This document shows, piece after piece, positions 1 to 64,000 of a stretch of 64,000 nt of DNA. Both the position numbers and the translations under genes were made by a program. This DNA comes from an uncultured Bacillota bacterium (GTDB taxonomy: Bacteria; Bacillota_I; Bacilli_A; RF39; UBA660). The stretch covers positions 9,892 through 73,891 of the forward strand of contig CAUAFL010000004.1 in NCBI GenBank assembly GCA_958428295.1, written 5' to 3'. The notes under the pieces were generated by a model that was given only the letters and a program-made list of their open reading frames with translations, had not been told where the DNA came from and did no database searches. The stretch's first letter is position 1. Each line of letters opens with the position of its first letter.

Positions 1-536
1 TCCCCATCATCAATTTCAACTATTTCGTTAACATCTTTTTCCATATGTGCGCCAATATTCCCTAAAGAACGTAATGAGTCTATTGCTTTCCACTGTGCTG
101 GAGATACTTTGTTTTGAATGGCATTTATTTCATCAAACAATATCCCAGGTTTAACTTGCCAAAAGTCTCTAATCATTCCTTGTAAACATCTTCGGCTTAA
201 CGTTGCTGATGCCTTGGGACTTAAAGATAAGATTGAATATGCTTCCTGATAATCCTCTTTAATTGCTTTTGGAATATAGTCAGGAAACTGTTTTGCTAGT
301 GATGTTGGATATAGCGGTATTTTTATTCCAGAAAGATTGCCCAATCCTTCCGCTATAAAACTAACTTGCATACACGATGGACAATGACGCATGTATATAT
401 TAAAAATACTATTCCATTCAGGACTATTGAGGTCGGATACATGTCCATTAGCAAACCTACATTGTTCTTTTCTTTCAGTATCATATGTAACTGCTACTGA
501 TGAACCACAAAACGGACATATATAATTTTGTTTCAT
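1..536 (-). CDS. DUF4145-like protein with N-terminal zinc ribbon (partial, continues past position 1)
   Basis: Absent from the ORF track because it is open at the window edge. Own translation from ATG at 536: MKQNYICPFCGSS...HCPSCMQ (two CxxC), then PDYIPKAIKEDYQEA and LRSLGNIGAHMEKD, which I associate with DUF4145. SD AAGGTGGTGA lies 5 nt upstream. Confidence 0.6.
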   Translation of the reverse strand, partial: MKQNYICPFCGSSVAVTYDTERKEQCRFANGHVSDLNSPEWNSIFNIYMRHCPSCMQVSFIAEGLGNLSGIKIPLYPTSLAKQFPDYIPKAIKEDYQEAYSILSLSPKASATLSRRCLQGMIRDFWQVKPGILFDEINAIQNKVSPAQWKAIDSLRSLGNIGAHMEKDVNEIVEIDDG

Positions 537-556
537 CTAAATCACCACCTTCTAAA

Positions 557-817
557 TTACTTATCCAAACCCAACAGATAATCTTCTTTCACATTGTAAA
601 GCTCTGCCATCTTTTTAACAAACTTATCGGCTGGAAGTGCTAAACTATCTTCCCAAGCTTGTATAGTTTCTTCTTTTGTTTCCAACTCTTTTGCGAGCTG
701 TTCAATCGTATATCTATTTTTCTTTCTTTCGTCTCTCAAACGCATGCCAATATCGACATTGGTATATGTGTTTAGGTTTGATGTGGTACCAAATACACCT
801 TTTCTAACAGTTCTCAT
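557..817 (-). CDS. XRE-family helix-turn-helix transcriptional regulator
   Basis: RLRDERKKNRYTIEQLAKELETKEETIQAWE is a typical HTH_3 pattern. GGGAGG SD precedes the ATG at 817. Sits 20 nt upstream of the DUF4145 gene on the same strand. Confidence 0.75.
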   Translation of the reverse strand: MRTVRKGVFGTTSNLNTYTNVDIGMRLRDERKKNRYTIEQLAKELETKEETIQAWEDSLALPADKFVKKMAELYNVKEDYLLGLDK

Positions 818-886
818 CACAAACCTCCCTCGGTTTCATTGCTTTATTACTCTAATTATACTATAATAGAGCTCAAAAATAAATAC

Positions 887-2353
887 TTTAGGGATTAGAG
901 GGTGATTTTATGATTAAAGTGTGTAAGGAAAATAAAAAGGGATTAACGCAGAAAATTATGTCTGATAATTTTGACTTTGTAGCTATGAGCCAATCCAATT
1001 TAGTAGATGATATTATTTTATCCATGCATCAAAATAAAATATTGGAGTGTTTAACAAAAGCTATGCCTGATAAACGAGCTCATAATACAACCATTCCATT
1101 TGATTTAGTCCTTGCTCTTTCGGTTGCTGCAAAAATGAAAACGAAAACCAGTTTATCAGATATTCCATATGCGATTACTGACCATCGTGTTCTTTCAGAG
1201 TTAGGATATAACATTATTGATACGGATAAAAATTTAAAGACAGGTATGATGCGTGAAAGCAGTCTTCGTTTTCTTTTTGGAAAGTATGAAGCGGATGAAC
1301 TATTTAAAATATATGATAAGGCGGTTCAAAATTATATTATGCCAAAACTGGATATTGTACCAAATATCCATATTTTAGATTGTACTGAAATTTCCGTAAA
1401 TACGAAAAATGATAACTATGAAAAGGCTGCTTATACTACCAACAAATATGGAGATGTTGATAGAGGTTATAAGCTTGCAACTATTCGCGGATTAGTAGAT
1501 GATACAGGTATTATTGAAGAAATCCGTTTTGATGCTATGAACGTTCATGATTTAAAATTAAGTGAAGAAATGCTAAGAACAACTGAAGTGTTTAAGCCTG
1601 GAGATATTCTAATTGAAGATAGAGGATTTCTTGATAGGGACTTAATCAATTACTTAAAAAGTAAAAGAAAAGTTGATACCTATGTACCGTTAAGAAGTAA
1701 TATGAATGCCTATCAAATTGCAATCCAAATTGCTCAAGAAGACAACAAATGGGAGCCACATCCTAGTCGTGAAAATCAAAAAATTTCTTTTGTACCTAAT
1801 CTTAAAAACTATTGGTGGTCTGATAGAATAAAGTCACGTAAAAAATATAATGACAATGAAGATGTTGAAATTAATGCTTGCGTTGTGTGGGATACTGAAA
1901 CAGACAATTACTTCGTGTTTTGTACTACCGATACTACGGTAAGTGCAAAACAAATTATCCTGACTTATGAACTTAGACCTGAGATTGAAGAAGATTACCG
2001 TCAATTAAAAGACTTCTGGTTACTAGAAGATTTTCATAGTACAAAATTGAATATGATTGCTTTACATACGATTATGGTCTTATTTGGATACTTATTTTTT
2101 CAACTATATACTCTAATGCCCGAAGGAGAACAATATTCTCATAGATCTCTTCCTGTTATTTTAAAGAATTATCAACCAACTGCTATGCCTTATTTAGTCT
2201 TTTATTCCGATGATGAATTTGGAATATTTAGTATAGCCGAGATAATAGAACTGCATCCGTCATGTAGTACAGAAGCCCAAAAGCGTTTATTGCAGGTTTT
2301 GAAATGACGTAAAAAAAGAGAATATAAGAGACAAATTCTTAATATTCCCTAAA
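887..2353 (+). mobile_element. IS4-like insertion sequence (ends approximate)
   Basis: Single DDE transposase ORF flanked by an imperfect inverted repeat: tttagggatta at 887-897 and tattccctaaa at 2343-2353 (10 of 11 complementary). No target-site duplication was verified. Confidence 0.45.
910..2307 (+). CDS. DDE transposase, IS4-like family
   Basis: 465 aa. ILIEDRGFLD (second D region) and YELRPEIEEDYRQLK match the Y-x2-R-x3-E-x6-K signature of IS4-type transposases. Confidence 0.75.
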   Translation: MIKVCKENKKGLTQKIMSDNFDFVAMSQSNLVDDIILSMHQNKILECLTKAMPDKRAHNTTIPFDLVLALSVAAKMKTKTSLSDIPYAITDHRVLSELGYNIIDTDKNLKTGMMRESSLRFLFGKYEADELFKIYDKAVQNYIMPKLDIVPNIHILDCTEISVNTKNDNYEKAAYTTNKYGDVDRGYKLATIRGLVDDTGIIEEIRFDAMNVHDLKLSEEMLRTTEVFKPGDILIEDRGFLDRDLINYLKSKRKVDTYVPLRSNMNAYQIAIQIAQEDNKWEPHPSRENQKISFVPNLKNYWWSDRIKSRKKYNDNEDVEINACVVWDTETDNYFVFCTTDTTVSAKQIILTYELRPEIEEDYRQLKDFWLLEDFHSTKLNMIALHTIMVLFGYLFFQLYTLMPEGEQYSHRSLPVILKNYQPTAMPYLVFYSDDEFGIFSIAEIIELHPSCSTEAQKRLLQVLK

Positions 2354-2382
2354 TCTGATTATAACTTTCTAATTATTTTCAT

Positions 2383-2889
2383 TTATTTTAACTCAAAAAT
2401 ATTGCCAGTAATTGATGTAATAAGAATTTTTTCATCATTAACTAAAAATTCATTTTCTTGTGGTTTATAATCGTAAAATCTTGATATAGTGGGATTTTCT
2501 GGTTGCCACATTGAGCAAGTGCCAGAAGTAATATTTTTTGGATATTCTGCTTCCCCATTAAGTTTAAGAGATATTTCAAAATATTCTTTATTTCCTGCCC
2601 AACATAAACTTCCTAATATAACTTTCCCTTTTATAACAACATTTTCTGCTTTTATTTCTTTTTTAGGCGACACTACCACTTTTAAATTAGCATAACCTTC
2701 GTAACTCTTAAGTCCTATTGAAGACTTTAATTTGGAATTAAAATCACTTAACTGAGCATCTACTGTGAAATATGTTTCAAAATTGTCTTTTGCTAATTCA
2801 ATTTTGACTGGTTCTTCTACTTTATTACCACATCCTGTTATTGAAAATAACACCAACGTCACTAATAAAAAACTTAATATCTTCCTCAT
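2383..2889 (-). CDS. Lipoprotein of unknown function
   Basis: Start moved to MRKILSFLLVTLVLFSITGCGNK, a signal peptide plus lipobox L-x-x-C. GGGAG SD upstream of the ATG at 2889. Confidence 0.65.
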   Translation of the reverse strand: MRKILSFLLVTLVLFSITGCGNKVEEPVKIELAKDNFETYFTVDAQLSDFNSKLKSSIGLKSYEGYANLKVVVSPKKEIKAENVVIKGKVILGSLCWAGNKEYFEISLKLNGEAEYPKNITSGTCSMWQPENPTISRFYDYKPQENEFLVNDEKILITSITGNIFELK

Positions 2890-3008
2890 TCGTTTAACTC
2901 CCTTCGTTAACACCATTATACTATAATTTTTGCATAATTGTAACACAATTTGTGTAACTTACAAAAAGTACTACAATTTATTACAATTTTTATAGAAAGG
3001 GTGATACT

Positions 3009-3197
3009 ATGAAAGAGTTTAAATTACCTAATATGGACGAAGAAAAATCAGTTTTAAAAACAATACGCTTAAAATTAACTACTCTTCAAAAAGTAGAAGA
3101 GTTATCAAAAGAGACTAATATCTCGGTTAATAGATTGATAAATGAATGCATTGAGTTTGCGTTAGAAAATTTAAACAAGAAAGACTTAAAAAAATAG
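3009..3197 (+). CDS. Small ribbon-helix-helix (CopG/Arc-like) DNA-binding protein
   Basis: 62 aa. KTIRLKLTTLQKVEELSKETNISVNRLINECIEFAL fits the beta-strand/helix/helix layout of RHH proteins. GAAAGGGTGA SD. Confidence 0.5.
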   Translation: MKEFKLPNMDEEKSVLKTIRLKLTTLQKVEELSKETNISVNRLINECIEFALENLNKKDLKK

Positions 3198-3210
3198 GCC
3201 TTTGTTTTAT

Positions 3211-3663
3211 TTAAGCAATACGTTTCCAAACATAAATGGCTAAGTATGGTGGCATATTATTATGCGGTTTATCCCCACCTGTTGAACGAATTATTTCACC
3301 CTCATCAACTTCAAATGAAGTGTTCCAACCAGCTGTTGGATGGGCTCCATAAATTTTACCATGATTATTTTCAGTGGAAGAAGAAAGCGGTGCACCAAAA
3401 TTAAGTCTATATCTATGAGTGTGGTATGGCATTTCGCTAACAGTTAAAGTATGTGATGCTTCACCACCAATTTCATTGTTTTTATACGAACTACCACACG
3501 CAAGTAAAAATCTATCTTTTATTTGTTCCCATTTACCCCCAAATAATTTACTTGGATTTGTACTATCTACTGATAAATAGATTGCTCCTATTGGATATGG
3601 ATTTGTAGACATTAATTGGACTCCGTTTTTAGTTTTTAAATAACCACTTTGAATATTAGCCAT
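3211..3663 (-). CDS. Phage tail-collar / MdpB-like domain protein
   Basis: YPIGAIYLSV...LFGGKWEQI...GGEASHTLTVSEMPYHTH...GGDKPHNNMPPY is the motif series of phage tail-collar fibre proteins. Confidence 0.7.
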   Translation of the reverse strand: MANIQSGYLKTKNGVQLMSTNPYPIGAIYLSVDSTNPSKLFGGKWEQIKDRFLLACGSSYKNNEIGGEASHTLTVSEMPYHTHRYRLNFGAPLSSSTENNHGKIYGAHPTAGWNTSFEVDEGEIIRSTGGDKPHNNMPPYLAIYVWKRIA

Positions 3664-4016
3664 TTAGATGACCTCCAATTTTTGGAAGTCCTTTTTTATT
3701 GTGCGAGGTACCCCCCCCTAAATGATAATTTTCATATTTTTGCATAATTAAAATCTCCTTCTTTCCATTAGTTATGTTCTGGGTGGTATAAGACGACCAT
3801 CGGCGTCAGTTCTGGATTTTAACGTCCACCAGTATGGATTATCACCAAACACTCTAGCGATAACAGCATTATCTATCGTAAATGTGATAAAAGAAAAAAG
3901 ACAGAGAAAATTTCGTCGTCCTCTTTCATAAATAATATTTTTGCATAAAAAAAGGAAACCCCCGTATCCGTAAGGCTTAAAACAGACTGGGATTTCAAAT
4001 CTTTTATTTCTTCAAT

Positions 4017-4619
4017 TTACTTTGCATCGTTATACATATTTTTTTCTTTTTGGATTTGTAACAAATAACTATATATCTCTTTAATCACACTATCATCTTC
4101 TTTTTCATCCCAATAATATCCTGGTTTTAGAAAATCATTAACTTCAGAAATAACTAAATCTATATTATTTATATTCACTTTGTCTTCAATAATTTTTAAG
4201 GCTGTATTTCTATATCCTCTAACTGCGCAACCAGCTAATGATTTATAAAATGATTTTTCTGGCAAATTTGCTTTTTTATAAAATTCCATAGCCATATCAT
4301 CAGTCATAGGTCGAATATTTGTAATTATTATTTTATTAGCTCTAAAGACCCCATGTGGGCATGATTCGCTCGGACAATCTATTACTTCAGCATCTTCAGG
4401 AATGATTACATCACATATTGTATCTCCACGAACTAAATATCTTAATATTTTATTTTCCACCGAAAAATTAAAGCCACCCATCTCCTTAGGTTCAGTTTCT
4501 GATGGGTTCCAATTATTAGAAACATTTACTACATTTTCTTTATACTCAAACCCGTTTGCACCTGAAATAGTCCCAAACATTACTTTAACAAATTTTTGCT
4601 TTCTATCAACTTCCATCAT
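4017..4619 (-). CDS. Hypothetical protein
   Basis: 200 aa ORF with no family I can name. Confidence 0.4.
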   Translation of the reverse strand: MMEVDRKQKFVKVMFGTISGANGFEYKENVVNVSNNWNPSETEPKEMGGFNFSVENKILRYLVRGDTICDVIIPEDAEVIDCPSESCPHGVFRANKIIITNIRPMTDDMAMEFYKKANLPEKSFYKSLAGCAVRGYRNTALKIIEDKVNINNIDLVISEVNDFLKPGYYWDEKEDDSVIKEIYSYLLQIQKEKNMYNDAK

Positions 4620-4767
4620 TCCACAAAATCATTCTTCCTCTCTTTTTATAATATTTTAACACAATATTAGGAAAATAGTTCTACTTTGCGAATTGAAGTA
4701 TAATACCTTCTATTTATTAGCTATTTTAGCAATAAACGGTAGAAAAATCATTGGCAATCTAACTGTA

Positions 4768-5526
4768 TTAACTTTTAGCAGGTGGTTTTATTGATTTTCG
4801 TAATACAAAATCACTTTGTCTTTCTCCCTTTTTATCTATTAGAAAATTTTCTTTCATCCAATGAGGAATATTTTCAACTTCTTTTCTAGGATATATTTCA
4901 CTTACGGTTAGATCATCCTTCAATAATTGATGCCTTGGCTCCTTGCAAGTGATATATGTTTTTGGATCATTCCCCTGCATTACTCTATCATGTAAATCCC
5001 TTACAGCATAAACCATAGCATCTAATAATGAAACCGCATCTGCAAAATAAATATCCCCATTCTCGTTGATATGGAAATCCAAGTTTAATATTGTTTGCCA
5101 TTGTTCCTCTGTCATTTTTTCTGAACTTATTTGCTCTAAATTATCTAAAATAGCAAATAAACTTTTACATTTTTCTTTTAGGATGGAAACATAAGTTTTA
5201 AAATATTGTAAGGAATAGGGTTCAAAACAATACCCTGAGACCACAACCATATCTTTTCCTTTTTCTTTATTTTCTTCTTCAAGTGGTTCCTTTAACTCTA
5301 GTTGCTCTTTGTTTATTTCATTAGTTAAAAAGGTTTTTATTTGTTCTGATGTAAGTGTAATATTAGCTGTTTTTATAAACTCCTTTATTTCTTCATAAGA
5401 CATAGATAATTTTAGTTCATCAACTAGGGCTGTACAAATAATATAAGGACGAATATAATATCCATTTTCACCATAAAGAGCATATCGTTCTTCTAAATTA
5501 ATATATTTTCTTATTTCTTCGGCCAT
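4768..5526 (-). CDS. Hypothetical protein
   Basis: 252 aa ORF with no recognisable motif. Confidence 0.4.
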   Translation of the reverse strand: MAEEIRKYINLEERYALYGENGYYIRPYIICTALVDELKLSMSYEEIKEFIKTANITLTSEQIKTFLTNEINKEQLELKEPLEEENKEKGKDMVVVSGYCFEPYSLQYFKTYVSILKEKCKSLFAILDNLEQISSEKMTEEQWQTILNLDFHINENGDIYFADAVSLLDAMVYAVRDLHDRVMQGNDPKTYITCKEPRHQLLKDDLTVSEIYPRKEVENIPHWMKENFLIDKKGERQSDFVLRKSIKPPAKS

Positions 5527-5654
5527 TTCTTCATCTCCTATTAAAATAATAACACTTTCTAGAAATTCACGGTTTGTAAAGTAGAAGTAGCAACGAGCTT
5601 TTGTAACTACCCTTGCATAGCTGAGCTCAAATTCTTATATTATCTTATGATTCG

Positions 5655-6182
5655 CTAGGTAAATTTGGGATGATTACTTTTCCACTGAAATAAAATACCG
5701 CCTACACCTAGTAAAATTGTCGCTCCTATCAGTAATGAAGTATTCATAATATGAAAATAACTTAACAGTAAATTGCTTATTCCATAGGCCCCACTAATAC
5801 TCGTCGCTATGATCCACATTGGCTTATAAAATTTTACTCCTAGATAGCCAATTAATAAACTGACAAGTATGTACAATAATAAATTGTACCACTCTAGGGG
5901 AACCATTTGCAGCATTATGAGTAAGTAGCAGCTACTAACAAAGTAAACAAGAAAAAGACAAATCATCTGAAAACGAAAACTACAAGCAGCACATACTAAG
6001 CCCAGTGCAAAAGCAAATATCATTAAAATGGGACCACTAGCAATACTTTCAAATATATGTTGTCCTAAAGAATAGCCAAGTAAAAACCAGGTAATTGCAA
6101 GAACTAATTGTTGTAGTTTCAATCCAAAGAAGCAGCTAAAAAGAGGGGGAATGGCCTTTAAGGTCAAAAATAAAAATTCCAT
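5655..6182 (-). CDS. Polytopic membrane protein
   Basis: 175 aa, almost entirely hydrophobic segments (about 6 predicted TM helices by eye). Confidence 0.5.
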   Translation of the reverse strand: MEFLFLTLKAIPPLFSCFFGLKLQQLVLAITWFLLGYSLGQHIFESIASGPILMIFAFALGLVCAACSFRFQMICLFLVYFVSSCYLLIMLQMVPLEWYNLLLYILVSLLIGYLGVKFYKPMWIIATSISGAYGISNLLLSYFHIMNTSLLIGATILLGVGGILFQWKSNHPKFT

Positions 6183-6189
6183 ATGTTTC

Positions 6190-6891
6190 CTACTTTCTTT
6201 TGTTCCGACTAGCCTTTATAAAGGCGCTCATAATCTTTTGAGCATAACAGTCATATGCTAGCATGCGTTCTGGATGCCACTGTACCCCTAAAGCAAAGGG
6301 GTAGTTTTCTATTTCAACAGCCTCAATGATGCCGTCGGGACTTTTGGCACTCACTTTTAAACCGGTTGGCGTCGTTACTTGTTGCCGATGTAAACTATTG
6401 ACTTCTATTTCTTCTTGCCCAACAATTCGGTATAGCAAACTATCTTTTTCAATATGCACTTGATGGGCATATTTTTCTAGACAATCTGTGGTATGCTTAG
6501 AAGGATTGGCAACTGGTTCTAATAATATTGATTCATTCTGATAATTTGCCAATATCTGCATTCCTAGACAAATACCTAAAATTGGAATATTTCTTTTTAA
6601 GGCTTCTTGCAATATAAAAAAATCATAGGGACTGATTTTGTCTCCTCCAGGAATTAACAATCCGTCACATTGATCGAGCCAGTAACTAGCACGTTCTTGT
6701 TCTTGCCTAGTTACTGGTGGGTAATCTTTTCGTTTCGTAGTAAAATAGTTAATTTGCTGGACAGGGCACAGTAGCAATGGCTCTCCACCCATCGCAATGA
6801 TGGCACATCTTAAATTATCGAAGATATACTCTAAAGAAGTACCACGCTCGTTTTGTCCATAGCGGATCAATACACCAATGATAGGCCCCAT
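6190..6891 (-). CDS. Class I glutamine amidotransferase, peptidase C26 (gamma-glutamyl-GABA hydrolase-like)
   Basis: GICLGMQ nucleophile elbow and VQWHPE histidine motif. Confidence 0.8.
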   Translation of the reverse strand: MGPIIGVLIRYGQNERGTSLEYIFDNLRCAIIAMGGEPLLLCPVQQINYFTTKRKDYPPVTRQEQERASYWLDQCDGLLIPGGDKISPYDFFILQEALKRNIPILGICLGMQILANYQNESILLEPVANPSKHTTDCLEKYAHQVHIEKDSLLYRIVGQEEIEVNSLHRQQVTTPTGLKVSAKSPDGIIEAVEIENYPFALGVQWHPERMLAYDCYAQKIMSAFIKASRNKRK

Positions 6892-8273
6892 TAAAAAGAG
6901 GTTTCCTTTTTAATATAGTCTATTACGTCTTCTAAGGGAATCGTAATTTGTTCCATCGTATCCCGCTTTCTAATTGTTACGGTTTCTTTTTCAAGGGTAT
7001 CATTATCAACTGTTAAACAAAACGGTGTACCAATGGCATCCTGGCGGCGATAACGCTTGCCAATTGATCCTGCTTCATCATAAGAAACTGAAAACTGTTT
7101 TGCTAATTCTTGATAGAGGGCTTGCGCTTTATCTTGATGATATTTTTTAACTAGCGGTAAGATTGCTAATTTATAAGGCGCAAGATAGGGATGAAGTTTT
7201 AATACTTCACGGGTTTGATTATCTTTTAATACTTCCTCCTGATAAGCATCACAAAGAATGGTTAAAAAGGTTCTCTCTACCCCCACACTTGGCTCAATTA
7301 CATAAGGAATATATTTTTCGTTTGTTTCAGGATCTAAATAAGCTTGACTCACTTTAGAAACTTCTTGGTGTTTGGTCAAATCATAATCCGTTCTAGAAGC
7401 AATTCCCCATAATTCTCCCCACCCAAAAGGAAAATGATATTCAATATCCGTAGTAGCATTACTATAAAAGGATAGTTCTTCCTGAGAATGATCACGAAGA
7501 CGTAATTGCTCTTTTTTGACACCTAAATCCAATAAAAACTGATAGCAATATTCCTTGTAATATTTATGCCAGTTTAACTCCGTACCTGGTTTGCAGAAAA
7601 ATTCTAATTCCATTTGCTCAAACTCACGAACACGGAAAATAAAGTTACCTGGTGTGATTTCATTACGAAAGCTTTTACCAATTTGACCAATGCCAAAAGG
7701 AACTTTTAAGCGCATACTACGCTGTACATTTAAATAATCAACAAAAATACCTTGGGCAGTTTCAGGTCGTAAATAAATGGTGTTTTTAGCATCTTCTGTA
7801 ACGCCTTGAAAGGTTTTGAACATTAAATTGAATTCTCTAATATCTGTATAATCAAGAGCGCCACAATTAGGACATGTTATGTGATGTTTTTCAATATAGG
7901 CCATTAATTGTTGATGATTCATTCCCCCTGCATCCTCAACACCTGATAATTCTACTAATTTATCAGCACGATGTCTAGTTTTACACTTTTTACAATCAAT
8001 CAAAGGATCAGAAAAAGTTTCCAAATGACCACTTGCTTCCCAAGTCTTAGGATTCATTAAAATTGCTGTATCTAGACCGACATTGTAAGGATTTTCTTGA
8101 ATGAATTTTTTAAACCATGCTTGTTTAATATTGTTTTTTAAAAGAACCCCTAGTGGACCAAAATCCCAAGTGTTTGCAAGTCCTCCATAAATTTCACTTC
8201 CCTGAAAAATAAAGCCATATTGTTTACAAAAGGCCACCAATTTTTCCATTGTTACAGTTTCCATATTTTTCAC
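6891..8273 (-). CDS. glyQS: Glycine--tRNA ligase (alpha2 type)
   Basis: 460 aa. [31 protein letters not shown] and EPSVGVERT are class II GlyRS signatures. Confidence 0.95.
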
Positions 8274-8824
8274 TCCTTTTTGGTAATTAAAAATTGTTCT
8301 ACCTCTTTGGGGGTAGTTACGACGGTAAAGTAGTCAGTAAGTTTTTTAACAGTAATAAAACCTTTTTTTGTTTTTTGGTCTAAATCTTGTAATATTTGAT
8401 CATAGCTATGATCTTGGTTATAAAGAAGGATTGGTTTCCTAGAGTTGAGCTCAACTTTTTGATCCAACATACCATAGAATTCGGCAGCCGTTCCTAGACC
8501 ACCTGCTAAAAATAATAAAACATCCCCTTGTTCATATAATACTTTCGTTCTTTCTAGTGGCGTAGTTACCGCAATTCTATGAGTAGCATCATTGGTAATT
8601 AATTCTTTGCTGTCTTTTAGGCCAACAATCGTTAACGCCACTTTTTTAGCAATGAGTTGTTGTTTAATAAGCCCCATAAGACCAGTTTCTGAAGTGGCCA
8701 TAATCACTTGAAAAGAACTTATTTCACTATTTAAAAGTTGGGTGATAAATTCTTGGGTAATAGTCTTAGTGAGTGAAGATACTTGTTGGCTACTACTAGT
8801 TAAAATTGCTAATGTTTTGGACAT
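8270..8824 (-). CDS. LOG-family (TIGR00730-type) Rossmann protein
   Basis: [13 protein letters not shown] corresponds to the PGGxGTxxE motif. Its stop overlaps the glyQS start. Confidence 0.65.
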
Positions 8825-8847
8825 AGTATTTCCTCTTTTCTGTTTTT

Positions 8848-8876
8848 ATTATACTGTCTTTTCTGCTATTTGCCAA
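8848..8876 (-). promoter_or_regulatory. Sigma-A type promoter for the LOG-glyQS-amidotransferase operon
   Basis: Minus strand reads TTGGCA, 17 nt, TATAAT. It lies about 30 nt upstream of the LOG start codon. Confidence 0.6.
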
Positions 8877-8893
8877 CTATTCCCAACTATATT

Positions 8894-9841
8894 CTAAGAA
8901 AATATTTTTGGTAAAAAGATAAACAACCCAACTATTACGGAAAAAAAGGCCATGACTAATACCGCTCCCGCTGCGGCATCTTTCGCACGTTTTGCCTGTT
9001 CTTTTTTTTCTTTGGTTACTAAATCAACTACATTTTCTAAGGCTGTATTAACTAGTTCCAAGGAAATAACAGCACCAAATACAATAAAACAACTAATCCA
9101 CTCTTTTATCTGGATTTCAAAATAGCAGCCCGCAACGATTACTAATAACATAATAATTAAATGAATTACCATGTTACGCTCCCGTCTTATTGTTTCTTTA
9201 ATCCCGGTAAAGGCATAGCTGAGACTTTTATGAAAAGGAGCTTCTTTTTGTGATGGACTAAGATCTTTTTCATAAAGATAGATCAAAAGATACAAACATA
9301 AAGAGCCAAGTAACAGTCCTCCAATAATATCTGAGAGGTAATGAACCCCAATGATAATTCGGCTAAAAGCAATCAATGCAATAAATATAGTTAAGCAAAG
9401 AATAATATTTTTTTTATCGTTTGGCTTTTGTGTACTTTTGGATAATAGATAGATAAGAAAACCATAAAAAGTGGTAGCAGCAAAGGCATGACCAGAAGGA
9501 AAACTATAACTATCTAGTAATAACTGCCCAATCAATGGCCGTTCAATAGTAAAGATATTTTTGGAAATGATAATGAATAATCCACTAATTAATAGGTCTA
9601 TTACTAAGTAAAGTCGCATTTTATTGTTCGACAAGAAAAAGAGCATGAGAATAGTCACGCTAATTAACCCCTGAAAAGAGGCAAAAAATGAAAAAAAGTA
9701 TCCTAGGGAATGTAAAACCGGATGGCTATCAGTAGTAAAGTACTGATAGAGAAAGGTATCTAAAGTTGTGGTAAAACCAAAACAGACAGCAACAGCTAGT
9801 AATAGAAAAGTGCCACTTAAAAATAGAATTTTCTTTTTCAT
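8894..9841 (-). CDS. Fusion protein: PAP2 phosphatase domain plus DgkA-type (diacylglycerol/undecaprenol) kinase domain
   Basis: N-terminal half has KNIFTIERP, FPSGHA and SRIIIGVHYLSD (PAP2 motifs). C-terminal half has ELVNTALENVVDLV and AKDAAAGAVL (DgkA motifs). Confidence 0.8.
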   Translation of the reverse strand: MKKKILFLSGTFLLLAVAVCFGFTTTLDTFLYQYFTTDSHPVLHSLGYFFSFFASFQGLISVTILMLFFLSNNKMRLYLVIDLLISGLFIIISKNIFTIERPLIGQLLLDSYSFPSGHAFAATTFYGFLIYLLSKSTQKPNDKKNIILCLTIFIALIAFSRIIIGVHYLSDIIGGLLLGSLCLYLLIYLYEKDLSPSQKEAPFHKSLSYAFTGIKETIRRERNMVIHLIIMLLVIVAGCYFEIQIKEWISCFIVFGAVISLELVNTALENVVDLVTKEKKEQAKRAKDAAAGAVLVMAFFSVIVGLFIFLPKIFS

Positions 9842-9849
9842 TTTCTCCC

Positions 9850-10599
9850 CTACTTTTCTACAAATTTCGCTATGTTTTTAAGCATTTTTTTGCTTTTTAA
9901 ATAAAGTCCCGTATAACGATCATAGTAATCGTCTAAAAACCTGTTCAATTCTTTGTTTACTTGTTGACTGACCTCAATTTTAGTAATTTTTTCTACTTCT
10001 ACATAATAATACATTCGTAATAATTGGATTGCCTTATCACTATAATACCCCTCATTCTGATAACAATTACCACAAATTAAACCTCCGGCAGTAGGACTGA
10101 TACTAACAATATGATGCGTACTGCCACAACTGGCACACTGATCAAGCATCGGACTAACTCCTAAGTAGGATAAAAATTTTAATTCTAAAATATTAGCCAT
10201 CACACTAGCATCTAGTCCCTGTTCAATTTTAGCTAATACTGTCGTTACTAAGTTTAAAATACCCTTAGCCTCTGTTTGTTTAACAACTTGTTTCGTTAAT
10301 TCTAAAATGAAAGTAGCATAAACAATGTTTTCTAAATTCATTAGGGTTTTAGGATAATCATTGATGACGTCTATACTAATTAATGTTGATAACCCTTTTT
10401 CTTTATAGTAAATATGCAAAGTACCATAAACTAACTTTCGTGAGACTCCACGTAATTTACTTTTTAAGTTACGACAGCCCTTAGAAAGAAGACCAATAAT
10501 CCCATATTCCTCTGTTAAAACATTTAAAATCTTGCTAGAATCACTATAATTTGTCTCACTTAAGATCAGTCCTTTTATGTCGATGACTTTCACTTTCAT
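9850..10599 (-). CDS. recO: DNA repair protein RecO
   Basis: About 250 aa. OB-fold N-terminus and CASCGS...CGNC zinc motif. Conserved position after era and yqzL. Confidence 0.85.
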   Translation of the reverse strand: MKVKVIDIKGLILSETNYSDSSKILNVLTEEYGIIGLLSKGCRNLKSKLRGVSRKLVYGTLHIYYKEKGLSTLISIDVINDYPKTLMNLENIVYATFILELTKQVVKQTEAKGILNLVTTVLAKIEQGLDASVMANILELKFLSYLGVSPMLDQCASCGSTHHIVSISPTAGGLICGNCYQNEGYYSDKAIQLLRMYYYVEVEKITKIEVSQQVNKELNRFLDDYYDRYTGLYLKSKKMLKNIAKFVEK

Positions 10600-10684
10600 C
10601 ACTACTTTCTTTTAATTTTTGCGCTAAAAGAAAGTATTTTATATCGCCAGTTTCTTTAAATAATTTCCACACTAAATTTTCCAT
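10556..10684 (-). CDS. yqzL: YqzL-family small protein
   Basis: Not in the ORF track (42 aa). Own translation: MENLVWKLFKETGDIKYFLLAQKLKES... Resembles YqzL proteins and sits in the canonical era-yqzL-recO slot. AGGTGA SD. Overlaps the recO start. Confidence 0.6.
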   Translation of the reverse strand: MENLVWKLFKETGDIKYFLLAQKLKESSDESESHRHKRTDLK

Positions 10685-10724
10685 TTTCATCACCTATTTT
10701 TATAGTGATGGTTTTTACAAAATT

Positions 10725-11612
10725 TTATTCATCTTCTTTTAAACCTAGTTCTAAAAAATACTTTTCTTCATCTCGCCAATTGTCAATTGTCTTAACATGC
10801 ATTTCTAAAAATACCTGTTTCCCAAGAAAATCTTCCATATCGGTTCGAGCTAGTGTTCCAATTTTTTTTAACATTTGACCATTTTTACCAATGATAATCT
10901 TTTTCAAATTGGCTCGATCTACGATTATTAATACCTGAATATGAACAATATTGGTTGTTTCTTCATAGTTTTCTACATAGCAAGTAATAGCATGTGGCAC
11001 TTCTTGTCGCGTTAGCATCATCGCTTTTTCTCTAACAAATTCTGCCATAATAAATTTCGTAGAAACATTGGTCAATTCATCACCCGTAAAAATTCTCTCT
11101 TGCGTAGGTAAATACTTTTTTATGGTGGTTACTAAATCCTGCTGTCCGATTCCTTTCCTAGCAGATAGCGGAATTATTTCTTTGAAATCGTATAAATCTT
11201 TGGCTTGATCAATAATTTTTAATATTTTTTGAGGCGTTATTTTATCAATTTTATTGAGAATTAAAAAAATAGAAGCCTCTTTATTTTCTTTTATTTTGTT
11301 AAGAACAAATTGATCTCCTCGTCCCAAGCCCTCGCTAGCATCGACTAATAATAGAATAATATCAGCACTATCGATATTTTGATAAGCTTTACGATTGAGT
11401 AAATTGCCTAATTTATGTGTCGGTTTATGAATCCCTGGGGTATCAATAAAAATAATTTGCGCTTCAAAATCATCATAAATACCTTGAATAATATTACGAG
11501 TAGTACCCGCTTTGTCCGTAGTAATGGCCAATTTTTTATTTAATAAGGCATTTAATAAAGTGCTTTTTCCTACATTTGGTCGTCCCATAATGGCAACTGT
11601 TCCACATTTCAT
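10725..11612 (-). CDS. era: GTPase Era
   Basis: GRPNVGKST (G1), DTPG (G3), NKID (G4) and a C-terminal KH domain. Confidence 0.95.
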   Translation of the reverse strand: MKCGTVAIMGRPNVGKSTLLNALLNKKLAITTDKAGTTRNIIQGIYDDFEAQIIFIDTPGIHKPTHKLGNLLNRKAYQNIDSADIILLLVDASEGLGRGDQFVLNKIKENKEASIFLILNKIDKITPQKILKIIDQAKDLYDFKEIIPLSARKGIGQQDLVTTIKKYLPTQERIFTGDELTNVSTKFIMAEFVREKAMMLTRQEVPHAITCYVENYEETTNIVHIQVLIIVDRANLKKIIIGKNGQMLKKIGTLARTDMEDFLGKQVFLEMHVKTIDNWRDEEKYFLELGLKEDE

Positions 11613-11622
11613 ACAACTCCTC

Positions 11623-12012
11623 CTAAAATAGTGCCATAATTTTTGGCATAAAGATTACTAACGCAATTGCCAAAGACATCAAACTGATAACAAATTCCGC
11701 GGCACTGGCAGTATCTTTAGCCGCTTTCGCTAAAGGATGTCTTTCTGTCGTTATTAAGTCTGTTACATTTTCAATTGAGGTATTGAATAATTCCATCCCC
11801 GCAGTTAATCCCATAATAAAAATAATACACAACCATTCCAAACGAGAAATTTTCAAAAAGATACTTAGACCAACTAAAATTAGGGCCGCAAATAATTGAA
11901 TATACATACTTTGCTCATTTTTATAGGCAGTCGCTAGACCAGCAAAAGAATTTTTAAGACTTTTGATTATTCGTTTAATACCAAATGGTTTGTGGTTATC
12001 GTTCGATTCCAT
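11623..12012 (-). CDS. dgkA: Diacylglycerol/undecaprenol kinase
   Basis: 129 aa. ELFNTSIENVTDL and AKDTASAAEF motifs. Position between ybeY and era. Confidence 0.85.
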   Translation of the reverse strand: MESNDNHKPFGIKRIIKSLKNSFAGLATAYKNEQSMYIQLFAALILVGLSIFLKISRLEWLCIIFIMGLTAGMELFNTSIENVTDLITTERHPLAKAAKDTASAAEFVISLMSLAIALVIFMPKIMALF

Positions 12013-12445
12013 TTTCGGTTAATACCTCCTCTTGTTTTTGAAACATTTTCATCTCTTCTTCTTTAGTTTGGTGATCATATCCTAGTAAATGATAAAAACC
12101 ATGTACTGCTAAAAAGCACAGCTCCCGCTCTAAGCTATGTTGATAGTTAAGAGCTTGCTGTTGCGCCGTAGTAATGCTAATATAAATATCTCCTAAAACG
12201 CGCTGATTATTAGGAAGTTGGCAACAAGTATCGTCTTCTAAAGCAAATGTTATTACATCTGTCGGGCGATCAAGATGGCGATAGGTTCTATTTAACAATT
12301 GAATATAATTATCATCTACTATAATAATATTACACTCCGTATGCTCTAAATTTTCTTTTTGGAGGGCTTTTTGGATGATTTTTTTTACTGTCTTTAACGG
12401 TTCGATAATCTCTTCCGTCTGATTGAAAATTCCCACTTTGTTCAA
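11996..12445 (-). CDS. ybeY: rRNA maturation endoribonuclease YbeY
   Basis: HGFYHLLGYDH is the zinc-binding HxxxHxxGxxH motif. Confidence 0.9.
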   Translation of the reverse strand: MNKVGIFNQTEEIIEPLKTVKKIIQKALQKENLEHTECNIIIVDDNYIQLLNRTYRHLDRPTDVITFALEDDTCCQLPNNQRVLGDIYISITTAQQQALNYQHSLERELCFLAVHGFYHLLGYDHQTKEEEMKMFQKQEEVLTENGIER

Positions 12446-12487
12446 TTTATATCACCTGAAGTGATTATACCACAAAAAAAGTTGCTT

Positions 12488-13087
12488 TTAAAGAATCGTT
12501 ATAAAACCAACTAAAAAAATAATGGAAATTATATTTAAAAACCACTCAGCTAAAAAAATCTTGGGACAAATATCGCCAATTTTAAGTAGCAAGCGATATA
12601 GATAATGACCTAAAATTCCGCCAAGGATATTGAGCATAATATCATCGACATCAAATACACGACCAATCATCAATTGGGTTGTCTCGATGGTTATAGAAGC
12701 GACGATGGTTAATAAAATAATAGGAAAAACTTTCTTTTCTTTCAGAAAATAGCTGGCAAAAAAGCCATAAGGTAGAAACATAAGAACATTACCCAACACA
12801 TTTTTTAAAAATAAACGACTACCAAAATTATAGCGAAAAATCTCCCTGAAAGGGACTAAATTATTTCCGCCACTATAACTATTATCTTGGAAGGTTACCA
12901 CTTGGAATAAACAAAGAATATAGACAATAAAGGCTAAAGTAATAATTTCTTTATATAGACAAAATTGTTTTTTATTTTTAATAATATCGGCTATTCTAAG
13001 ACTAATGACTACAATCACAGAAATCGCTACCATTGGCATACTAAATTCAAAAACGTTTCCGATTGTTTTTCCAAGACTTGCAAACAT
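12488..13087 (-). CDS. VanZ-family membrane protein
   Basis: Multi-TM protein. NLVPF...NVLGNVLMFLPYGF and DVDDIMLNILG are VanZ-like. Confidence 0.65.
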   Translation of the reverse strand: MFASLGKTIGNVFEFSMPMVAISVIVVISLRIADIIKNKKQFCLYKEIITLAFIVYILCLFQVVTFQDNSYSGGNNLVPFREIFRYNFGSRLFLKNVLGNVLMFLPYGFFASYFLKEKKVFPIILLTIVASITIETTQLMIGRVFDVDDIMLNILGGILGHYLYRLLLKIGDICPKIFLAEWFLNIISIIFLVGFITIL

Positions 13088-13110
13088 AAAAATACTCCTT
13101 CCTAGAACGT

Positions 13111-14289
13111 TTATTCTTCCTTTGAATCAGCAGCATCGTCAGCATGGATATCAACCTCTTTAATAGATTGATAGGCTGTGATATTTTCTTTTACCTTGAA
13201 AAATAATTCTATATTCATTTTACCAGCACTTTGTTCTTTTTTCAAAACCTTTTGTGAAATTACTTCAATTTCATCCCCTAACTTTTCTTTTAGTTTCTTT
13301 TTAGCTAATGGAATAACATCTGTTTTAATCGTGTTATTATTATAATTGACCTGATGAATTTCTAGCTCCTCTTTTTTAGTATATTGTATGGAAAGTGGTA
13401 ATAAAGGATGATACCAGAGAATAGTTACTTTTTCTTTGGCATTTTTATAAGGAAAAAGATCATTGAATCCAAAGCTTTGATTTAAAAAACTAACTTCTAA
13501 AACTTGTTTCTTTTTCCCAGTTTTCTTTTCCTCTTTATAAGTTTGTGGTAAATTCATGTTAATCTTATACCACACTTCTGCGTATACTTTCCCTTTGGCC
13601 ACTACTTTTGAGACTATGTCTTCTTTATTTTTAATCAAGCCACTGATTAAGACATCCCCTTGTTTTACATACATATTTTTATGCGTTACTACTTCTCCGC
13701 TATCTGCTTTGATACTAACAATCATTCCATCCTTTTTCGCAATTATATGACGGGGTTCTAAGACTTTCTCTTCTTCTTTTTTTACTCTTTTAATTAACTT
13801 TATTTGATAAGAAGTCCCTACTTCTTCTATTTCTAACCATTCCAGTACTTCTTTTTCCTTTTCTAAAATTTGCTGTCGTATTTTTTCTTTACGTTGATAT
13901 CCTACTTTTAAATGATACTTTTGGATGCCTAAGTTTTTTAAATCTGTTAAGAGCATCTCTTTTATATCATTATCAGTTTCAATAATCTCAATAGAAAAGG
14001 TAACCCGTGTTAGGAAACACAGTAGGACAAAAGAAAATAGTAAGGCTGTTAAAAAAAGCTTTTTTGTTTTAAAGAGATATAAAAAATAGGCAATTCCTTT
14101 TCTTTTCGTAATTTCTATTTCATAACTTGTTTTGATTTTTAAAATCTTTTGATAGTCTTCTTCAGACACCTCAATAATAATATACTCCTTATCACCTTTT
14201 AATTGGCGAAAGTTAATGTGAAGGTGAAGTAAAAATTCTATAAAATTCTCTGGTCGTTTTCCCTTAATTTTTAAAACATAACTACTCAT
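13111..14289 (-). CDS. yqfD: Sporulation protein YqfD
   Basis: 392 aa. Position downstream of yqfC, a central TM segment, and a typical N-terminus (IKGKRPENFIEFLLHLHINF). Confidence 0.8.
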   Translation of the reverse strand: MSSYVLKIKGKRPENFIEFLLHLHINFRQLKGDKEYIIIEVSEEDYQKILKIKTSYEIEITKRKGIAYFLYLFKTKKLFLTALLFSFVLLCFLTRVTFSIEIIETDNDIKEMLLTDLKNLGIQKYHLKVGYQRKEKIRQQILEKEKEVLEWLEIEEVGTSYQIKLIKRVKKEEEKVLEPRHIIAKKDGMIVSIKADSGEVVTHKNMYVKQGDVLISGLIKNKEDIVSKVVAKGKVYAEVWYKINMNLPQTYKEEKKTGKKKQVLEVSFLNQSFGFNDLFPYKNAKEKVTILWYHPLLPLSIQYTKKEELEIHQVNYNNNTIKTDVIPLAKKKLKEKLGDEIEVISQKVLKKEQSAGKMNIELFFKVKENITAYQSIKEVDIHADDAADSKEE

Positions 14290-14533
14290 TAATAATTTCC
14301 ATTTTTGTTAAAATACCTTCAATTAGTATTTCGTCATCTAACATTTTATTAAGGGAAAATTTTTGACCATGCAGATATATTTTTTGATGGGGAGCGGCAA
14401 TGATAATTTTTTCATTTCCTAAAGATACAATGCGTTGGTAATTACTAACGTGAATACGGTTTTCAAAAATATCAATGTGGAATTCATTATCTTCAATATA
14501 CTCTTTTACCTTATTAAAAATAACCATAAGCAC
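14282..14533 (-). CDS. yqfC: Sporulation protein YqfC (YabP family)
   Basis: 83 aa, between rpsU and yqfD, with YabP-like beta-rich sequence. Confidence 0.75.
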   Translation of the reverse strand: MLMVIFNKVKEYIEDNEFHIDIFENRIHVSNYQRIVSLGNEKIIIAAPHQKIYLHGQKFSLNKMLDDEILIEGILTKMEIINE

Positions 14534-14583
14534 CTCACCTAATTTAGTCTATGTGGCATAGACAAAAAAAAGAAACTAATTTC

Positions 14584-14790
14584 TTAGTCTCTATTACTTT
14601 TGTGTTGCTTACGCTCATTTTTGCGTGCATTTTTAATGGCTTCTTTTTTGGCCTTTCTACGCCGAACCCCTGGTTTATCATAAGCATCATGTTTTTTTGC
14701 TTCTGAAGGGACACCATTCCTAGCAAGTTTTTGTTTATACTTTTTAATCGCAAAATCTAAGTTTCCATTTTTTACTTGCACTTGTGTCAT
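14584..14790 (-). CDS. rpsU: 30S ribosomal protein S21
   Basis: Highly basic 68 aa with NGNLDFAIKKYKQKLARNGV...YDKPGVRRRKAKKEA. Confidence 0.9.
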   Translation of the reverse strand: MTQVQVKNGNLDFAIKKYKQKLARNGVPSEAKKHDAYDKPGVRRRKAKKEAIKNARKNERKQHKSNRD

Positions 14791-14959
14791 ACAGTTATCC
14801 CTCCCTTCGTTTTTTTCTATAAGTGATTATAACACCGAGTGTCAAGTTCTGACAACAAATTTTTGCGATTTTTTTAAATTTTCGTCGTTTTTTTGAGAAA
14901 TTTGCTCAATTTGGGCTCAAAATAGAACTATTTGAAATAATTAACTACTGCTTAACTTT

Positions 14960-15130
14960 TTATTTAATTGGACAAATTTCGTCTGTTTCTATGCGCCTAA
15001 GCGCGGACCCAAATAATTCTCCTATATTAATAATAATTTTCACAAGATCATTAATTGCCTTTATCATAGAAGCAGAAAGACTAGCACCTCCTCTAATTTC
15101 TTGTAATTGTTCCTTCGTTAATATCTTCAA
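14960..15130 (-). CDS. Double-glycine-leader bacteriocin precursor, peptide 2
   Basis: Not in the ORF track (56 aa). Own translation from TTG at 15130: (M)KILTKEQLQEIRGG / ASLSASMIKAINDLVKIIINIGELFGSALRRIETDEICPIK. GGAGG lies 8 nt upstream, inside the end of peptide 1. Confidence 0.75.
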   Translation of the reverse strand: MKILTKEQLQEIRGGASLSASMIKAINDLVKIIINIGELFGSALRRIETDEICPIK

Positions 15131-15276
15131 ATTTCTTCACCTCCACAACTTTTGGGATGGATATATCCGTCGACGATTCCAGCTAAAATACCTACCAGAA
15201 AAGCCGCACCTACAAGTGCCCAGCCCGTGAAGCCGCCTTTTATTTGTTTTAATTGTTCTGTTGATAATGTTTTCAT
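15127..15276 (-). CDS. Double-glycine-leader bacteriocin precursor, peptide 1 (GxxxG-rich, class IIb-like)
   Basis: Not in the ORF track (49 aa). Own translation from ATG at 15276: MKTLSTEQLKQIKGG / FTGWALVGAAFLVGILAGIVDGYIHPKSCGGEEI. GGAGG SD upstream. The start overlaps the stop of the upstream gene (ATGA). Confidence 0.85.
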   Translation of the reverse strand: MKTLSTEQLKQIKGGFTGWALVGAAFLVGILAGIVDGYIHPKSCGGEEI

Positions 15277-15653
15277 TTTGACCTCCAATTTTCTAAAATT
15301 ACTTCTAATAATGATTGTTTCTCAAAAGGAAACGCCACAGTTAGTGGTATATTTTTAGGCAAATTTTCTGTTATATCTAATATAAGCATTTCCCTTTGTT
15401 CTTCTTGTACTACCTCTAGTATCTGATACGTTATTTTGCGGTTGTTATAATAAAAATAGTGATTTTTTAAAATTTGTTGATGAATATGTTGATTTTGTGA
15501 AACTAATGCCTGGTGCTGTTCAGTTATTAGAAGTGTCACTATTTCAAAATGCCACAGCATGTCTTTTGTGAGATATTTACTCAAATACAATAATAAGACA
15601 AATAGAAGAATTGTCATTATTTGTAGGCCTTTAGTTTTTTGATAATTCTTCAT
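15273..15653 (-). CDS. Small single-TM protein, putative bacteriocin export accessory or immunity protein
   Basis: Start moved to MKNYQKTKGLQIMTILLFVLLLYL (GGAAGGTG SD). Has an N-terminal TM helix. Lies between the C39-ABC transporter and the peptide genes and is translationally coupled to both. Confidence 0.55.
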   Translation of the reverse strand: MKNYQKTKGLQIMTILLFVLLLYLSKYLTKDMLWHFEIVTLLITEQHQALVSQNQHIHQQILKNHYFYYNNRKITYQILEVVQEEQREMLILDITENLPKNIPLTVAFPFEKQSLLEVILENWRSK

Positions 15654-17724
15654 AGCACCTTCCTTTTTCAAAACGTAAAATTCGATCAAATAAGTTTTTA
15701 TGTGTTAGACGATGGGAAACATAGAGGATTGTCTGTTGGGAATAGGTTTTTAATAATTTTTGAATAATCTTTTCTTCTAACGCCGAATCCACATGACTTA
15801 AGCATTCATCTAGAAGATAAATATCACTTTTTTGATAAAGCCCTTGCGCTAATACTAGGCGAGCCTTTTCTCCTAGGCTTATGTTTTTTCCTTCTTCCTC
15901 AATAAAGGCATTGGTTAATTCTTGTAATTGACAAGTTTGTTCTAATTGATCCGTAGTTCTAGAACTCCTTCTTCCTAACGTGAGATTGTCTTTTAACGTT
16001 CCCAACTCGATAAGACCATCACTAGTAATATAGGTAACTACTTTTCTAAGATAATCTAAGTTATAGTGGGTAATATCAATATTTCCAATTTTAATAGCAC
16101 CATAGTCTATGGGGAGATACCCTCCTAACAGTTTTAGAAATGTACTTTTTCCACTGCCACTGTTGCCATAAATAAATATCTTCTCACCAGCTTTAATTTT
16201 TAGCGTGATCCGAGAGATAATTAGCCCACTTTCATAGGCAAAGGACAGCTGCTCAACTTTAATGTCCTTTGTTTCTTTGGGCATCATTAACTCAGGATGT
16301 GGTAAAAAACGTTCCTTTTTCAGATAGAAAATTTCATCTAAACGATAACAAGTTTGACGATATTTTTGCCATTGTAATACATAGGCAAATAATAATTCTC
16401 CTGTTTTTAAAGCAGTCATAGAAAAACTTTCTAATAGCAGAAAATTTTCTAATGATAATGGTTGCGAAGAATCTACTAATAAAAAGGCTCCTAATAATAA
16501 GATAATTAGGTAAATACTCCCCTCCATCAAAGCAAAAACAGTTTCTTCTTTTATCTTCCGAAAATCTAGTTGATAGCTTGCACTCAATAGCAAATGTTGC
16601 TGTTTTTTTAATTTTCGTAAGCGATTATTTTCTAGATGCAATCCTTTGATTGTTTCAGGTAGATTAATCAACTGACGAAATAGTGTAGAAGTTTTATCTT
16701 TTTGGCAGTAGTAATCTTCTACTTTTTGTTGTTCTGTTTTTTGTTCTATATAACATAAGAGTAATAAAATAACATTGCAAAAAAGTACAAAAACAAGAAA
16801 TTTCTTTGATAAATATCCTAGATAGCTATACATAAATAATAGCAAAGGGATTTTGGTTACTACGGTACTAAGAAACGAAACATAGAAATTACTAAGCCAA
16901 GTAATCTCTTCTCCTAGAAACAACCATCTATTTTTATTAGACGTTTGGTAGTACAAATATGGAAGCATCATTAACTGTTGAAATAGATGATATGTGACTG
17001 TCTTTCTTATTTGGTAACTTAGCTTTGTTTGATAGAAACTTGCTACTGTGTGAAAACTACATTTTAAGACTAGTAAAAGAAAAAAACAATAGAGTAATGG
17101 TATGACATTCAGCAAGACTTTGGGAAAAATGACGACATTTAGAAAAATTTTTGTTTCAAAAAAGGTTAATAATTCTAGTATTGTATGCAATAATAAGCAT
17201 GTTATTAAACCGATACATAAAATCTTGTGTTTTTGCAAAACCTTTTTTATCTGACAAAACACGGTTTTTTTGAGGGTGATTTTTTTTAGATTGGCTGTTG
17301 GATTGATGAAAAGAAAATGGCCAGATAACCATAAGTGTAACTTTGATAAGTCAATCTTTTTGATACCTTGGGCTGGATCCATAATTTTAACAAAATTCTG
17401 TGAATCATTTTTTTCACAAATAACAATAAAATGTGGAAGCTTTATTTTTCCTTCTTGCTTTACAACATGAGCAATGACTGGATAGTCCTCTTTTGCTAGT
17501 TGTTCTAGTGTTCCCTGTTTACCGACTGCTTGAAAACCAAAAGAAGTAGCTAAATTAGCTAGTTCATACATAGAAATACCTTGTTCCAACACACCAGCTT
17601 GCATCACTAGATAGTCTCTTGGCACACAACAGCCATAGGCTTTCATAATAGCTAATAAACAAACAATTCCACAATCCGTTTTACTCTCCTGTTTCATATA
17701 TTCTATTTTCTTTATGAATGACAC
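15631..17724 (-). CDS. Peptidase C39-domain ABC transporter (bacteriocin maturation and export)
   Basis: N-terminal KTDCGIVCLLAIMKAYG (catalytic Cys) and HFIVI (His), six TM segments, GNSGSGKST Walker A, ISLGEKARL signature and YLLDE Walker B. The exact start codon is uncertain. Confidence 0.9.
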   Translation of the reverse strand: MSFIKKIEYMKQESKTDCGIVCLLAIMKAYGCCVPRDYLVMQAGVLEQGISMYELANLATSFGFQAVGKQGTLEQLAKEDYPVIAHVVKQEGKIKLPHFIVICEKNDSQNFVKIMDPAQGIKKIDLSKLHLWLSGHFLFINPTANLKKITLKKTVFCQIKKVLQKHKILCIGLITCLLLHTILELLTFFETKIFLNVVIFPKVLLNVIPLLYCFFLLLVLKCSFHTVASFYQTKLSYQIRKTVTYHLFQQLMMLPYLYYQTSNKNRWLFLGEEITWLSNFYVSFLSTVVTKIPLLLFMYSYLGYLSKKFLVFVLFCNVILLLLCYIEQKTEQQKVEDYYCQKDKTSTLFRQLINLPETIKGLHLENNRLRKLKKQQHLLLSASYQLDFRKIKEETVFALMEGSIYLIILLLGAFLLVDSSQPLSLENFLLLESFSMTALKTGELLFAYVLQWQKYRQTCYRLDEIFYLKKERFLPHPELMMPKETKDIKVEQLSFAYESGLIISRITLKIKAGEKIFIYGNSGSGKSTFLKLLGGYLPIDYGAIKIGNIDITHYNLDYLRKVVTYITSDGLIELGTLKDNLTLGRRSSRTTDQLEQTCQLQELTNAFIEEEGKNISLGEKARLVLAQGLYQKSDIYLLDECLSHVDSALEEKIIQKLLKTYSQQTILYVSHRLTHKNLFDRILRFEKGRCYEELSKN

Positions 17725-17847
17725 CTCCTACTTTATATTTCGTATAAAAGTCATTCTTTGTTCTTTTTTTCAATGTCTTATCAATTATTTTGACAAATAA
17801 GATAGAAAGGTCAATTCCTGTAATAAAATGTGGATAAGGTGGTAAAG

Positions 17848-18303
17848 ATGCAATTCAGTAAGATAAAAGATTTACGTGAAGATCATGATTTAACCCAAGC
17901 CAAGTTAGCAAGGTTGCTCGATGTCAAGCGTTCAACCTATACTATGTGGGAATTAGGCGACGTTAACTTTCCGATTGAAAAGTTGGTCTCTTTAGCGTGT
18001 ATTTTTCGTACTAACTTAGAATATCTGCTGGATCTTAGTCACGATCGCAGAGAACGTTTCTATCCAGAAAAAATTAGCTATCAAGATGTGGGTAGAAATC
18101 TTAAGTTCTATCGCATCAAGTTAAAAAAGACACAAAAAGAGTTTGCCGAAACACTTCATATTCGTCAATCTAGTTATTGTTATTATGAAGATGGAAAAAC
18201 TAGAATTCCTATTGATAAATTAGTAAAGTTGGCACAAACTTATCATATTTCTATTAATGACCTTTGTGGCGGTACAGTGATTCAACCTATTCCCATGCTT
18301 TAA
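17848..18303 (+). CDS. XRE-family regulator with two tandem HTH domains
   Basis: Two HTH_3-like units (LTQAKLARLLDVKRSTYTMWE and KTQKEFAETLHIRQSSYCYYE). AAGGTGG SD before the ATG at 17848. Divergent from the bacteriocin operon. Confidence 0.75.
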   Translation: MQFSKIKDLREDHDLTQAKLARLLDVKRSTYTMWELGDVNFPIEKLVSLACIFRTNLEYLLDLSHDRRERFYPEKISYQDVGRNLKFYRIKLKKTQKEFAETLHIRQSSYCYYEDGKTRIPIDKLVKLAQTYHISINDLCGGTVIQPIPML

Positions 18304-18448
18304 ACTCCATCTTGCATTCATCAAATGTTATAAGAGTTTTTTTGCTCTCAAATTTAGTAAATATGGAACGAGCATTCAGCAGCTTTGCTGTATTTTTATT
18401 TAACAAAATATGCTATCATTATTTTAAACATGTATTAAGGAGGATTTT

Positions 18449-18748
18449 ATGGCAACAACCAAAGATTTTAGGGATTTTATTACTGAACAATTAGAAATAT
18501 TAGATCATATCACTTGTAGACCGATGATGGGAGAATATCTATTATATTATAATGGAATTTTATTTGGAGGTATCTATGATAACAGACTGTTAATTAAAAT
18601 AGTTAATAGTAATCAAAAGTACTGTTTAGCAACAGAAATTCCTTATAAAGGTGCGAAAGCAATGTATTTAGTTGATAACATTGATGATCAGCATTTATTA
18701 AAAAATATTATTATGGATACTTGTAAGGACTTACCAGTTCAAAAGTAG
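18449..18748 (+). CDS. TfoX N-terminal-domain protein
   Basis: DFRDFITEQLEILDHITCRPMMGEYLLYYNGILFGGIYDNRLLIK matches stand-alone TfoX_N proteins of Firmicutes. AAGGAGG SD. Confidence 0.8.
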   Translation: MATTKDFRDFITEQLEILDHITCRPMMGEYLLYYNGILFGGIYDNRLLIKIVNSNQKYCLATEIPYKGAKAMYLVDNIDDQHLLKNIIMDTCKDLPVQK

Positions 18749-18773
18749 ATAATTAAAAAGACATCATAAAAAA

Positions 18774-18806
18774 CCAATTTCATTTTAAATTGAATTGGCT
18801 TTTTTA
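18774..18806. terminator. Bidirectional rho-independent terminator
   Basis: CCAATT...AATTGG hairpin with an A-run on the left and a T-run on the right, between convergent tfoX_N and res. Confidence 0.6.
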
Positions 18807-18850
18807 TTTTTAAGCAAGGTCGTTTATTGTTGTTATAATAGCACTCTATT

Positions 18851-21052
18851 TTACCTAAATATTTCTTTTAACAATATCCAGTTTTTATTTTCCATATCCT
18901 CCGTATATTCATTATTACATAGATAAAGAGAATCATTTTTATCATAATCACGCACAAATCCAAAATTAACCTTATATTTTTTAGCGTATTCTTTTAAGGC
19001 CTCAAATTTATTTTCTACTTTAATATCAATGTTTTTTGATTCCCCATCGACATTCTCTCCACCTTTGGTTTCAATAATCCATAGTTTATTATTTTTATCA
19101 CAAACAATAAAGTCAGGATAGAAGTGCCATTTGTGATTTACTGCATCAACATATACAATAGAGAAATAATCACTTGATGATTCACCATTTTTATAGAACC
19201 ATTTGATATTTTTGTTATTTTCACAGAAATATTCAAACATTCTCTCACTTTTAGATTTGATTGTACTGTTAGGATAATTCATATAAATAGATTTTTCATA
19301 AACAATGGTATCCTTCATTTTAGAATCATATTTAATATAATCCATTTCCGGTGCTTTCCAGTCAATGACCTTTACTTCCTCTAATTTTAATTTGATTTGC
19401 CTTGCTTTTTGTGATACCGCTTCTTGGAAATCATGCTTTAATACATCTTGGTTGTTTATAACAAAGGCATAAAATTCTATTAAGGATAAATCTACGAACT
19501 TTTTAGTAAATAATTTACCTCTAAAAAACATTCTTTCAAGCATTAGTCTTGTCCTATCATATCTCATACCAATTTTAGAAGATATAATATTAATAGAATG
19601 TCTTAATTCAAAGCCATTTTTGTTCGTTGTAACTACACTAGATACTTTCATTCGATTAGCATTTTGGAACTCATCAGAATTAATTCTGATAATTTTATCT
19701 TGGATGATATAATTATCAATTGTATCTTTAAACAAATACCCATTCGCTTCTAAAATTGTCTTATTATTTCTTTTATTAGTAGTCAAGTTATATTTATCAA
19801 TATAGTATTGATGTAGAATATTAAACGTTTGTCTTTCATCAAAACCATCAAAACTATTGTCAAATGTTATTTTCTTTAAACTAAAATTTTTAAAATCATT
19901 CTTTAAGAAGATTACCTTTGTATTATATGCACTATTTCCTAACTCTTGTTTTATTGCTGTTTCATATTTTTCGTCGAAAGTATAAAGATAGCAATTATCA
20001 AGTAGGATATTATCATAATGATGTGCTTGTGGCATTCTTCTAATTCTTCCAATAGTTTGGGTTTCAAAATCTTCACTCATATTATCACGAAGTTTGACAA
20101 GCACTTTTGCTCTTGGACAGTCCCAACCAGTAGAGATTGCTTGTTTCATTATCAAAATAGAAGATAGTGACTCATTGTTTTCAATATGATTAATATTTTC
20201 TTTTCTTTCAGATAACCATATTGCTAAATTACCTCTATCATAAGTATAATTTCTTTCTTCAAGAATACGCTCAATTTGCTTAATTAGATCATTTGACTTA
20301 CTAGGCACTTGAATAATAATTAAAGGATTTACTTGTACACCAAGTTTCATATATTCTTCTTTAATTGCCTTTCTTTTGTTGATTGCTAAATCAAGTAGAT
20401 ATTCATGTTCATTAGATAAAGTCGTCCCACTAGATACATTTTCATTAATATATAACGCCCTTGTAATAAGACCAGCATGAATTACCTCTAATTCATCTAT
20501 TTTAATAAATTCTGCTGCTTGGTTTGTTTTTGTTGTAGCACTCACACGAACTATATACGCTGGTTTCATATACTCAATAATACTTTCTGCTTTTACAGTT
20601 TTATTCAAATGTTCCTCATCTACGATGATAATAAACTTATACCCACAATTATGAGCTTCATGAACTCTTTCATAAAGATTTTTTCTTTCCGCTTCTTTTA
20701 GGGCATTATTTCCTTTTTTAGTAATTGTCTCCCAATTAATAAAAGCCGTATCTTTTGCTTCAAATCCCTGTAATAAAACTTCTTGAATATTTTTAGTAGA
20801 ATAGTGTGGTAAAAACTTAAGCATTTTGCTTTTACTTTGTTCCTCTAATTCTCCTTTACCTGGAGTAAGCCATACAAAAATAGTATTTTTATTTTCTTTT
20901 AGAAATTCCTCAATATATGAAAGCAATATAATTGTTTTACCACTACCAGTAGGTGCTTGTACTAAAACTTCTTTTTTATTACCAACTGATGTAGCATCTA
21001 GCAACTTATTTACCGTATTTATTTGAAATTCTTTTAATTTAATTCCTTGCAT
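18851..21052 (-). CDS. res: Type III restriction enzyme, Res subunit
   Basis: 733 aa. QAPTGSGKT (helicase motif I) and VDEEH (motif II). The C-terminal part has a PD-(D/E)xK-like D...ETK. The start overlaps the mod stop (TAATG). Confidence 0.85.
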   Translation of the reverse strand: MQGIKLKEFQINTVNKLLDATSVGNKKEVLVQAPTGSGKTIILLSYIEEFLKENKNTIFVWLTPGKGELEEQSKSKMLKFLPHYSTKNIQEVLLQGFEAKDTAFINWETITKKGNNALKEAERKNLYERVHEAHNCGYKFIIIVDEEHLNKTVKAESIIEYMKPAYIVRVSATTKTNQAAEFIKIDELEVIHAGLITRALYINENVSSGTTLSNEHEYLLDLAINKRKAIKEEYMKLGVQVNPLIIIQVPSKSNDLIKQIERILEERNYTYDRGNLAIWLSERKENINHIENNESLSSILIMKQAISTGWDCPRAKVLVKLRDNMSEDFETQTIGRIRRMPQAHHYDNILLDNCYLYTFDEKYETAIKQELGNSAYNTKVIFLKNDFKNFSLKKITFDNSFDGFDERQTFNILHQYYIDKYNLTTNKRNNKTILEANGYLFKDTIDNYIIQDKIIRINSDEFQNANRMKVSSVVTTNKNGFELRHSINIISSKIGMRYDRTRLMLERMFFRGKLFTKKFVDLSLIEFYAFVINNQDVLKHDFQEAVSQKARQIKLKLEEVKVIDWKAPEMDYIKYDSKMKDTIVYEKSIYMNYPNSTIKSKSERMFEYFCENNKNIKWFYKNGESSSDYFSIVYVDAVNHKWHFYPDFIVCDKNNKLWIIETKGGENVDGESKNIDIKVENKFEALKEYAKKYKVNFGFVRDYDKNDSLYLCNNEYTEDMENKNWILLKEIFR

Positions 21053-22785
21053 TACATTACCTCCATAATTTCATTTTCAAAATAATATTCTGGTATAATA
21101 AATACTTCAATGTTATTATCTTCAAATATTTTTTCTTCCTCTGTTGTCAGTAGAATATCACTTGAGATATATACTTTTTCACACATATCTAGTTCTTCTT
21201 GATTGACACTAAATTTATCTAATTCAAATTCACTTAAATATAGTTTGATTTTGTTATTATCAATTTCAATACCATTTTCTAGTTGAATAAGGTTTTTAAC
21301 ATTTGTAAGCAAATTATTATGTAGATCTTCTTTTTCAGTATTAACTCTTGGTATATATGCACAACGATAATATTTTAAATTAGCAGAAATAGTATCACCC
21401 ACTGATATTTCAGAAGCATCTTTTCCAGTTATTACACCAGCTATTCTTGGATAGGTTACCAAATTGCAAATACTATTTTCATTATTAGTACATAGTATAA
21501 AATTTCTTTTCCCTTTATCTTCTTTATTTAGTTCTAAAACTGCTTGTGCAGTAGTTCCAGAACCTGCAAAAAAATCTAAAATCGTGGAATTTTTATAAGC
21601 CCGTGAAGAGGATAATATCTTTTTTATTAAAAATAGAGGTTTTGGATATGTAAAAATAGTATTAGAAACATATTTTTTTAGTTCGTTCCCACCATTTTGA
21701 TAATTAATTTCTTTTTCATTCCATATTGATTTTATTTTTGATAACTTTATATTGCCATCTTTTAATAAGTAATCTTTTCTAAAAATATCATAAAAGTCAC
21801 CTTGGCCATCTCTATTAACCTTTTTTCCAACTAATAGATTGCTATTTTGGATAAATTTTTCTTTGCTCCAAGTCCATCTCCCCTCTTCCCCACTAGGTCT
21901 TTTAGGAAGTGATTCAATACAAAAAATATCATCTTTTTCTAAACTTACTTTACCGGTTTGCGGATCTACATAAATAGGATAATATAAAAATGGTCGTTGT
22001 TCTCTTCGCCATTCTCCACCACGTTGTCTTAACCCAAGTAATCTATAATTACCATATTCGTCTTTTAAATTATATTCCTTAATATTTTCATCCGTTTTTT
22101 CAATGCCAAACTCAATGTTCAATTCAATATTTTTCGAATAGCACAAAAGATATTCATGTTCTATTGCAAAATATTTGCTTGCCTGTGAACCTCTAGGATT
22201 ACTTTGAATTATAAATTCTGCTTTGAAATTATCTTCACCGAATATATCATCACATAATAGTTTTAGTTGGGATTTTTCATTATCATCTATCGAAATGAAA
22301 ATTGTTCCAATTTCTGAGAGCAAATGTTTAGCTTTACTTAATCGTTTATACATAAATGATAACCACTTAGAATGTCGGTACCCATCAACTTTATCTATTA
22401 TAGAGTCATTATATGTAAAGTCTTTATTCCCTGTATTATAAGGTGGATCAATATATATGACATCAATTTTACCGGTGTGTGTTTTTTCTAGTAAATAAAG
22501 ACTATGAAGATTATCTCCCTCTAATAAGAAATTAAATTTATCACCAGTATTAGATATTATTTCTTTATCTTTTACTTCTTCAAAGGTAGGGATTTGGCTC
22601 TCTAACTCTTTATCAACACGTTCTTCATGTTCTTCCCAAATAAGGCCATACTTCTTTTTTGTTAATTCATTTTCTATCATTGATAAATTAGCTAGAGTTT
22701 CTTCATCTGCAATATTTTTTTTTATTTCATTTATTGTGTTTAACATTTTATCTCTTCTGATTTTCGATAGGTTAGCTGTTTCCAT
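21052..22785 (-). CDS. mod: Type III N6-adenine DNA methyltransferase, Mod subunit
   Basis: IYIDPPYNTG (motif IV) and DFFAGSGTTAQA (motif I) in the beta-class order. AAGGAG SD 8 nt before the ATG at 22785. Confidence 0.85.
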   Translation of the reverse strand: METANLSKIRRDKMLNTINEIKKNIADEETLANLSMIENELTKKKYGLIWEEHEERVDKELESQIPTFEEVKDKEIISNTGDKFNFLLEGDNLHSLYLLEKTHTGKIDVIYIDPPYNTGNKDFTYNDSIIDKVDGYRHSKWLSFMYKRLSKAKHLLSEIGTIFISIDDNEKSQLKLLCDDIFGEDNFKAEFIIQSNPRGSQASKYFAIEHEYLLCYSKNIELNIEFGIEKTDENIKEYNLKDEYGNYRLLGLRQRGGEWRREQRPFLYYPIYVDPQTGKVSLEKDDIFCIESLPKRPSGEEGRWTWSKEKFIQNSNLLVGKKVNRDGQGDFYDIFRKDYLLKDGNIKLSKIKSIWNEKEINYQNGGNELKKYVSNTIFTYPKPLFLIKKILSSSRAYKNSTILDFFAGSGTTAQAVLELNKEDKGKRNFILCTNNENSICNLVTYPRIAGVITGKDASEISVGDTISANLKYYRCAYIPRVNTEKEDLHNNLLTNVKNLIQLENGIEIDNNKIKLYLSEFELDKFSVNQEELDMCEKVYISSDILLTTEEEKIFEDNNIEVFIIPEYYFENEIMEVM

Positions 22786-23019
22786 TTTCACGACTCCTTA
22801 CACAAATAGCTATTCACTTAATTTATTTCATTGTCCAAGTAATTTCTTCATAAATATTATACTATATAATGATTTTATTTACCATAGTTCGATTCTAATA
22901 CTAAGGAAAAGAAACAAAAATGTAATATAAAAATGAAGCTTTAAAGAATTATCCTTAAATCATTGTATAAAAGTAAAATAAATTATATAATTATGTTAAG
23001 AGAATTGAGGTGTCAAAAT

Positions 23020-24171
23020 ATGAAACCATTTATTAAGTGGGCTGGAGGTAAAGAAAAAGAATTACCTATAATATTAGATAACATGCCTACAAGTTATGAG
23101 CGATATGTCGAGCCTTTTGTTGGCGGTGGAGCAGTATATTTTGCATTAAATAACCCCAATTCTATTATAAATGATAAATCTGATGAGCTTATAAATTTAT
23201 ATAAATACATCCAAAACGGTAATGAACAATTTTTAGCAAAACTTGATGAATTATTTTATAACTGGACTTTATTAGAGAAAGTAATAGAAAACAATTCAAA
23301 AGAATTGTTAGGTTTGTATAAAAATTATTGTAAAGAAACGATTAGAGATAAAAAATTGAAAATAAAATACAACGATATAATTTGTGAATTTGTAATCCAT
23401 CACTCAGATGAATTTAATGGAGTTTTAACTAATAATTTTAATATTAAAATAGATAATTTTATCCATGAGATACAAAAAAACTTACTATCAAAAATTAGTC
23501 GTATGTGTAAAATTTCTGAGACACGTGGGAGTTTAACTGATAGTAATATTCTTGAAAATATGGAATCGGCATTGAAAAGTGCGTTTTATATGCACTTTAG
23601 ATATTTATATAATAACAAAGACGAATTAAATATATCCCAAGAATTCGCTTCTGCAATGTTCTATTTTATAAGAGAATATTGTTATGCTTCAATGTTTAGA
23701 TATAATAAATTAGGAAAGTTTAATGTTCCTTATGGTGGTATAAGTTATAACAGAAAGGATTTTAATAAAAAAATTGATTATGTTAAATCTGAAACTATTA
23801 GAAAATATATGAGTAAAACTACAATTTACAATATGGACTTTGAAACTTTTTGTAACAATATTAATTTAACAGAAAAAGACTTTATCTTTTTAGATCCACC
23901 TTATGATACTGAGTTTTCAACTTATGCTAAAAATGATTTTAGTAAAAATGATCAAGTTAGACTGGCGAATTATTTAAAGACAACTAAAGCAAAGTTTATG
24001 TTGGTAATTAAAAATACAGATTTTATTTATAGTTTATATAACAGAAAAGGGTTTTATATTAAATCATTTGATAAAAAATATTTGGTTAGTTTTCAAAATA
24101 GAAATAACAAAGATGTTGAACATCTAATAATAACAAATTATGATATGGGGGAAAATAATAAATATGGATAA
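23020..24171 (+). CDS. Dam-like (D12 class) N6-adenine DNA methyltransferase
   Basis: Start moved to MKPFIKWAGGK. Motifs EPFVGGGAV and FLDPPY. GAGGTG SD. Confidence 0.85.
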   Translation: MKPFIKWAGGKEKELPIILDNMPTSYERYVEPFVGGGAVYFALNNPNSIINDKSDELINLYKYIQNGNEQFLAKLDELFYNWTLLEKVIENNSKELLGLYKNYCKETIRDKKLKIKYNDIICEFVIHHSDEFNGVLTNNFNIKIDNFIHEIQKNLLSKISRMCKISETRGSLTDSNILENMESALKSAFYMHFRYLYNNKDELNISQEFASAMFYFIREYCYASMFRYNKLGKFNVPYGGISYNRKDFNKKIDYVKSETIRKYMSKTTIYNMDFETFCNNINLTEKDFIFLDPPYDTEFSTYAKNDFSKNDQVRLANYLKTTKAKFMLVIKNTDFIYSLYNRKGFYIKSFDKKYLVSFQNRNNKDVEHLIITNYDMGENNKYG

Positions 24172-24997
24172 TGAAATTATAAGGAAGCAAAAAATAGAAG
24201 CAATTAAATTAATTGTAGATTCAAGTATTAAAAATTTTGCTGAGGGTTTCGAGTTAAGGTATACCTCAGAAGTAAATAATCCAAAGGGAGTGATAAATTC
24301 CAAAAAGAATAACGTTTTTATTGCACAGTTAGGTAAAGAATTTATGTTTTATTCTGCTTTTGTACGATCTTTTGATTCGTGTTTTGGTAAGGTCTTAGAA
24401 AATATTGGAAATTCCATAGCAAAGTTATCTTATGAAGTACGTGGAAGAATAGACTCTTATCTTTTGCCACAGCAAAGTCAACATATTGATTATCTACTTG
24501 CAGAATATGATAGACATGTGAAACCTTCTGTAAATGATTATTCTTCTTTTTCCTGGGTTAAACCAAGTAATGTCGAGAGTTATATAAAAAATCATGAAAC
24601 TGATAATTACTTTTATAATCCCGAAAAGAAAGAACATTATATTATAGAATTAAAAGCTGGAGGAGATTTAGATAATAAAAAGTCAAAAGCAGAAAAGACT
24701 GAATTATTACAAGAGTATTTTTTGCTTAAAAATAAAATTGTTGGAACAGATGAAAAAATAAGTATATTCTTAGGAACTGCTTATAATAAATTTGGCGAAG
24801 GAAATGAATGGAAACAAGAAAGGGTTCAGCAATATTTTTCTGATGAAGAATTGCTTATAGGTTACAACTATTGGAATTTTGTTTGTAATGATGATGAAGG
24901 CTTTAATATTGTTTTTGAGCAATATAAAATTAGTAGCCAATACATTAAAGATTCTTTAGAAAGAATTAAACAACTTTATTTTGCCGAAACAGAATAG
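24164..24997 (+). CDS. Putative Type II restriction endonuclease (family unresolved)
   Basis: Overlaps the methyltransferase stop by 8 nt. Possible PD-(D/E)xK core in ETDNYF...IIELKAGGDLDNKK. Assigned mostly from context. Confidence 0.5.
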   Translation: MDNEIIRKQKIEAIKLIVDSSIKNFAEGFELRYTSEVNNPKGVINSKKNNVFIAQLGKEFMFYSAFVRSFDSCFGKVLENIGNSIAKLSYEVRGRIDSYLLPQQSQHIDYLLAEYDRHVKPSVNDYSSFSWVKPSNVESYIKNHETDNYFYNPEKKEHYIIELKAGGDLDNKKSKAEKTELLQEYFLLKNKIVGTDEKISIFLGTAYNKFGEGNEWKQERVQQYFSDEELLIGYNYWNFVCNDDEGFNIVFEQYKISSQYIKDSLERIKQLYFAETE

Positions 24998-25027
24998 TCA
25001 ATATTAATATCTAACACTGTTCTTTTT

Positions 25028-25062
25028 GGGAGTAGATTTTGAATGCTGGCTAGGACATAAAA
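25028..25062. repeat. 35-nt conserved motif, copy 1
   Basis: GGGAGTAGATTTTGAATGCTGGCTAGGACATAAAA. 32 of 35 positions are identical to 29042-29076. Confidence 0.8.
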
Positions 25063-25094
25063 TTGTAACTATAATGTTCAGGGTCTTTCTAATA

Positions 25095-26072
25095 CTATTT
25101 TAAATCTTTATAATGTACCATATATGTTTTTATATTATTAGTATCATTTTCATTTATTTCAAAAATTCTACCACCTCTCAAATCATCTGTTCCATAAGGG
25201 CTATAACCAGCACAGGCATCTAAACACATTTTAACATTGCAAAAAGTTCCTTCAAAACAATCGTTATGACTATGACCACATGCAATACAAATGATGTCTT
25301 TTCTTTGAAGTATAGTAGAAAACAATCCAGAATTAAGCATTCCTATTTTCATAACTTCCTTTGTACTTCCTGTACACTTGGTTACAATTGGATTATCTAC
25401 GATATATTGAAATTCCCATGCTGGTATATGCATAAATAAGATTCCATTTATTCGATTTCCACAATAATCTTCTATTTCTTTTGAACTATTCCAATACCAC
25501 ATTAATTGTTCAAAATGTACAATATCCCATTTATCTGACATTGAGGGCATATTCATTAATTTTATATTTTTGTCTATATCTATATTAGAATGTCTTATTT
25601 CATTATTTGAATCCATTCCCCAAATATTAAAAGCAATATCATCATTTTTTGAATTTTTAATAGGTAATACAAAATTAGTAGTTCCATAAATATTTTCAGT
25701 ATGTTTTGAAATACAATATTTAAAATTTTCATACATTTTTGTTTTTGTAATATCATCAATTTCAATATCATGGTCATGATTTCCAAAGATATGTGCCCAT
25801 GGAATTTTTCGTTTTTCCATTGGTTGAGTAAAAATTTCTAAATATTTTTTTATTTCTTCTTCTGTCTTTAATATCGTTCCATCACAATTATCTCCACCTA
25901 AAATAATAAAATTAGGTTGAGTTTTTTCAATTAGTTTATCCATATATTCTAATGTTTTCACATCATAGCTTAATGTTTCTTGAATATCTGACATCATTAA
26001 TATTTTGAATTTCCCATTTTCGTTAAATTTTAATTCATGTTTGGTATATAAATTTGTATCTAAATTATTCAT
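25095..26072 (-). CDS. Calcineurin-like metallophosphoesterase
   Basis: MMSDIQ, GGDNCD, GNHDHD and GHSHND motifs. Confidence 0.8.
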   Translation of the reverse strand: MNNLDTNLYTKHELKFNENGKFKILMMSDIQETLSYDVKTLEYMDKLIEKTQPNFIILGGDNCDGTILKTEEEIKKYLEIFTQPMEKRKIPWAHIFGNHDHDIEIDDITKTKMYENFKYCISKHTENIYGTTNFVLPIKNSKNDDIAFNIWGMDSNNEIRHSNIDIDKNIKLMNMPSMSDKWDIVHFEQLMWYWNSSKEIEDYCGNRINGILFMHIPAWEFQYIVDNPIVTKCTGSTKEVMKIGMLNSGLFSTILQRKDIICIACGHSHNDCFEGTFCNVKMCLDACAGYSPYGTDDLRGGRIFEINENDTNNIKTYMVHYKDLK

Positions 26073-26151
26073 TTACTTCCCCCATTATGTACTAAATAGT
26101 TAAAATATAGTTTTATTATAGTATATTATAACATAATTTTAATAGCTAAAA

Positions 26152-26926
26152 TTATTTATTTTCTTGTAACCACTTATAAACATCATCTTCAGTAAGTTCT
26201 CCATGTTTTAGTTTTGTGATTTTTTCTTTGGCTTGTTTTTTCCAAGTTTCAAATTCTGTCTTTAATTTTTTATCATCTTTGTTTTTATTTACTATGCCAA
26301 ATTTTTGTTGATATGTTTTTCTGTATTCTGTATATGCTGATTTTTCTTGTAATCTTTTGTTATAAGAAAGTATTGCTCCTTGTTCTCTGCAAGTTTTTCC
26401 GTTTTCTTTTGGATAATCACAATATATTTCATCTAATCTTGAGTTTGGTATAAAATACATACCACAGTTTTGACATTTTTTATTGGGTAGTTATCTGTTT
26501 TTGATAATTCTTCTAATATAGCATAGCAAATATTTGATATATCATTACTTTTATGAGTATTTACCATTGATATAAGCATACCTTCTTCTTTTAGTTTCTT
26601 TAGAAGGTCAATATCTGCTGAATTTCCTAGTTCTTCATATTTATTAGAATAGTTATCTTGTATTACTTCATCATTTTTTATATACGAATATAGTTTGCCT
26701 TTCCTTTTTATTAGATATACTGCATATCTTTGTGAATGTGTAAATGAATTTAGGTCTTCTATTTCATTTATATTATATATGTAATTAACGGCATCTGTTA
26801 TTTGTTCTTGTATGTATATAAGTTGTTCTTTTAGATTGTCATATATCTTTTTTGTTTCTTTTAGATATGTTTCATCATCTTCATATTTTCCTTTTAGTTC
26901 AAATTTATAGTCTTTATCTATATCTT
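26152..26926 (-). pseudogene. Frameshifted and 5'-truncated gene of unknown function (Cys-containing, transposon-associated type)
   Basis: The 102-aa ORF (26152-26460) continues upstream as ...KKCQNCG MYFIPNS, but an in-frame stop sits at 26491-26493. Another frame stays open from about 26494 to 26926 (for example NEIEDLNSFTHSQRYAVYLIKRKGKLYSY). Confidence 0.5.
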
Positions 26927-27623
<697 letters not shown>

Positions 27624-27758
27624 CACATACAAGTTACGAACTAGATTCTCTTTCTAAAGATATTATACAAGAATTCTTATTAAAATTCAATGGGAGTATA
27701 GACAGTTTTGTTATTTTATAATAAAATTTTAATTAGATTATAACTTTTGGAGGAGTAA

Positions 27759-28376
27759 ATGAAAATAGGTATAGATATTGATGGTGTTTTAAATTCACAA
27801 TATAATTTTTGTATAGATTATGGAACAAAGTTTTGTAATGAACTTGGTAAGTATAAATTAGAAAATATAAATGTAATAGATACTACAGATATGTTTTTAT
27901 GGGGAGAAGATATAGCACATCAGTTTTGGAATAAATATAGAAAAGATTTAGCTATTATTTTACCAGCAAAGAAGTATTCTGCAGAAGTGATAAAAAGATT
28001 AAAAAATGAAGGTAATGAAATACATATAATTACAGCAAGAAGAAATAATGACGAATGGTTTTCTAATTCTCTAAAGAAAGATGTAGAAAATATCACAAAA
28101 AAGTGGTTAAAAGATAATAATATCTATTATGATAAAATTATTTTTGATGTAAAACACAAAGGAAAGTATTGCAAAAATAATTGTATAGATGTTATGATCG
28201 AAGACGACCCAAATAATTTAAGAAAATTAATTGGTAATACTAATATAATTGTATTCGATTATCCATATAACAGAAATTTTGAATTTAATAATATAACAAG
28301 AGCATATAGTTGGTATGATATATACTATAAAATTAAAAATATAAAGGAGAACAAAAATGATATTAGCAATAATTGA
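27759..28376 (+). CDS. HAD-superfamily hydrolase, 5'(3')-deoxyribonucleotidase-like
   Basis: The N-terminal MKIGIDIDGVLN carries the DxDGV nucleophile motif. IHIITAR and IEDDPNN are plausible motifs II to IV. GGAGGAG SD. Confidence 0.6.
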   Translation: MKIGIDIDGVLNSQYNFCIDYGTKFCNELGKYKLENINVIDTTDMFLWGEDIAHQFWNKYRKDLAIILPAKKYSAEVIKRLKNEGNEIHIITARRNNDEWFSNSLKKDVENITKKWLKDNNIYYDKIIFDVKHKGKYCKNNCIDVMIEDDPNNLRKLIGNTNIIVFDYPYNRNFEFNNITRAYSWYDIYYKIKNIKENKNDISNN

Positions 28377-29007
28377 GAGAATTGAAAATGTAAAGGCAGA
28401 AGAACCTTTTAACTGCAGATATTATTTAACTAGACATTATAAAGAGATATTTGATAAATTAAATATTTTATTATTCCCAATTGTTTCAGATAAAAACTTA
28501 GAAAAAGTATGTGAGATTTGTGATGGACTTATTGTAACGGGTAGTTGTATTGATATACCACCACATTATTATAATGAAAAACCTATTCTAGAAAAAAATT
28601 ATGATATTGATGAATTTAGATTAGATAAAGCAGCCATTGAATTATTTTCTAATGCTAATAAACCTATTTTAGGAATATGTGGAGGTCTTCAGTCTATAAA
28701 TGTTTATTTTGGTGGAACCTTAAATCAAAAAGTAAATAATCACGATTTAAAAGATAAATTACATAAAGTAAATATTAGTGAAAATACATTTTTACGAGAT
28801 GTTTATAATAAAGACATAAATATAAATTCATTTCATAAACAATCTATTAAGGATACTGCAAATGGATTCACCATTTCAGCTATAGCTGAAGATGGTACTA
28901 TTGAAGCAATAGAAAAAAACAATATTGTTGCAGTTCAATGGCATCCTGAGCAAATGGGAGATTTATTATTTTTTAAAAATTTTATAAATACATTTTTTAA
29001 AAAATAA
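28357..29007 (+). CDS. Class I glutamine amidotransferase-like, peptidase C26 family
   Basis: GICGGLQ and VQWHPE motifs. AAGGAG SD. Overlaps the upstream gene by 20 nt. Confidence 0.75.
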   Translation: MILAIIERIENVKAEEPFNCRYYLTRHYKEIFDKLNILLFPIVSDKNLEKVCEICDGLIVTGSCIDIPPHYYNEKPILEKNYDIDEFRLDKAAIELFSNANKPILGICGGLQSINVYFGGTLNQKVNNHDLKDKLHKVNISENTFLRDVYNKDININSFHKQSIKDTANGFTISAIAEDGTIEAIEKNNIVAVQWHPEQMGDLLFFKNFINTFFKK

Positions 29008-29041
29008 AGGGTATGGGATTTCCCATAAAAAGAAAACGTGC

Positions 29042-29076
29042 GGGAGTAGGTTTTCAGTGCTGGCTAGGACATAAAA
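29042..29076. repeat. 35-nt conserved motif, copy 2
   Basis: GGGAGTAGGTTTTCAGTGCTGGCTAGGACATAAAA, between convergent genes as in copy 1. Confidence 0.8.
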
Positions 29077-29088
29077 GCAGGTTTGTCC

Positions 29089-29451
29089 TCACACATTTTC
29101 TGTATAAATCAGTTCCTTTAAGATGATTCCTTCTGCTATATTTTTATAATTATTCATCAGTTTTACCCATTCAAGTTGATTGATTTCTTTATTCTTTTCA
29201 GATAGTAATTTATCTGAATTTTTATACTGCTCCATTAAAATATTTAACTTGGTTTCTGCTTCATTACTAACTGAAACAAGATGATTTGTTAGTTCATTTG
29301 TCATTAAAAGTGTTATATAAAGTGCTTTATTATTTTCTTTTAGAAAGCGTAATCTTAAGTATCCATACTTGTTAATTTTTCCATAATTTTGTATTTTTAT
29401 TGTTAAGTTAGGTAATAAATAATCACCAACTTTAGTATAATTTAACTCCAT
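29089..29451 (-). CDS. tnpV: TnpV-like transposon protein
   Basis: YTKVGDYLLPNL...INKYGYLRLRFLKENNKALYITLLMTNELTNHL...NQLEWVKLMNN...AEGIILKELIY follows the TnpV pattern of Tn4451-type elements as I recall it. Confidence 0.65.
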   Translation of the reverse strand: MELNYTKVGDYLLPNLTIKIQNYGKINKYGYLRLRFLKENNKALYITLLMTNELTNHLVSVSNEAETKLNILMEQYKNSDKLLSEKNKEINQLEWVKLMNNYKNIAEGIILKELIYTENV

Positions 29452-29454
29452 TTT

Positions 29455-32078
<2,624 letters not shown>

Positions 32079-32221
32079 GGCGTAGATATCTACAACTTTT
32101 TCACTTCTTAACGATTTGATATATAAAATATCAATCACTAATGATATTTTATCACAAATTTGCCATTATGTCTCGAAAAATGTGTGATTTTATAGTAAAA
32201 TATCATATAGGAGTTGATAAT

Positions 32222-33118
32222 ATGCAAAATTATTATATTGATCTTGGTTCATCAACAATAAAGGTTTATTGTTATGAAAATAAGTTAAGACTTATAGAAG
32301 AACATTCAATTTATTTTAAAAATGACTTTGATGCAGAAAAAGGTATAAGCGAAAGTAATTTAAAAGAACTATGTGATTATTTCGAAGAAATAAAGGATAA
32401 ATATGATTTAAAGTATTATAATACACAGATTTTTGTTACTGGTATTTTTAGAAACTTAATACAAGAAAGAAAACAAGATTTAGTAAAATTATTTAATGAT
32501 AAGTTTGACCTGAATTTTAACATTATTAGTCATGGTATTGAAAACTATTATTTAGCAAAAGCTATGGAAAATGATTACAATAATAAGAAAGTTTTAATAA
32601 TTAATATGGGTGGTAAAACTACTGAATTAGTAACTTTTGTAGGAACTAAAATAACTGATACTAAAAATTTAACCATTGGTGTTGCTGATTTATTAAATAA
32701 CTTTAGTAATGTTAATGAAAAATATAGTGGCGATACTGTCGAAGAAATGGAAAAATTCGTAGCTGAAAGACTATTTGATATTGAATTAGATAAAGATTAT
32801 GATTGTGCAATATTTACAGGTGGCGAAGAAAGATTTGAATTATTAACAGGATTTAATTTAGTAGATAATACTTTATTTGATGATAATATTCATAAATATA
32901 TGTTAAGTTTAGAAGATTATATTAAAGGTACTGAAAAAGTATTTAATGATATTTCACTTGAAGAATTATATGCTTTAATGCCTTTAAATCCTAAATGGAT
33001 GGATGGTGCAAGAAGTGGTGCAATCATACCTTTAGTTTTATTTAAAATGGCAAATGTAAAATGGATTATTCCATCTGATTTGAATTTAATAAATGGTGTA
33101 ATTAATGATTTAAAATAG
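32222..33118 (+). CDS. ASKHA-fold protein, Ppx/GppA phosphatase-like
   Basis: Start moved to MQNYYIDLGSSTIKVY (phosphate-1 motif). Also VTGIFRN, ISHGIENYYLAKA, INMGGKTTELV (phosphate-2) and LTIGVADL. AGGAG SD. Confidence 0.65.
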   Translation: MQNYYIDLGSSTIKVYCYENKLRLIEEHSIYFKNDFDAEKGISESNLKELCDYFEEIKDKYDLKYYNTQIFVTGIFRNLIQERKQDLVKLFNDKFDLNFNIISHGIENYYLAKAMENDYNNKKVLIINMGGKTTELVTFVGTKITDTKNLTIGVADLLNNFSNVNEKYSGDTVEEMEKFVAERLFDIELDKDYDCAIFTGGEERFELLTGFNLVDNTLFDDNIHKYMLSLEDYIKGTEKVFNDISLEELYALMPLNPKWMDGARSGAIIPLVLFKMANVKWIIPSDLNLINGVINDLK

Positions 33119-33139
33119 ATTTATCTGAGGGGGTAAGGA

Positions 33140-34513
33140 ATGATTAAGAATGTAATATCTGTAATAGATGGTGAAGCTGGAAGTTGTGGTAAAGCTAAAG
33201 TAATTGGTGAAATAGCAACTGATGAATCTATTAAGCTGGGAGCTTCTGTTACGAATTGTATGCCAAATGCAGGACATACTTTTGTTGATGAAAAAGGAAT
33301 TGCTACTATTTTTAGAAACATACCTGTATCATCAGTTAATCCAGATACTGAATTATTTATTGGACCAGGATCTGCAATTGATATGGAAGTATTTAAAGAA
33401 GAGTATGAGCAAGTAAGAAAATATTTAGGAGATAGAAAAATATATGTTCATGAAATGGTTCCTTTGATTGATGAAAGACACAAACAATATGAAAGAGAAC
33501 ATATTAAAAGCGGTTCAACATTTAAAGGATGTGGAGCAGTCACTCAAGAAAAGGTTATCAGAGATAAAAAACTAGAATTTTTCAAATTGTTTGAAAATGC
33601 TGTTGTTTGTTCTAATAATGAATGGCTAGAAAGATTATATAGTCATCTTGATAATCCATCTGAATATGTAATATTAGAAGGTGCTCAAGGTTGTGATTTA
33701 GATTTAAATCATAGTGGAAATTATCCTTTTGTTACGAGTAGAAATGTCTCAACTTCTCAATTACTAGCTGATTCAGGAATATCACCAGAAAGATTACTTC
33801 AAACGATTATGGTAATTCGACCTTTCCCAATAAGAATAAGCAATATTACTAAGGCAGGAGAATTTATTTATACAGGTGGTTATGGCAAAGGTGAAGAACT
33901 TACATGGACACAAATTAATTTAGCATCTATGTATGGAAATTATCCTTGTAATGGTGATGTAGAATGTTTACCTTATAATATTAATTTAAATCGTGTAAAA
34001 AAATTAATTAGTCAGTGTCCTGAAATATATTTAAAACAATTATTTGGTAATGATTTTAGAAATATAAAAGTTAGTGATTTAAAGATATTACAAATATTGG
34101 AACTTGAAAGATTAGTATATAAATCAAAAGGATTTAGTGACTATGAATCTCATTTTTTAGAATCAGGAATGTTTGATAAAGATTTCCCAAATAATACTAT
34201 ATTTGATCAATCTGAACAAACATCTGTGACTAAAATGGAGAGAAGAGTATTTGACTTAGATATTTCTAAACTTAAAACTAATTGCCGTATTAATACTCCA
34301 TCAAGGTTATATTTAAATTTCTTTCAACATTTAGGATTAGACTATAAAGGCGAAATAGGTAACTATAATGATTATTATTTTAATAGATATTTAAGAGAAT
34401 ATTTTAGTTGGCTTGAAGGTGAAACTAATGTTGAAATATCTGCATTAGGAACTGGTGCTAGAAATGGCGAGCGAATACTTAAGAAAAGTTTAATAAAAGA
34501 AATAAAAAAGTAA
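33140..34513 (+). CDS. Divergent adenylosuccinate synthetase (PurA/PurZ) family protein
   Basis: VIDGEAGSCGKAKV aligns with the GDEGKGK P-loop, MPNAGHTFV with NAGHT, LEGAQGCDLDLNHSGNYPFVTS with EGAQGxxLDxDHGTYPxVTS, and SVTKMERRVFDLD with TTGRxRRxGWxD. There is a long insertion in the C-terminal half. Confidence 0.7.
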   Translation: MIKNVISVIDGEAGSCGKAKVIGEIATDESIKLGASVTNCMPNAGHTFVDEKGIATIFRNIPVSSVNPDTELFIGPGSAIDMEVFKEEYEQVRKYLGDRKIYVHEMVPLIDERHKQYEREHIKSGSTFKGCGAVTQEKVIRDKKLEFFKLFENAVVCSNNEWLERLYSHLDNPSEYVILEGAQGCDLDLNHSGNYPFVTSRNVSTSQLLADSGISPERLLQTIMVIRPFPIRISNITKAGEFIYTGGYGKGEELTWTQINLASMYGNYPCNGDVECLPYNINLNRVKKLISQCPEIYLKQLFGNDFRNIKVSDLKILQILELERLVYKSKGFSDYESHFLESGMFDKDFPNNTIFDQSEQTSVTKMERRVFDLDISKLKTNCRINTPSRLYLNFFQHLGLDYKGEIGNYNDYYFNRYLREYFSWLEGETNVEISALGTGARNGERILKKSLIKEIKK

Positions 34514-34564
34514 TTTTATAAATTATTTGAAGCATAATATATAATGTAGTATTATTTCCATGGT

Positions 34565-34593
34565 TTGACAATGTCTATAAAATATGCTACAAT
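34565..34593 (+). promoter_or_regulatory. Near-consensus sigma-A promoter
   Basis: TTGACA, 17 nt, TACAAT. Confidence 0.6.
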
Positions 34594-34599
34594 TTAATT

Positions 34600-34669
34600 A
34601 GTTCAGTTGCCAAGATGCAATTAGAGCACTAAGACCGTTATGATTTTTCATAACGGTCTTTGCTTTTTA
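34600..34669 (+). ncRNA. Candidate small RNA of about 70 nt (promoter-to-terminator unit)
   Basis: The only thing between the promoter at 34565-34593 and the strong terminator at 34631-34669 is about 30 nt with no start codon or SD. Confidence 0.35.
34631..34669. terminator. Rho-independent terminator (usable from both sides)
   Basis: AAGACCGTTATGA / TCATAACGGTCTT 13-bp stem followed by TGCTTTTT. Also lies just past the stop of the minus-strand 157-aa gene. Confidence 0.8.
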
Positions 34670-35140
34670 TAATTCTACTTTAAAATTATTATAATCTTTC
34701 AATTTGGAATTTAAATATCTGTTACTAGATATATAAAATCCTGTTATAAATAGCATATACTCCACTTTGTCTTTAATAATTATAATATATTTTTCCTTTT
34801 CTAGTAACAAGTGATATGCACCATCTTTAAAATATATCTTAATTTCATTTTTGTGTGGACCATTATTATTGAACTCATCAATAATTGCTTTGGGCCATCT
34901 TATTCTTGAACATCTTTCAAAGTCTGGTGATTTTCTTTCATGCCCTAAAATCAAATGATTAAATCCATCGATTTTATCATTTAGTAAAGGCTTTTTAGTT
35001 ACTTCTAGTCTTTTATTTAAAAATGTATTTTTATGATCTACAAAATCACTTATGAATATTTGATATATCATATCTTCATATTCTTTATATTTTGAAAAAT
35101 CGTTACATTCTATTAATTCTGGTAACCAATCACTTTTCAT
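34667..35140 (-). CDS. Hypothetical protein, partner of the DUF3800 gene
   Basis: 157 aa. The start shares one base with the upstream stop (TAATG). No family recognised. Confidence 0.5.
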   Translation of the reverse strand: MKSDWLPELIECNDFSKYKEYEDMIYQIFISDFVDHKNTFLNKRLEVTKKPLLNDKIDGFNHLILGHERKSPDFERCSRIRWPKAIIDEFNNNGPHKNEIKIYFKDGAYHLLLEKEKYIIIIKDKVEYMLFITGFYISSNRYLNSKLKDYNNFKVEL

Positions 35141-35832
35141 TATTTAGTAGGGTCCCATATGAATATATTAAATTTATCTTTTTTATAAGGAGTATTTTGT
35201 TTCAATCCATAAATGGATTTTTGTAAAATTGTATTTATAATCTTTAATTTACTTTGATTTGTATTTAAATTTCTGTAATAATATGTTATTGCGCCAATCA
35301 TTACATCTGTGAGTTGGAGGATAGTAGATTCATATGATCTTATTGGTTGCATTTTTAAAATAGTTTTTTCGTTGTCATCTACTATTTTTAATCTTAAATA
35401 ATATAAAACACTTTGAAAATTTTGGTAAGAATATGAATCTTTAATATCTGCATATATATTATATGAATCGGGCTTATTAAATATATATTTTAACATATCA
35501 TAATACATTTTGTGGTACCATTGATCATGTGTTTGATGGAATGTATCATGATCTAATATTTTTTTATCACATACAATTGCTCTAAATTTTAAATCATCTT
35601 CAATAAAAAAGTATTTTATTAGTTCTTCATAAAAATCCTCTTTACTTTTTGAAACTTTGGTCCATTTTAGTTCACAAAATTTTTTGATTTTATGCTTTTC
35701 TTTTAAATCTAAAATATATTTAGTGATTTCTTTTACTTTATTTTTAGGGCAATATATTGCTCCAATTACCATATAATCTCCGTCTTTATCTAGCATATAA
35801 CAACTTTCATCGCAATAAACATTATATTCCAT
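35140..35832 (-). CDS. DUF3800-family protein
   Basis: The N-terminal YNVYCDESCY resembles the DUF3800 I-x-DESG start. QLTDVMIGAI lies near the C-terminus. GGAAGTGA SD before the ATG at 35832. Confidence 0.6.
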   Translation of the reverse strand: MEYNVYCDESCYMLDKDGDYMVIGAIYCPKNKVKEITKYILDLKEKHKIKKFCELKWTKVSKSKEDFYEELIKYFFIEDDLKFRAIVCDKKILDHDTFHQTHDQWYHKMYYDMLKYIFNKPDSYNIYADIKDSYSYQNFQSVLYYLRLKIVDDNEKTILKMQPIRSYESTILQLTDVMIGAITYYYRNLNTNQSKLKIINTILQKSIYGLKQNTPYKKDKFNIFIWDPTK

Positions 35833-35887
35833 CAAATATCACTTCCTTTTTAATAATTATAGCAAATTGATTATAAAAAGTTAATAG

Positions 35888-37270
35888 CTAGCGCTCAATA
35901 TCATCTTTTTCTATTACTGACCTATTTTTATTATTTTCATTTCTATTGTCTTGAAGAAGATTGAAATCTTCATCATCTAATGCCCCATGTTCATGTAATT
36001 CTTTAGCAAATTCCATGTATTTTTCTATATCTTTATTTCTATAAATTTTATCCATAAGGAATTTAACAAGATTGTAAATTAAATTTTTAAGATGTTCAAG
36101 TGCAGATTTTAGTGAATGATTTTCTTCTTTTAAATCATTAATTTCATTATTTTTTAACTTGATTTTATCTTTTAAATTATCAACTTCAGAATTGAGTCCT
36201 TCATTGTTTTTTAATAATAATCTAATTCGATCATGATTGCTAAGGAGTTCACTTTCCACTTCTTTTAATGTAACAGATAATTCTTGAATACTTTGATATT
36301 CAGCAATAGTTTTATCAACTAAATCAATAAAAACAATAGCTTTATCTCTATCAACTACATCTAAAACTAATTGACTTTTAATTAAACCTTTTGATTTTAA
36401 ATTTTCGAGCATATCTCTAATTTCTTTTGTACTATTTTTTAAATTATCAGTTTTGTCTTTTGCTTTATTCAAGCTGTTTTGATGAATCTCAATAGACTTT
36501 TTCATCCTTTGATAGTTTTCCATTTCTGATATGTGATAATCACGATTTCGACCTTTTAATTTAGGTTTTAATTTATAATTAGTATGATATTCTTTATTGA
36601 AAGATTCCATACAATGAACTCTCATTTTGTCTTGAATTTTTGTTAATGATTCTTTAGTAAAGACATCAGACTTTCCAACTTGTTTAGACATACCATACTT
36701 GTTTTTAGATTTAATTGGAACACCAATTATATGAAGATGTGGGCTTGTTTCATCATAATGAATGATAGCACTTGCTATCTTAAAATCAGGAACTAATTCT
36801 TCTAAACTTTTAACTTGTTCTTCGAATACATTAGTCATTTTCTTTTTATATTCCATATCTTTTGTATTCCAAAACTCCATATCACCAAGTTCAATAATTA
36901 TCTCACAAGCTAAATCCTTTTTAGTGTTATTGCTAACATGAGTGAAATAATCTTTTATCTTTCTATCATCACGAATTTGTTTATTATTGTATTCAATTTT
37001 TGCTTCTTCAAACTCATCCTTATATAATTTTTTAACATCATTAACGATTGAATTAGTTCCTCTAATAATTTCGATATCATACTCTCTATCATCATACTTT
37101 CTACAATTATGATTGTCACATTTTGATAGTCCTGCTGCATTTTGGATAGCATTATTACTATTAGATGTTGTACCACTTAAATTAGATTTAGCACTTGCTT
37201 TACTACTGTTTTTCTTGTTTTTATCATTGCTTAAATGGAAAGAGTAACCTAAACTAGGTATATAAATCAC
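35888..37270 (-). CDS. mob: MobV-family relaxase (Mob/Pre plasmid recombination enzyme, TnpZ-like)
   Basis: HYDETSPHLHIIGVPI is the HxDE...PHxH motif. Long coiled-coil C-terminus. The start codon is uncertain (a GTG very close to the SD). Confidence 0.85.
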   Translation of the reverse strand: MIYIPSLGYSFHLSNDKNKKNSSKASAKSNLSGTTSNSNNAIQNAAGLSKCDNHNCRKYDDREYDIEIIRGTNSIVNDVKKLYKDEFEEAKIEYNNKQIRDDRKIKDYFTHVSNNTKKDLACEIIIELGDMEFWNTKDMEYKKKMTNVFEEQVKSLEELVPDFKIASAIIHYDETSPHLHIIGVPIKSKNKYGMSKQVGKSDVFTKESLTKIQDKMRVHCMESFNKEYHTNYKLKPKLKGRNRDYHISEMENYQRMKKSIEIHQNSLNKAKDKTDNLKNSTKEIRDMLENLKSKGLIKSQLVLDVVDRDKAIVFIDLVDKTIAEYQSIQELSVTLKEVESELLSNHDRIRLLLKNNEGLNSEVDNLKDKIKLKNNEINDLKEENHSLKSALEHLKNLIYNLVKFLMDKIYRNKDIEKYMEFAKELHEHGALDDEDFNLLQDNRNENNKNRSVIEKDDIER

Positions 37271-37390
37271 ATCTCCTTTCTTTGTGTTTTTTTAGCTATA
37301 TTTTGTTTTGACAAAATATTTAACCCCCTAGGAATTTTGTCATACTAACAAAATACGGGGGCTAAGGCTCGCCTTAGAATCCAGAAGGAA

Positions 37391-39445
<2,055 letters not shown>

Positions 39446-39516
39446 CTATGGGATAACTCTTTATCCACTATATTAATTATACAACTTTTGCCTTAAAATG
39501 TCCATCCTGTGAAAGT

Positions 39517-39792
39517 CTATTTAATAGTGCTTAAGTAATCTTCTAATTCTGATATTTGTATCTTATTCGCTAAATTTCTAATATAAATATCAGTAGAATA
39601 ATTAAATACAAGAAATGTAATACCTTTAATGATAACTCTATGAGGTTCTATAAAGTTTAAATTAGATTTATCAATTCTTCTAATGCTACCATTAATAAAT
39701 ATGGGTTTGGTTTTACAAAACTGACAGATAAACTCTAATCTTTGCTTTAAAGACTTCTCAAAAGGTATCTCTTGTGTGATAAACTGAATCAT
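39517..39792 (-). CDS. Recombinase-associated small protein, copy C (divergent)
   Basis: Start moved to MIQFITQE (91 aa). FCKTKPIFINGSIRRI...IEPHRVIIKGITFLVFN...IRNLANKIQISELEDYL aligns with copies A and B. Confidence 0.6.
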   Translation of the reverse strand: MIQFITQEIPFEKSLKQRLEFICQFCKTKPIFINGSIRRIDKSNLNFIEPHRVIIKGITFLVFNYSTDIYIRNLANKIQISELEDYLSTIK

Positions 39793-39898
39793 AAACACCA
39801 TCCTTCCTTTAGGATGATTTCTTTGTAATAACAAAAAAACCAATCTTTTGATTGATTTCTATATATCAATGTTCGAAAAATTCGAACAGATTCGTCAA

Positions 39899-39972
39899 TG
39901 GAGCGGATGAGGAGAATCGAACTCCCGTAGTTAGCTTGGAAGGCTAAGGTTCTACCATTAAACTACATCCGC
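39899..39972 (-). tRNA. tRNA-Gly (anticodon UCC)
   Basis: Acceptor GCGGATG/CATCCGC, anticodon arm TTAGC-CTTCCAA-GCTAA, GTTCGATTC T-loop and encoded CCA. Confidence 0.9.
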
Positions 39973-40027
39973 ATAAAACTATTATCTTGAGTTATTACAA
40001 TGTATAATTATCTCAAAGATATTTTTA

Positions 40028-40056
40028 ATTATACCTGAAATTACAATACCTGTCAA
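40028..40056 (-). promoter_or_regulatory. Consensus sigma-A promoter for tRNA-Gly(UCC)
   Basis: Minus strand reads TTGACA, 17 nt, TATAAT, about 55 nt upstream of the tRNA. Confidence 0.7.
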
Positions 40057-40269
40057 TATTTTAATTTAATTTAATTTGAAAATGTGGGATAAAAAATTTA
40101 TACTTAGGTCGAATTAAAGTATTTTTCTCCATTTTTAGATAATAAGTTTAGTCCCCTATTACTCCCTTAATTATATTGAGCAGATACTTTAAATATTCTC
40201 TTTATTCTCCCCCTCTTATAATTAAGAAAATTACAGTTTTACGATTATACTAGTATTTTTATATTTCTT

Positions 40270-42879
40270 TTAATACTTGTCATTAATCTCAATATATTCT
40301 GCTAATTTTTTTATAAACTCCTGATTATTTATTGCCTCTTTCGCTTTTATTCTTATCACTGGAACATAAATAGCATTAAAAGCAGCATCTTTATAACTAT
40401 CTCTAACCTTTTGTATTTGTTTAAAATGATCTTTCCCATCAAGTTCTATAATAATTTTTAATTTACCAGTTCTGGTATCAAAAATAGAAAAGTCGGCATG
40501 TGCACCATTTCTTATATATTCTTTAATTTTAGGATTGCTATTTAGGAAAGACTCATTTAAAACTAACTCTGTTAAGAATACTTTGGCACGGCATATATAA
40601 GGAGTTTCCTTTAAGATATTATTTATAAAATGGTGAGTAACCTCTTCGTATTCATTATCATATAATTTTGTTTTTTTATAATATGGAATTTTTTTATAAA
40701 GATAATCATACCAACATGAGGTTTCATCATCGATCTTTTTCCCATAGATTTTAATATAATCAATTAAATGGTTTATTTCTATTGCATAACAACTATTTTT
40801 TTGAAAGTATTTTTTATCTGTAATGAGAATAAATTTCTGTTTGGCACGTGAGACTGCTACGTTAACAAGTTCTGAAGTAAATAAGTTATGATTTCCTTTA
40901 AGATGATTATTGCAAGTCTTTAAGTCATTTAAAACAGTAGAAAAATAGACCTTTTTTGCGCCTTTTCCTTGAAACGTATGAATAGTCCCTGCTCGATTTT
41001 CCTCAAATCGCTTTTTTAATTGCATTGACTGGGCTTTAAAGGGCGTAATTACAAAATAATCGTCTTTTTTATTCACTAATCCTTCAATGGCAAAACACTC
41101 TCTATCGTTTAAAAACGACCCATTTTTACTTTCTGCCCCCTTATACTTATCCACATCGACTATTTCGATAGAAGAAGAATTAGCTTCTGTATAAATTTTT
41201 AATTGGCTAGCATAATAAAATTTATTACAAAAATTAATAATATTATAATCACATCGATAATGTTCTTCTAATGTTTTCTCTGGTGGATCAAAAACATTCT
41301 TAATAGAATTTAAAAAAGTATTGTTGTTATATCTATATTCATCAGGAATGTCAGTTTCAACCTTTAAATTTGTGATAGCACTAAGTTGTTTCTCGTCGCC
41401 AACAACAACAAGCTTCTTGGCGGTATAAAGTAGAGGAAGACCTGTAATAACATCGCATTGGGATGCTTCATCAATTATGATAACGTCTATTTTTTTATTA
41501 TTTTTAATAATATCTTTAAAATTTGATAGAAAAGCATCAGCAGTTGTCAAAATTAAGGGATAAACATTGAAAGCCATTTCTAGTAAATCATTATTCTTTA
41601 CCTCTGTTAATCCAGAAGACATTTTTGTTTTTAAATAACCTTTAAATGCTTTCATAGATACTTCTATATATTGTTGATAAATTTCTTTCACTTGCCTTTG
41701 TTTTTCTTTCAGCTTTCTTTTTAACAAAAGAGCTTCTTTGTCTGCTATTTCTTTTTTAAGATACACTTCCTTTAAAAGTTGAGAAATTGCATAAAACTTT
41801 TTATTTGCATCATCCTCATTAATACAATAATAATATCTTATTATCAATTTCTCAAAAAAATTGAACTTATGTTTTTTAGAATATGCGAACAGTTTTGCTA
41901 ATCTATTTTTAGAAACATTCTTTTCACAAATAATTTTCATCTCATTTTCAGTAAGTAATTCTTTAAAATTATATAGTTCCTGTTCTTTATCCATAAATTT
42001 CTTTTGCATTTTCAAATCAACTATTAAATTTTTAATACTGACAAGTTCATCTATTTCATTTTCTAAATTTTGTAATTTGTTTTGAAGTATTTGGAGTTTA
42101 TTAAAGTCTTCATCAAAAGCTGAAATTTCTTTAAGCGTTTTTCGCAATTTTGTGATTTTAGCAGGCAATTCCTGCTGTAAAGGGTACATAAAATCTTTAG
42201 TACGACCAAATCTTAAGAAAAATTCTGGTAAGGAAGTTTTTTGAAATTCTTCTATTATATTATCAACAGCCGAATTATTTTTTGAAACAATTACAACATT
42301 TTTATTCTGCATAATAAAATTTGCAAGAAGACTCAAAATAGTCGTTGTCTTCCCAGTACCAGGTGGTCCCTGAATAATAGATATATCATTATTTAAAGCG
42401 TTTTTTATGGCCATTCTCTGTGAAAGATTAGAATTGCTCAATAAGATAATTTTGTTATTAGAATATATTTTTTTATTATCCTTCTGATTTTTTAAATATC
42501 TTACTAAAAGATTATCTGAACTTTGTGTATAAATAGAATCTAACATACCTTTAAACATCTTTTGCTTAAAATCATAATTGGAGTCAGTTTCTAATTTGTC
42601 CACACATTTTTGGTAGTAAGCTAAATATTTGCCCACATTAAAGGGTAAGCCTAATTTTTTTGATTTAAATGAAATTTCATCATTATGATTTGCAAACTCT
42701 ACTTTACGAATATTAGAAATATAAATACTAGATTCCTTCTTAGAATTTATAAAAGTATAATACAGTTTGTCATGATAGTACTTTGTAACTATAATAATCA
42801 TATTTTTATCTTTGCAAGTAGTAATTTTCAAAGGTATATGTTTTGTATGTGATTCATCAAAATACTCTATCATAGGCAC
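40270..42879 (-). CDS. SF1 (Upf1/Dna2-like, AAA_11/AAA_12) helicase fused to a C-terminal DUF2726/Vsr-like nuclease domain
   Basis: GPPGTGKTT, IIIDEASQ, VVVGDEKQL, HYRCDYNIINF, TIHTFQGKGAKKVY and VNVAVSRAK. C-terminus HADFSIFD...IIIELDGKDH...RDSYKDAAFNAIYVPVIRI. Confidence 0.8.
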   Translation of the reverse strand: MPMIEYFDESHTKHIPLKITTCKDKNMIIIVTKYYHDKLYYTFINSKKESSIYISNIRKVEFANHNDEISFKSKKLGLPFNVGKYLAYYQKCVDKLETDSNYDFKQKMFKGMLDSIYTQSSDNLLVRYLKNQKDNKKIYSNNKIILLSNSNLSQRMAIKNALNNDISIIQGPPGTGKTTTILSLLANFIMQNKNVVIVSKNNSAVDNIIEEFQKTSLPEFFLRFGRTKDFMYPLQQELPAKITKLRKTLKEISAFDEDFNKLQILQNKLQNLENEIDELVSIKNLIVDLKMQKKFMDKEQELYNFKELLTENEMKIICEKNVSKNRLAKLFAYSKKHKFNFFEKLIIRYYYCINEDDANKKFYAISQLLKEVYLKKEIADKEALLLKRKLKEKQRQVKEIYQQYIEVSMKAFKGYLKTKMSSGLTEVKNNDLLEMAFNVYPLILTTADAFLSNFKDIIKNNKKIDVIIIDEASQCDVITGLPLLYTAKKLVVVGDEKQLSAITNLKVETDIPDEYRYNNNTFLNSIKNVFDPPEKTLEEHYRCDYNIINFCNKFYYASQLKIYTEANSSSIEIVDVDKYKGAESKNGSFLNDRECFAIEGLVNKKDDYFVITPFKAQSMQLKKRFEENRAGTIHTFQGKGAKKVYFSTVLNDLKTCNNHLKGNHNLFTSELVNVAVSRAKQKFILITDKKYFQKNSCYAIEINHLIDYIKIYGKKIDDETSCWYDYLYKKIPYYKKTKLYDNEYEEVTHHFINNILKETPYICRAKVFLTELVLNESFLNSNPKIKEYIRNGAHADFSIFDTRTGKLKIIIELDGKDHFKQIQKVRDSYKDAAFNAIYVPVIRIKAKEAINNQEFIKKLAEYIEINDKY

Positions 42880-43047
42880 TCCTTTTTTTGCCTATTATAC
42901 CTTTTTTTACCAAAATGTCCATCACTTTATTACAATTTATCTAAATCTTATAGTATAAAAGGATACGAAATCTTACCCTTTTAACATTATTCGTTAAACA
43001 AAAATAAATAATTAATACTGAATATTGTAATGGTTTTTGTTAGTATT

Positions 43048-43305
43048 TTATTTCTTATGATCTTGATAGAACTGTTTTAACTCAGTCTTAATTTGTATAT
43101 CTAGATCAGTTTTTTTAATTCCTTCAATCGCACCTTCTAAGGCTAAAAGACGATTTATACAGGCAGAAGAGTCTATTTCTTGAATTTTTAACCAAGCTTT
43201 TTTACTCCCTATTTTTTGTAGTTGTTCTGCGGTAAAAATACCTACTTCGTTTAGTTGTCTTTCCACTTCCTTACCTATGTTTGGTAATTGTTTTAATTCT
43301 CCCAT
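43048..43305 (-). CDS. TfoX C-terminal-domain protein
   Basis: LKQLPNIGKEVERQLNEVGIFTAEQL...NRLLALEGAIEGI matches the helix-hairpin-helix TfoX_C domain. Confidence 0.8.
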   Translation of the reverse strand: MGELKQLPNIGKEVERQLNEVGIFTAEQLQKIGSKKAWLKIQEIDSSACINRLLALEGAIEGIKKTDLDIQIKTELKQFYQDHKK

Positions 43306-43436
43306 AACTACTCCTTTTTTCCTTATTATTAAGTTAATTATAACATAAGCTAGACGATTATAAAACAGGATAAATGCTAGGTTATTTTATGATGCATGAT
43401 ACTACTAAAACAGGTAACACTAAAGATGGTGATACT

Positions 43437-44384
43437 ATGAAAATCCATTTAGGTTACATTGCAACTCCCCTAACGCTTGATTATCTAACCTATGCACATA
43501 CCATTACTTATACTAATTACTTAAAAATTCCTGAGCCATTAAGACATAAAAAATTAACAGAAATTTTAAGTAATAATTTAAAAATTTTCGAACAGGTTCT
43601 ATATTATAATTATCGAAATTCTATTTTTTTCTATCGCTTTTCACATAATTTAGTACCCTTAGCGACACATCCCCAAGTAGATTTTGACTACATTACCCCT
43701 TTCCAAAAACAGTGGCGAAACTTAGGGACAGCAGTTAAAAAATATCATATTCGTCTTGATAGTCACCCTGATCAATTTTGTGTATTAAATAGTGTTTACG
43801 ATAGTGTTCTTGCTTCTTCAAGATTGCATTTAGATTTTCATTACCGAATTTTTCAAGCTATGGGAATTAAAGGAAAAACTGTTCTACATATTGGTGGTAT
43901 GACAGAAGGCAAAGAGCTAGCTAAAAAACGCTTTATTAATACTTTTCAATCTTTGCCAATTGGTATTCAAAATATGATTATTTTAGAAAATGATGATAAA
44001 ATTTTTATGATGGAAGATGTATTAGAACTCTGTCAATATTTACATGTTCCTATGGTACTAGATTATCATCATTATCAATGTCATCATCAGCAAAAATTAA
44101 CCAAAGATATTCTATTACAAATTTGTGCCACCTGGGACAAGGAGCCCTATCCTCCTAAAATGCACTTTTCTTCACCTAGAAGTAAAAAAGACTTTCGCAG
44201 TCATAGTGAGTATTTAAATGAGGTCGAATTTCGAAATTTTTTAATGTTACTCAAAGAAGTAGATCGTGATATTGATATTATGTTAGAGTGTAAAGGACGT
44301 GATATGGCACTTTTTAAATTAACGAGACAATTAAAGTGTGATACTACTTTTCATTTTATCAATGATACTACTTTTTATTATTAA
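43437..44384 (+). CDS. uvdE: UV damage endonuclease
   Basis: Start moved to MKIHLGYIA. YRFSHNLVPLATHP, RLDSHPDQF, HIGG, LENDD and a TIM-barrel layout typical of UvdE. Confidence 0.8.
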   Translation: MKIHLGYIATPLTLDYLTYAHTITYTNYLKIPEPLRHKKLTEILSNNLKIFEQVLYYNYRNSIFFYRFSHNLVPLATHPQVDFDYITPFQKQWRNLGTAVKKYHIRLDSHPDQFCVLNSVYDSVLASSRLHLDFHYRIFQAMGIKGKTVLHIGGMTEGKELAKKRFINTFQSLPIGIQNMIILENDDKIFMMEDVLELCQYLHVPMVLDYHHYQCHHQQKLTKDILLQICATWDKEPYPPKMHFSSPRSKKDFRSHSEYLNEVEFRNFLMLLKEVDRDIDIMLECKGRDMALFKLTRQLKCDTTFHFINDTTFYY

Positions 44385-44676
44385 CTTTTCCATTGATATT
44401 TTTTAATTCCACATACCTATTATCTTTTACTAATACTTTTTCATTTTCTAGTAACCCTTTTTGGTCTTTCCATCCTGGCACTAAACGACCTTTAGTATTT
44501 ACTACCCGATGACAAGGAAAATCACCATATAAAGAGGCTAAACTTAGTGCTTTTCCTACGAGTCTAGCATTTTTAGGAGCACCAGCCAAAGTGGCGATTT
44601 GACCATAAGTTGCAACAGTTCCTTTAGGAATTTCTTCCACAATTGCATAAATTTGATATAAAAATTCTTCACTCAT
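44368..44676 (-). CDS. MGMT-family DNA-binding domain protein (short, retains PCHRV)
   Basis: IPKGTVATYGQIA...PCHRVVNTKG. 102 aa, only the C-terminal MGMT domain. Confidence 0.75.
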   Translation of the reverse strand: MSEEFLYQIYAIVEEIPKGTVATYGQIATLAGAPKNARLVGKALSLASLYGDFPCHRVVNTKGRLVPGWKDQKGLLENEKVLVKDNRYVELKNINGKVNNKK

Positions 44677-44875
44677 GATATACTCCCTCTTTCTAGTAGT
44701 ACCATATCATACTTTTCTCTATTCTGTAAAAGCCCTATATATAAAAAATTATAAGAAATTTGTTCTGTTACAGTAAGTGTAATTAAGAAATATATTTATT
44801 TTAATTTTTTATTAAGTAGCAAAAGTGACCAAGATATTTATAGGAATGATAATACAATAAATTTCATAAAATTTC

Positions 44876-44904
44876 TTGACGGTGTACTTTAATTATGCTA
44901 TGAT
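44876..44904 (+). promoter_or_regulatory. Sigma-A promoter for the tRNA-Arg/tRNA-Pro pair
   Basis: TTGACG, 17 nt, TATGAT. Confidence 0.6.
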
Positions 44905-44962
44905 AAAATCGTATTTCAAATAGGAATACCTATTTTTATGGCTCTTATTTGCGAGTATCCTT

Positions 44963-45039
<77 letters not shown>

Positions 45040-45043
45040 CTAT

Positions 45044-45120
45044 CGGGAAGTGGCTCAACTTGGTAGAGCACCTGGTTTGGGACCAGGTGGTTGCAGGTTC
45101 AAATCCTGTCTTCCCGACCA
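45044..45120 (+). tRNA. tRNA-Pro (anticodon UGG)
   Basis: Acceptor CGGGAAG/CTTCCCG, anticodon arm CCTGG-TTTGGGA-CCAGG, GGTTCAAATCC T-loop and CCA. Confidence 0.9.
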
Positions 45121-45154
45121 TTTAGTTATTAAAGTCTTATAATTTAAGGCTTTT

Positions 45155-45670
45155 TTATATTCTAAACTTCTTTCTAGTCAAGAAAATTCCAACGATTGAG
45201 CTAATAAGGATAAGCGGTGCTAACCTGATAAATAGCCATTCAAATGAATGAGAAGCAACTCCTATCATAGCTTTTTCAGGATCACTATAATCCAAACTTA
45301 AGTACGAACTATTTAACATAATTAACGATATGAAAGTTATTATTATAATTACACATAGCAAAATTAATAACCAATGAATTATTTTTCTTCTGTTATTCTT
45401 CCTTTGTGATAATTGTAAGTTTACTATCTCCAATTTTTCAGAAATTGTTTTTAAATCATTTACTTTAAATTCAGAAATGTTTTCTCCAAGTAAAGTACTT
45501 ACCGGTATTTCAAGAATCTTTGATATAGAAATTAACATTTCGGAATCAGGAACTGATAATCCTTGCTCCCATTTAGAAATTGTTTGTCTTACAACATTTA
45601 ACTTAATAGCAAGTTCTTCTTGTGAAAGCCCTTTTGATTTTCTAATTGATTTAATATTTTCTTTTAACAT
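45155..45670 (-). CDS. XRE-family HTH protein with C-terminal transmembrane segments
   Basis: The N-terminal LSQEELAIKLNVVRQTISKWE HTH is followed by two hydrophobic helices. Confidence 0.7.
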   Translation of the reverse strand: MLKENIKSIRKSKGLSQEELAIKLNVVRQTISKWEQGLSVPDSEMLISISKILEIPVSTLLGENISEFKVNDLKTISEKLEIVNLQLSQRKNNRRKIIHWLLILLCVIIIITFISLIMLNSSYLSLDYSDPEKAMIGVASHSFEWLFIRLAPLILISSIVGIFLTRKKFRI

Positions 45671-46014
45671 TTTAAAATGACTCCTTTCTTTTATTTAAAT
45701 TATTATATGAAAAATAGTCCATTGCTACAAGCAATGCTTATTAACATTCAAAACTTATATTAATAAAATGGCGTGGTGATATGGAAATAAATAGTGAACC
45801 CTTAACTGAAATGAAAGCACAATTATCTAATGATGTATCAATAATTAAACAAGCGTATTATAATACATATCTACTAAATAGGATTCAAGGTATGATCAAA
45901 AGGAGTTTTTTATATCCTGTTTTCAATTACTGTTCAGTATAAATTTCATTAAAAAAGAGCTTTTATTTGCCAGAATGTTTATTTTTCTATATAATAATCA
46001 AGAGGTTTGGTAAA

Positions 46015-47550
46015 ATGAAAGAAATTAGTAATGTTATAGTATCCTGGTATCAGCAACATAAAAGGGATTTACCTTGGCGAAAAGATAAGGATCCTTATCA
46101 TGTTTGGGTTTCTGAAATTATGTTACAGCAGACGAGAATAGAAGCTGTTAAGGATTACTATATGCGGTTTATGGAAGCATTACCTACCATTGAAGATTTA
46201 GCTAATGTATCGGAAGACTATTTATTAAAATTATGGGAAGGTCTTGGCTATTATAATCGGGCTCGTAATTTACAAAAAGCCGCTAAAAAAATTGTTCAAG
46301 ATAATCAAGGGATCTTTCCTGATACATATGAAGAGATGCTCGCTTTACCTGGAATTGGAGAATATACAGCTGGAGCGATTGCTTCTATTTGCTTTGATAG
46401 AAAATGTGTGGCCATTGATGGGAATGTTCTTCGTGTCTTTATGCGTCTTACTAATTGTTCAGATAATATTTTAGAGGAACGAGTAAGGAAACGAGTGAAA
46501 GAACAATTATTAGAAATAGTCCCTGAAAAAACGGGTGATTTTAATGAAGGATTAATGGAATTAGGAGAAACTATCTGTTTGCCAACGACATTACCTAATT
46601 GTAGCATATGCCCATTGACCCGTTATTGTAAATCCTATCACCAAAATACGATGACCATCCTTCCTGTTCGTATAAAAGAAACTAAAAAAACTACGGAAGA
46701 TATAACTGTACTACTTTTTCAATGCCAAGATAAAATAGCACTTTCTTATCGAAAGGAGCAAAGTCTTTTAAAAAATATGTGGGAGTTTCCAAATCTTTGT
46801 GGCAATTACTCTCAACAGAAATTACAAAAGTTATTAGCCTCCTATCCATTAGCAGGAAAGATTGTACAAGGACCACTTCATAAGCATGTTTTTACCCATA
46901 AAATATGGCAGATGACTAGTTATTTTATTCCTGTTCAGACACAAGTTGCTAATTATACTTGGGTTAGTATCGAGGAAGCACTGAATACTTATGCGATCCC
47001 TATGGCTTTTCAACCATTTTTAAAAGCATTAAAGGCAAAACAACAACCCAAGGAAATGAAAAAACAAATTATTCATCCATTAAAGCCTATTTATAATACC
47101 CAGTCGCAAGTTTTATTATTAGGAAGCCTTCCTTCTATCAAATCTAGAGAGGAAAAATTCTATTATGCCCATCCCCAAAATCGATTTTGGAAAGTGCTTG
47201 CTTCTGTTTTACAGGAAGAGGTCCCCACTACTAAGCAAGAGAAAACCGCAATGTTATTAACTCACCAATTAGCCCTTTGGGATGTTATTCATTCTTGTTC
47301 AATTATAGGATCCAGTGACGCCTCTATTACTGATGTTAAAGTCAATCACCTACAAGAAATATTAAAACATTCTAAAATAAAATATATTTTTACAACTGGT
47401 AAGACAGCGAAAAAATATTATGATAAATATTGTTTTAAGGAAACGGGAATAGAAGCTATTAATCTTCCTTCCACTAGTCCAGCTAATGCTGCTTATACAT
47501 TAGAAAAATTAATAGAAGCTTATCAGCAAATTATAAATGTTAAAAACTAG
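46015..47550 (+). CDS. mutY: Fusion: A/G-specific adenine glycosylase MutY plus UDG-superfamily (hypoxanthine/uracil-type) DNA glycosylase
   Basis: Start moved to MKEISNVIVSWYQQHKRDLPWR. HhH-GPD (LPGIGEYTAGAI), 4Fe-4S cluster CxxxxxxCxxCxxxxxC and NUDIX-like domain. After about 360 aa comes LLLGSLPSIKSREEKFYYAHPQNRFWKVL and PSTSPAN, typical of family-6-like UDGs. Confidence 0.75.
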   Translation: MKEISNVIVSWYQQHKRDLPWRKDKDPYHVWVSEIMLQQTRIEAVKDYYMRFMEALPTIEDLANVSEDYLLKLWEGLGYYNRARNLQKAAKKIVQDNQGIFPDTYEEMLALPGIGEYTAGAIASICFDRKCVAIDGNVLRVFMRLTNCSDNILEERVRKRVKEQLLEIVPEKTGDFNEGLMELGETICLPTTLPNCSICPLTRYCKSYHQNTMTILPVRIKETKKTTEDITVLLFQCQDKIALSYRKEQSLLKNMWEFPNLCGNYSQQKLQKLLASYPLAGKIVQGPLHKHVFTHKIWQMTSYFIPVQTQVANYTWVSIEEALNTYAIPMAFQPFLKALKAKQQPKEMKKQIIHPLKPIYNTQSQVLLLGSLPSIKSREEKFYYAHPQNRFWKVLASVLQEEVPTTKQEKTAMLLTHQLALWDVIHSCSIIGSSDASITDVKVNHLQEILKHSKIKYIFTTGKTAKKYYDKYCFKETGIEAINLPSTSPANAAYTLEKLIEAYQQIINVKN

Positions 47551-47575
47551 TACTTTTGATGGTACTAGTTTTTAA
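47545..47575. terminator. Bidirectional terminator
   Basis: AACTAGTAC / GTACTAGTT hairpin followed by a T-run, between convergent genes. Confidence 0.7.
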
Positions 47576-47581
47576 TTTCTA

Positions 47582-48493
47582 TTATTTTACATCCAAAGAT
47601 GGTGTTTGTAAGTTCTTTTTTACCTTTTTAATTTTCTTTGTTGATTTAATATGCTCTCCTATAATTTCAGAAACTTCTAAAATGGTTACAAAGGCACTTT
47701 CATCCATTTGTTCCACAATATGACGTAACTCAAACACCTCGATTCTAGTAAGAACACAATATAATACTTCTTTTTCACCACTAATGAGCCCTTGGCCCTT
47801 TAAAAAAGTAACGGTTCTACCTAATCTTTTGTAAATTTCTGCTGATAAATCTGTTCCTTTATCTGTGACAATTAAAGCTGCTTTGGCCTGTTCAAGGCCT
47901 TCTGATACAAAATCTATTACTTTAAAAGTAATAAAATAAGTTAATAGAGAATACATCGCTCTATCTAGTCCAAAGATAAGTCCAGCAATTCCATAAATAA
48001 GTAAATTGAATATTAAGACAACTTGGCCAACCGATAAGGCCGTTTTTTTGCTGATAACGATCGCTACTGATTCAGTGCCATCGACACAACCTCCAAAATG
48101 AATGATAAGACCCACACCTACTCCTAAAATAACGCCGCCAAATACAGTTGCTAGTAAAATCTGTTCAGTAAGTGCTTCTATGTTATGAAAAATAGATAAA
48201 AATAAAGAAAATAAAACCATACTATAAATTGTTCGGAAGAAAAAGCCTTTTCCTAGATTACGATATCCTATATAAATAAAAGGAATATTCAAAACTAGGA
48301 CAAGTATACTCAAAGGTAATTTTGTTAATTTGGATATAATGATAGAAATACCAGTCACGCCTCCATCTAAAATGGTATTAGGTATGAGAAAGGCTTGTAA
48401 GGCGTAAGCTGCTAGCAAAGAACCGAGCGTTAACATTAAAAAGGAAATTAATGTTCTAGTATGGCGGTTTTTAACGGTTTCCAAATGATTCAC
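47582..48493 (-). CDS. YitT-family membrane protein (with C-terminal DUF2179)
   Basis: LDGGVTGISIII and DGTESVAIVI repeats. C-terminal soluble domain TFLKGQG...VLTRIE. Confidence 0.75.
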   Translation of the reverse strand: MNHLETVKNRHTRTLISFLMLTLGSLLAAYALQAFLIPNTILDGGVTGISIIISKLTKLPLSILVLVLNIPFIYIGYRNLGKGFFFRTIYSMVLFSLFLSIFHNIEALTEQILLATVFGGVILGVGVGLIIHFGGCVDGTESVAIVISKKTALSVGQVVLIFNLLIYGIAGLIFGLDRAMYSLLTYFITFKVIDFVSEGLEQAKAALIVTDKGTDLSAEIYKRLGRTVTFLKGQGLISGEKEVLYCVLTRIEVFELRHIVEQMDESAFVTILEVSEIIGEHIKSTKKIKKVKKNLQTPSLDVK

Positions 48494-48515
48494 CCCTTTC
48501 CGTTAATTTATCCTA

Positions 48516-51062
48516 TCATTTTAATTCTGTTAATTGATTGCGAATATTGGCTAATTTTTCTTGTTCTTCCATTAGTTTATGGCGATCTTGTGAAACAATA
48601 TGCTGAGGCGCTTTATTGACATAATTTTGATTGGCTAACAGATTTTCACGACGTTTTATGGATTGCTCTAATTTAGTTGCTTCTTCTTGTAATGCTTTAT
48701 AATCAATTTTATTTTGTAAATAATACGTAATTTTAATGTAGTTGGATTCATAAGAAAGTTCTTGATAGAGAGACATATCCTCCGTTGCAGAAATCGTATC
48801 CGTAATTTTTAATTGACTTCGATAAATATCCAGTAACTCTTTTTCTGCTTTTAAAGAGACTTTTGCATCCTTAGAAATTTTGTTAATGGCTTTTAGATTA
48901 CGAATTTCACGGATATCTTCTAAAACCTTCTCCATTTTAATGCTGGCCGCTGTATTTTCAAAGTCCTTTTCCATAGGATAGGCACTAATCATTATCGAAG
49001 TTGCATCCTTAATCGGTAGCATCTGATAAATTTCTTCTGTCACGTAAGGCATAAAAGGATGCAATAGTTTAATGATTGTTGTTAATACCTCTAGTAGCAG
49101 ACTTTTGGTAGTGTTAGATATGTCCCCTTTTGTCAATTCGATATAACTATCACAAAAATCCGTCCAGATAAACTGATACAAATCATTTCCTACGGTATGA
49201 AAATCATAACGATCCATATTTTTCGTTACTTCTTTTACTAGTTCATTTCGCTTTTGATAGATCCATTGATCCGCTAATGTCATTTTCTCTTTTTGAATCG
49301 CAAAGTCAGTAAAATTCTCTAATTTTAATAAAACAAACCGAGCCGCATTCCATAGTTTATTAATAAAGTTCCACGTAGACTTCACTTTTTCTTCATCATA
49401 ACGTAAATCCATTCCTGGAGCAGTATTCGTTGTTAAAAAGTAACGAAGGCTATCAGCACCATAGGTATCGATTACGTCCATTGGATCTACTCCGTTACCT
49501 AAAGATTTGCTCATCTTTCGTCCTTCTTTATCACGAATTAAACCATGAATGATACAATCCTTAAAGGGACGTTTACCAGTAAATTCTAAGCCCTGAAAGG
49601 TCATGCGATTTACCCAAAAAGGAATAATATCATATCCGGTTACTAGTACATCATTCGGATAATACCGTTTAAAATCAGCAGTCTCTTCCGGCCAACCAAG
49701 AGTTGAAAAAGGCCATAGTGCTGAACTGAACCAAGTATCTAGTACATCCTGATCTCTTTGCCACCCTTCTCCTTCAGGTGCTGTTTCACCAACATATACT
49801 TCCTCCCCCCGATACCAAGCAGGAATTTGATGCCCCCACCATAACTGACGGGAAATACACCAATCATAAGTAATTTCCATCCAATGGAGCATTGTTTTTT
49901 CATATCGTTCTGGAACAAAGTGAACTTTTGTATCTTCCTTTTTTTGATTAGCTAACACAGCATCGGCTAACGGACGCATTTTTACAAACCATTGCTTTGA
50001 TAAATATGGCTCAATCACAGTATTTGTCCTTTCTGAATGCCCAACCGAATGTACCATATATTCAGTTGAAATTAACAAATCCTGTTTCTTTAAATCTTCA
50101 ATAACTTTTTCTCGTGCGATATATCTATCTAATCCTACATAGTCACTAGGAACATTTTCATTTAAAGTCGCGTCTATATTTAAGATATTAATACGCGGTA
50201 GATGGTGGCGTAGTCCAACTTCAAAATCATTAGGATCATGGGCAGGAGTAATCTTTACAACGCCACTTTGAAAGGTGGGGTCAGCGTGTTCGTCAGCAAT
50301 CACTGGAATGAGTTTATTAACAAGTGGTAACCTAACGTTCTTACCAATATATGCTTGATAGCGCTCATCTTTTGGATTAACTGCAATAGCTGTATCTCCA
50401 AATAATGTTTCTGGTCTAGTAGTCGCAACATCTAGGTAGGCACTTTTGTCTTCAAGATAGTATTTGAGATGATAAAAAGCGGCTGGTATCTCTTTATAAA
50501 TAACCTCTTCATTAGAAAGAGCAGTCATTGCTTCAGGATCCCAATTAATAATTCGTTCGCCCCGATAAATTAGTCCCTTTTTATAAAGTGTTACAAATAC
50601 ATGATTAACAGCTTTATTTAATCCTTCATCGAGGGTAAAACGTTCTTTATGATAATCTAGTGACAAGCCTAGCTTTTTCCATTGCTCATGGATATTTTTA
50701 GCATATTCTTCTTTCCATTCCCAGGCATGTTGTAACCATTCTTCTCGTGATAGTGCCCGTGGATTGTACCCCTTTTCTTTTAGTTTTTTATCCACTTTAG
50801 CCTGTGTAGCAATACCCGCATGATCCATTCCTGGAAGCCATAGAGCATCATAGCCTTGCATTCTTTTATAGCGAATTAATATATCTTGAAGCGTAGTATT
50901 CCAGGCATGCCCTAAGTGCAGTTTACCAGTCACATTAGGGGGAGGAATAACAATACAAAATGGTTTTTTAGTTACATCACCAGAATGAAAATAATCTTGT
51001 TGAAGCCAAGTTTCATACTTTCCTGTTTCTATTTTTTTATGGTCATATTTCTTATCTAACAT
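48516..51062 (-). CDS. valS: Valine--tRNA ligase
   Basis: [14 protein letters not shown] (HIGH) and KMSKSLGN (KMSKS) plus a C-terminal coiled coil. Start moved to MLDKKYD. Confidence 0.95.
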
Positions 51063-51832
51063 AGCTCTTTTCCCTTTCTGTTTTTGGAATTCATTATCGT
51101 TTGATGACAAATTTTTTCTAATTTGTGAAATAGCCCTACACTACTTTTATCGACTTGAACAGCTTGTAAATATAACGCTAAATTACCAGTTTTCTCTAAG
51201 ATCTGATAACTAACAGGGAAATTCATATCAAAGAGAAAGGATAATTGTCCTACTACATAGTCACTCTTGCTATCCACACTAGCGAGTTTCCGATCTACTA
51301 ATTGGCCCTTTAAAAAGGCGGTGAGGACTTCTTTCGTTAATTCTTTTTGCTGAAAGATAATATCTTCCTTTTTTAGGAGCGCTACTTGCTTAAAAATATC
51401 GACTTTATCCATGTCACGAATCATTTGTGAAAAGAATAACTCTTCTGAAGACATTTTAGGAAGAACAAATTTATTGTGATAGCGAATAGCACTTTTTATT
51501 ATTGTATCATACTGCCGATCCTTGATAAAATCACGAATATGGCCCTGATCAAAAAGATAACTAATAGACTCTTCCGCATGATCGGTATTTGTTTTTTGAT
51601 CAGAAATTACTTGAAATTTACGAATTTGTTCAAAGCGGCCAATATCATGTAGCAAACCAATAATTTTAGCGATAACAATTTGTTTCCCTGTACAGTGTAA
51701 TTCATTGGCTAAACGCTCCATTAAATCGACGACTGCATAACTATGGTGATATTTTAGTTTAATATCTTCATTGGTAAAATCATAGTGACTAACATATTCT
51801 TCAAATTGTTCTTGCGCCTTTTCATACTCCAT
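51056..51832 (-). CDS. HD-domain phosphohydrolase
   Basis: HSYAV...GLLHDIGR...DHAE. Its stop overlaps the valS start. Confidence 0.75.
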
Positions 51833-51835
51833 TAA

Positions 51836-52075
51836 AAAACTCCTCCTCTACTAAAAAGGACGAGTTTACCCGCGGTACCACCTTTATTATTACAAAATAT
51901 TTTGTAATCACTTCATTGGACTGTAACGTAGTCAATACCGATATTTCCTACTAAACTCAGAAACACAACTCCATCGCTACCTTCTACGAATTTACGGTAT
52001 AGTCGCACCACCCTATACTCTCTTTTACATAAAATTTCGTATACTCTTCGACTTCACAGTTTTTATGTATTTGTA
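51836..52075 (-). promoter_or_regulatory. T-box leader (probably Val-specific) with terminator
   Basis: Minus strand shows the AGAGAGTA stem I element, a candidate GTA specifier in ATTCGTAGAAGG, the GGTGGTACCGCG T-box core, then the AAACTCGTCCT...AGGAGGAGTTTTTT terminator. Confidence 0.8.
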
Positions 52076-52138
52076 TTATAATACAAATCTTTCGATTTGC
52101 CAAGGTTATTTTTATGATATACTGAATATGGTGATTCT

Positions 52139-52555
52139 GTGAAGACAATTATTAGAAAATACCAAGAAACAGACTTTTTAACTGTTCGGGAAATATTATT
52201 AGAAAACTTTACGTTGAAGAAGGTTGCTTCTATTGCTAATACTTCTAATCAGTTTGCTTTAGTAGCTATTAACGATCAAGAAGTTGTTGGCTTTTTACAA
52301 GTTCAAAAATTACAAGACACTATTAAGGGGCTTGATTATTATGTTGTTCATTACGTTTGTGTAAAAAGAAAGTGGCAACAACAAGGAATTGCTACTAGTA
52401 TGTTTCGCTTTTTAACGATGATGGCTAACACTGAAAAGATTGCTTATATTGAATTGACCTCTAAAAAAGAGCGTGTTTTTGCACATCATTTATACGAGAG
52501 TCAGGGCTTTAAAGAGCGCTTGACAACGGTCTTTAGAAAAGATCTACATTCTTAG
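52139..52555 (+). CDS. GNAT-family N-acetyltransferase
   Basis: VKRKWQQQGIATSMF matches the Q/RxxGxG/A acetyl-CoA motif. Confidence 0.75.
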   Translation: MKTIIRKYQETDFLTVREILLENFTLKKVASIANTSNQFALVAINDQEVVGFLQVQKLQDTIKGLDYYVVHYVCVKRKWQQQGIATSMFRFLTMMANTEKIAYIELTSKKERVFAHHLYESQGFKERLTTVFRKDLHS

Positions 52556-52619
52556 GTCTAATTAAGTATTTAATATATAAAACTTAGAATCGCTTTTTAT
52601 CATAAAGGAGGAAAATTTA

Positions 52620-53153
52620 ATGATATATAGAAAAGCGTACTCTTCACCCCTTGGTCTAATGTATATGCAAAGTGATGGGGAGTATCTGACAGGGTTGTGG
52701 TTTGATGGCACAAAAGATTCTTCAAAACATGCTGGTGACTTTGAAGAAAAGGAGTTACCTATTTTTGAGGAAACAAGGAACTGGTTAACTACTTATTTCA
52801 GTGGGAAAAATCCTGATTTTACACCTCACTATAAATTAGATAATTTAACACCCTTTAGAAGTATGGTAATAGATATAATAAATAAAATTCCATATGGACA
52901 AGTGATTACTTATCATACTATTGCCAAAGAGATTGCCAAGAAAAAAGGCCTAAAACAGATGTCCTCTCAAGCAGTCGGTGGTGCGGTTGGGTGGAATCCT
53001 ATTTGTATTGTTATCCCTTGTCATAGAGTCGTGGGAGCGAGGGGTAATTTAATTGGTTATGGAGGCGGAATTCAAAATAAAATACAACTTTTAGAACTTG
53101 AGAAAAATGACATGAGTAAATTTACGATACCAAAAAAGGAAATAACTTTATGA
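52620..53153 (+). CDS. ogt: Methylated-DNA--protein-cysteine methyltransferase
   Basis: IPYGQVITYHTIA...IPCHRVVG with the N-terminal ribonuclease-like domain. Confidence 0.9.
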   Translation: MIYRKAYSSPLGLMYMQSDGEYLTGLWFDGTKDSSKHAGDFEEKELPIFEETRNWLTTYFSGKNPDFTPHYKLDNLTPFRSMVIDIINKIPYGQVITYHTIAKEIAKKKGLKQMSSQAVGGAVGWNPICIVIPCHRVVGARGNLIGYGGGIQNKIQLLELEKNDMSKFTIPKKEITL

Positions 53154-53698
53154 AAAGATGTCGTTGGTGTAATCTAAGTAATCCCAAGTATGTCGCATAT
53201 CATGATCATGAATGGGGAGTGCCTAATTTTGAAGAACAATACTTGTTAGAGATGTTGCTATTAGAATCTTTTCAGGCTGGTCTTTCTTGGGAATGTGTTT
53301 TGAATAAAAGAGAGAGCTTTCGGCTTGCTTATAATAATTTTGATTTAGATATCATAAGTACTTATGACAACCAAAAGATGACAGAGTTATCCCTCAATAA
53401 GGATATTATCCGAAATAAATTAAAAATTAAAGCCAGCATTGATAATGCAAAAATATTTAAAAAAATAAAGAAGGAATTTGGCTCCTTCCATAATTATTTA
53501 AATTCTTTCACAGAAGGCAAAACAATATATGAAATTGGTGTATCTCATTCTGAATTGTCAGATAGCATCTCCAAAGATTTGACAAAACGTGGTATGAAGT
53601 TTGTAGGCTCTACCATTATTTATTCCTATTTGCAAGCCATCGGTGTTATTTATTCCCATGATGTAGATTGCTTTATGTATAAGAAACAAGAAAAATAG
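53150..53698 (+). CDS. tag: DNA-3-methyladenine glycosylase I
   Basis: RCRWC...YHDHEWGVP...FQAGLSW motifs. Confidence 0.9.
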   Translation: MKRCRWCNLSNPKYVAYHDHEWGVPNFEEQYLLEMLLLESFQAGLSWECVLNKRESFRLAYNNFDLDIISTYDNQKMTELSLNKDIIRNKLKIKASIDNAKIFKKIKKEFGSFHNYLNSFTEGKTIYEIGVSHSELSDSISKDLTKRGMKFVGSTIIYSYLQAIGVIYSHDVDCFMYKKQEK

Positions 53699-53763
53699 GC
53701 AGTTCTATACACAAATCTTTATCATCAGGTTTTTAATAAAGTTAATCCTGTCAATTTAACCAC

Positions 53764-53797
53764 TAAAAAAGTATTAATCTTTTTAGAAATTAATACT
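53764..53797 (-). terminator. Terminator downstream of tRNA-Cys
   Basis: Minus strand AGTATTAAT / ATTAATACT hairpin followed by TTTTTT. Confidence 0.6.
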
Positions 53798-53843
53798 TAT
53801 CTATTGAAACCCTAAACTATAAAAGCTGGGACAGATTTTTAAA

Positions 53844-53918
53844 TGGAGGACCCGGTCGGATTTGAACCAACGAATCAGGGAGTTGCAGTCCCATGCCTTA
53901 CCACTTGGCTACGGATCC
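53844..53918 (-). tRNA. tRNA-Cys (anticodon GCA)
   Basis: Acceptor GGATCCG/CGGGTCC (one G-U pair), anticodon loop CTGCAAC, GGTTCAAATCC T-loop and CCA. Confidence 0.85.
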
Positions 53919-53989
53919 AGTTAATATAACTTATGTAAGATAACTCTTACATGTGAAAATATTTTCTCATATATTTAGCTAAATGTCAA

Positions 53990-54018
53990 TTGCTTCTCCT
54001 TGCTTTTTTCTATATAAT
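53990..54018 (+). promoter_or_regulatory. Sigma-A promoter
   Basis: TTGCTT, 17 nt, TATAAT, 20 nt before the ATG at 54038. Confidence 0.55.
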
Positions 54019-54198
54019 AGAACTAGGGTGTGATAAAATGAAAAATGAAAGAACCTATGAATATACCGATGATCTTAGTCTTTATGGAAAGTATTTAGAG
54101 AAGACCATAGCGCCCAATAAAAAATTTCAAAAGGCAATTGAAAAAATGTAATAATAGATACAGATCCTGTTTCTTTAGCCCTATCTTATTATCATGCA

Positions 54199-55092
54199 TT
54201 GAATAAGGTAGTTGTTTATGATGAGGTTTTTGAAGCTTTTCATCAAGATTTAAATATTGATTTTATTAAGAAAATTTATGATAAAGATATTCATGAAATA
54301 AATATTAAAAATAATGCTGTTGTTTGTAAATCTTGGGCTTCACTTTATACTTATTTTTTAAATAAAAAGGGAATAGAAGCTGTCATTAGCCATAGTGGAA
54401 TCCATCAATATGTTACCGTTAAGACTCAAGGAAAATTATTTCGTGCTGATGCAATCCTCAGTCTTTTTGATAATACTGACAAAACTAGTATGAATGATTT
54501 AACTAGAGCAAAATTAGGCTTAAAACCACAAGGTTTTAGTGTAATACAAAAAGATCCAGAATTAGGTGTCACTTATCAAAATATTTATGATAGTAAGATA
54601 TTAATTGATCCCCGTCTCGCTCGGCAATTTGCTAACCTCGATTCCAATACTACTGCATTAATGCAACAATTAAAGGAACAGACAAGCTTCAAAATGGCAG
54701 AAATACCTGAAGAATATCAAAAATTAGAATATCGCTTTGCACTAATAGACCAATTATTATTAGAAAAAAAGTTAGACCGAATCGGAGGTATTTCCTATTT
54801 GAACACCCTCATTAGAAATCTATTAAGCAAAGAGGAACAAAAACATGTAAGCTATGCCTATATTAAAGAGTATGATGGCAGTAACTATCATTATACAGAA
54901 TTAATTAATTATGCCAAAGAAGAGCAAGATGTAAAGAAAATGAATAGTTTTTCCTCTATAATGGATGGAATTAATTTTATTTATCGTGGCAATGGACTAG
55001 AATTTTCTAGTGAGAAAAAGGTTAATAAGTTAAGAAGGATCAATGATCAAATTGATATGGAGATGCTTAATGGGAAAGGAAGAAGTAGATGA
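54199..55092 (+). CDS. Hypothetical protein (possible transglutaminase-like Cys-His core); the 5' end is probably disrupted
   Basis: 297 aa from TTG. CKSWASLY...HQYV hints at a papain/transglutaminase-like fold. The frame is open back to 54142, and a 37-aa ORF (54038-54151) precedes it in another frame. Confidence 0.45.
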   Translation: MNKVVVYDEVFEAFHQDLNIDFIKKIYDKDIHEINIKNNAVVCKSWASLYTYFLNKKGIEAVISHSGIHQYVTVKTQGKLFRADAILSLFDNTDKTSMNDLTRAKLGLKPQGFSVIQKDPELGVTYQNIYDSKILIDPRLARQFANLDSNTTALMQQLKEQTSFKMAEIPEEYQKLEYRFALIDQLLLEKKLDRIGGISYLNTLIRNLLSKEEQKHVSYAYIKEYDGSNYHYTELINYAKEEQDVKKMNSFSSIMDGINFIYRGNGLEFSSEKKVNKLRRINDQIDMEMLNGKGRSR

Positions 55093-55346
55093 AAGAGCTA
55101 AGAGAAATAGTGAAGCAAAAAATGAGTGCCTTACAGGAACAACCTATTGAAGTCCAAAAAATGGAACTTCCTAAATATCAATTGATGTTTCAAACTTTAC
55201 AAGATAATGCCTGCTTTTTCAAACTATCATTTCAAGATGCTTATGCATTATTAAGTGCATTAGACATAGAACAGCCTATTCATTATTATCAACAACTAAT
55301 CTCTATGACTGCTTATAAAAACTTACAGGAAAATTTTGAAATTTAA
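55089..55346 (+). CDS. Hypothetical protein
   Basis: 85 aa. Overlaps the upstream stop by 4 nt. Confidence 0.45.
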   Translation: MKELREIVKQKMSALQEQPIEVQKMELPKYQLMFQTLQDNACFFKLSFQDAYALLSALDIEQPIHYYQQLISMTAYKNLQENFEI

Positions 55347-55355
55347 AATTTTTTC

Positions 55356-55383
55356 TTGTCATAAATAAAAAATGTGGTACAAT
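55356..55383 (+). promoter_or_regulatory. Extended -10 promoter for tRNA-Gly(GCC)
   Basis: TTGTCA, 16 nt, with TGGTACAAT as the extended -10. Confidence 0.6.
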
Positions 55384-55399
55384 ATTATTGTATTAAATT

Positions 55400-55474
55400 G
55401 CAGATGTAGTTTAGTGGTTAGAATACGGCCTTGCCAAGGCTGTGACGGGGATTCGATTTCCCTCATCTGCTCCA
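55400..55474 (+). tRNA. tRNA-Gly (anticodon GCC)
   Basis: Acceptor GCAGATG/CATCTGC, anticodon arm CGGCC-TTGCCAA-GGCTG, GATTCGATTTC T-loop and CCA. Confidence 0.9.
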
Positions 55475-55592
55475 TTTGAAGATAACTTACGGACGATTAA
55501 AAGTTCTGTAAGTTTTTATTTTATATCAAAGAGTTAAAGCTTTCTTGTCTCAGAAAAAAAGAAAGACTTTTTTATGTTAGAACTCAAACTGT

Positions 55593-56573
55593 TTAATTGA
55601 TAAGGGGCTCAATATATTTTTGGATAAAATCTACTCTATCAAATATAGTTGGTTTAAAATATCCTGTAATTGCACAAACAAAGTTATTAGAATTATTAAT
55701 ATAGACTACATTACCACTATTTCCAATGGCTGCATATATTCCTTTTTTAGAATCTATTATCCACCATAATAATCCATAACTCATATGTCTAAATTGCCCA
55801 TCCGTTATTTGTGTTTCTTTTACCATTTCTTTTATCCATTTTTTAGATACAATTTGTTCCCCATTGTAATTACCATTATTTAAACATAACAGCCCTATTT
55901 TTGCTAAATCATTGGCAGACATACACAAACCATAACCAGCAGTTCCTACGCCTTGGGGATCACCAAACCAAATAGGATCTTTCGGCGTTTTGGACATAGT
56001 AAATTTTTTATGTTCTTCTTCTGTATCTGCTAAATAATGTTTATGTTTTATTATTCCTAATGGTTCAAATAAATATTTATTAGCAAATTCTACTGGTGTC
56101 ATATGACTTACTTTCATAATAATCCCTGTCAGTACATGAAGACACACTGTATTATATTTAAATTCATTAGTGATTCCTTTTCTACCCCCTATAAAATCCA
56201 ATGATGCAATCGTCCAATCATCACTTGAACACACTTTAACCCATGGATCATATTTACACTTTAAAGGCGCCTTCATTGTCATTAAATGTTTTATTGTAAC
56301 ATCATATATTGTCTTTTCTCCCCTTTTAACTTTATAATTTGGAAAATAATTTAGTATTTTATCATCAATACTTTTAATTAACCCTTTGTCTACACATATT
56401 CCAATCAGTAATGAAACGATACTTTTAGTAGCTGACATTATATGAACAGCATCATTTTCTTTATAATTGTTCCAAACATCAGAATATATTTTTTTATTAT
56501 CCTTATAACAAACTATCTGGCAAATATTTGGTTGTTCGTTTGATACCATATTGTAAAATTGTGCTTTTTTCAT
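55593..56573 (-). CDS. Serine hydrolase, beta-lactamase/PBP4-like family
   Basis: MSATKS is the SxxK motif, with a YNT (YxN) motif downstream. Confidence 0.7.
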   Translation of the reverse strand: MKKAQFYNMVSNEQPNICQIVCYKDNKKIYSDVWNNYKENDAVHIMSATKSIVSLLIGICVDKGLIKSIDDKILNYFPNYKVKRGEKTIYDVTIKHLMTMKAPLKCKYDPWVKVCSSDDWTIASLDFIGGRKGITNEFKYNTVCLHVLTGIIMKVSHMTPVEFANKYLFEPLGIIKHKHYLADTEEEHKKFTMSKTPKDPIWFGDPQGVGTAGYGLCMSANDLAKIGLLCLNNGNYNGEQIVSKKWIKEMVKETQITDGQFRHMSYGLLWWIIDSKKGIYAAIGNSGNVVYINNSNNFVCAITGYFKPTIFDRVDFIQKYIEPLIN

Positions 56574-56699
56574 AATTATATTTCCTTTGCAAATTATTAT
56601 TTATGGGTGAAACTATTATATCTTTTTCCACATAAATAATCTATATAGAATTGAAATTTCATAAGGTTTCATCTATGTTTTTAAAAAAGAACAAAGTTT

Positions 56700-57932
56700 T
56701 TACTTTGCTAGATACACATCATAAATATTGTGATAATTAAATTGTAATTCACGGCTAGTAAAAACTTTCTGTAAGTTTTTAACTTGACTATATTGATAGA
56801 TAGTATCTTTTTCAATATAGTAAACAATCCTATTAACTACTTTTACTTCTTTAAACGCTTTACCACTAATCAATAAAATTGGTTGGTTTTGGTATCCTTT
56901 ATAACTTACATATAACTGATTTTTATCTATAAAGTAATAACAATTTAAGTCTTGATAGATTTGGGCTTTAGGGTAGTTTTTTTCAATCTTTTCTACTTTT
57001 ACTGTGCTAGGAAAGGTTAATTTCTCGGTTTTAAAGTTATATATATTTTTTTTATGCCAGTTCCCTTGATAATAGAGCCCATTGTTAGTTTTATCCCCTA
57101 TTAATTCTATTTTTTGCTTTGATGGAGTCAAACGATATTCTTTTAGATTGTCCCGATCAAATAAATAGGCACTCTTATCAACGACTCCTAAAAAATAACT
57201 ATCTTTAGAAATAGCCTCTTGTAATTTCCATTCCTTAGACCGGCCCGTTTTAATATTGATGAGATAAAATTTCGTATAGTCGTATTCCTCATCACTATTA
57301 GCTAGCATATAAATATTTCCTACTAAGATCCCATATTGGTTTTCGTACTGATCTTTATGCAATAATTTAATCATTTTAGCACTATCATCTTTTAAATAGT
57401 AGAGTCCTTGATAGGCCCAAACTATTAAATGCTTATTTTCTAACGTTTTAGGATAGTAGTTTATAGCTTTATATTTGACACTAAGATTAGTATTCGATAA
57501 TGTTATATTTTCTTTTTGAAGTCGCTTTTCTATTTTTTGTGCTAAGTTGTGATTACGCTCTACTAAAATATCATAGCTAAATTCCTCTTTTCCATCGTAA
57601 CAGTGAAGATAGCTTTGTTTTTTATCAAGCAAAATAGGATATAAACAGGTGGTTTGTCCTTCTGTTTCAGCTATTATTTTAGTGACAATTTGTTTTTGTT
57701 TATGATAATTATAGATATATTGAAAATGAAATTTTTTATCTTTAGCACGAATTTGTATTGTATATACTGGTTGTTTACTGACAACTTCAAAATTCTCTTT
57801 GATTTGATAGGTTACTTTTTTATCTTTTATATTATAATCAACCTGATGTCTTTGAATTAAACATGTAATTAACCACTGAAATCCTATCAGACAAAGGAAG
57901 ATAAGAGCCAATGTTTTAAAAGTTTTTTTCAT
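56700..57932 (-). CDS. Membrane-anchored hypothetical protein
   Basis: N-terminal TM helix, then a Tyr/Lys-rich beta-like ectodomain. Confidence 0.45.
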   Translation of the reverse strand: MKKTFKTLALIFLCLIGFQWLITCLIQRHQVDYNIKDKKVTYQIKENFEVVSKQPVYTIQIRAKDKKFHFQYIYNYHKQKQIVTKIIAETEGQTTCLYPILLDKKQSYLHCYDGKEEFSYDILVERNHNLAQKIEKRLQKENITLSNTNLSVKYKAINYYPKTLENKHLIVWAYQGLYYLKDDSAKMIKLLHKDQYENQYGILVGNIYMLANSDEEYDYTKFYLINIKTGRSKEWKLQEAISKDSYFLGVVDKSAYLFDRDNLKEYRLTPSKQKIELIGDKTNNGLYYQGNWHKKNIYNFKTEKLTFPSTVKVEKIEKNYPKAQIYQDLNCYYFIDKNQLYVSYKGYQNQPILLISGKAFKEVKVVNRIVYYIEKDTIYQYSQVKNLQKVFTSRELQFNYHNIYDVYLAK

Positions 57933-57984
57933 ACTTCTAACCTCTTATTTATTGTACCATTATTTTAAATAAAGAAAAATGCCT

Positions 57985-58455
57985 TTAAGCATTTTCTTTA
58001 TCATCAGGAAGTTCTTCCGGTTTTTCTTCATTGTTTTTCTTACGGATCATAAAGACGGATATTTTCTTTTCAATCTCTGTCAAGGCCCGTTTATCAATAT
58101 TACTTAATACGACAAATTCTTTAATGGTATCAATCTCTAATTTTCCCCATAGAATACCGCTTTTGACTTTTAAATCATTAAACATTCTGGGTGTAATACT
58201 ATCAAAGAAATAACCAATTACGACACGATCCCGTCCAATTAAGAGTCGTTTATTGGTTAGGGCAATGACGCCCGTTCCTAGTATATTAAGGGGGTTATCA
58301 TTTTTTTGGGCATAAAAAGCATACTGAATTTCTTCATCATCATATAGATGCTCTAGGATGATTTTGGCATTTTTCTTTAAACGCCAGCCAACAGTTAGAA
58401 AATATTTGGCTTTAAAGTCTTTTAACATTTCCATTAGCTGCTGTTCTTGATTCAT
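57985..58455 (-). CDS. Bacterial PH-domain (YokE-like) protein
   Basis: GVIALTNKRLLIG and KVKSGILWGKLEID resemble bPH domains. Confidence 0.4.
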   Translation of the reverse strand: MNQEQQLMEMLKDFKAKYFLTVGWRLKKNAKIILEHLYDDEEIQYAFYAQKNDNPLNILGTGVIALTNKRLLIGRDRVVIGYFFDSITPRMFNDLKVKSGILWGKLEIDTIKEFVVLSNIDKRALTEIEKKISVFMIRKKNNEEKPEELPDDKENA

Positions 58456-58470
58456 ATTTTCACATCCTTA

Positions 58471-59016
58471 CTATTCATTAATAAAGCCTTGGTCTTTGAA
58501 GAATGAAACTAAGTTATCTTTGGCTGTTAGTCCCTCTTTTTTGGCAATAATTTTTCCATTTTGAACAATGAGAGTTAATGGTGTGCCATATCCTTCACTA
58601 AAATAGTCATCAGATTTGATTAATTTAGTCTGTCCTTCATCATCTAACTCATCGGTATTTAAGTAATTTACAGTAATACCATATTCATAGACGATATTTT
58701 TGATGATAGGATCTTGTTGCTCACAGTAGTGACAAGTTGGTCTAGAAATATAAATAATAGCCTTGTCCTCTCCTTCTTTTAAGGATAGATATTTGCTTAT
58801 GTTAATTTCATTTAATTCCTTTTGTTCACTTTCAGGAATATCACTAGTACTATCTGAGTTAACATTATCATTGTTATTAGTTGTAGTGGTAGTATTTGTT
58901 TTACCACTTTTACAGCTTTTTAATTCTGAAGCACAGTAACTAGCTCCGAATACAATGATTAACGATAAGACAATAATGGCCGTTGTTTTTATATTCTCGA
59001 TGGTTTTTTTATGCAT
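58471..59016 (-). CDS. Membrane-anchored thioredoxin-like protein
   Basis: N-terminal TM helix and a RPTCHYC CxxC active site within a thioredoxin fold. Confidence 0.7.
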   Translation of the reverse strand: MHKKTIENIKTTAIIVLSLIIVFGASYCASELKSCKSGKTNTTTTTNNNDNVNSDSTSDIPESEQKELNEINISKYLSLKEGEDKAIIYISRPTCHYCEQQDPIIKNIVYEYGITVNYLNTDELDDEGQTKLIKSDDYFSEGYGTPLTLIVQNGKIIAKKEGLTAKDNLVSFFKDQGFINE

Positions 59017-59356
59017 TTTTTATTCCTCCTAGCAGTTATTATATCATAAGTTAATTATTTTTCGTAGTTTCATCGACAAATTTCTTGAATTTTTCATATT
59101 TTAAACTTATCAGTAGTAGTTTTAGTTAGGCTTTAGAAGCCCTCCGTTGCTGGAATTTTTCGTACACCTCCTTTTTGATCCATATTCAATAGAGTAGCTT
59201 CTTATTAGTAGATGCACGCTTAAAAGAAGCAAGTAATTGAATTACCATGAGGCCTAAAGTGAGATTTATTTTAGTATTAGAAAAGAAAGATTGTCGAGAA
59301 TTTGTAGACAAGTTTTTGAGGTTTTGTCATAAGGTGTACAAGAAAGGATGATGCAA

Positions 59357-60265
59357 ATGCCAGTGATTGGACTACCTAAGGGACTTCTTTACTATCATTA
59401 TCAAGTGTTGTGGAAAGCTTTTTTTGATGCTTTAGAAGTACCCTATGTTACTAGTGAAAATAGTAATTTAGAAATTTTAGAGATGGGCAAACGCAAGTGT
59501 GTAGATGAGGCTTGCTTATCCTTGAAACTGTATATTGGCCATGTAGAGAGTTTACATGATAAATGTGATTATATTTTAATTCCTCGTATCTTTTCACTCG
59601 TAAAAACAGAACAAGTGTGTACCAATTTTAATTGTTTATATGATCTTGTTCATAACTTATATCCAGAACTTACTATTTTAAACTATAATATTGATGTCAA
59701 ACGGCATCACAGTGAAAAAAGTGCTTTTTTAAAAATAGGTAAGGAATTAGGGTTTAGTATTATAGAGACCTTACATGCTTATCAAAAGGCCAAAGAAGTC
59801 GCCAGTGTTTATCAACAACAGTTGGTTACTAGTGGGGAAAAAAAGTTACATGCCGATACTATCAAAATATTATTGTTAGGACATCCTTATAATCTGTTTG
59901 ATCCATTAGTTGGAGGACGCATTAGCAGTTATTTAGAAGAACGAGGAATTACTTTAATTTACAGTAATGAAATGCCAAAGGATAAAGTAGATATTTATGT
60001 TAAAAAGATTTCTCCCAAAGTACACTGGACAATGAATAAAGAATTATTAGCGGCTTTTGTTTACTTTAAGCCACAAGTTGATGGTGTTATTTTAATTAGT
60101 GCCTTCCCATGTGGGCCAGATTCTTTAACGAATGAGATGATGCTTAGAAAACGTGGTGACAGTAAAGTATTATTACTTACCTTTGAAGATTTAAGTAGTG
60201 ATGTAGCCATTTTAACACGTTTAGAAAGCTTTCTTGATATGCTTAAGGGAGGGATTCATCTATGA
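59357..60265 (+). CDS. Acyl-CoA dehydratase activase-related protein (DUF2229-type)
   Basis: First gene of a three-gene, stop/start-overlapping cluster. N-terminal PVIGLPKGLLYYHY is typical of this family. Confidence 0.6.
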   Translation: MPVIGLPKGLLYYHYQVLWKAFFDALEVPYVTSENSNLEILEMGKRKCVDEACLSLKLYIGHVESLHDKCDYILIPRIFSLVKTEQVCTNFNCLYDLVHNLYPELTILNYNIDVKRHHSEKSAFLKIGKELGFSIIETLHAYQKAKEVASVYQQQLVTSGEKKLHADTIKILLLGHPYNLFDPLVGGRISSYLEERGITLIYSNEMPKDKVDIYVKKISPKVHWTMNKELLAAFVYFKPQVDGVILISAFPCGPDSLTNEMMLRKRGDSKVLLLTFEDLSSDVAILTRLESFLDMLKGGIHL

Positions 60266-61332
60266 AAAAGGTGTTAGCCTTTCCACAATTAGGAGATTAT
60301 TTTCATCCGATTAAAAAATTTATTAAAAATGTTACCGGTCTTAGTGTTTTAGAGGTTCCCCCTATTACTAAAAAAACAATCGCTTTAGGTAGTAAATATA
60401 GTCCTGATTCGGTGTGTGTGCCATTTAAATATAACTTAGGCAATTTTATTGAAGCCCTAGAGGGGGGCGCTAATATTTTGTTTCAAGCGGGCGGCGGTTG
60501 CCGCTATCGTTATTATGCAGAAGTGCAGGAGACGATTTTACGAGATTTAGGCTATGATTTTACTTTTATTCAGATTATTGAACGTGATCATTTACGACTA
60601 AAGGAATTTTATCAAATTTTCTTAAATTTAAATCCTCATTTAACAAAAAGACGATTCTTTCATCAGGCAGTCATGGCTTTATTATATATTCGTTATTTAG
60701 ATAAGATTGATGCTCTTATTCGCTCACGGATTGGTTTTGAAGTGGAAAAGGACGCTTTCTTAAAACTTAAAAAGCGCTTTATTCAGGCAAGTGATAAAGC
60801 AACGAGTTTATGGCAGTTAAATCGCTTTTTCCATCATTACCGGAAAGAAGTTAAGAACACATCTATTCATAAACCTAAACACTGTCTGAAAGTTGGTATT
60901 ATTGGTGAATTGTACACTGCTATGGAATCTTTTTCTAACTATGAATTAGAGAAGATGTTAGCTAGTTATCATATCGAAATTAAACGCTTTACTAATCTTA
61001 GTTATTTATTGTGGCAAAAAGCTTTATTACTGCCACATATCAAAAGAACCTGTAAACATTATTGCAAATATACTTTAGGCGCTGATGGTCTTGATAATGT
61101 GTACCGCGTATTATGGCTTAAAAAACACGGTTTTGATGGCGTTATCCACACCAAACCTACGGGTTGTACGCCAGAAATTGGAGCCTTACCTATTATTATG
61201 AAAGCTGCCAAAGAACAAAGTTTGCCGATTATCTTCTTATCTTTTGATGAACAAACTGGCATCGAGGGATTACAGACACGTATTGAAGCGTTTTATGATT
61301 TATTACAAATACGAAAGGAGAAAAAACAATGA
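60262..61332 (+). CDS. 2-hydroxyacyl-CoA dehydratase-like / activase-associated protein
   Basis: KYSPDSVCVPFKYNLG and TKPTGCTPE motifs. Overlaps both neighbours by 4 nt. Confidence 0.6.
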   Translation: MKKVLAFPQLGDYFHPIKKFIKNVTGLSVLEVPPITKKTIALGSKYSPDSVCVPFKYNLGNFIEALEGGANILFQAGGGCRYRYYAEVQETILRDLGYDFTFIQIIERDHLRLKEFYQIFLNLNPHLTKRRFFHQAVMALLYIRYLDKIDALIRSRIGFEVEKDAFLKLKKRFIQASDKATSLWQLNRFFHHYRKEVKNTSIHKPKHCLKVGIIGELYTAMESFSNYELEKMLASYHIEIKRFTNLSYLLWQKALLLPHIKRTCKHYCKYTLGADGLDNVYRVLWLKKHGFDGVIHTKPTGCTPEIGALPIIMKAAKEQSLPIIFLSFDEQTGIEGLQTRIEAFYDLLQIRKEKKQ

Positions 61333-62276
61333 AAGCTTATTTAGGAATAGACATTGGGTCAATTTCCACAAAGGGAGTAATCATTGATGAACAGGAACAA
61401 TTACTGGCTAGTACTTATTTGTGGACAGAAGGAAATCCCGTCGCAGCAGTAAAAAAGGTCTTAGCGGATTTAGCAGAACAAGCGAAAAATTTAAAGGTTA
61501 AGATTGTGGGGGTAGGAACAACTGGGTCGGCTCGAAAATTAATTGGTACGATGTTAGGAGCATGCAGTATTAAAAATGAAATTACGGCTCATGCGATTGG
61601 GACTCTTTCCCTCTATCCTGAGGTTCGTACAATTATTGAAATTGGAGGACAAGATTCTAAAATTATTTTATTAGAAGATGGTATAGTGACCGATTATGCG
61701 ATGAATACACTATGTGCCGCTGGAACGGGAAGTTTTTTATCTAGTCAAGCAAAGCGGTTGGGAATTCAAGTAGAAGAGTTCGGCAAAATTGCTCTTACGA
61801 GCAAGAAACCCACGAATATTGCGGCACGTTGTACTGTATTTGCTGAGAGTGATTTAGTTCATAAAATTCAGATGGGCTACCAGCGACAAGATATCATTGC
61901 TGGTCTTTGTTATAGTGTTGCGCTTAACTATTTGAATAACGTTGCCAAAGGCAAAAAAATTGTTGGACCGATTATATTCCAAGGGGGTGTTAGTAAAAAC
62001 ATTGGTGTCCAAAAAGCCTTTGAGGATATTTTACAAACAACGATTATTACAGATGAAAATGGCCATTTAATGGGGGCTTTAGGCAGTGCTATTCTTGCTA
62101 AAAATACAAAGCAAGAGCAAGTATTCGATTTTAATATCTCTAATGCTTCTTTTGAAACACTTGGTGTAGAATGTTCAGGATGTCCTAATCATTGTGAGGT
62201 GGTAATTGTTAAAAAAGATGGTAAAAAATTAGATGCCTGGGGGAATCGCTGCCCTAAGGGTGCCTTGTTAAAGTAA
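61329..62276 (+). CDS. BadF/BadG/BcrA/BcrD-type ATPase (CoA-substrate-specific enzyme activase)
   Basis: LGIDIGSISTKGV, IGGQDSK, CAAGTGSF and a C-terminal CSGCPNHC...CPKG cluster. Confidence 0.8.
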   Translation: MKAYLGIDIGSISTKGVIIDEQEQLLASTYLWTEGNPVAAVKKVLADLAEQAKNLKVKIVGVGTTGSARKLIGTMLGACSIKNEITAHAIGTLSLYPEVRTIIEIGGQDSKIILLEDGIVTDYAMNTLCAAGTGSFLSSQAKRLGIQVEEFGKIALTSKKPTNIAARCTVFAESDLVHKIQMGYQRQDIIAGLCYSVALNYLNNVAKGKKIVGPIIFQGGVSKNIGVQKAFEDILQTTIITDENGHLMGALGSAILAKNTKQEQVFDFNISNASFETLGVECSGCPNHCEVVIVKKDGKKLDAWGNRCPKGALLK

Positions 62277-62311
62277 TTCTAATTTGTTATAATATTTAAT
62301 GAGGGAAAGCT

Positions 62312-63193
62312 ATGGCGAAAAAGAAACAACAACAGCCTTTATCACGGGTAACGTATCAGGCGATAAAACGAAAAGAATTAAAAAAAGTAACTCGCTTAAA
62401 AACGAGTGTTTTTTGGGTTTTGCTAGGCCTATGTTTAACATTACTCATTAGTTGTGGCTATCAACTATGGCACTGGTCAAATGATAATAAAGGTATTAAA
62501 AAAATCATTTCTGATTTAGCAAAAGAAGTAAAACAAACGGAAGTTTTAGAAACTGGGGATTTAGTCAATCCCCCTGATGAAAAAGACAACGATTATTGGC
62601 AATATATTAAAGTTCCCTTTTTAGAGGTTGACTTTACCAATTTACAAAAGAAAAACCTCGATACTGTCGCTTTTATTCATATGGAAAATAGTAATATCAA
62701 TTATCCCGTGGTCCAAGCAAAAGATAATGATTATTACTTAACCCATGCCTTTGACAAAAGTAAAAATGATGCCGGTTGGGTTTATATGGATTATCGTAAT
62801 AACAGTCAAGAACTAGCAGATAATACGATTATTTATGGTCATGGACGACTAGATACTACGGTATTTGGATCGTTGAAAAATGTTTTAACAAAAAAATGGC
62901 AAACTAATAAGAACAATTACAGTATTCGTCTTTCTACTCCTTTTGTTAATTATGTTTTTCAAATTTTTTCTATTTATACTATTCAGGAGGAAAGTTATTA
63001 TATTCAAACTAGTTTTAAAACAACTGCTTCTAAGGAAAAATGGTTAACTACTATGAAAGAGCGTAATCAAGCGCCAATTGATACCGCAGTCAATAATAAC
63101 GATAAAATATTAACGCTTTCTACTTGTCAAAATAATCAAGGAGGACGAATTGTAGTTCATGCTAAACTGATTAAACAACAAATTAGAAACTAA
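62312..63193 (+). CDS. srtB: Class B sortase
   Basis: N-terminal TM anchor, IYGH, TLSTC catalytic cysteine and a downstream conserved Arg. Confidence 0.8.
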   Translation: MAKKKQQQPLSRVTYQAIKRKELKKVTRLKTSVFWVLLGLCLTLLISCGYQLWHWSNDNKGIKKIISDLAKEVKQTEVLETGDLVNPPDEKDNDYWQYIKVPFLEVDFTNLQKKNLDTVAFIHMENSNINYPVVQAKDNDYYLTHAFDKSKNDAGWVYMDYRNNSQELADNTIIYGHGRLDTTVFGSLKNVLTKKWQTNKNNYSIRLSTPFVNYVFQIFSIYTIQEESYYIQTSFKTTASKEKWLTTMKERNQAPIDTAVNNNDKILTLSTCQNNQGGRIVVHAKLIKQQIRN

Positions 63194-63205
63194 AAAAATG
63201 CTTTT

Positions 63206-63928
63206 TTATAAGGAAAGCATTTTTTTGTTTTTAACATATTCTTTTCCCTGTATTTTAAATTGATACTCGGGATTTACTAAATTTTCTAATTGGGTCTTTG
63301 TATAGTAAATTGGGTGTTGTAATTGATATATTTCATGAAAAGAGATGATTTTGTCAACAAATGGTTCCCGCTGTTGTTGTTTTAATTCTTTAAATAATTG
63401 TTCGAAAGATTTAGGAACATCACTCGTTTTTGGTTTCCTGATGGCTAATACATCATAGATTGGTTCCTCTTCTTTGGCTAATTTAACAATTGCTAAATTT
63501 GATTCTAGTCTTTTTTGCCGTTTTTGATCTAAAGAAATAATATTGGCAAAATAAAGTTCGGTACTAGAAAATATCTCTTCCATATAAAATCCTTGCGTGC
63601 TGGAATTGTACTCAGGATTTACTAAATCAGCTAATTGCCCTACCGAAAAATAGATAGGTTTTTTTAGTTGATACACTTCTTGAAAAGATATCATTCGATC
63701 AAGAGTAGGTTGTAAACCTTTACGCATTTCTTTACTAATCAATGTTGCAGGATCATTGATAAAATCATGAAAATTAGAATGTTGTAAGGCGATGACTTGA
63801 TAAGTTAGATCATCTTTTGATTGAATAACTGCTAAATTATGTTTTGTTTCTGGTCTTCGTTCATTATGCCAAGTAATCTTAGCATAATAAAGTTCTGCAC
63901 TAGATAGCTTTTCATTCCGTTGCTGCAT
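63206..63928 (-). CDS. Hypothetical protein built from two tandem homologous halves
   Basis: Residues about 10-115 and about 125-235 align with each other (ELYYAKI.../ELYFANI... and ISFQEVYQLKKPIYFSVGQLADLVNPEY / ISFHEIYQLQHPIYYTKTQLENLVNPEY). Confidence 0.5.
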   Translation of the reverse strand: MQQRNEKLSSAELYYAKITWHNERRPETKHNLAVIQSKDDLTYQVIALQHSNFHDFINDPATLISKEMRKGLQPTLDRMISFQEVYQLKKPIYFSVGQLADLVNPEYNSSTQGFYMEEIFSSTELYFANIISLDQKRQKRLESNLAIVKLAKEEEPIYDVLAIRKPKTSDVPKSFEQLFKELKQQQREPFVDKIISFHEIYQLQHPIYYTKTQLENLVNPEYQFKIQGKEYVKNKKMLSL

Positions 63929-64000
63929 TTTACTACTCCTTTGTTAATAAGTGTTGTTATTTTAACACCCTTTGCTAAATTTGTCAAAATAACAAGACAG

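Follow-up and report, generated by a model that had tools for sequence, protein, structure and literature searches.

The phage enzyme PurZ starts the synthesis of the unusual DNA base 2-aminoadenine. Within the literature searched, the PurZ/2-aminoadenine pathway is known from phages, the exception being four archaeal sequences that group with PurZ (PMC12884076). An Asp-to-Ser exchange discriminates PurA from PurZ: Asp13 is essential and is kept in 99% of canonical PurA, Ser is present in 147 of 147 phage PurZ, and the PurZ group includes cellular sequences from archaea in which the catalytic residue is Ser or Gly (PMC12884076).

The stretch of DNA analysed here (the window, 64,000 nucleotides from an uncultured Bacillota bacterium) contains two adjacent genes, designated K and Z, whose products are related to a phosphohydrolase family and to PurZ, respectively.

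32222–33118, plus strand: gene K, a 298-aa diverged two-domain phosphohydrolase of the Ppx/GppA family (ASKHA)
33140–34513, plus strand: gene Z, a 457-aa PurZ-class member of the adenylosuccinate-synthetase superfamily, Ser-type, short ('archaeal-like'), with an ATP-type base pocket
33170–33199, plus strand: P-loop of Z (G11–K20, GEAGSCGKAK), with Ser15 at the position of the PurA catalytic Asp13
33923–34204, plus strand: insertion of ~93 residues in Z (~262–355, by alignment), between the ELTW helix and the SEQT(S/T)VTK block
34631–34660, plus strand: terminator-like hairpin closing the K-Z operon (13-bp stem), between the converging genes Z and PDC-M04B

K begins with an ATG at 32222, with GGAG 8 nt 5′ of it, and ends with a TAG at 33116–33118. 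A longer K reading frame from 32141 was dropped because the K homologues are all 296–301 aa in length. K scores 36.1 bits against the Pfam Ppx-GppA family (PF02541), above the gathering threshold of 27, and 47.5 bits against the exopolyphosphatase equivalog TIGR03706, far under the cutoff of 307. Alignment to A. aeolicus PPX/GPPA assigns DLGSST as the phosphate-1 motif, Glu107 as the candidate catalytic residue and INMGGKTTE as the phosphate-2 motif. Glu107 and the phosphate-2 Glu135 are both present; the phosphate-2 position at which the family normally has a metal-binding Asp is occupied by Asn128, which is invariant in the homologues. The motifs are invariant among homologues of ~70–75% identity. 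When the AF2 model of K (pLDDT 76.7) was submitted to Foldseek, the best match was 1t6c (E 4e-18), the next being GppA, PPX and NTPDases, and the top 38 matches were all Ppx/GppA or PPX. Profile and model together identify K as a Ppx/GppA-fold enzyme with the putative catalytic Glu retained. The preliminary description of this DNA had recognised the first gene as a Ppx/GppA-like ASKHA protein, and the sugar kinase that it had kept in view as an alternative is ruled out by these matches.

Z starts with an ATG at 33140. K and Z had been described as same-strand genes 22 nt apart, each with its own Shine–Dalgarno sequence; the close same-strand arrangement stands, and the spacer is 21 nt and holds GAGGGGGTAAGGA. 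The search that located the hairpin downstream of Z returned 2 such sites, against 0.4 expected. Z scores 88 bits against Pfam Adenylsucc_synt (cutoff 27) and matches PHROG 1211. Its best NCBIfam model is PurZ (NF038379) with 171.8 bits, yet under the curated cutoff of 300; the archaeal-type PurA model NF003295 gives 146 bits (cutoff 368) and TIGR00184 purA 98 bits (cutoff 395.6). The best PDB sequence matches, 7odx and 6fm1, are both PurZ.

All the motifs quoted for Z in the preliminary description are present: GEAGSCGKAK, NAGHT, EGAQGCDLDLNHSGNYPFVTS, SVTKMERRVFDLD and the long insertion. Two of them are to be read differently. The P-loop, regarded as aberrant, is in fact of the PurZ type, and alignment to PurZ and PurA rejects a 'degenerated' IMP/GTP block, since the TTGRxRRxGW stretch appears in the conserved PurZ/short-AdSS version T(T/S)VTKxxRR(V/I)F. 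Ser is found at the Asp13 position in 74 of 74 Z-family members and in 129 of the 131 scorable nearest 50%-cluster representatives. Thr361 of Z aligns with Thr273 of S-2L PurZ, and Asn393, Phe394 and Gln396 align with S-2L Asn305, Phe306 and Gln308; these four residues are 93–100% conserved across 74 homologues. The TxVTKxxRR block and the NFxQ ATP pocket are likewise conserved in the 74 species-level homologues. The (N/T)KxD motif is missing, LNFFQ standing where PurA has LTKLD, and Met366 takes the position of PurA Arg303, a residue that contacts the 2′-OH of IMP (PMC8342488, also for the residue roles in S-2L PurZ). The PurA core residues Asn43, His46, Arg141, Gln183 and Arg368 are kept. 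Because its active-site columns are 100% conserved across the 74 species-level homologues, Z is probably a working enzyme.

With no Asp13, no (N/T)KxD, no Arg303 and a TIGR00184 score under the cutoff, Z fails as a canonical PurA. Judged by its residues and profile matches, Z is a PurZ-class enzyme and not a decayed PurA. This agrees with the earlier view that Z is no ordinary purA, and makes the comparison with PurZ stronger than first proposed, since Z carries the PurZ-defining Ser together with other PurZ-specific contact residues.

The insertion is 84–98 aa long in 74 of 74 homologues and is absent from relatives of ~45–51% identity (P0392, P0243 and P0245). It is predicted to be helical, with pLDDT 77–92 over residues 280–350 in an otherwise poor AF2 model (pLDDT 53.5, from an alignment of 41 sequences at ≥76% identity). 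At the position adjoining C2 of the purine, which is aromatic in PurZ and PurA, Z has an Ala. Given this Ala and the location of the 93-residue insertion near the aspartate loop, Z may have a different substrate.

The two genes lie at the left end of a mobile element that abuts a tRNA gene.

32069–32078, plus strand: left att core TGGAGCGAAT, which duplicates the 3′ end of tRNA-Gly, at the junction of element 2 and element 1
32079–39898, no strand assigned: element 1, a 7.8-kb integrative mobilisable element
34667–35835, minus strand: PDC-M04 candidate defence pair (B 34667–35140, A 35140–35835)
35888–37270, minus strand: MobV (Mob_Pre) relaxase, Pfam PF01076, 62.3 bits (cutoff 25.5)
37391–39430, minus strand: large serine recombinase of element 1, by phmmer
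39899–39972, minus strand: tRNA-Gly(TCC), by ARAGORN, whose 3′ end (39899–39908) is the attachment site of the element array

Element 1 is one of three tandem elements, and its gene order is K, Z, PDC-M04B, PDC-M04A, MobV, the large serine recombinase and a 108-aa protein. To the left of K are another large serine recombinase and a 90-aa gene. The att core forms direct repeats (TGGAGCGRRT) at 32069 and 39899, and has 3 perfect matches in the window, where 0.1 were expected. PADLOC assigned PDC-M04 B (E 7e-37) and A (E 1e-75), the latter containing Pfam DUF3800. The relaxase gene scored 39 bits against the NCBIfam MobV model, under the cutoff. The recombinase of element 1 matched the TP901-1 integrase catalytic domain (E 1e-17), SPbeta YokA and TnpX, and a TnpV homologue is present in element 2. 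The remaining cargo slots of the array are taken by a type II R-M system and by an NT5C plus amidotransferase pair, with a type III R-M system alongside. Having a recombinase, a relaxase and att-core direct repeats, element 1 classifies as an integrative mobilisable element, and K-Z is part of its cargo, as had been proposed. The junction of core and K recurs in two further loci (L019 and L039), att junctions were also seen in L051, and L007 corresponds to element 1 without PDC-M04. Joint mobilisation of K and Z is seen on several elements (this window, L007, L019, L039 and L042).

Homologues of K and Z were found only in uncultured low-GC gut Bacilli. The Z family comprises at least 95 species representatives of 52–91% identity, and its tree looks vertical. 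A neighbourhood census of 81 Z loci found K directly 5′ of Z in 39, with a gap of 20–30 nt, and no other neighbour gene family in more than 13. The adjacency extends to a Z relative of ~46% identity that lacks the insertion (P0392, L101/L102), and survives where all other surroundings have been shuffled. The synteny on which the earlier hypothesis had been made to depend is thus observed elsewhere. An independent distribution of K, which had been named as counting against that hypothesis, is also found in part, since 31 of the 38 K loci have no Z, as in enolase-K-aspS. At the same divergence K is more conserved than Z (~70% versus ~46% identity).

Z occurs in bacterial chromosomes or mobilisable elements and in no phage Z-cluster. 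Chromosomal examples are metK-Z-prfB-tilS-ftsH-parA-parB and K-Z-pflB-pflA, and most of the other Z loci are ordinary chromosome rather than defence islands. One MAG has two copies of Z (L092 and L096). In loci without K, the gene just 5′ of Z is sometimes a NUDIX gene (L061, L072 and L024), and in single loci an NT5C-type HAD (L084) or an HD+HD_4+AAA_28 protein (L005). A K-NUDIX-Z triad was rejected, as the Z-adjacent and K-adjacent NUDIX proteins share only the Nudix box. UDG-superfamily genes are directly 3′ of Z in L052, L066 and L069 and nearby in ~10 loci, including L101 and L190. No riboswitch was found 5′ of K or Z in the window or in eight related loci. A DNA-level search of plasmids gave no match, and no plasmid homologue of K was found. 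Neither K nor a member of the Z family was found in viral contigs, the best viral relative of Z in IMG/VR being ≤39% identical. No DatZ, MazZ or DpoZ-like gene lies beside K-Z, and the search for a DatZ homologue returned none. Neither canonical purA nor purB was detected in 2.1 Mb of sequence (~1.6 Mb of it bacterial loci), where ~1 hit was expected by chance, a number too low for this absence to decide between a housekeeping and another role of Z.

The gene structure, family assignments, residue conservation, synteny statistics and element boundaries observed here are consistent with K and Z forming an operon of two genes for a short nucleotide-conversion pathway, to which we assign a probability of roughly 0.45. 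In such a pathway Z, using ATP rather than GTP, would phosphorylate the O6 of a 2-amino-6-oxopurine nucleoside monophosphate, most likely dGMP and possibly GMP, and would join the phosphorylated intermediate to aspartate to give N6-succino-2-amino(deoxy)adenylate. From this product, the adenylosuccinate lyase of the cell would make a 2-aminoadenine (Z-base) nucleotide. Operon context and analogy suggest that K trims (d)GTP/(d)GDP or (p)ppGpp and so supplies Z or regulates it, a job equivalent to that of the phage PurZ partners MazZ, DatZ and DUF550. The module would be native to the clade of uncultured low-GC gut Bacilli and, in the window, would have been captured by a tRNA-Gly-integrating mobilisable element with a serine recombinase and MobV. 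Ser15, the contact residues and the best HMM and PDB matches speak for the chemistry. Coupling of the two genes is supported by the frequency of the tight K-Z arrangement against at most 13 loci for the next-commonest neighbour family, by its persistence at the ~46% identical relative, by joint mobilisation, and by the other nucleotide phosphohydrolases that sometimes replace K just 5′ of Z. Against these stand the Z score under the curated PurZ cutoff, the Ala near the purine C2, the insertion, the Asn in place of a metal-binding Asp in K, the many K loci without Z and the stronger conservation of K. Phage-type companions (DatZ, MazZ or DpoZ-like) are also missing, and K and the 457-aa Z family are absent from viral contigs. 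Expression of the Z-cluster is toxic to E. coli (PMC8342488), an effect not easily reconciled with stable vertical inheritance.

Many loci look core-chromosomal, which fits equally the main rival, namely that Z is the lineage's own working adenylosuccinate synthetase. Z would then make adenylosuccinate from IMP and Asp as a short phage-/archaeal-type enzyme that took the place of canonical PurA in gut Bacilli with reduced genomes; K would be an unrelated housekeeping Ppx/GppA protein whose adjacency was inherited, and the mobile copy a hitch-hiker. The breadth of the family over species, its vertical-looking tree, its position among genes such as metK and prfB or pflB and pflA, and the usual occurrence of K alone all favour a housekeeping role, as do the archaeal cellular sequences with Ser or Gly in the PurZ group (PMC12884076). 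We nevertheless consider it rather unlikely: Asp13 is essential and nearly universal in true PurA (PMC12884076), whereas every Z has Ser together with the PurZ contact residues. Z also diverges more quickly than K, unusually for a core purine enzyme, is duplicated in one MAG and has been captured repeatedly with K on mobilisable elements, and the K-Z adjacency outlives the shuffling of everything around it.

The cargo slot in the tRNA-Gly element, beside the PDC-M04 candidate defence pair and in an array that carries R-M systems and the NT5C plus amidotransferase pair, suggests instead an anti-phage or inter-element conflict module. On infection, dGTP/dGMP would be drained into succinyl-aminodeoxyadenylate, and dZTP might poison phage DNA. 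Depletion of nucleotides is an established means of defence (bioRxiv 10.1101/2021.04.26.441389). The Ser-type homologues on proteobacterial plasmids, by which PurZ is no longer the only non-housekeeping PurA relative as had been stated, have toxin-antitoxin, nuclease and helicase genes around them; overlap with a dCTP-deaminase-like gene is seen in one case and fusion to a P-loop-kinase-like domain in another, both similarities being weak (E 0.04 and 0.6). A conflict module is nonetheless improbable, since only the neighbouring PDC-M04 A/B, and neither K nor Z, matches PADLOC-DB 2.0.0, and no PADLOC family matches more than 3 of the 150 de-replicated neighbours that lie up to two genes from Z. 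Enrichment of defence islands around Z is accordingly weak. Most Z loci are ordinary chromosome, the mode of inheritance looks vertical, and no sensor or regulator is evident. A role in defence, anti-defence or signalling, as suggested in the preliminary description, is therefore not upheld as a general one. Least probable is that K-Z swaps part of the adenine in bacterial or element DNA for 2-aminoadenine, as self-marking or restriction protection. The PurZ-class signature of Z, the recurrence of UDG-superfamily genes near it and the R-M systems around the window's element would agree with such a putative base modification. Neither a Z-selective polymerase nor a dATPase was found, the UDG genes are only loosely associated and their loci are phylogenetically non-independent, and Z-cluster toxicity in E. 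coli (PMC8342488) again argues against it.

The K-Z pair recurs in many uncultured gut bacteria and was previously undescribed in the literature searched, which covered PurZ with Ppx/GppA and AdSS-like defence genes; no paper gave an account of the pair, in keeping with the preliminary description. A PurZ-signature enzyme is conserved in ~100 bacterial species with a new kind of partner and occasionally on mobilisable elements, and this leads to two alternative conclusions. If PurZ chemistry reaches cells, the finding matters for nucleotide-based immunity, for DNA modification and for the question of where phage PurZ came from. If a Ser-type enzyme serves as an ordinary AdSS, the current sequence rule for PurZ and PurA is overturned. 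The broadest version of the pathway reading is unlikely: that a clade of gut Bacilli encodes and uses a PurZ-type pathway with a Ppx/GppA-fold enzyme as dedicated nucleotide trimmer, makes its own 2-aminoadenine nucleotides for poisoning or starving phages or for partly modifying its own or element DNA, and that the plasmid Ser-type homologues belong to the same class.

Compared with the Ppx/GppA phosphatases (A. aeolicus PPX/GPPA, E. coli GppA and H. pylori PPX/GppA), K shares the two-domain ASKHA fold, the phosphate-1 motif, the putative catalytic Glu and the Gly-rich phosphate-2 loop ending in Glu; it differs in being only ~19% identical, in having Asn for the phosphate-2 Asp and in lacking the C-terminal domains. 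Z shares with phage PurZ (S-2L and phiVC8) the superfamily, the short architecture, Ser for Asp13, TTVTKxxRR and the N-F-x-Q adenine pocket, and in both cases the gene adjoins one for a nucleotide phosphohydrolase (MazZ, DatZ or DUF550 partners in phage). Z is, however, only 31–39% identical to phage PurZ and is encoded by bacteria and mobilisable elements rather than by phages. Its partner is of the Ppx/GppA fold instead of a MazG-like or HD protein, and the pair comes without DatZ or DpoZ. Z further has the 93-residue insertion, a Cys after the Ser (GSCGK) and an Ala where a Tyr/Phe precedes the P-loop Gly in PurZ. PurZ0 with DutZ/DmtZ from Actinobacteria phages (PDB 7vf6) likewise combines a Ser-type PurA homologue with dNTP-trimming enzymes, but the partners are others, the system is phage-encoded and the similarity is lower (83 bits, against 98 bits for S-2L PurZ). 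The archaeal short AdSS (Pyrococcus horikoshii PurA, 2d7u and 5k7x) resembles Z in length class and core, with an E value (1.5e-25) similar to those of the PurZ matches; Z is set apart from archaeal-type PurA by the NF003295 score and the published Asp13/Ser rule.

The mobilisable transposons Tn4451/Tn4453 carry the large serine recombinase TnpX, TnpV and the Mob/Pre relaxase TnpZ. Element 1 has the same combination of large serine recombinase, Mob_Pre relaxase and small cargo, its recombinase matching TnpX, and TnpV has its homologue in element 2. Unlike these transposons, the elements of the array integrate site-specifically at the tRNA-Gly 3′ end and accumulate in tandem, and the cargo of element 1 is K-Z and PDC-M04, where Tn4451/Tn4453 carry an antibiotic-resistance gene.

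Genes K and Z lie on the same strand and are followed by a terminator and a convergent gene pair:

32222–33118, +, gene K, from an ATG at 32222 preceded by GGAG to a TAG ending at 33118
33140–34513, +, gene Z, from an ATG at 33140 to the end of the pair; the 21-nt K–Z spacer holds a strong Shine-Dalgarno sequence
34631–34660, terminator 3' of Z with a 13-bp stem
34667–35835, PDC-M04 (a PADLOC candidate system), convergent with K–Z and located between Z and MobV; a DUF3800 protein and a 157-aa partner

All sequence motifs quoted in the preliminary description were found. In Pfam, K scores over the Ppx-GppA threshold and Z hits Adenylsucc_synt; neither matches a PADLOC defence model.

Among NCBIfam models, Z scores best with PurZ (171.8 bits; cutoff 300), ahead of archaeal-type PurA (146) and canonical purA (98). 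In PHROG it falls into the '2-aminooxy adenylosuccinate synthetase' family, and the closest solved structures are the PurZ enzymes of S-2L (7odx) and phiVC8 (6fm1), followed by Pyrococcus PurA. Z was aligned with E. coli PurA, phiVC8 PurZ, a homologue from a Bacillus phage and relatives from metagenomes. In this alignment the P-loop G-S-C-G-K pairs with G-D13-E-G-K of PurA, and the GTP-specific TKLD motif is replaced by L-N393-F-F-Q396. The block previously called degenerated, T361-S-V-T-K-M-E-R-R-V-F, corresponds to the usual PurZ version, TTVTKxxRRxF, which refutes that claim. In the S-2L PurZ structure, S23, T273 and Q308 are the PurZ-specific residues that touch the substrates (PMC8342488); their counterparts in Z are Ser15, Thr361 and Gln396. 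A 2026 survey separates PurZ from PurA by an Asp-to-Ser exchange, Asp13 being 99% conserved in true PurA and Ser occupying the position in 147/147 phage PurZ (PMC12884076).

Ser15, NAGH, Thr361, Arg368, Asn393 and Phe394 are invariant in 74 full-length species-level homologues of Z, all of which keep an insertion of 84–98 aa. In a 1.84-billion-protein library, 131 of the nearest cluster representatives could be scored, and 129 of these are Ser-type. From these invariant residues and the prevalence of Ser, we infer that Z is an active enzyme under selection and a member of the PurZ sequence group. The possibility that Z is a decayed PurA was rejected, since PurZ is the best curated model and the active-site residues are invariant in homologues. 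One relative ∼52% identical to Z, P0246 (372 aa, from a 1.3-kb contig), has a P-loop Asp (GDCGKGK) and no TTVTK block, and may represent a reversion or another specificity inside the bacterial subgroup.

K is a far-diverged two-domain Ppx/GppA-type protein. The top 38 Foldseek matches of its AF2 model (pLDDT 76.7) are Ppx/GppA or PPX structures (best, A. aeolicus 1t6c, E 4e-18), NTPDases come next, and no sugar kinases are among the matches; together with the Pfam hit, this bears out the Ppx/GppA-like reading made from sequence. K retains the phosphate-1 motif and the catalytic Glu, and the phosphate-2 Asp position is an invariant Asn (Asn128).

Searches returned 1048 K-like and 824 Z-like proteins; the latter amount to a single 50%-identity cluster apart from a few ∼40–50% relatives. 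When one genome was scanned for each GTDB species, Z was present in 95 species at 52–91% identity, all of them uncultured gut MAGs labelled 'Bacilli', 'Tenericutes' or 'Mycoplasmatota'. IMG/VR contains no K and no member of the 457-aa Z family, and the nearest viral relatives are ≤39% identical; one Z relative (37–41% identical) lies in a phage-like contig. The expectation that the pair would be syntenic elsewhere was confirmed by a neighbourhood census: K lies 20–30 nt upstream of Z in 39/81 loci. The other surroundings of Z are unconserved (818 neighbour clusters, the next commonest after K in 13 loci). On the Z tree, adjacency is clustered among the crown members and missing from basal branches. 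P0392, a relative of Z (393 aa, ∼46% identical, insertion absent), is likewise adjoined by a K, which is ∼70% identical. Looked at from K, Z is present at only 7/38 informative loci; this partly bears out the independent distribution that the preliminary description, for the case of an unrelated sugar kinase, had counted against its hypothesis. Solitary K is found in varied settings, such as enolase-K-aspS. In some K-less Z loci the upstream gene is another nucleotide phosphohydrolase (NUDIX, NT5C-type HAD or HD+HD_4+AAA_28).

Several other associations were observed around these loci. UDG-superfamily genes lie directly downstream of Z in L052, L066 and L069 and nearby in L033, L041, L044, L094, L095, L101 and L190; the total near Z or its relatives, ∼10/83 loci, is above our chance expectation, but the loci are not phylogenetically independent. 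NT5C-like genes immediately precede Z in L084 and also occur close to K (L149, L151, L179). A trio of a DUF87 ATPase (∼620 aa), a 232-aa protein and an AraC/GyrI-like regulator lies a few genes from K and/or Z in otherwise dissimilar loci (L035, L038, L032, L028, L169, L170). In L067 (6282–8886), metK lies ∼25 nt upstream of Z with a SAM riboswitch ahead, an order shared by L068 and L071; at such loci metK and Z may share a transcript. MAG CANRBQ01 has two Z copies (L092, L096) 87–88% identical to that of the window, one preceded by only a 40-residue K remnant.

The window has three exact copies of TGGAGCGRRT, the 3'-end core of a tRNA-Gly gene (27614, 32069, 39899; 0.1 expected). Positions 27614–39972 therefore hold integrative elements that have piled up in tandem at a single tRNA gene, each with cargo at its left end and a recombinase at its right end:

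Left remnant: truncated recombinase and 90-aa gene
27624–32068, element 2: NT5C-like nucleotidase, Peptidase_C26 amidotransferase, TnpV, recombinase, 90-aa gene
32079–39898, element 1: K, Z, PDC-M04B/A, MobV, large serine recombinase, 108-aa gene
39899–39972, −, tRNA-Gly(TCC)

The core-then-K junction recurs at L019 and L039, and in L051 the end of one element abuts the start of the next. Because core repeats delimit element 1 and matching junctions exist in other loci, K–Z is genuine cargo in the window. PDC-M04 is a later addition, as it is missing from the otherwise identical element in L007. The proposal of cargo on a mobilisable element thus holds in the window, with its core repeats, MobV and recombinase, but not generally: such placement is seen in about 5 of some 85 loci.

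In element 2, the slot equivalent to K–Z is occupied by an NT5C-type 5'(3')-deoxynucleotidase gene overlapping that of a Peptidase_C26/class-I glutamine amidotransferase (27759–29007), a pair without a PADLOC match. Positions 18851–26460 contain a type III R-M system (ResIII helicase, N6_N4 methylase), a type II R-M system (D12 methylase, TdeIII endonuclease) and a Metallophos + DUF6076 pair. The resemblance of a 35-nt repeat at 25028–25062 to 29042–29076 points to the type II system as cargo carried by a degraded third element, and this system probably belongs with the left remnant. Immediately past the tRNA-Gly attachment site is an 869-aa AAA_11/AAA_12 superfamily-1 helicase fused to DUF2726 (40270–42879), and a single ORF at 45967–47550 joins MutY-like HhH-GPD, NUDIX_4 and UDG-superfamily domains. 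A DDE_Tnp_1 transposase (IS element) lies near the window start (910–2307); the remaining flanks are spore-former core chromosome (Era-like GTPase, YqfD, class II aminoacyl-tRNA synthetase, ValRS).

The sequence comparisons support PurZ-type chemistry, in which Z would use ATP, aspartate and a 2-amino-6-oxopurine (deoxy)nucleoside monophosphate. K may act as supplier or regulator for Z, given that the operon persists, that both genes are mobilised jointly and that phage PurZ partners offer an analogy; this role is weakened by the frequent solitary K and by Asn128. A serious rival is that Z is the lineage's own AdSS. Many Z loci resemble ordinary chromosome, with neighbours that we take, from reading their sequences and from supplementary evidence, to give orders such as metK-Z-prfB-tilS-ftsH-parA-parB and K-Z-pflB-pflA.

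A defence role, also raised in the preliminary description, fits the local surroundings of K–Z in the window but is at odds with the general locus census: among 150 de-replicated genes at most two positions away from Z, PADLOC gave few matches, with no family in more than three. A defence role also agrees with short Ser-type (GSEGKG) PurA homologues in island-like settings on proteobacterial plasmids:

L188, 5986–8048, Sinorhizobium medicae plasmid pMl5
L189, 5440–7155, Burkholderia thailandensis plasmid

Toxin-antitoxin, transposase, nuclease or helicase genes surround both homologues. A gene weakly similar to dCTP deaminase (E 0.04) overlaps one of them, and the other is extended at its N-terminus by a P-loop-kinase-like segment; similar matches come from Rhizobium, Agrobacterium and Ralstonia replicons.

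The two-gene module K–Z is real, conserved and so far undescribed, and the literature searched contained no published description of the pair or of a bacterial PurZ family. The module is worth biochemical follow-up. Compared with phage PurZ, which lacks the ∼93-residue insertion predicted to be helical, Z has a Cys following the Ser and scores under the curated PurZ cutoff; it also carries an Ala where both PurZ and PurA have an aromatic residue. What is new relative to PurZ and PurA is the partner and the cellular host.
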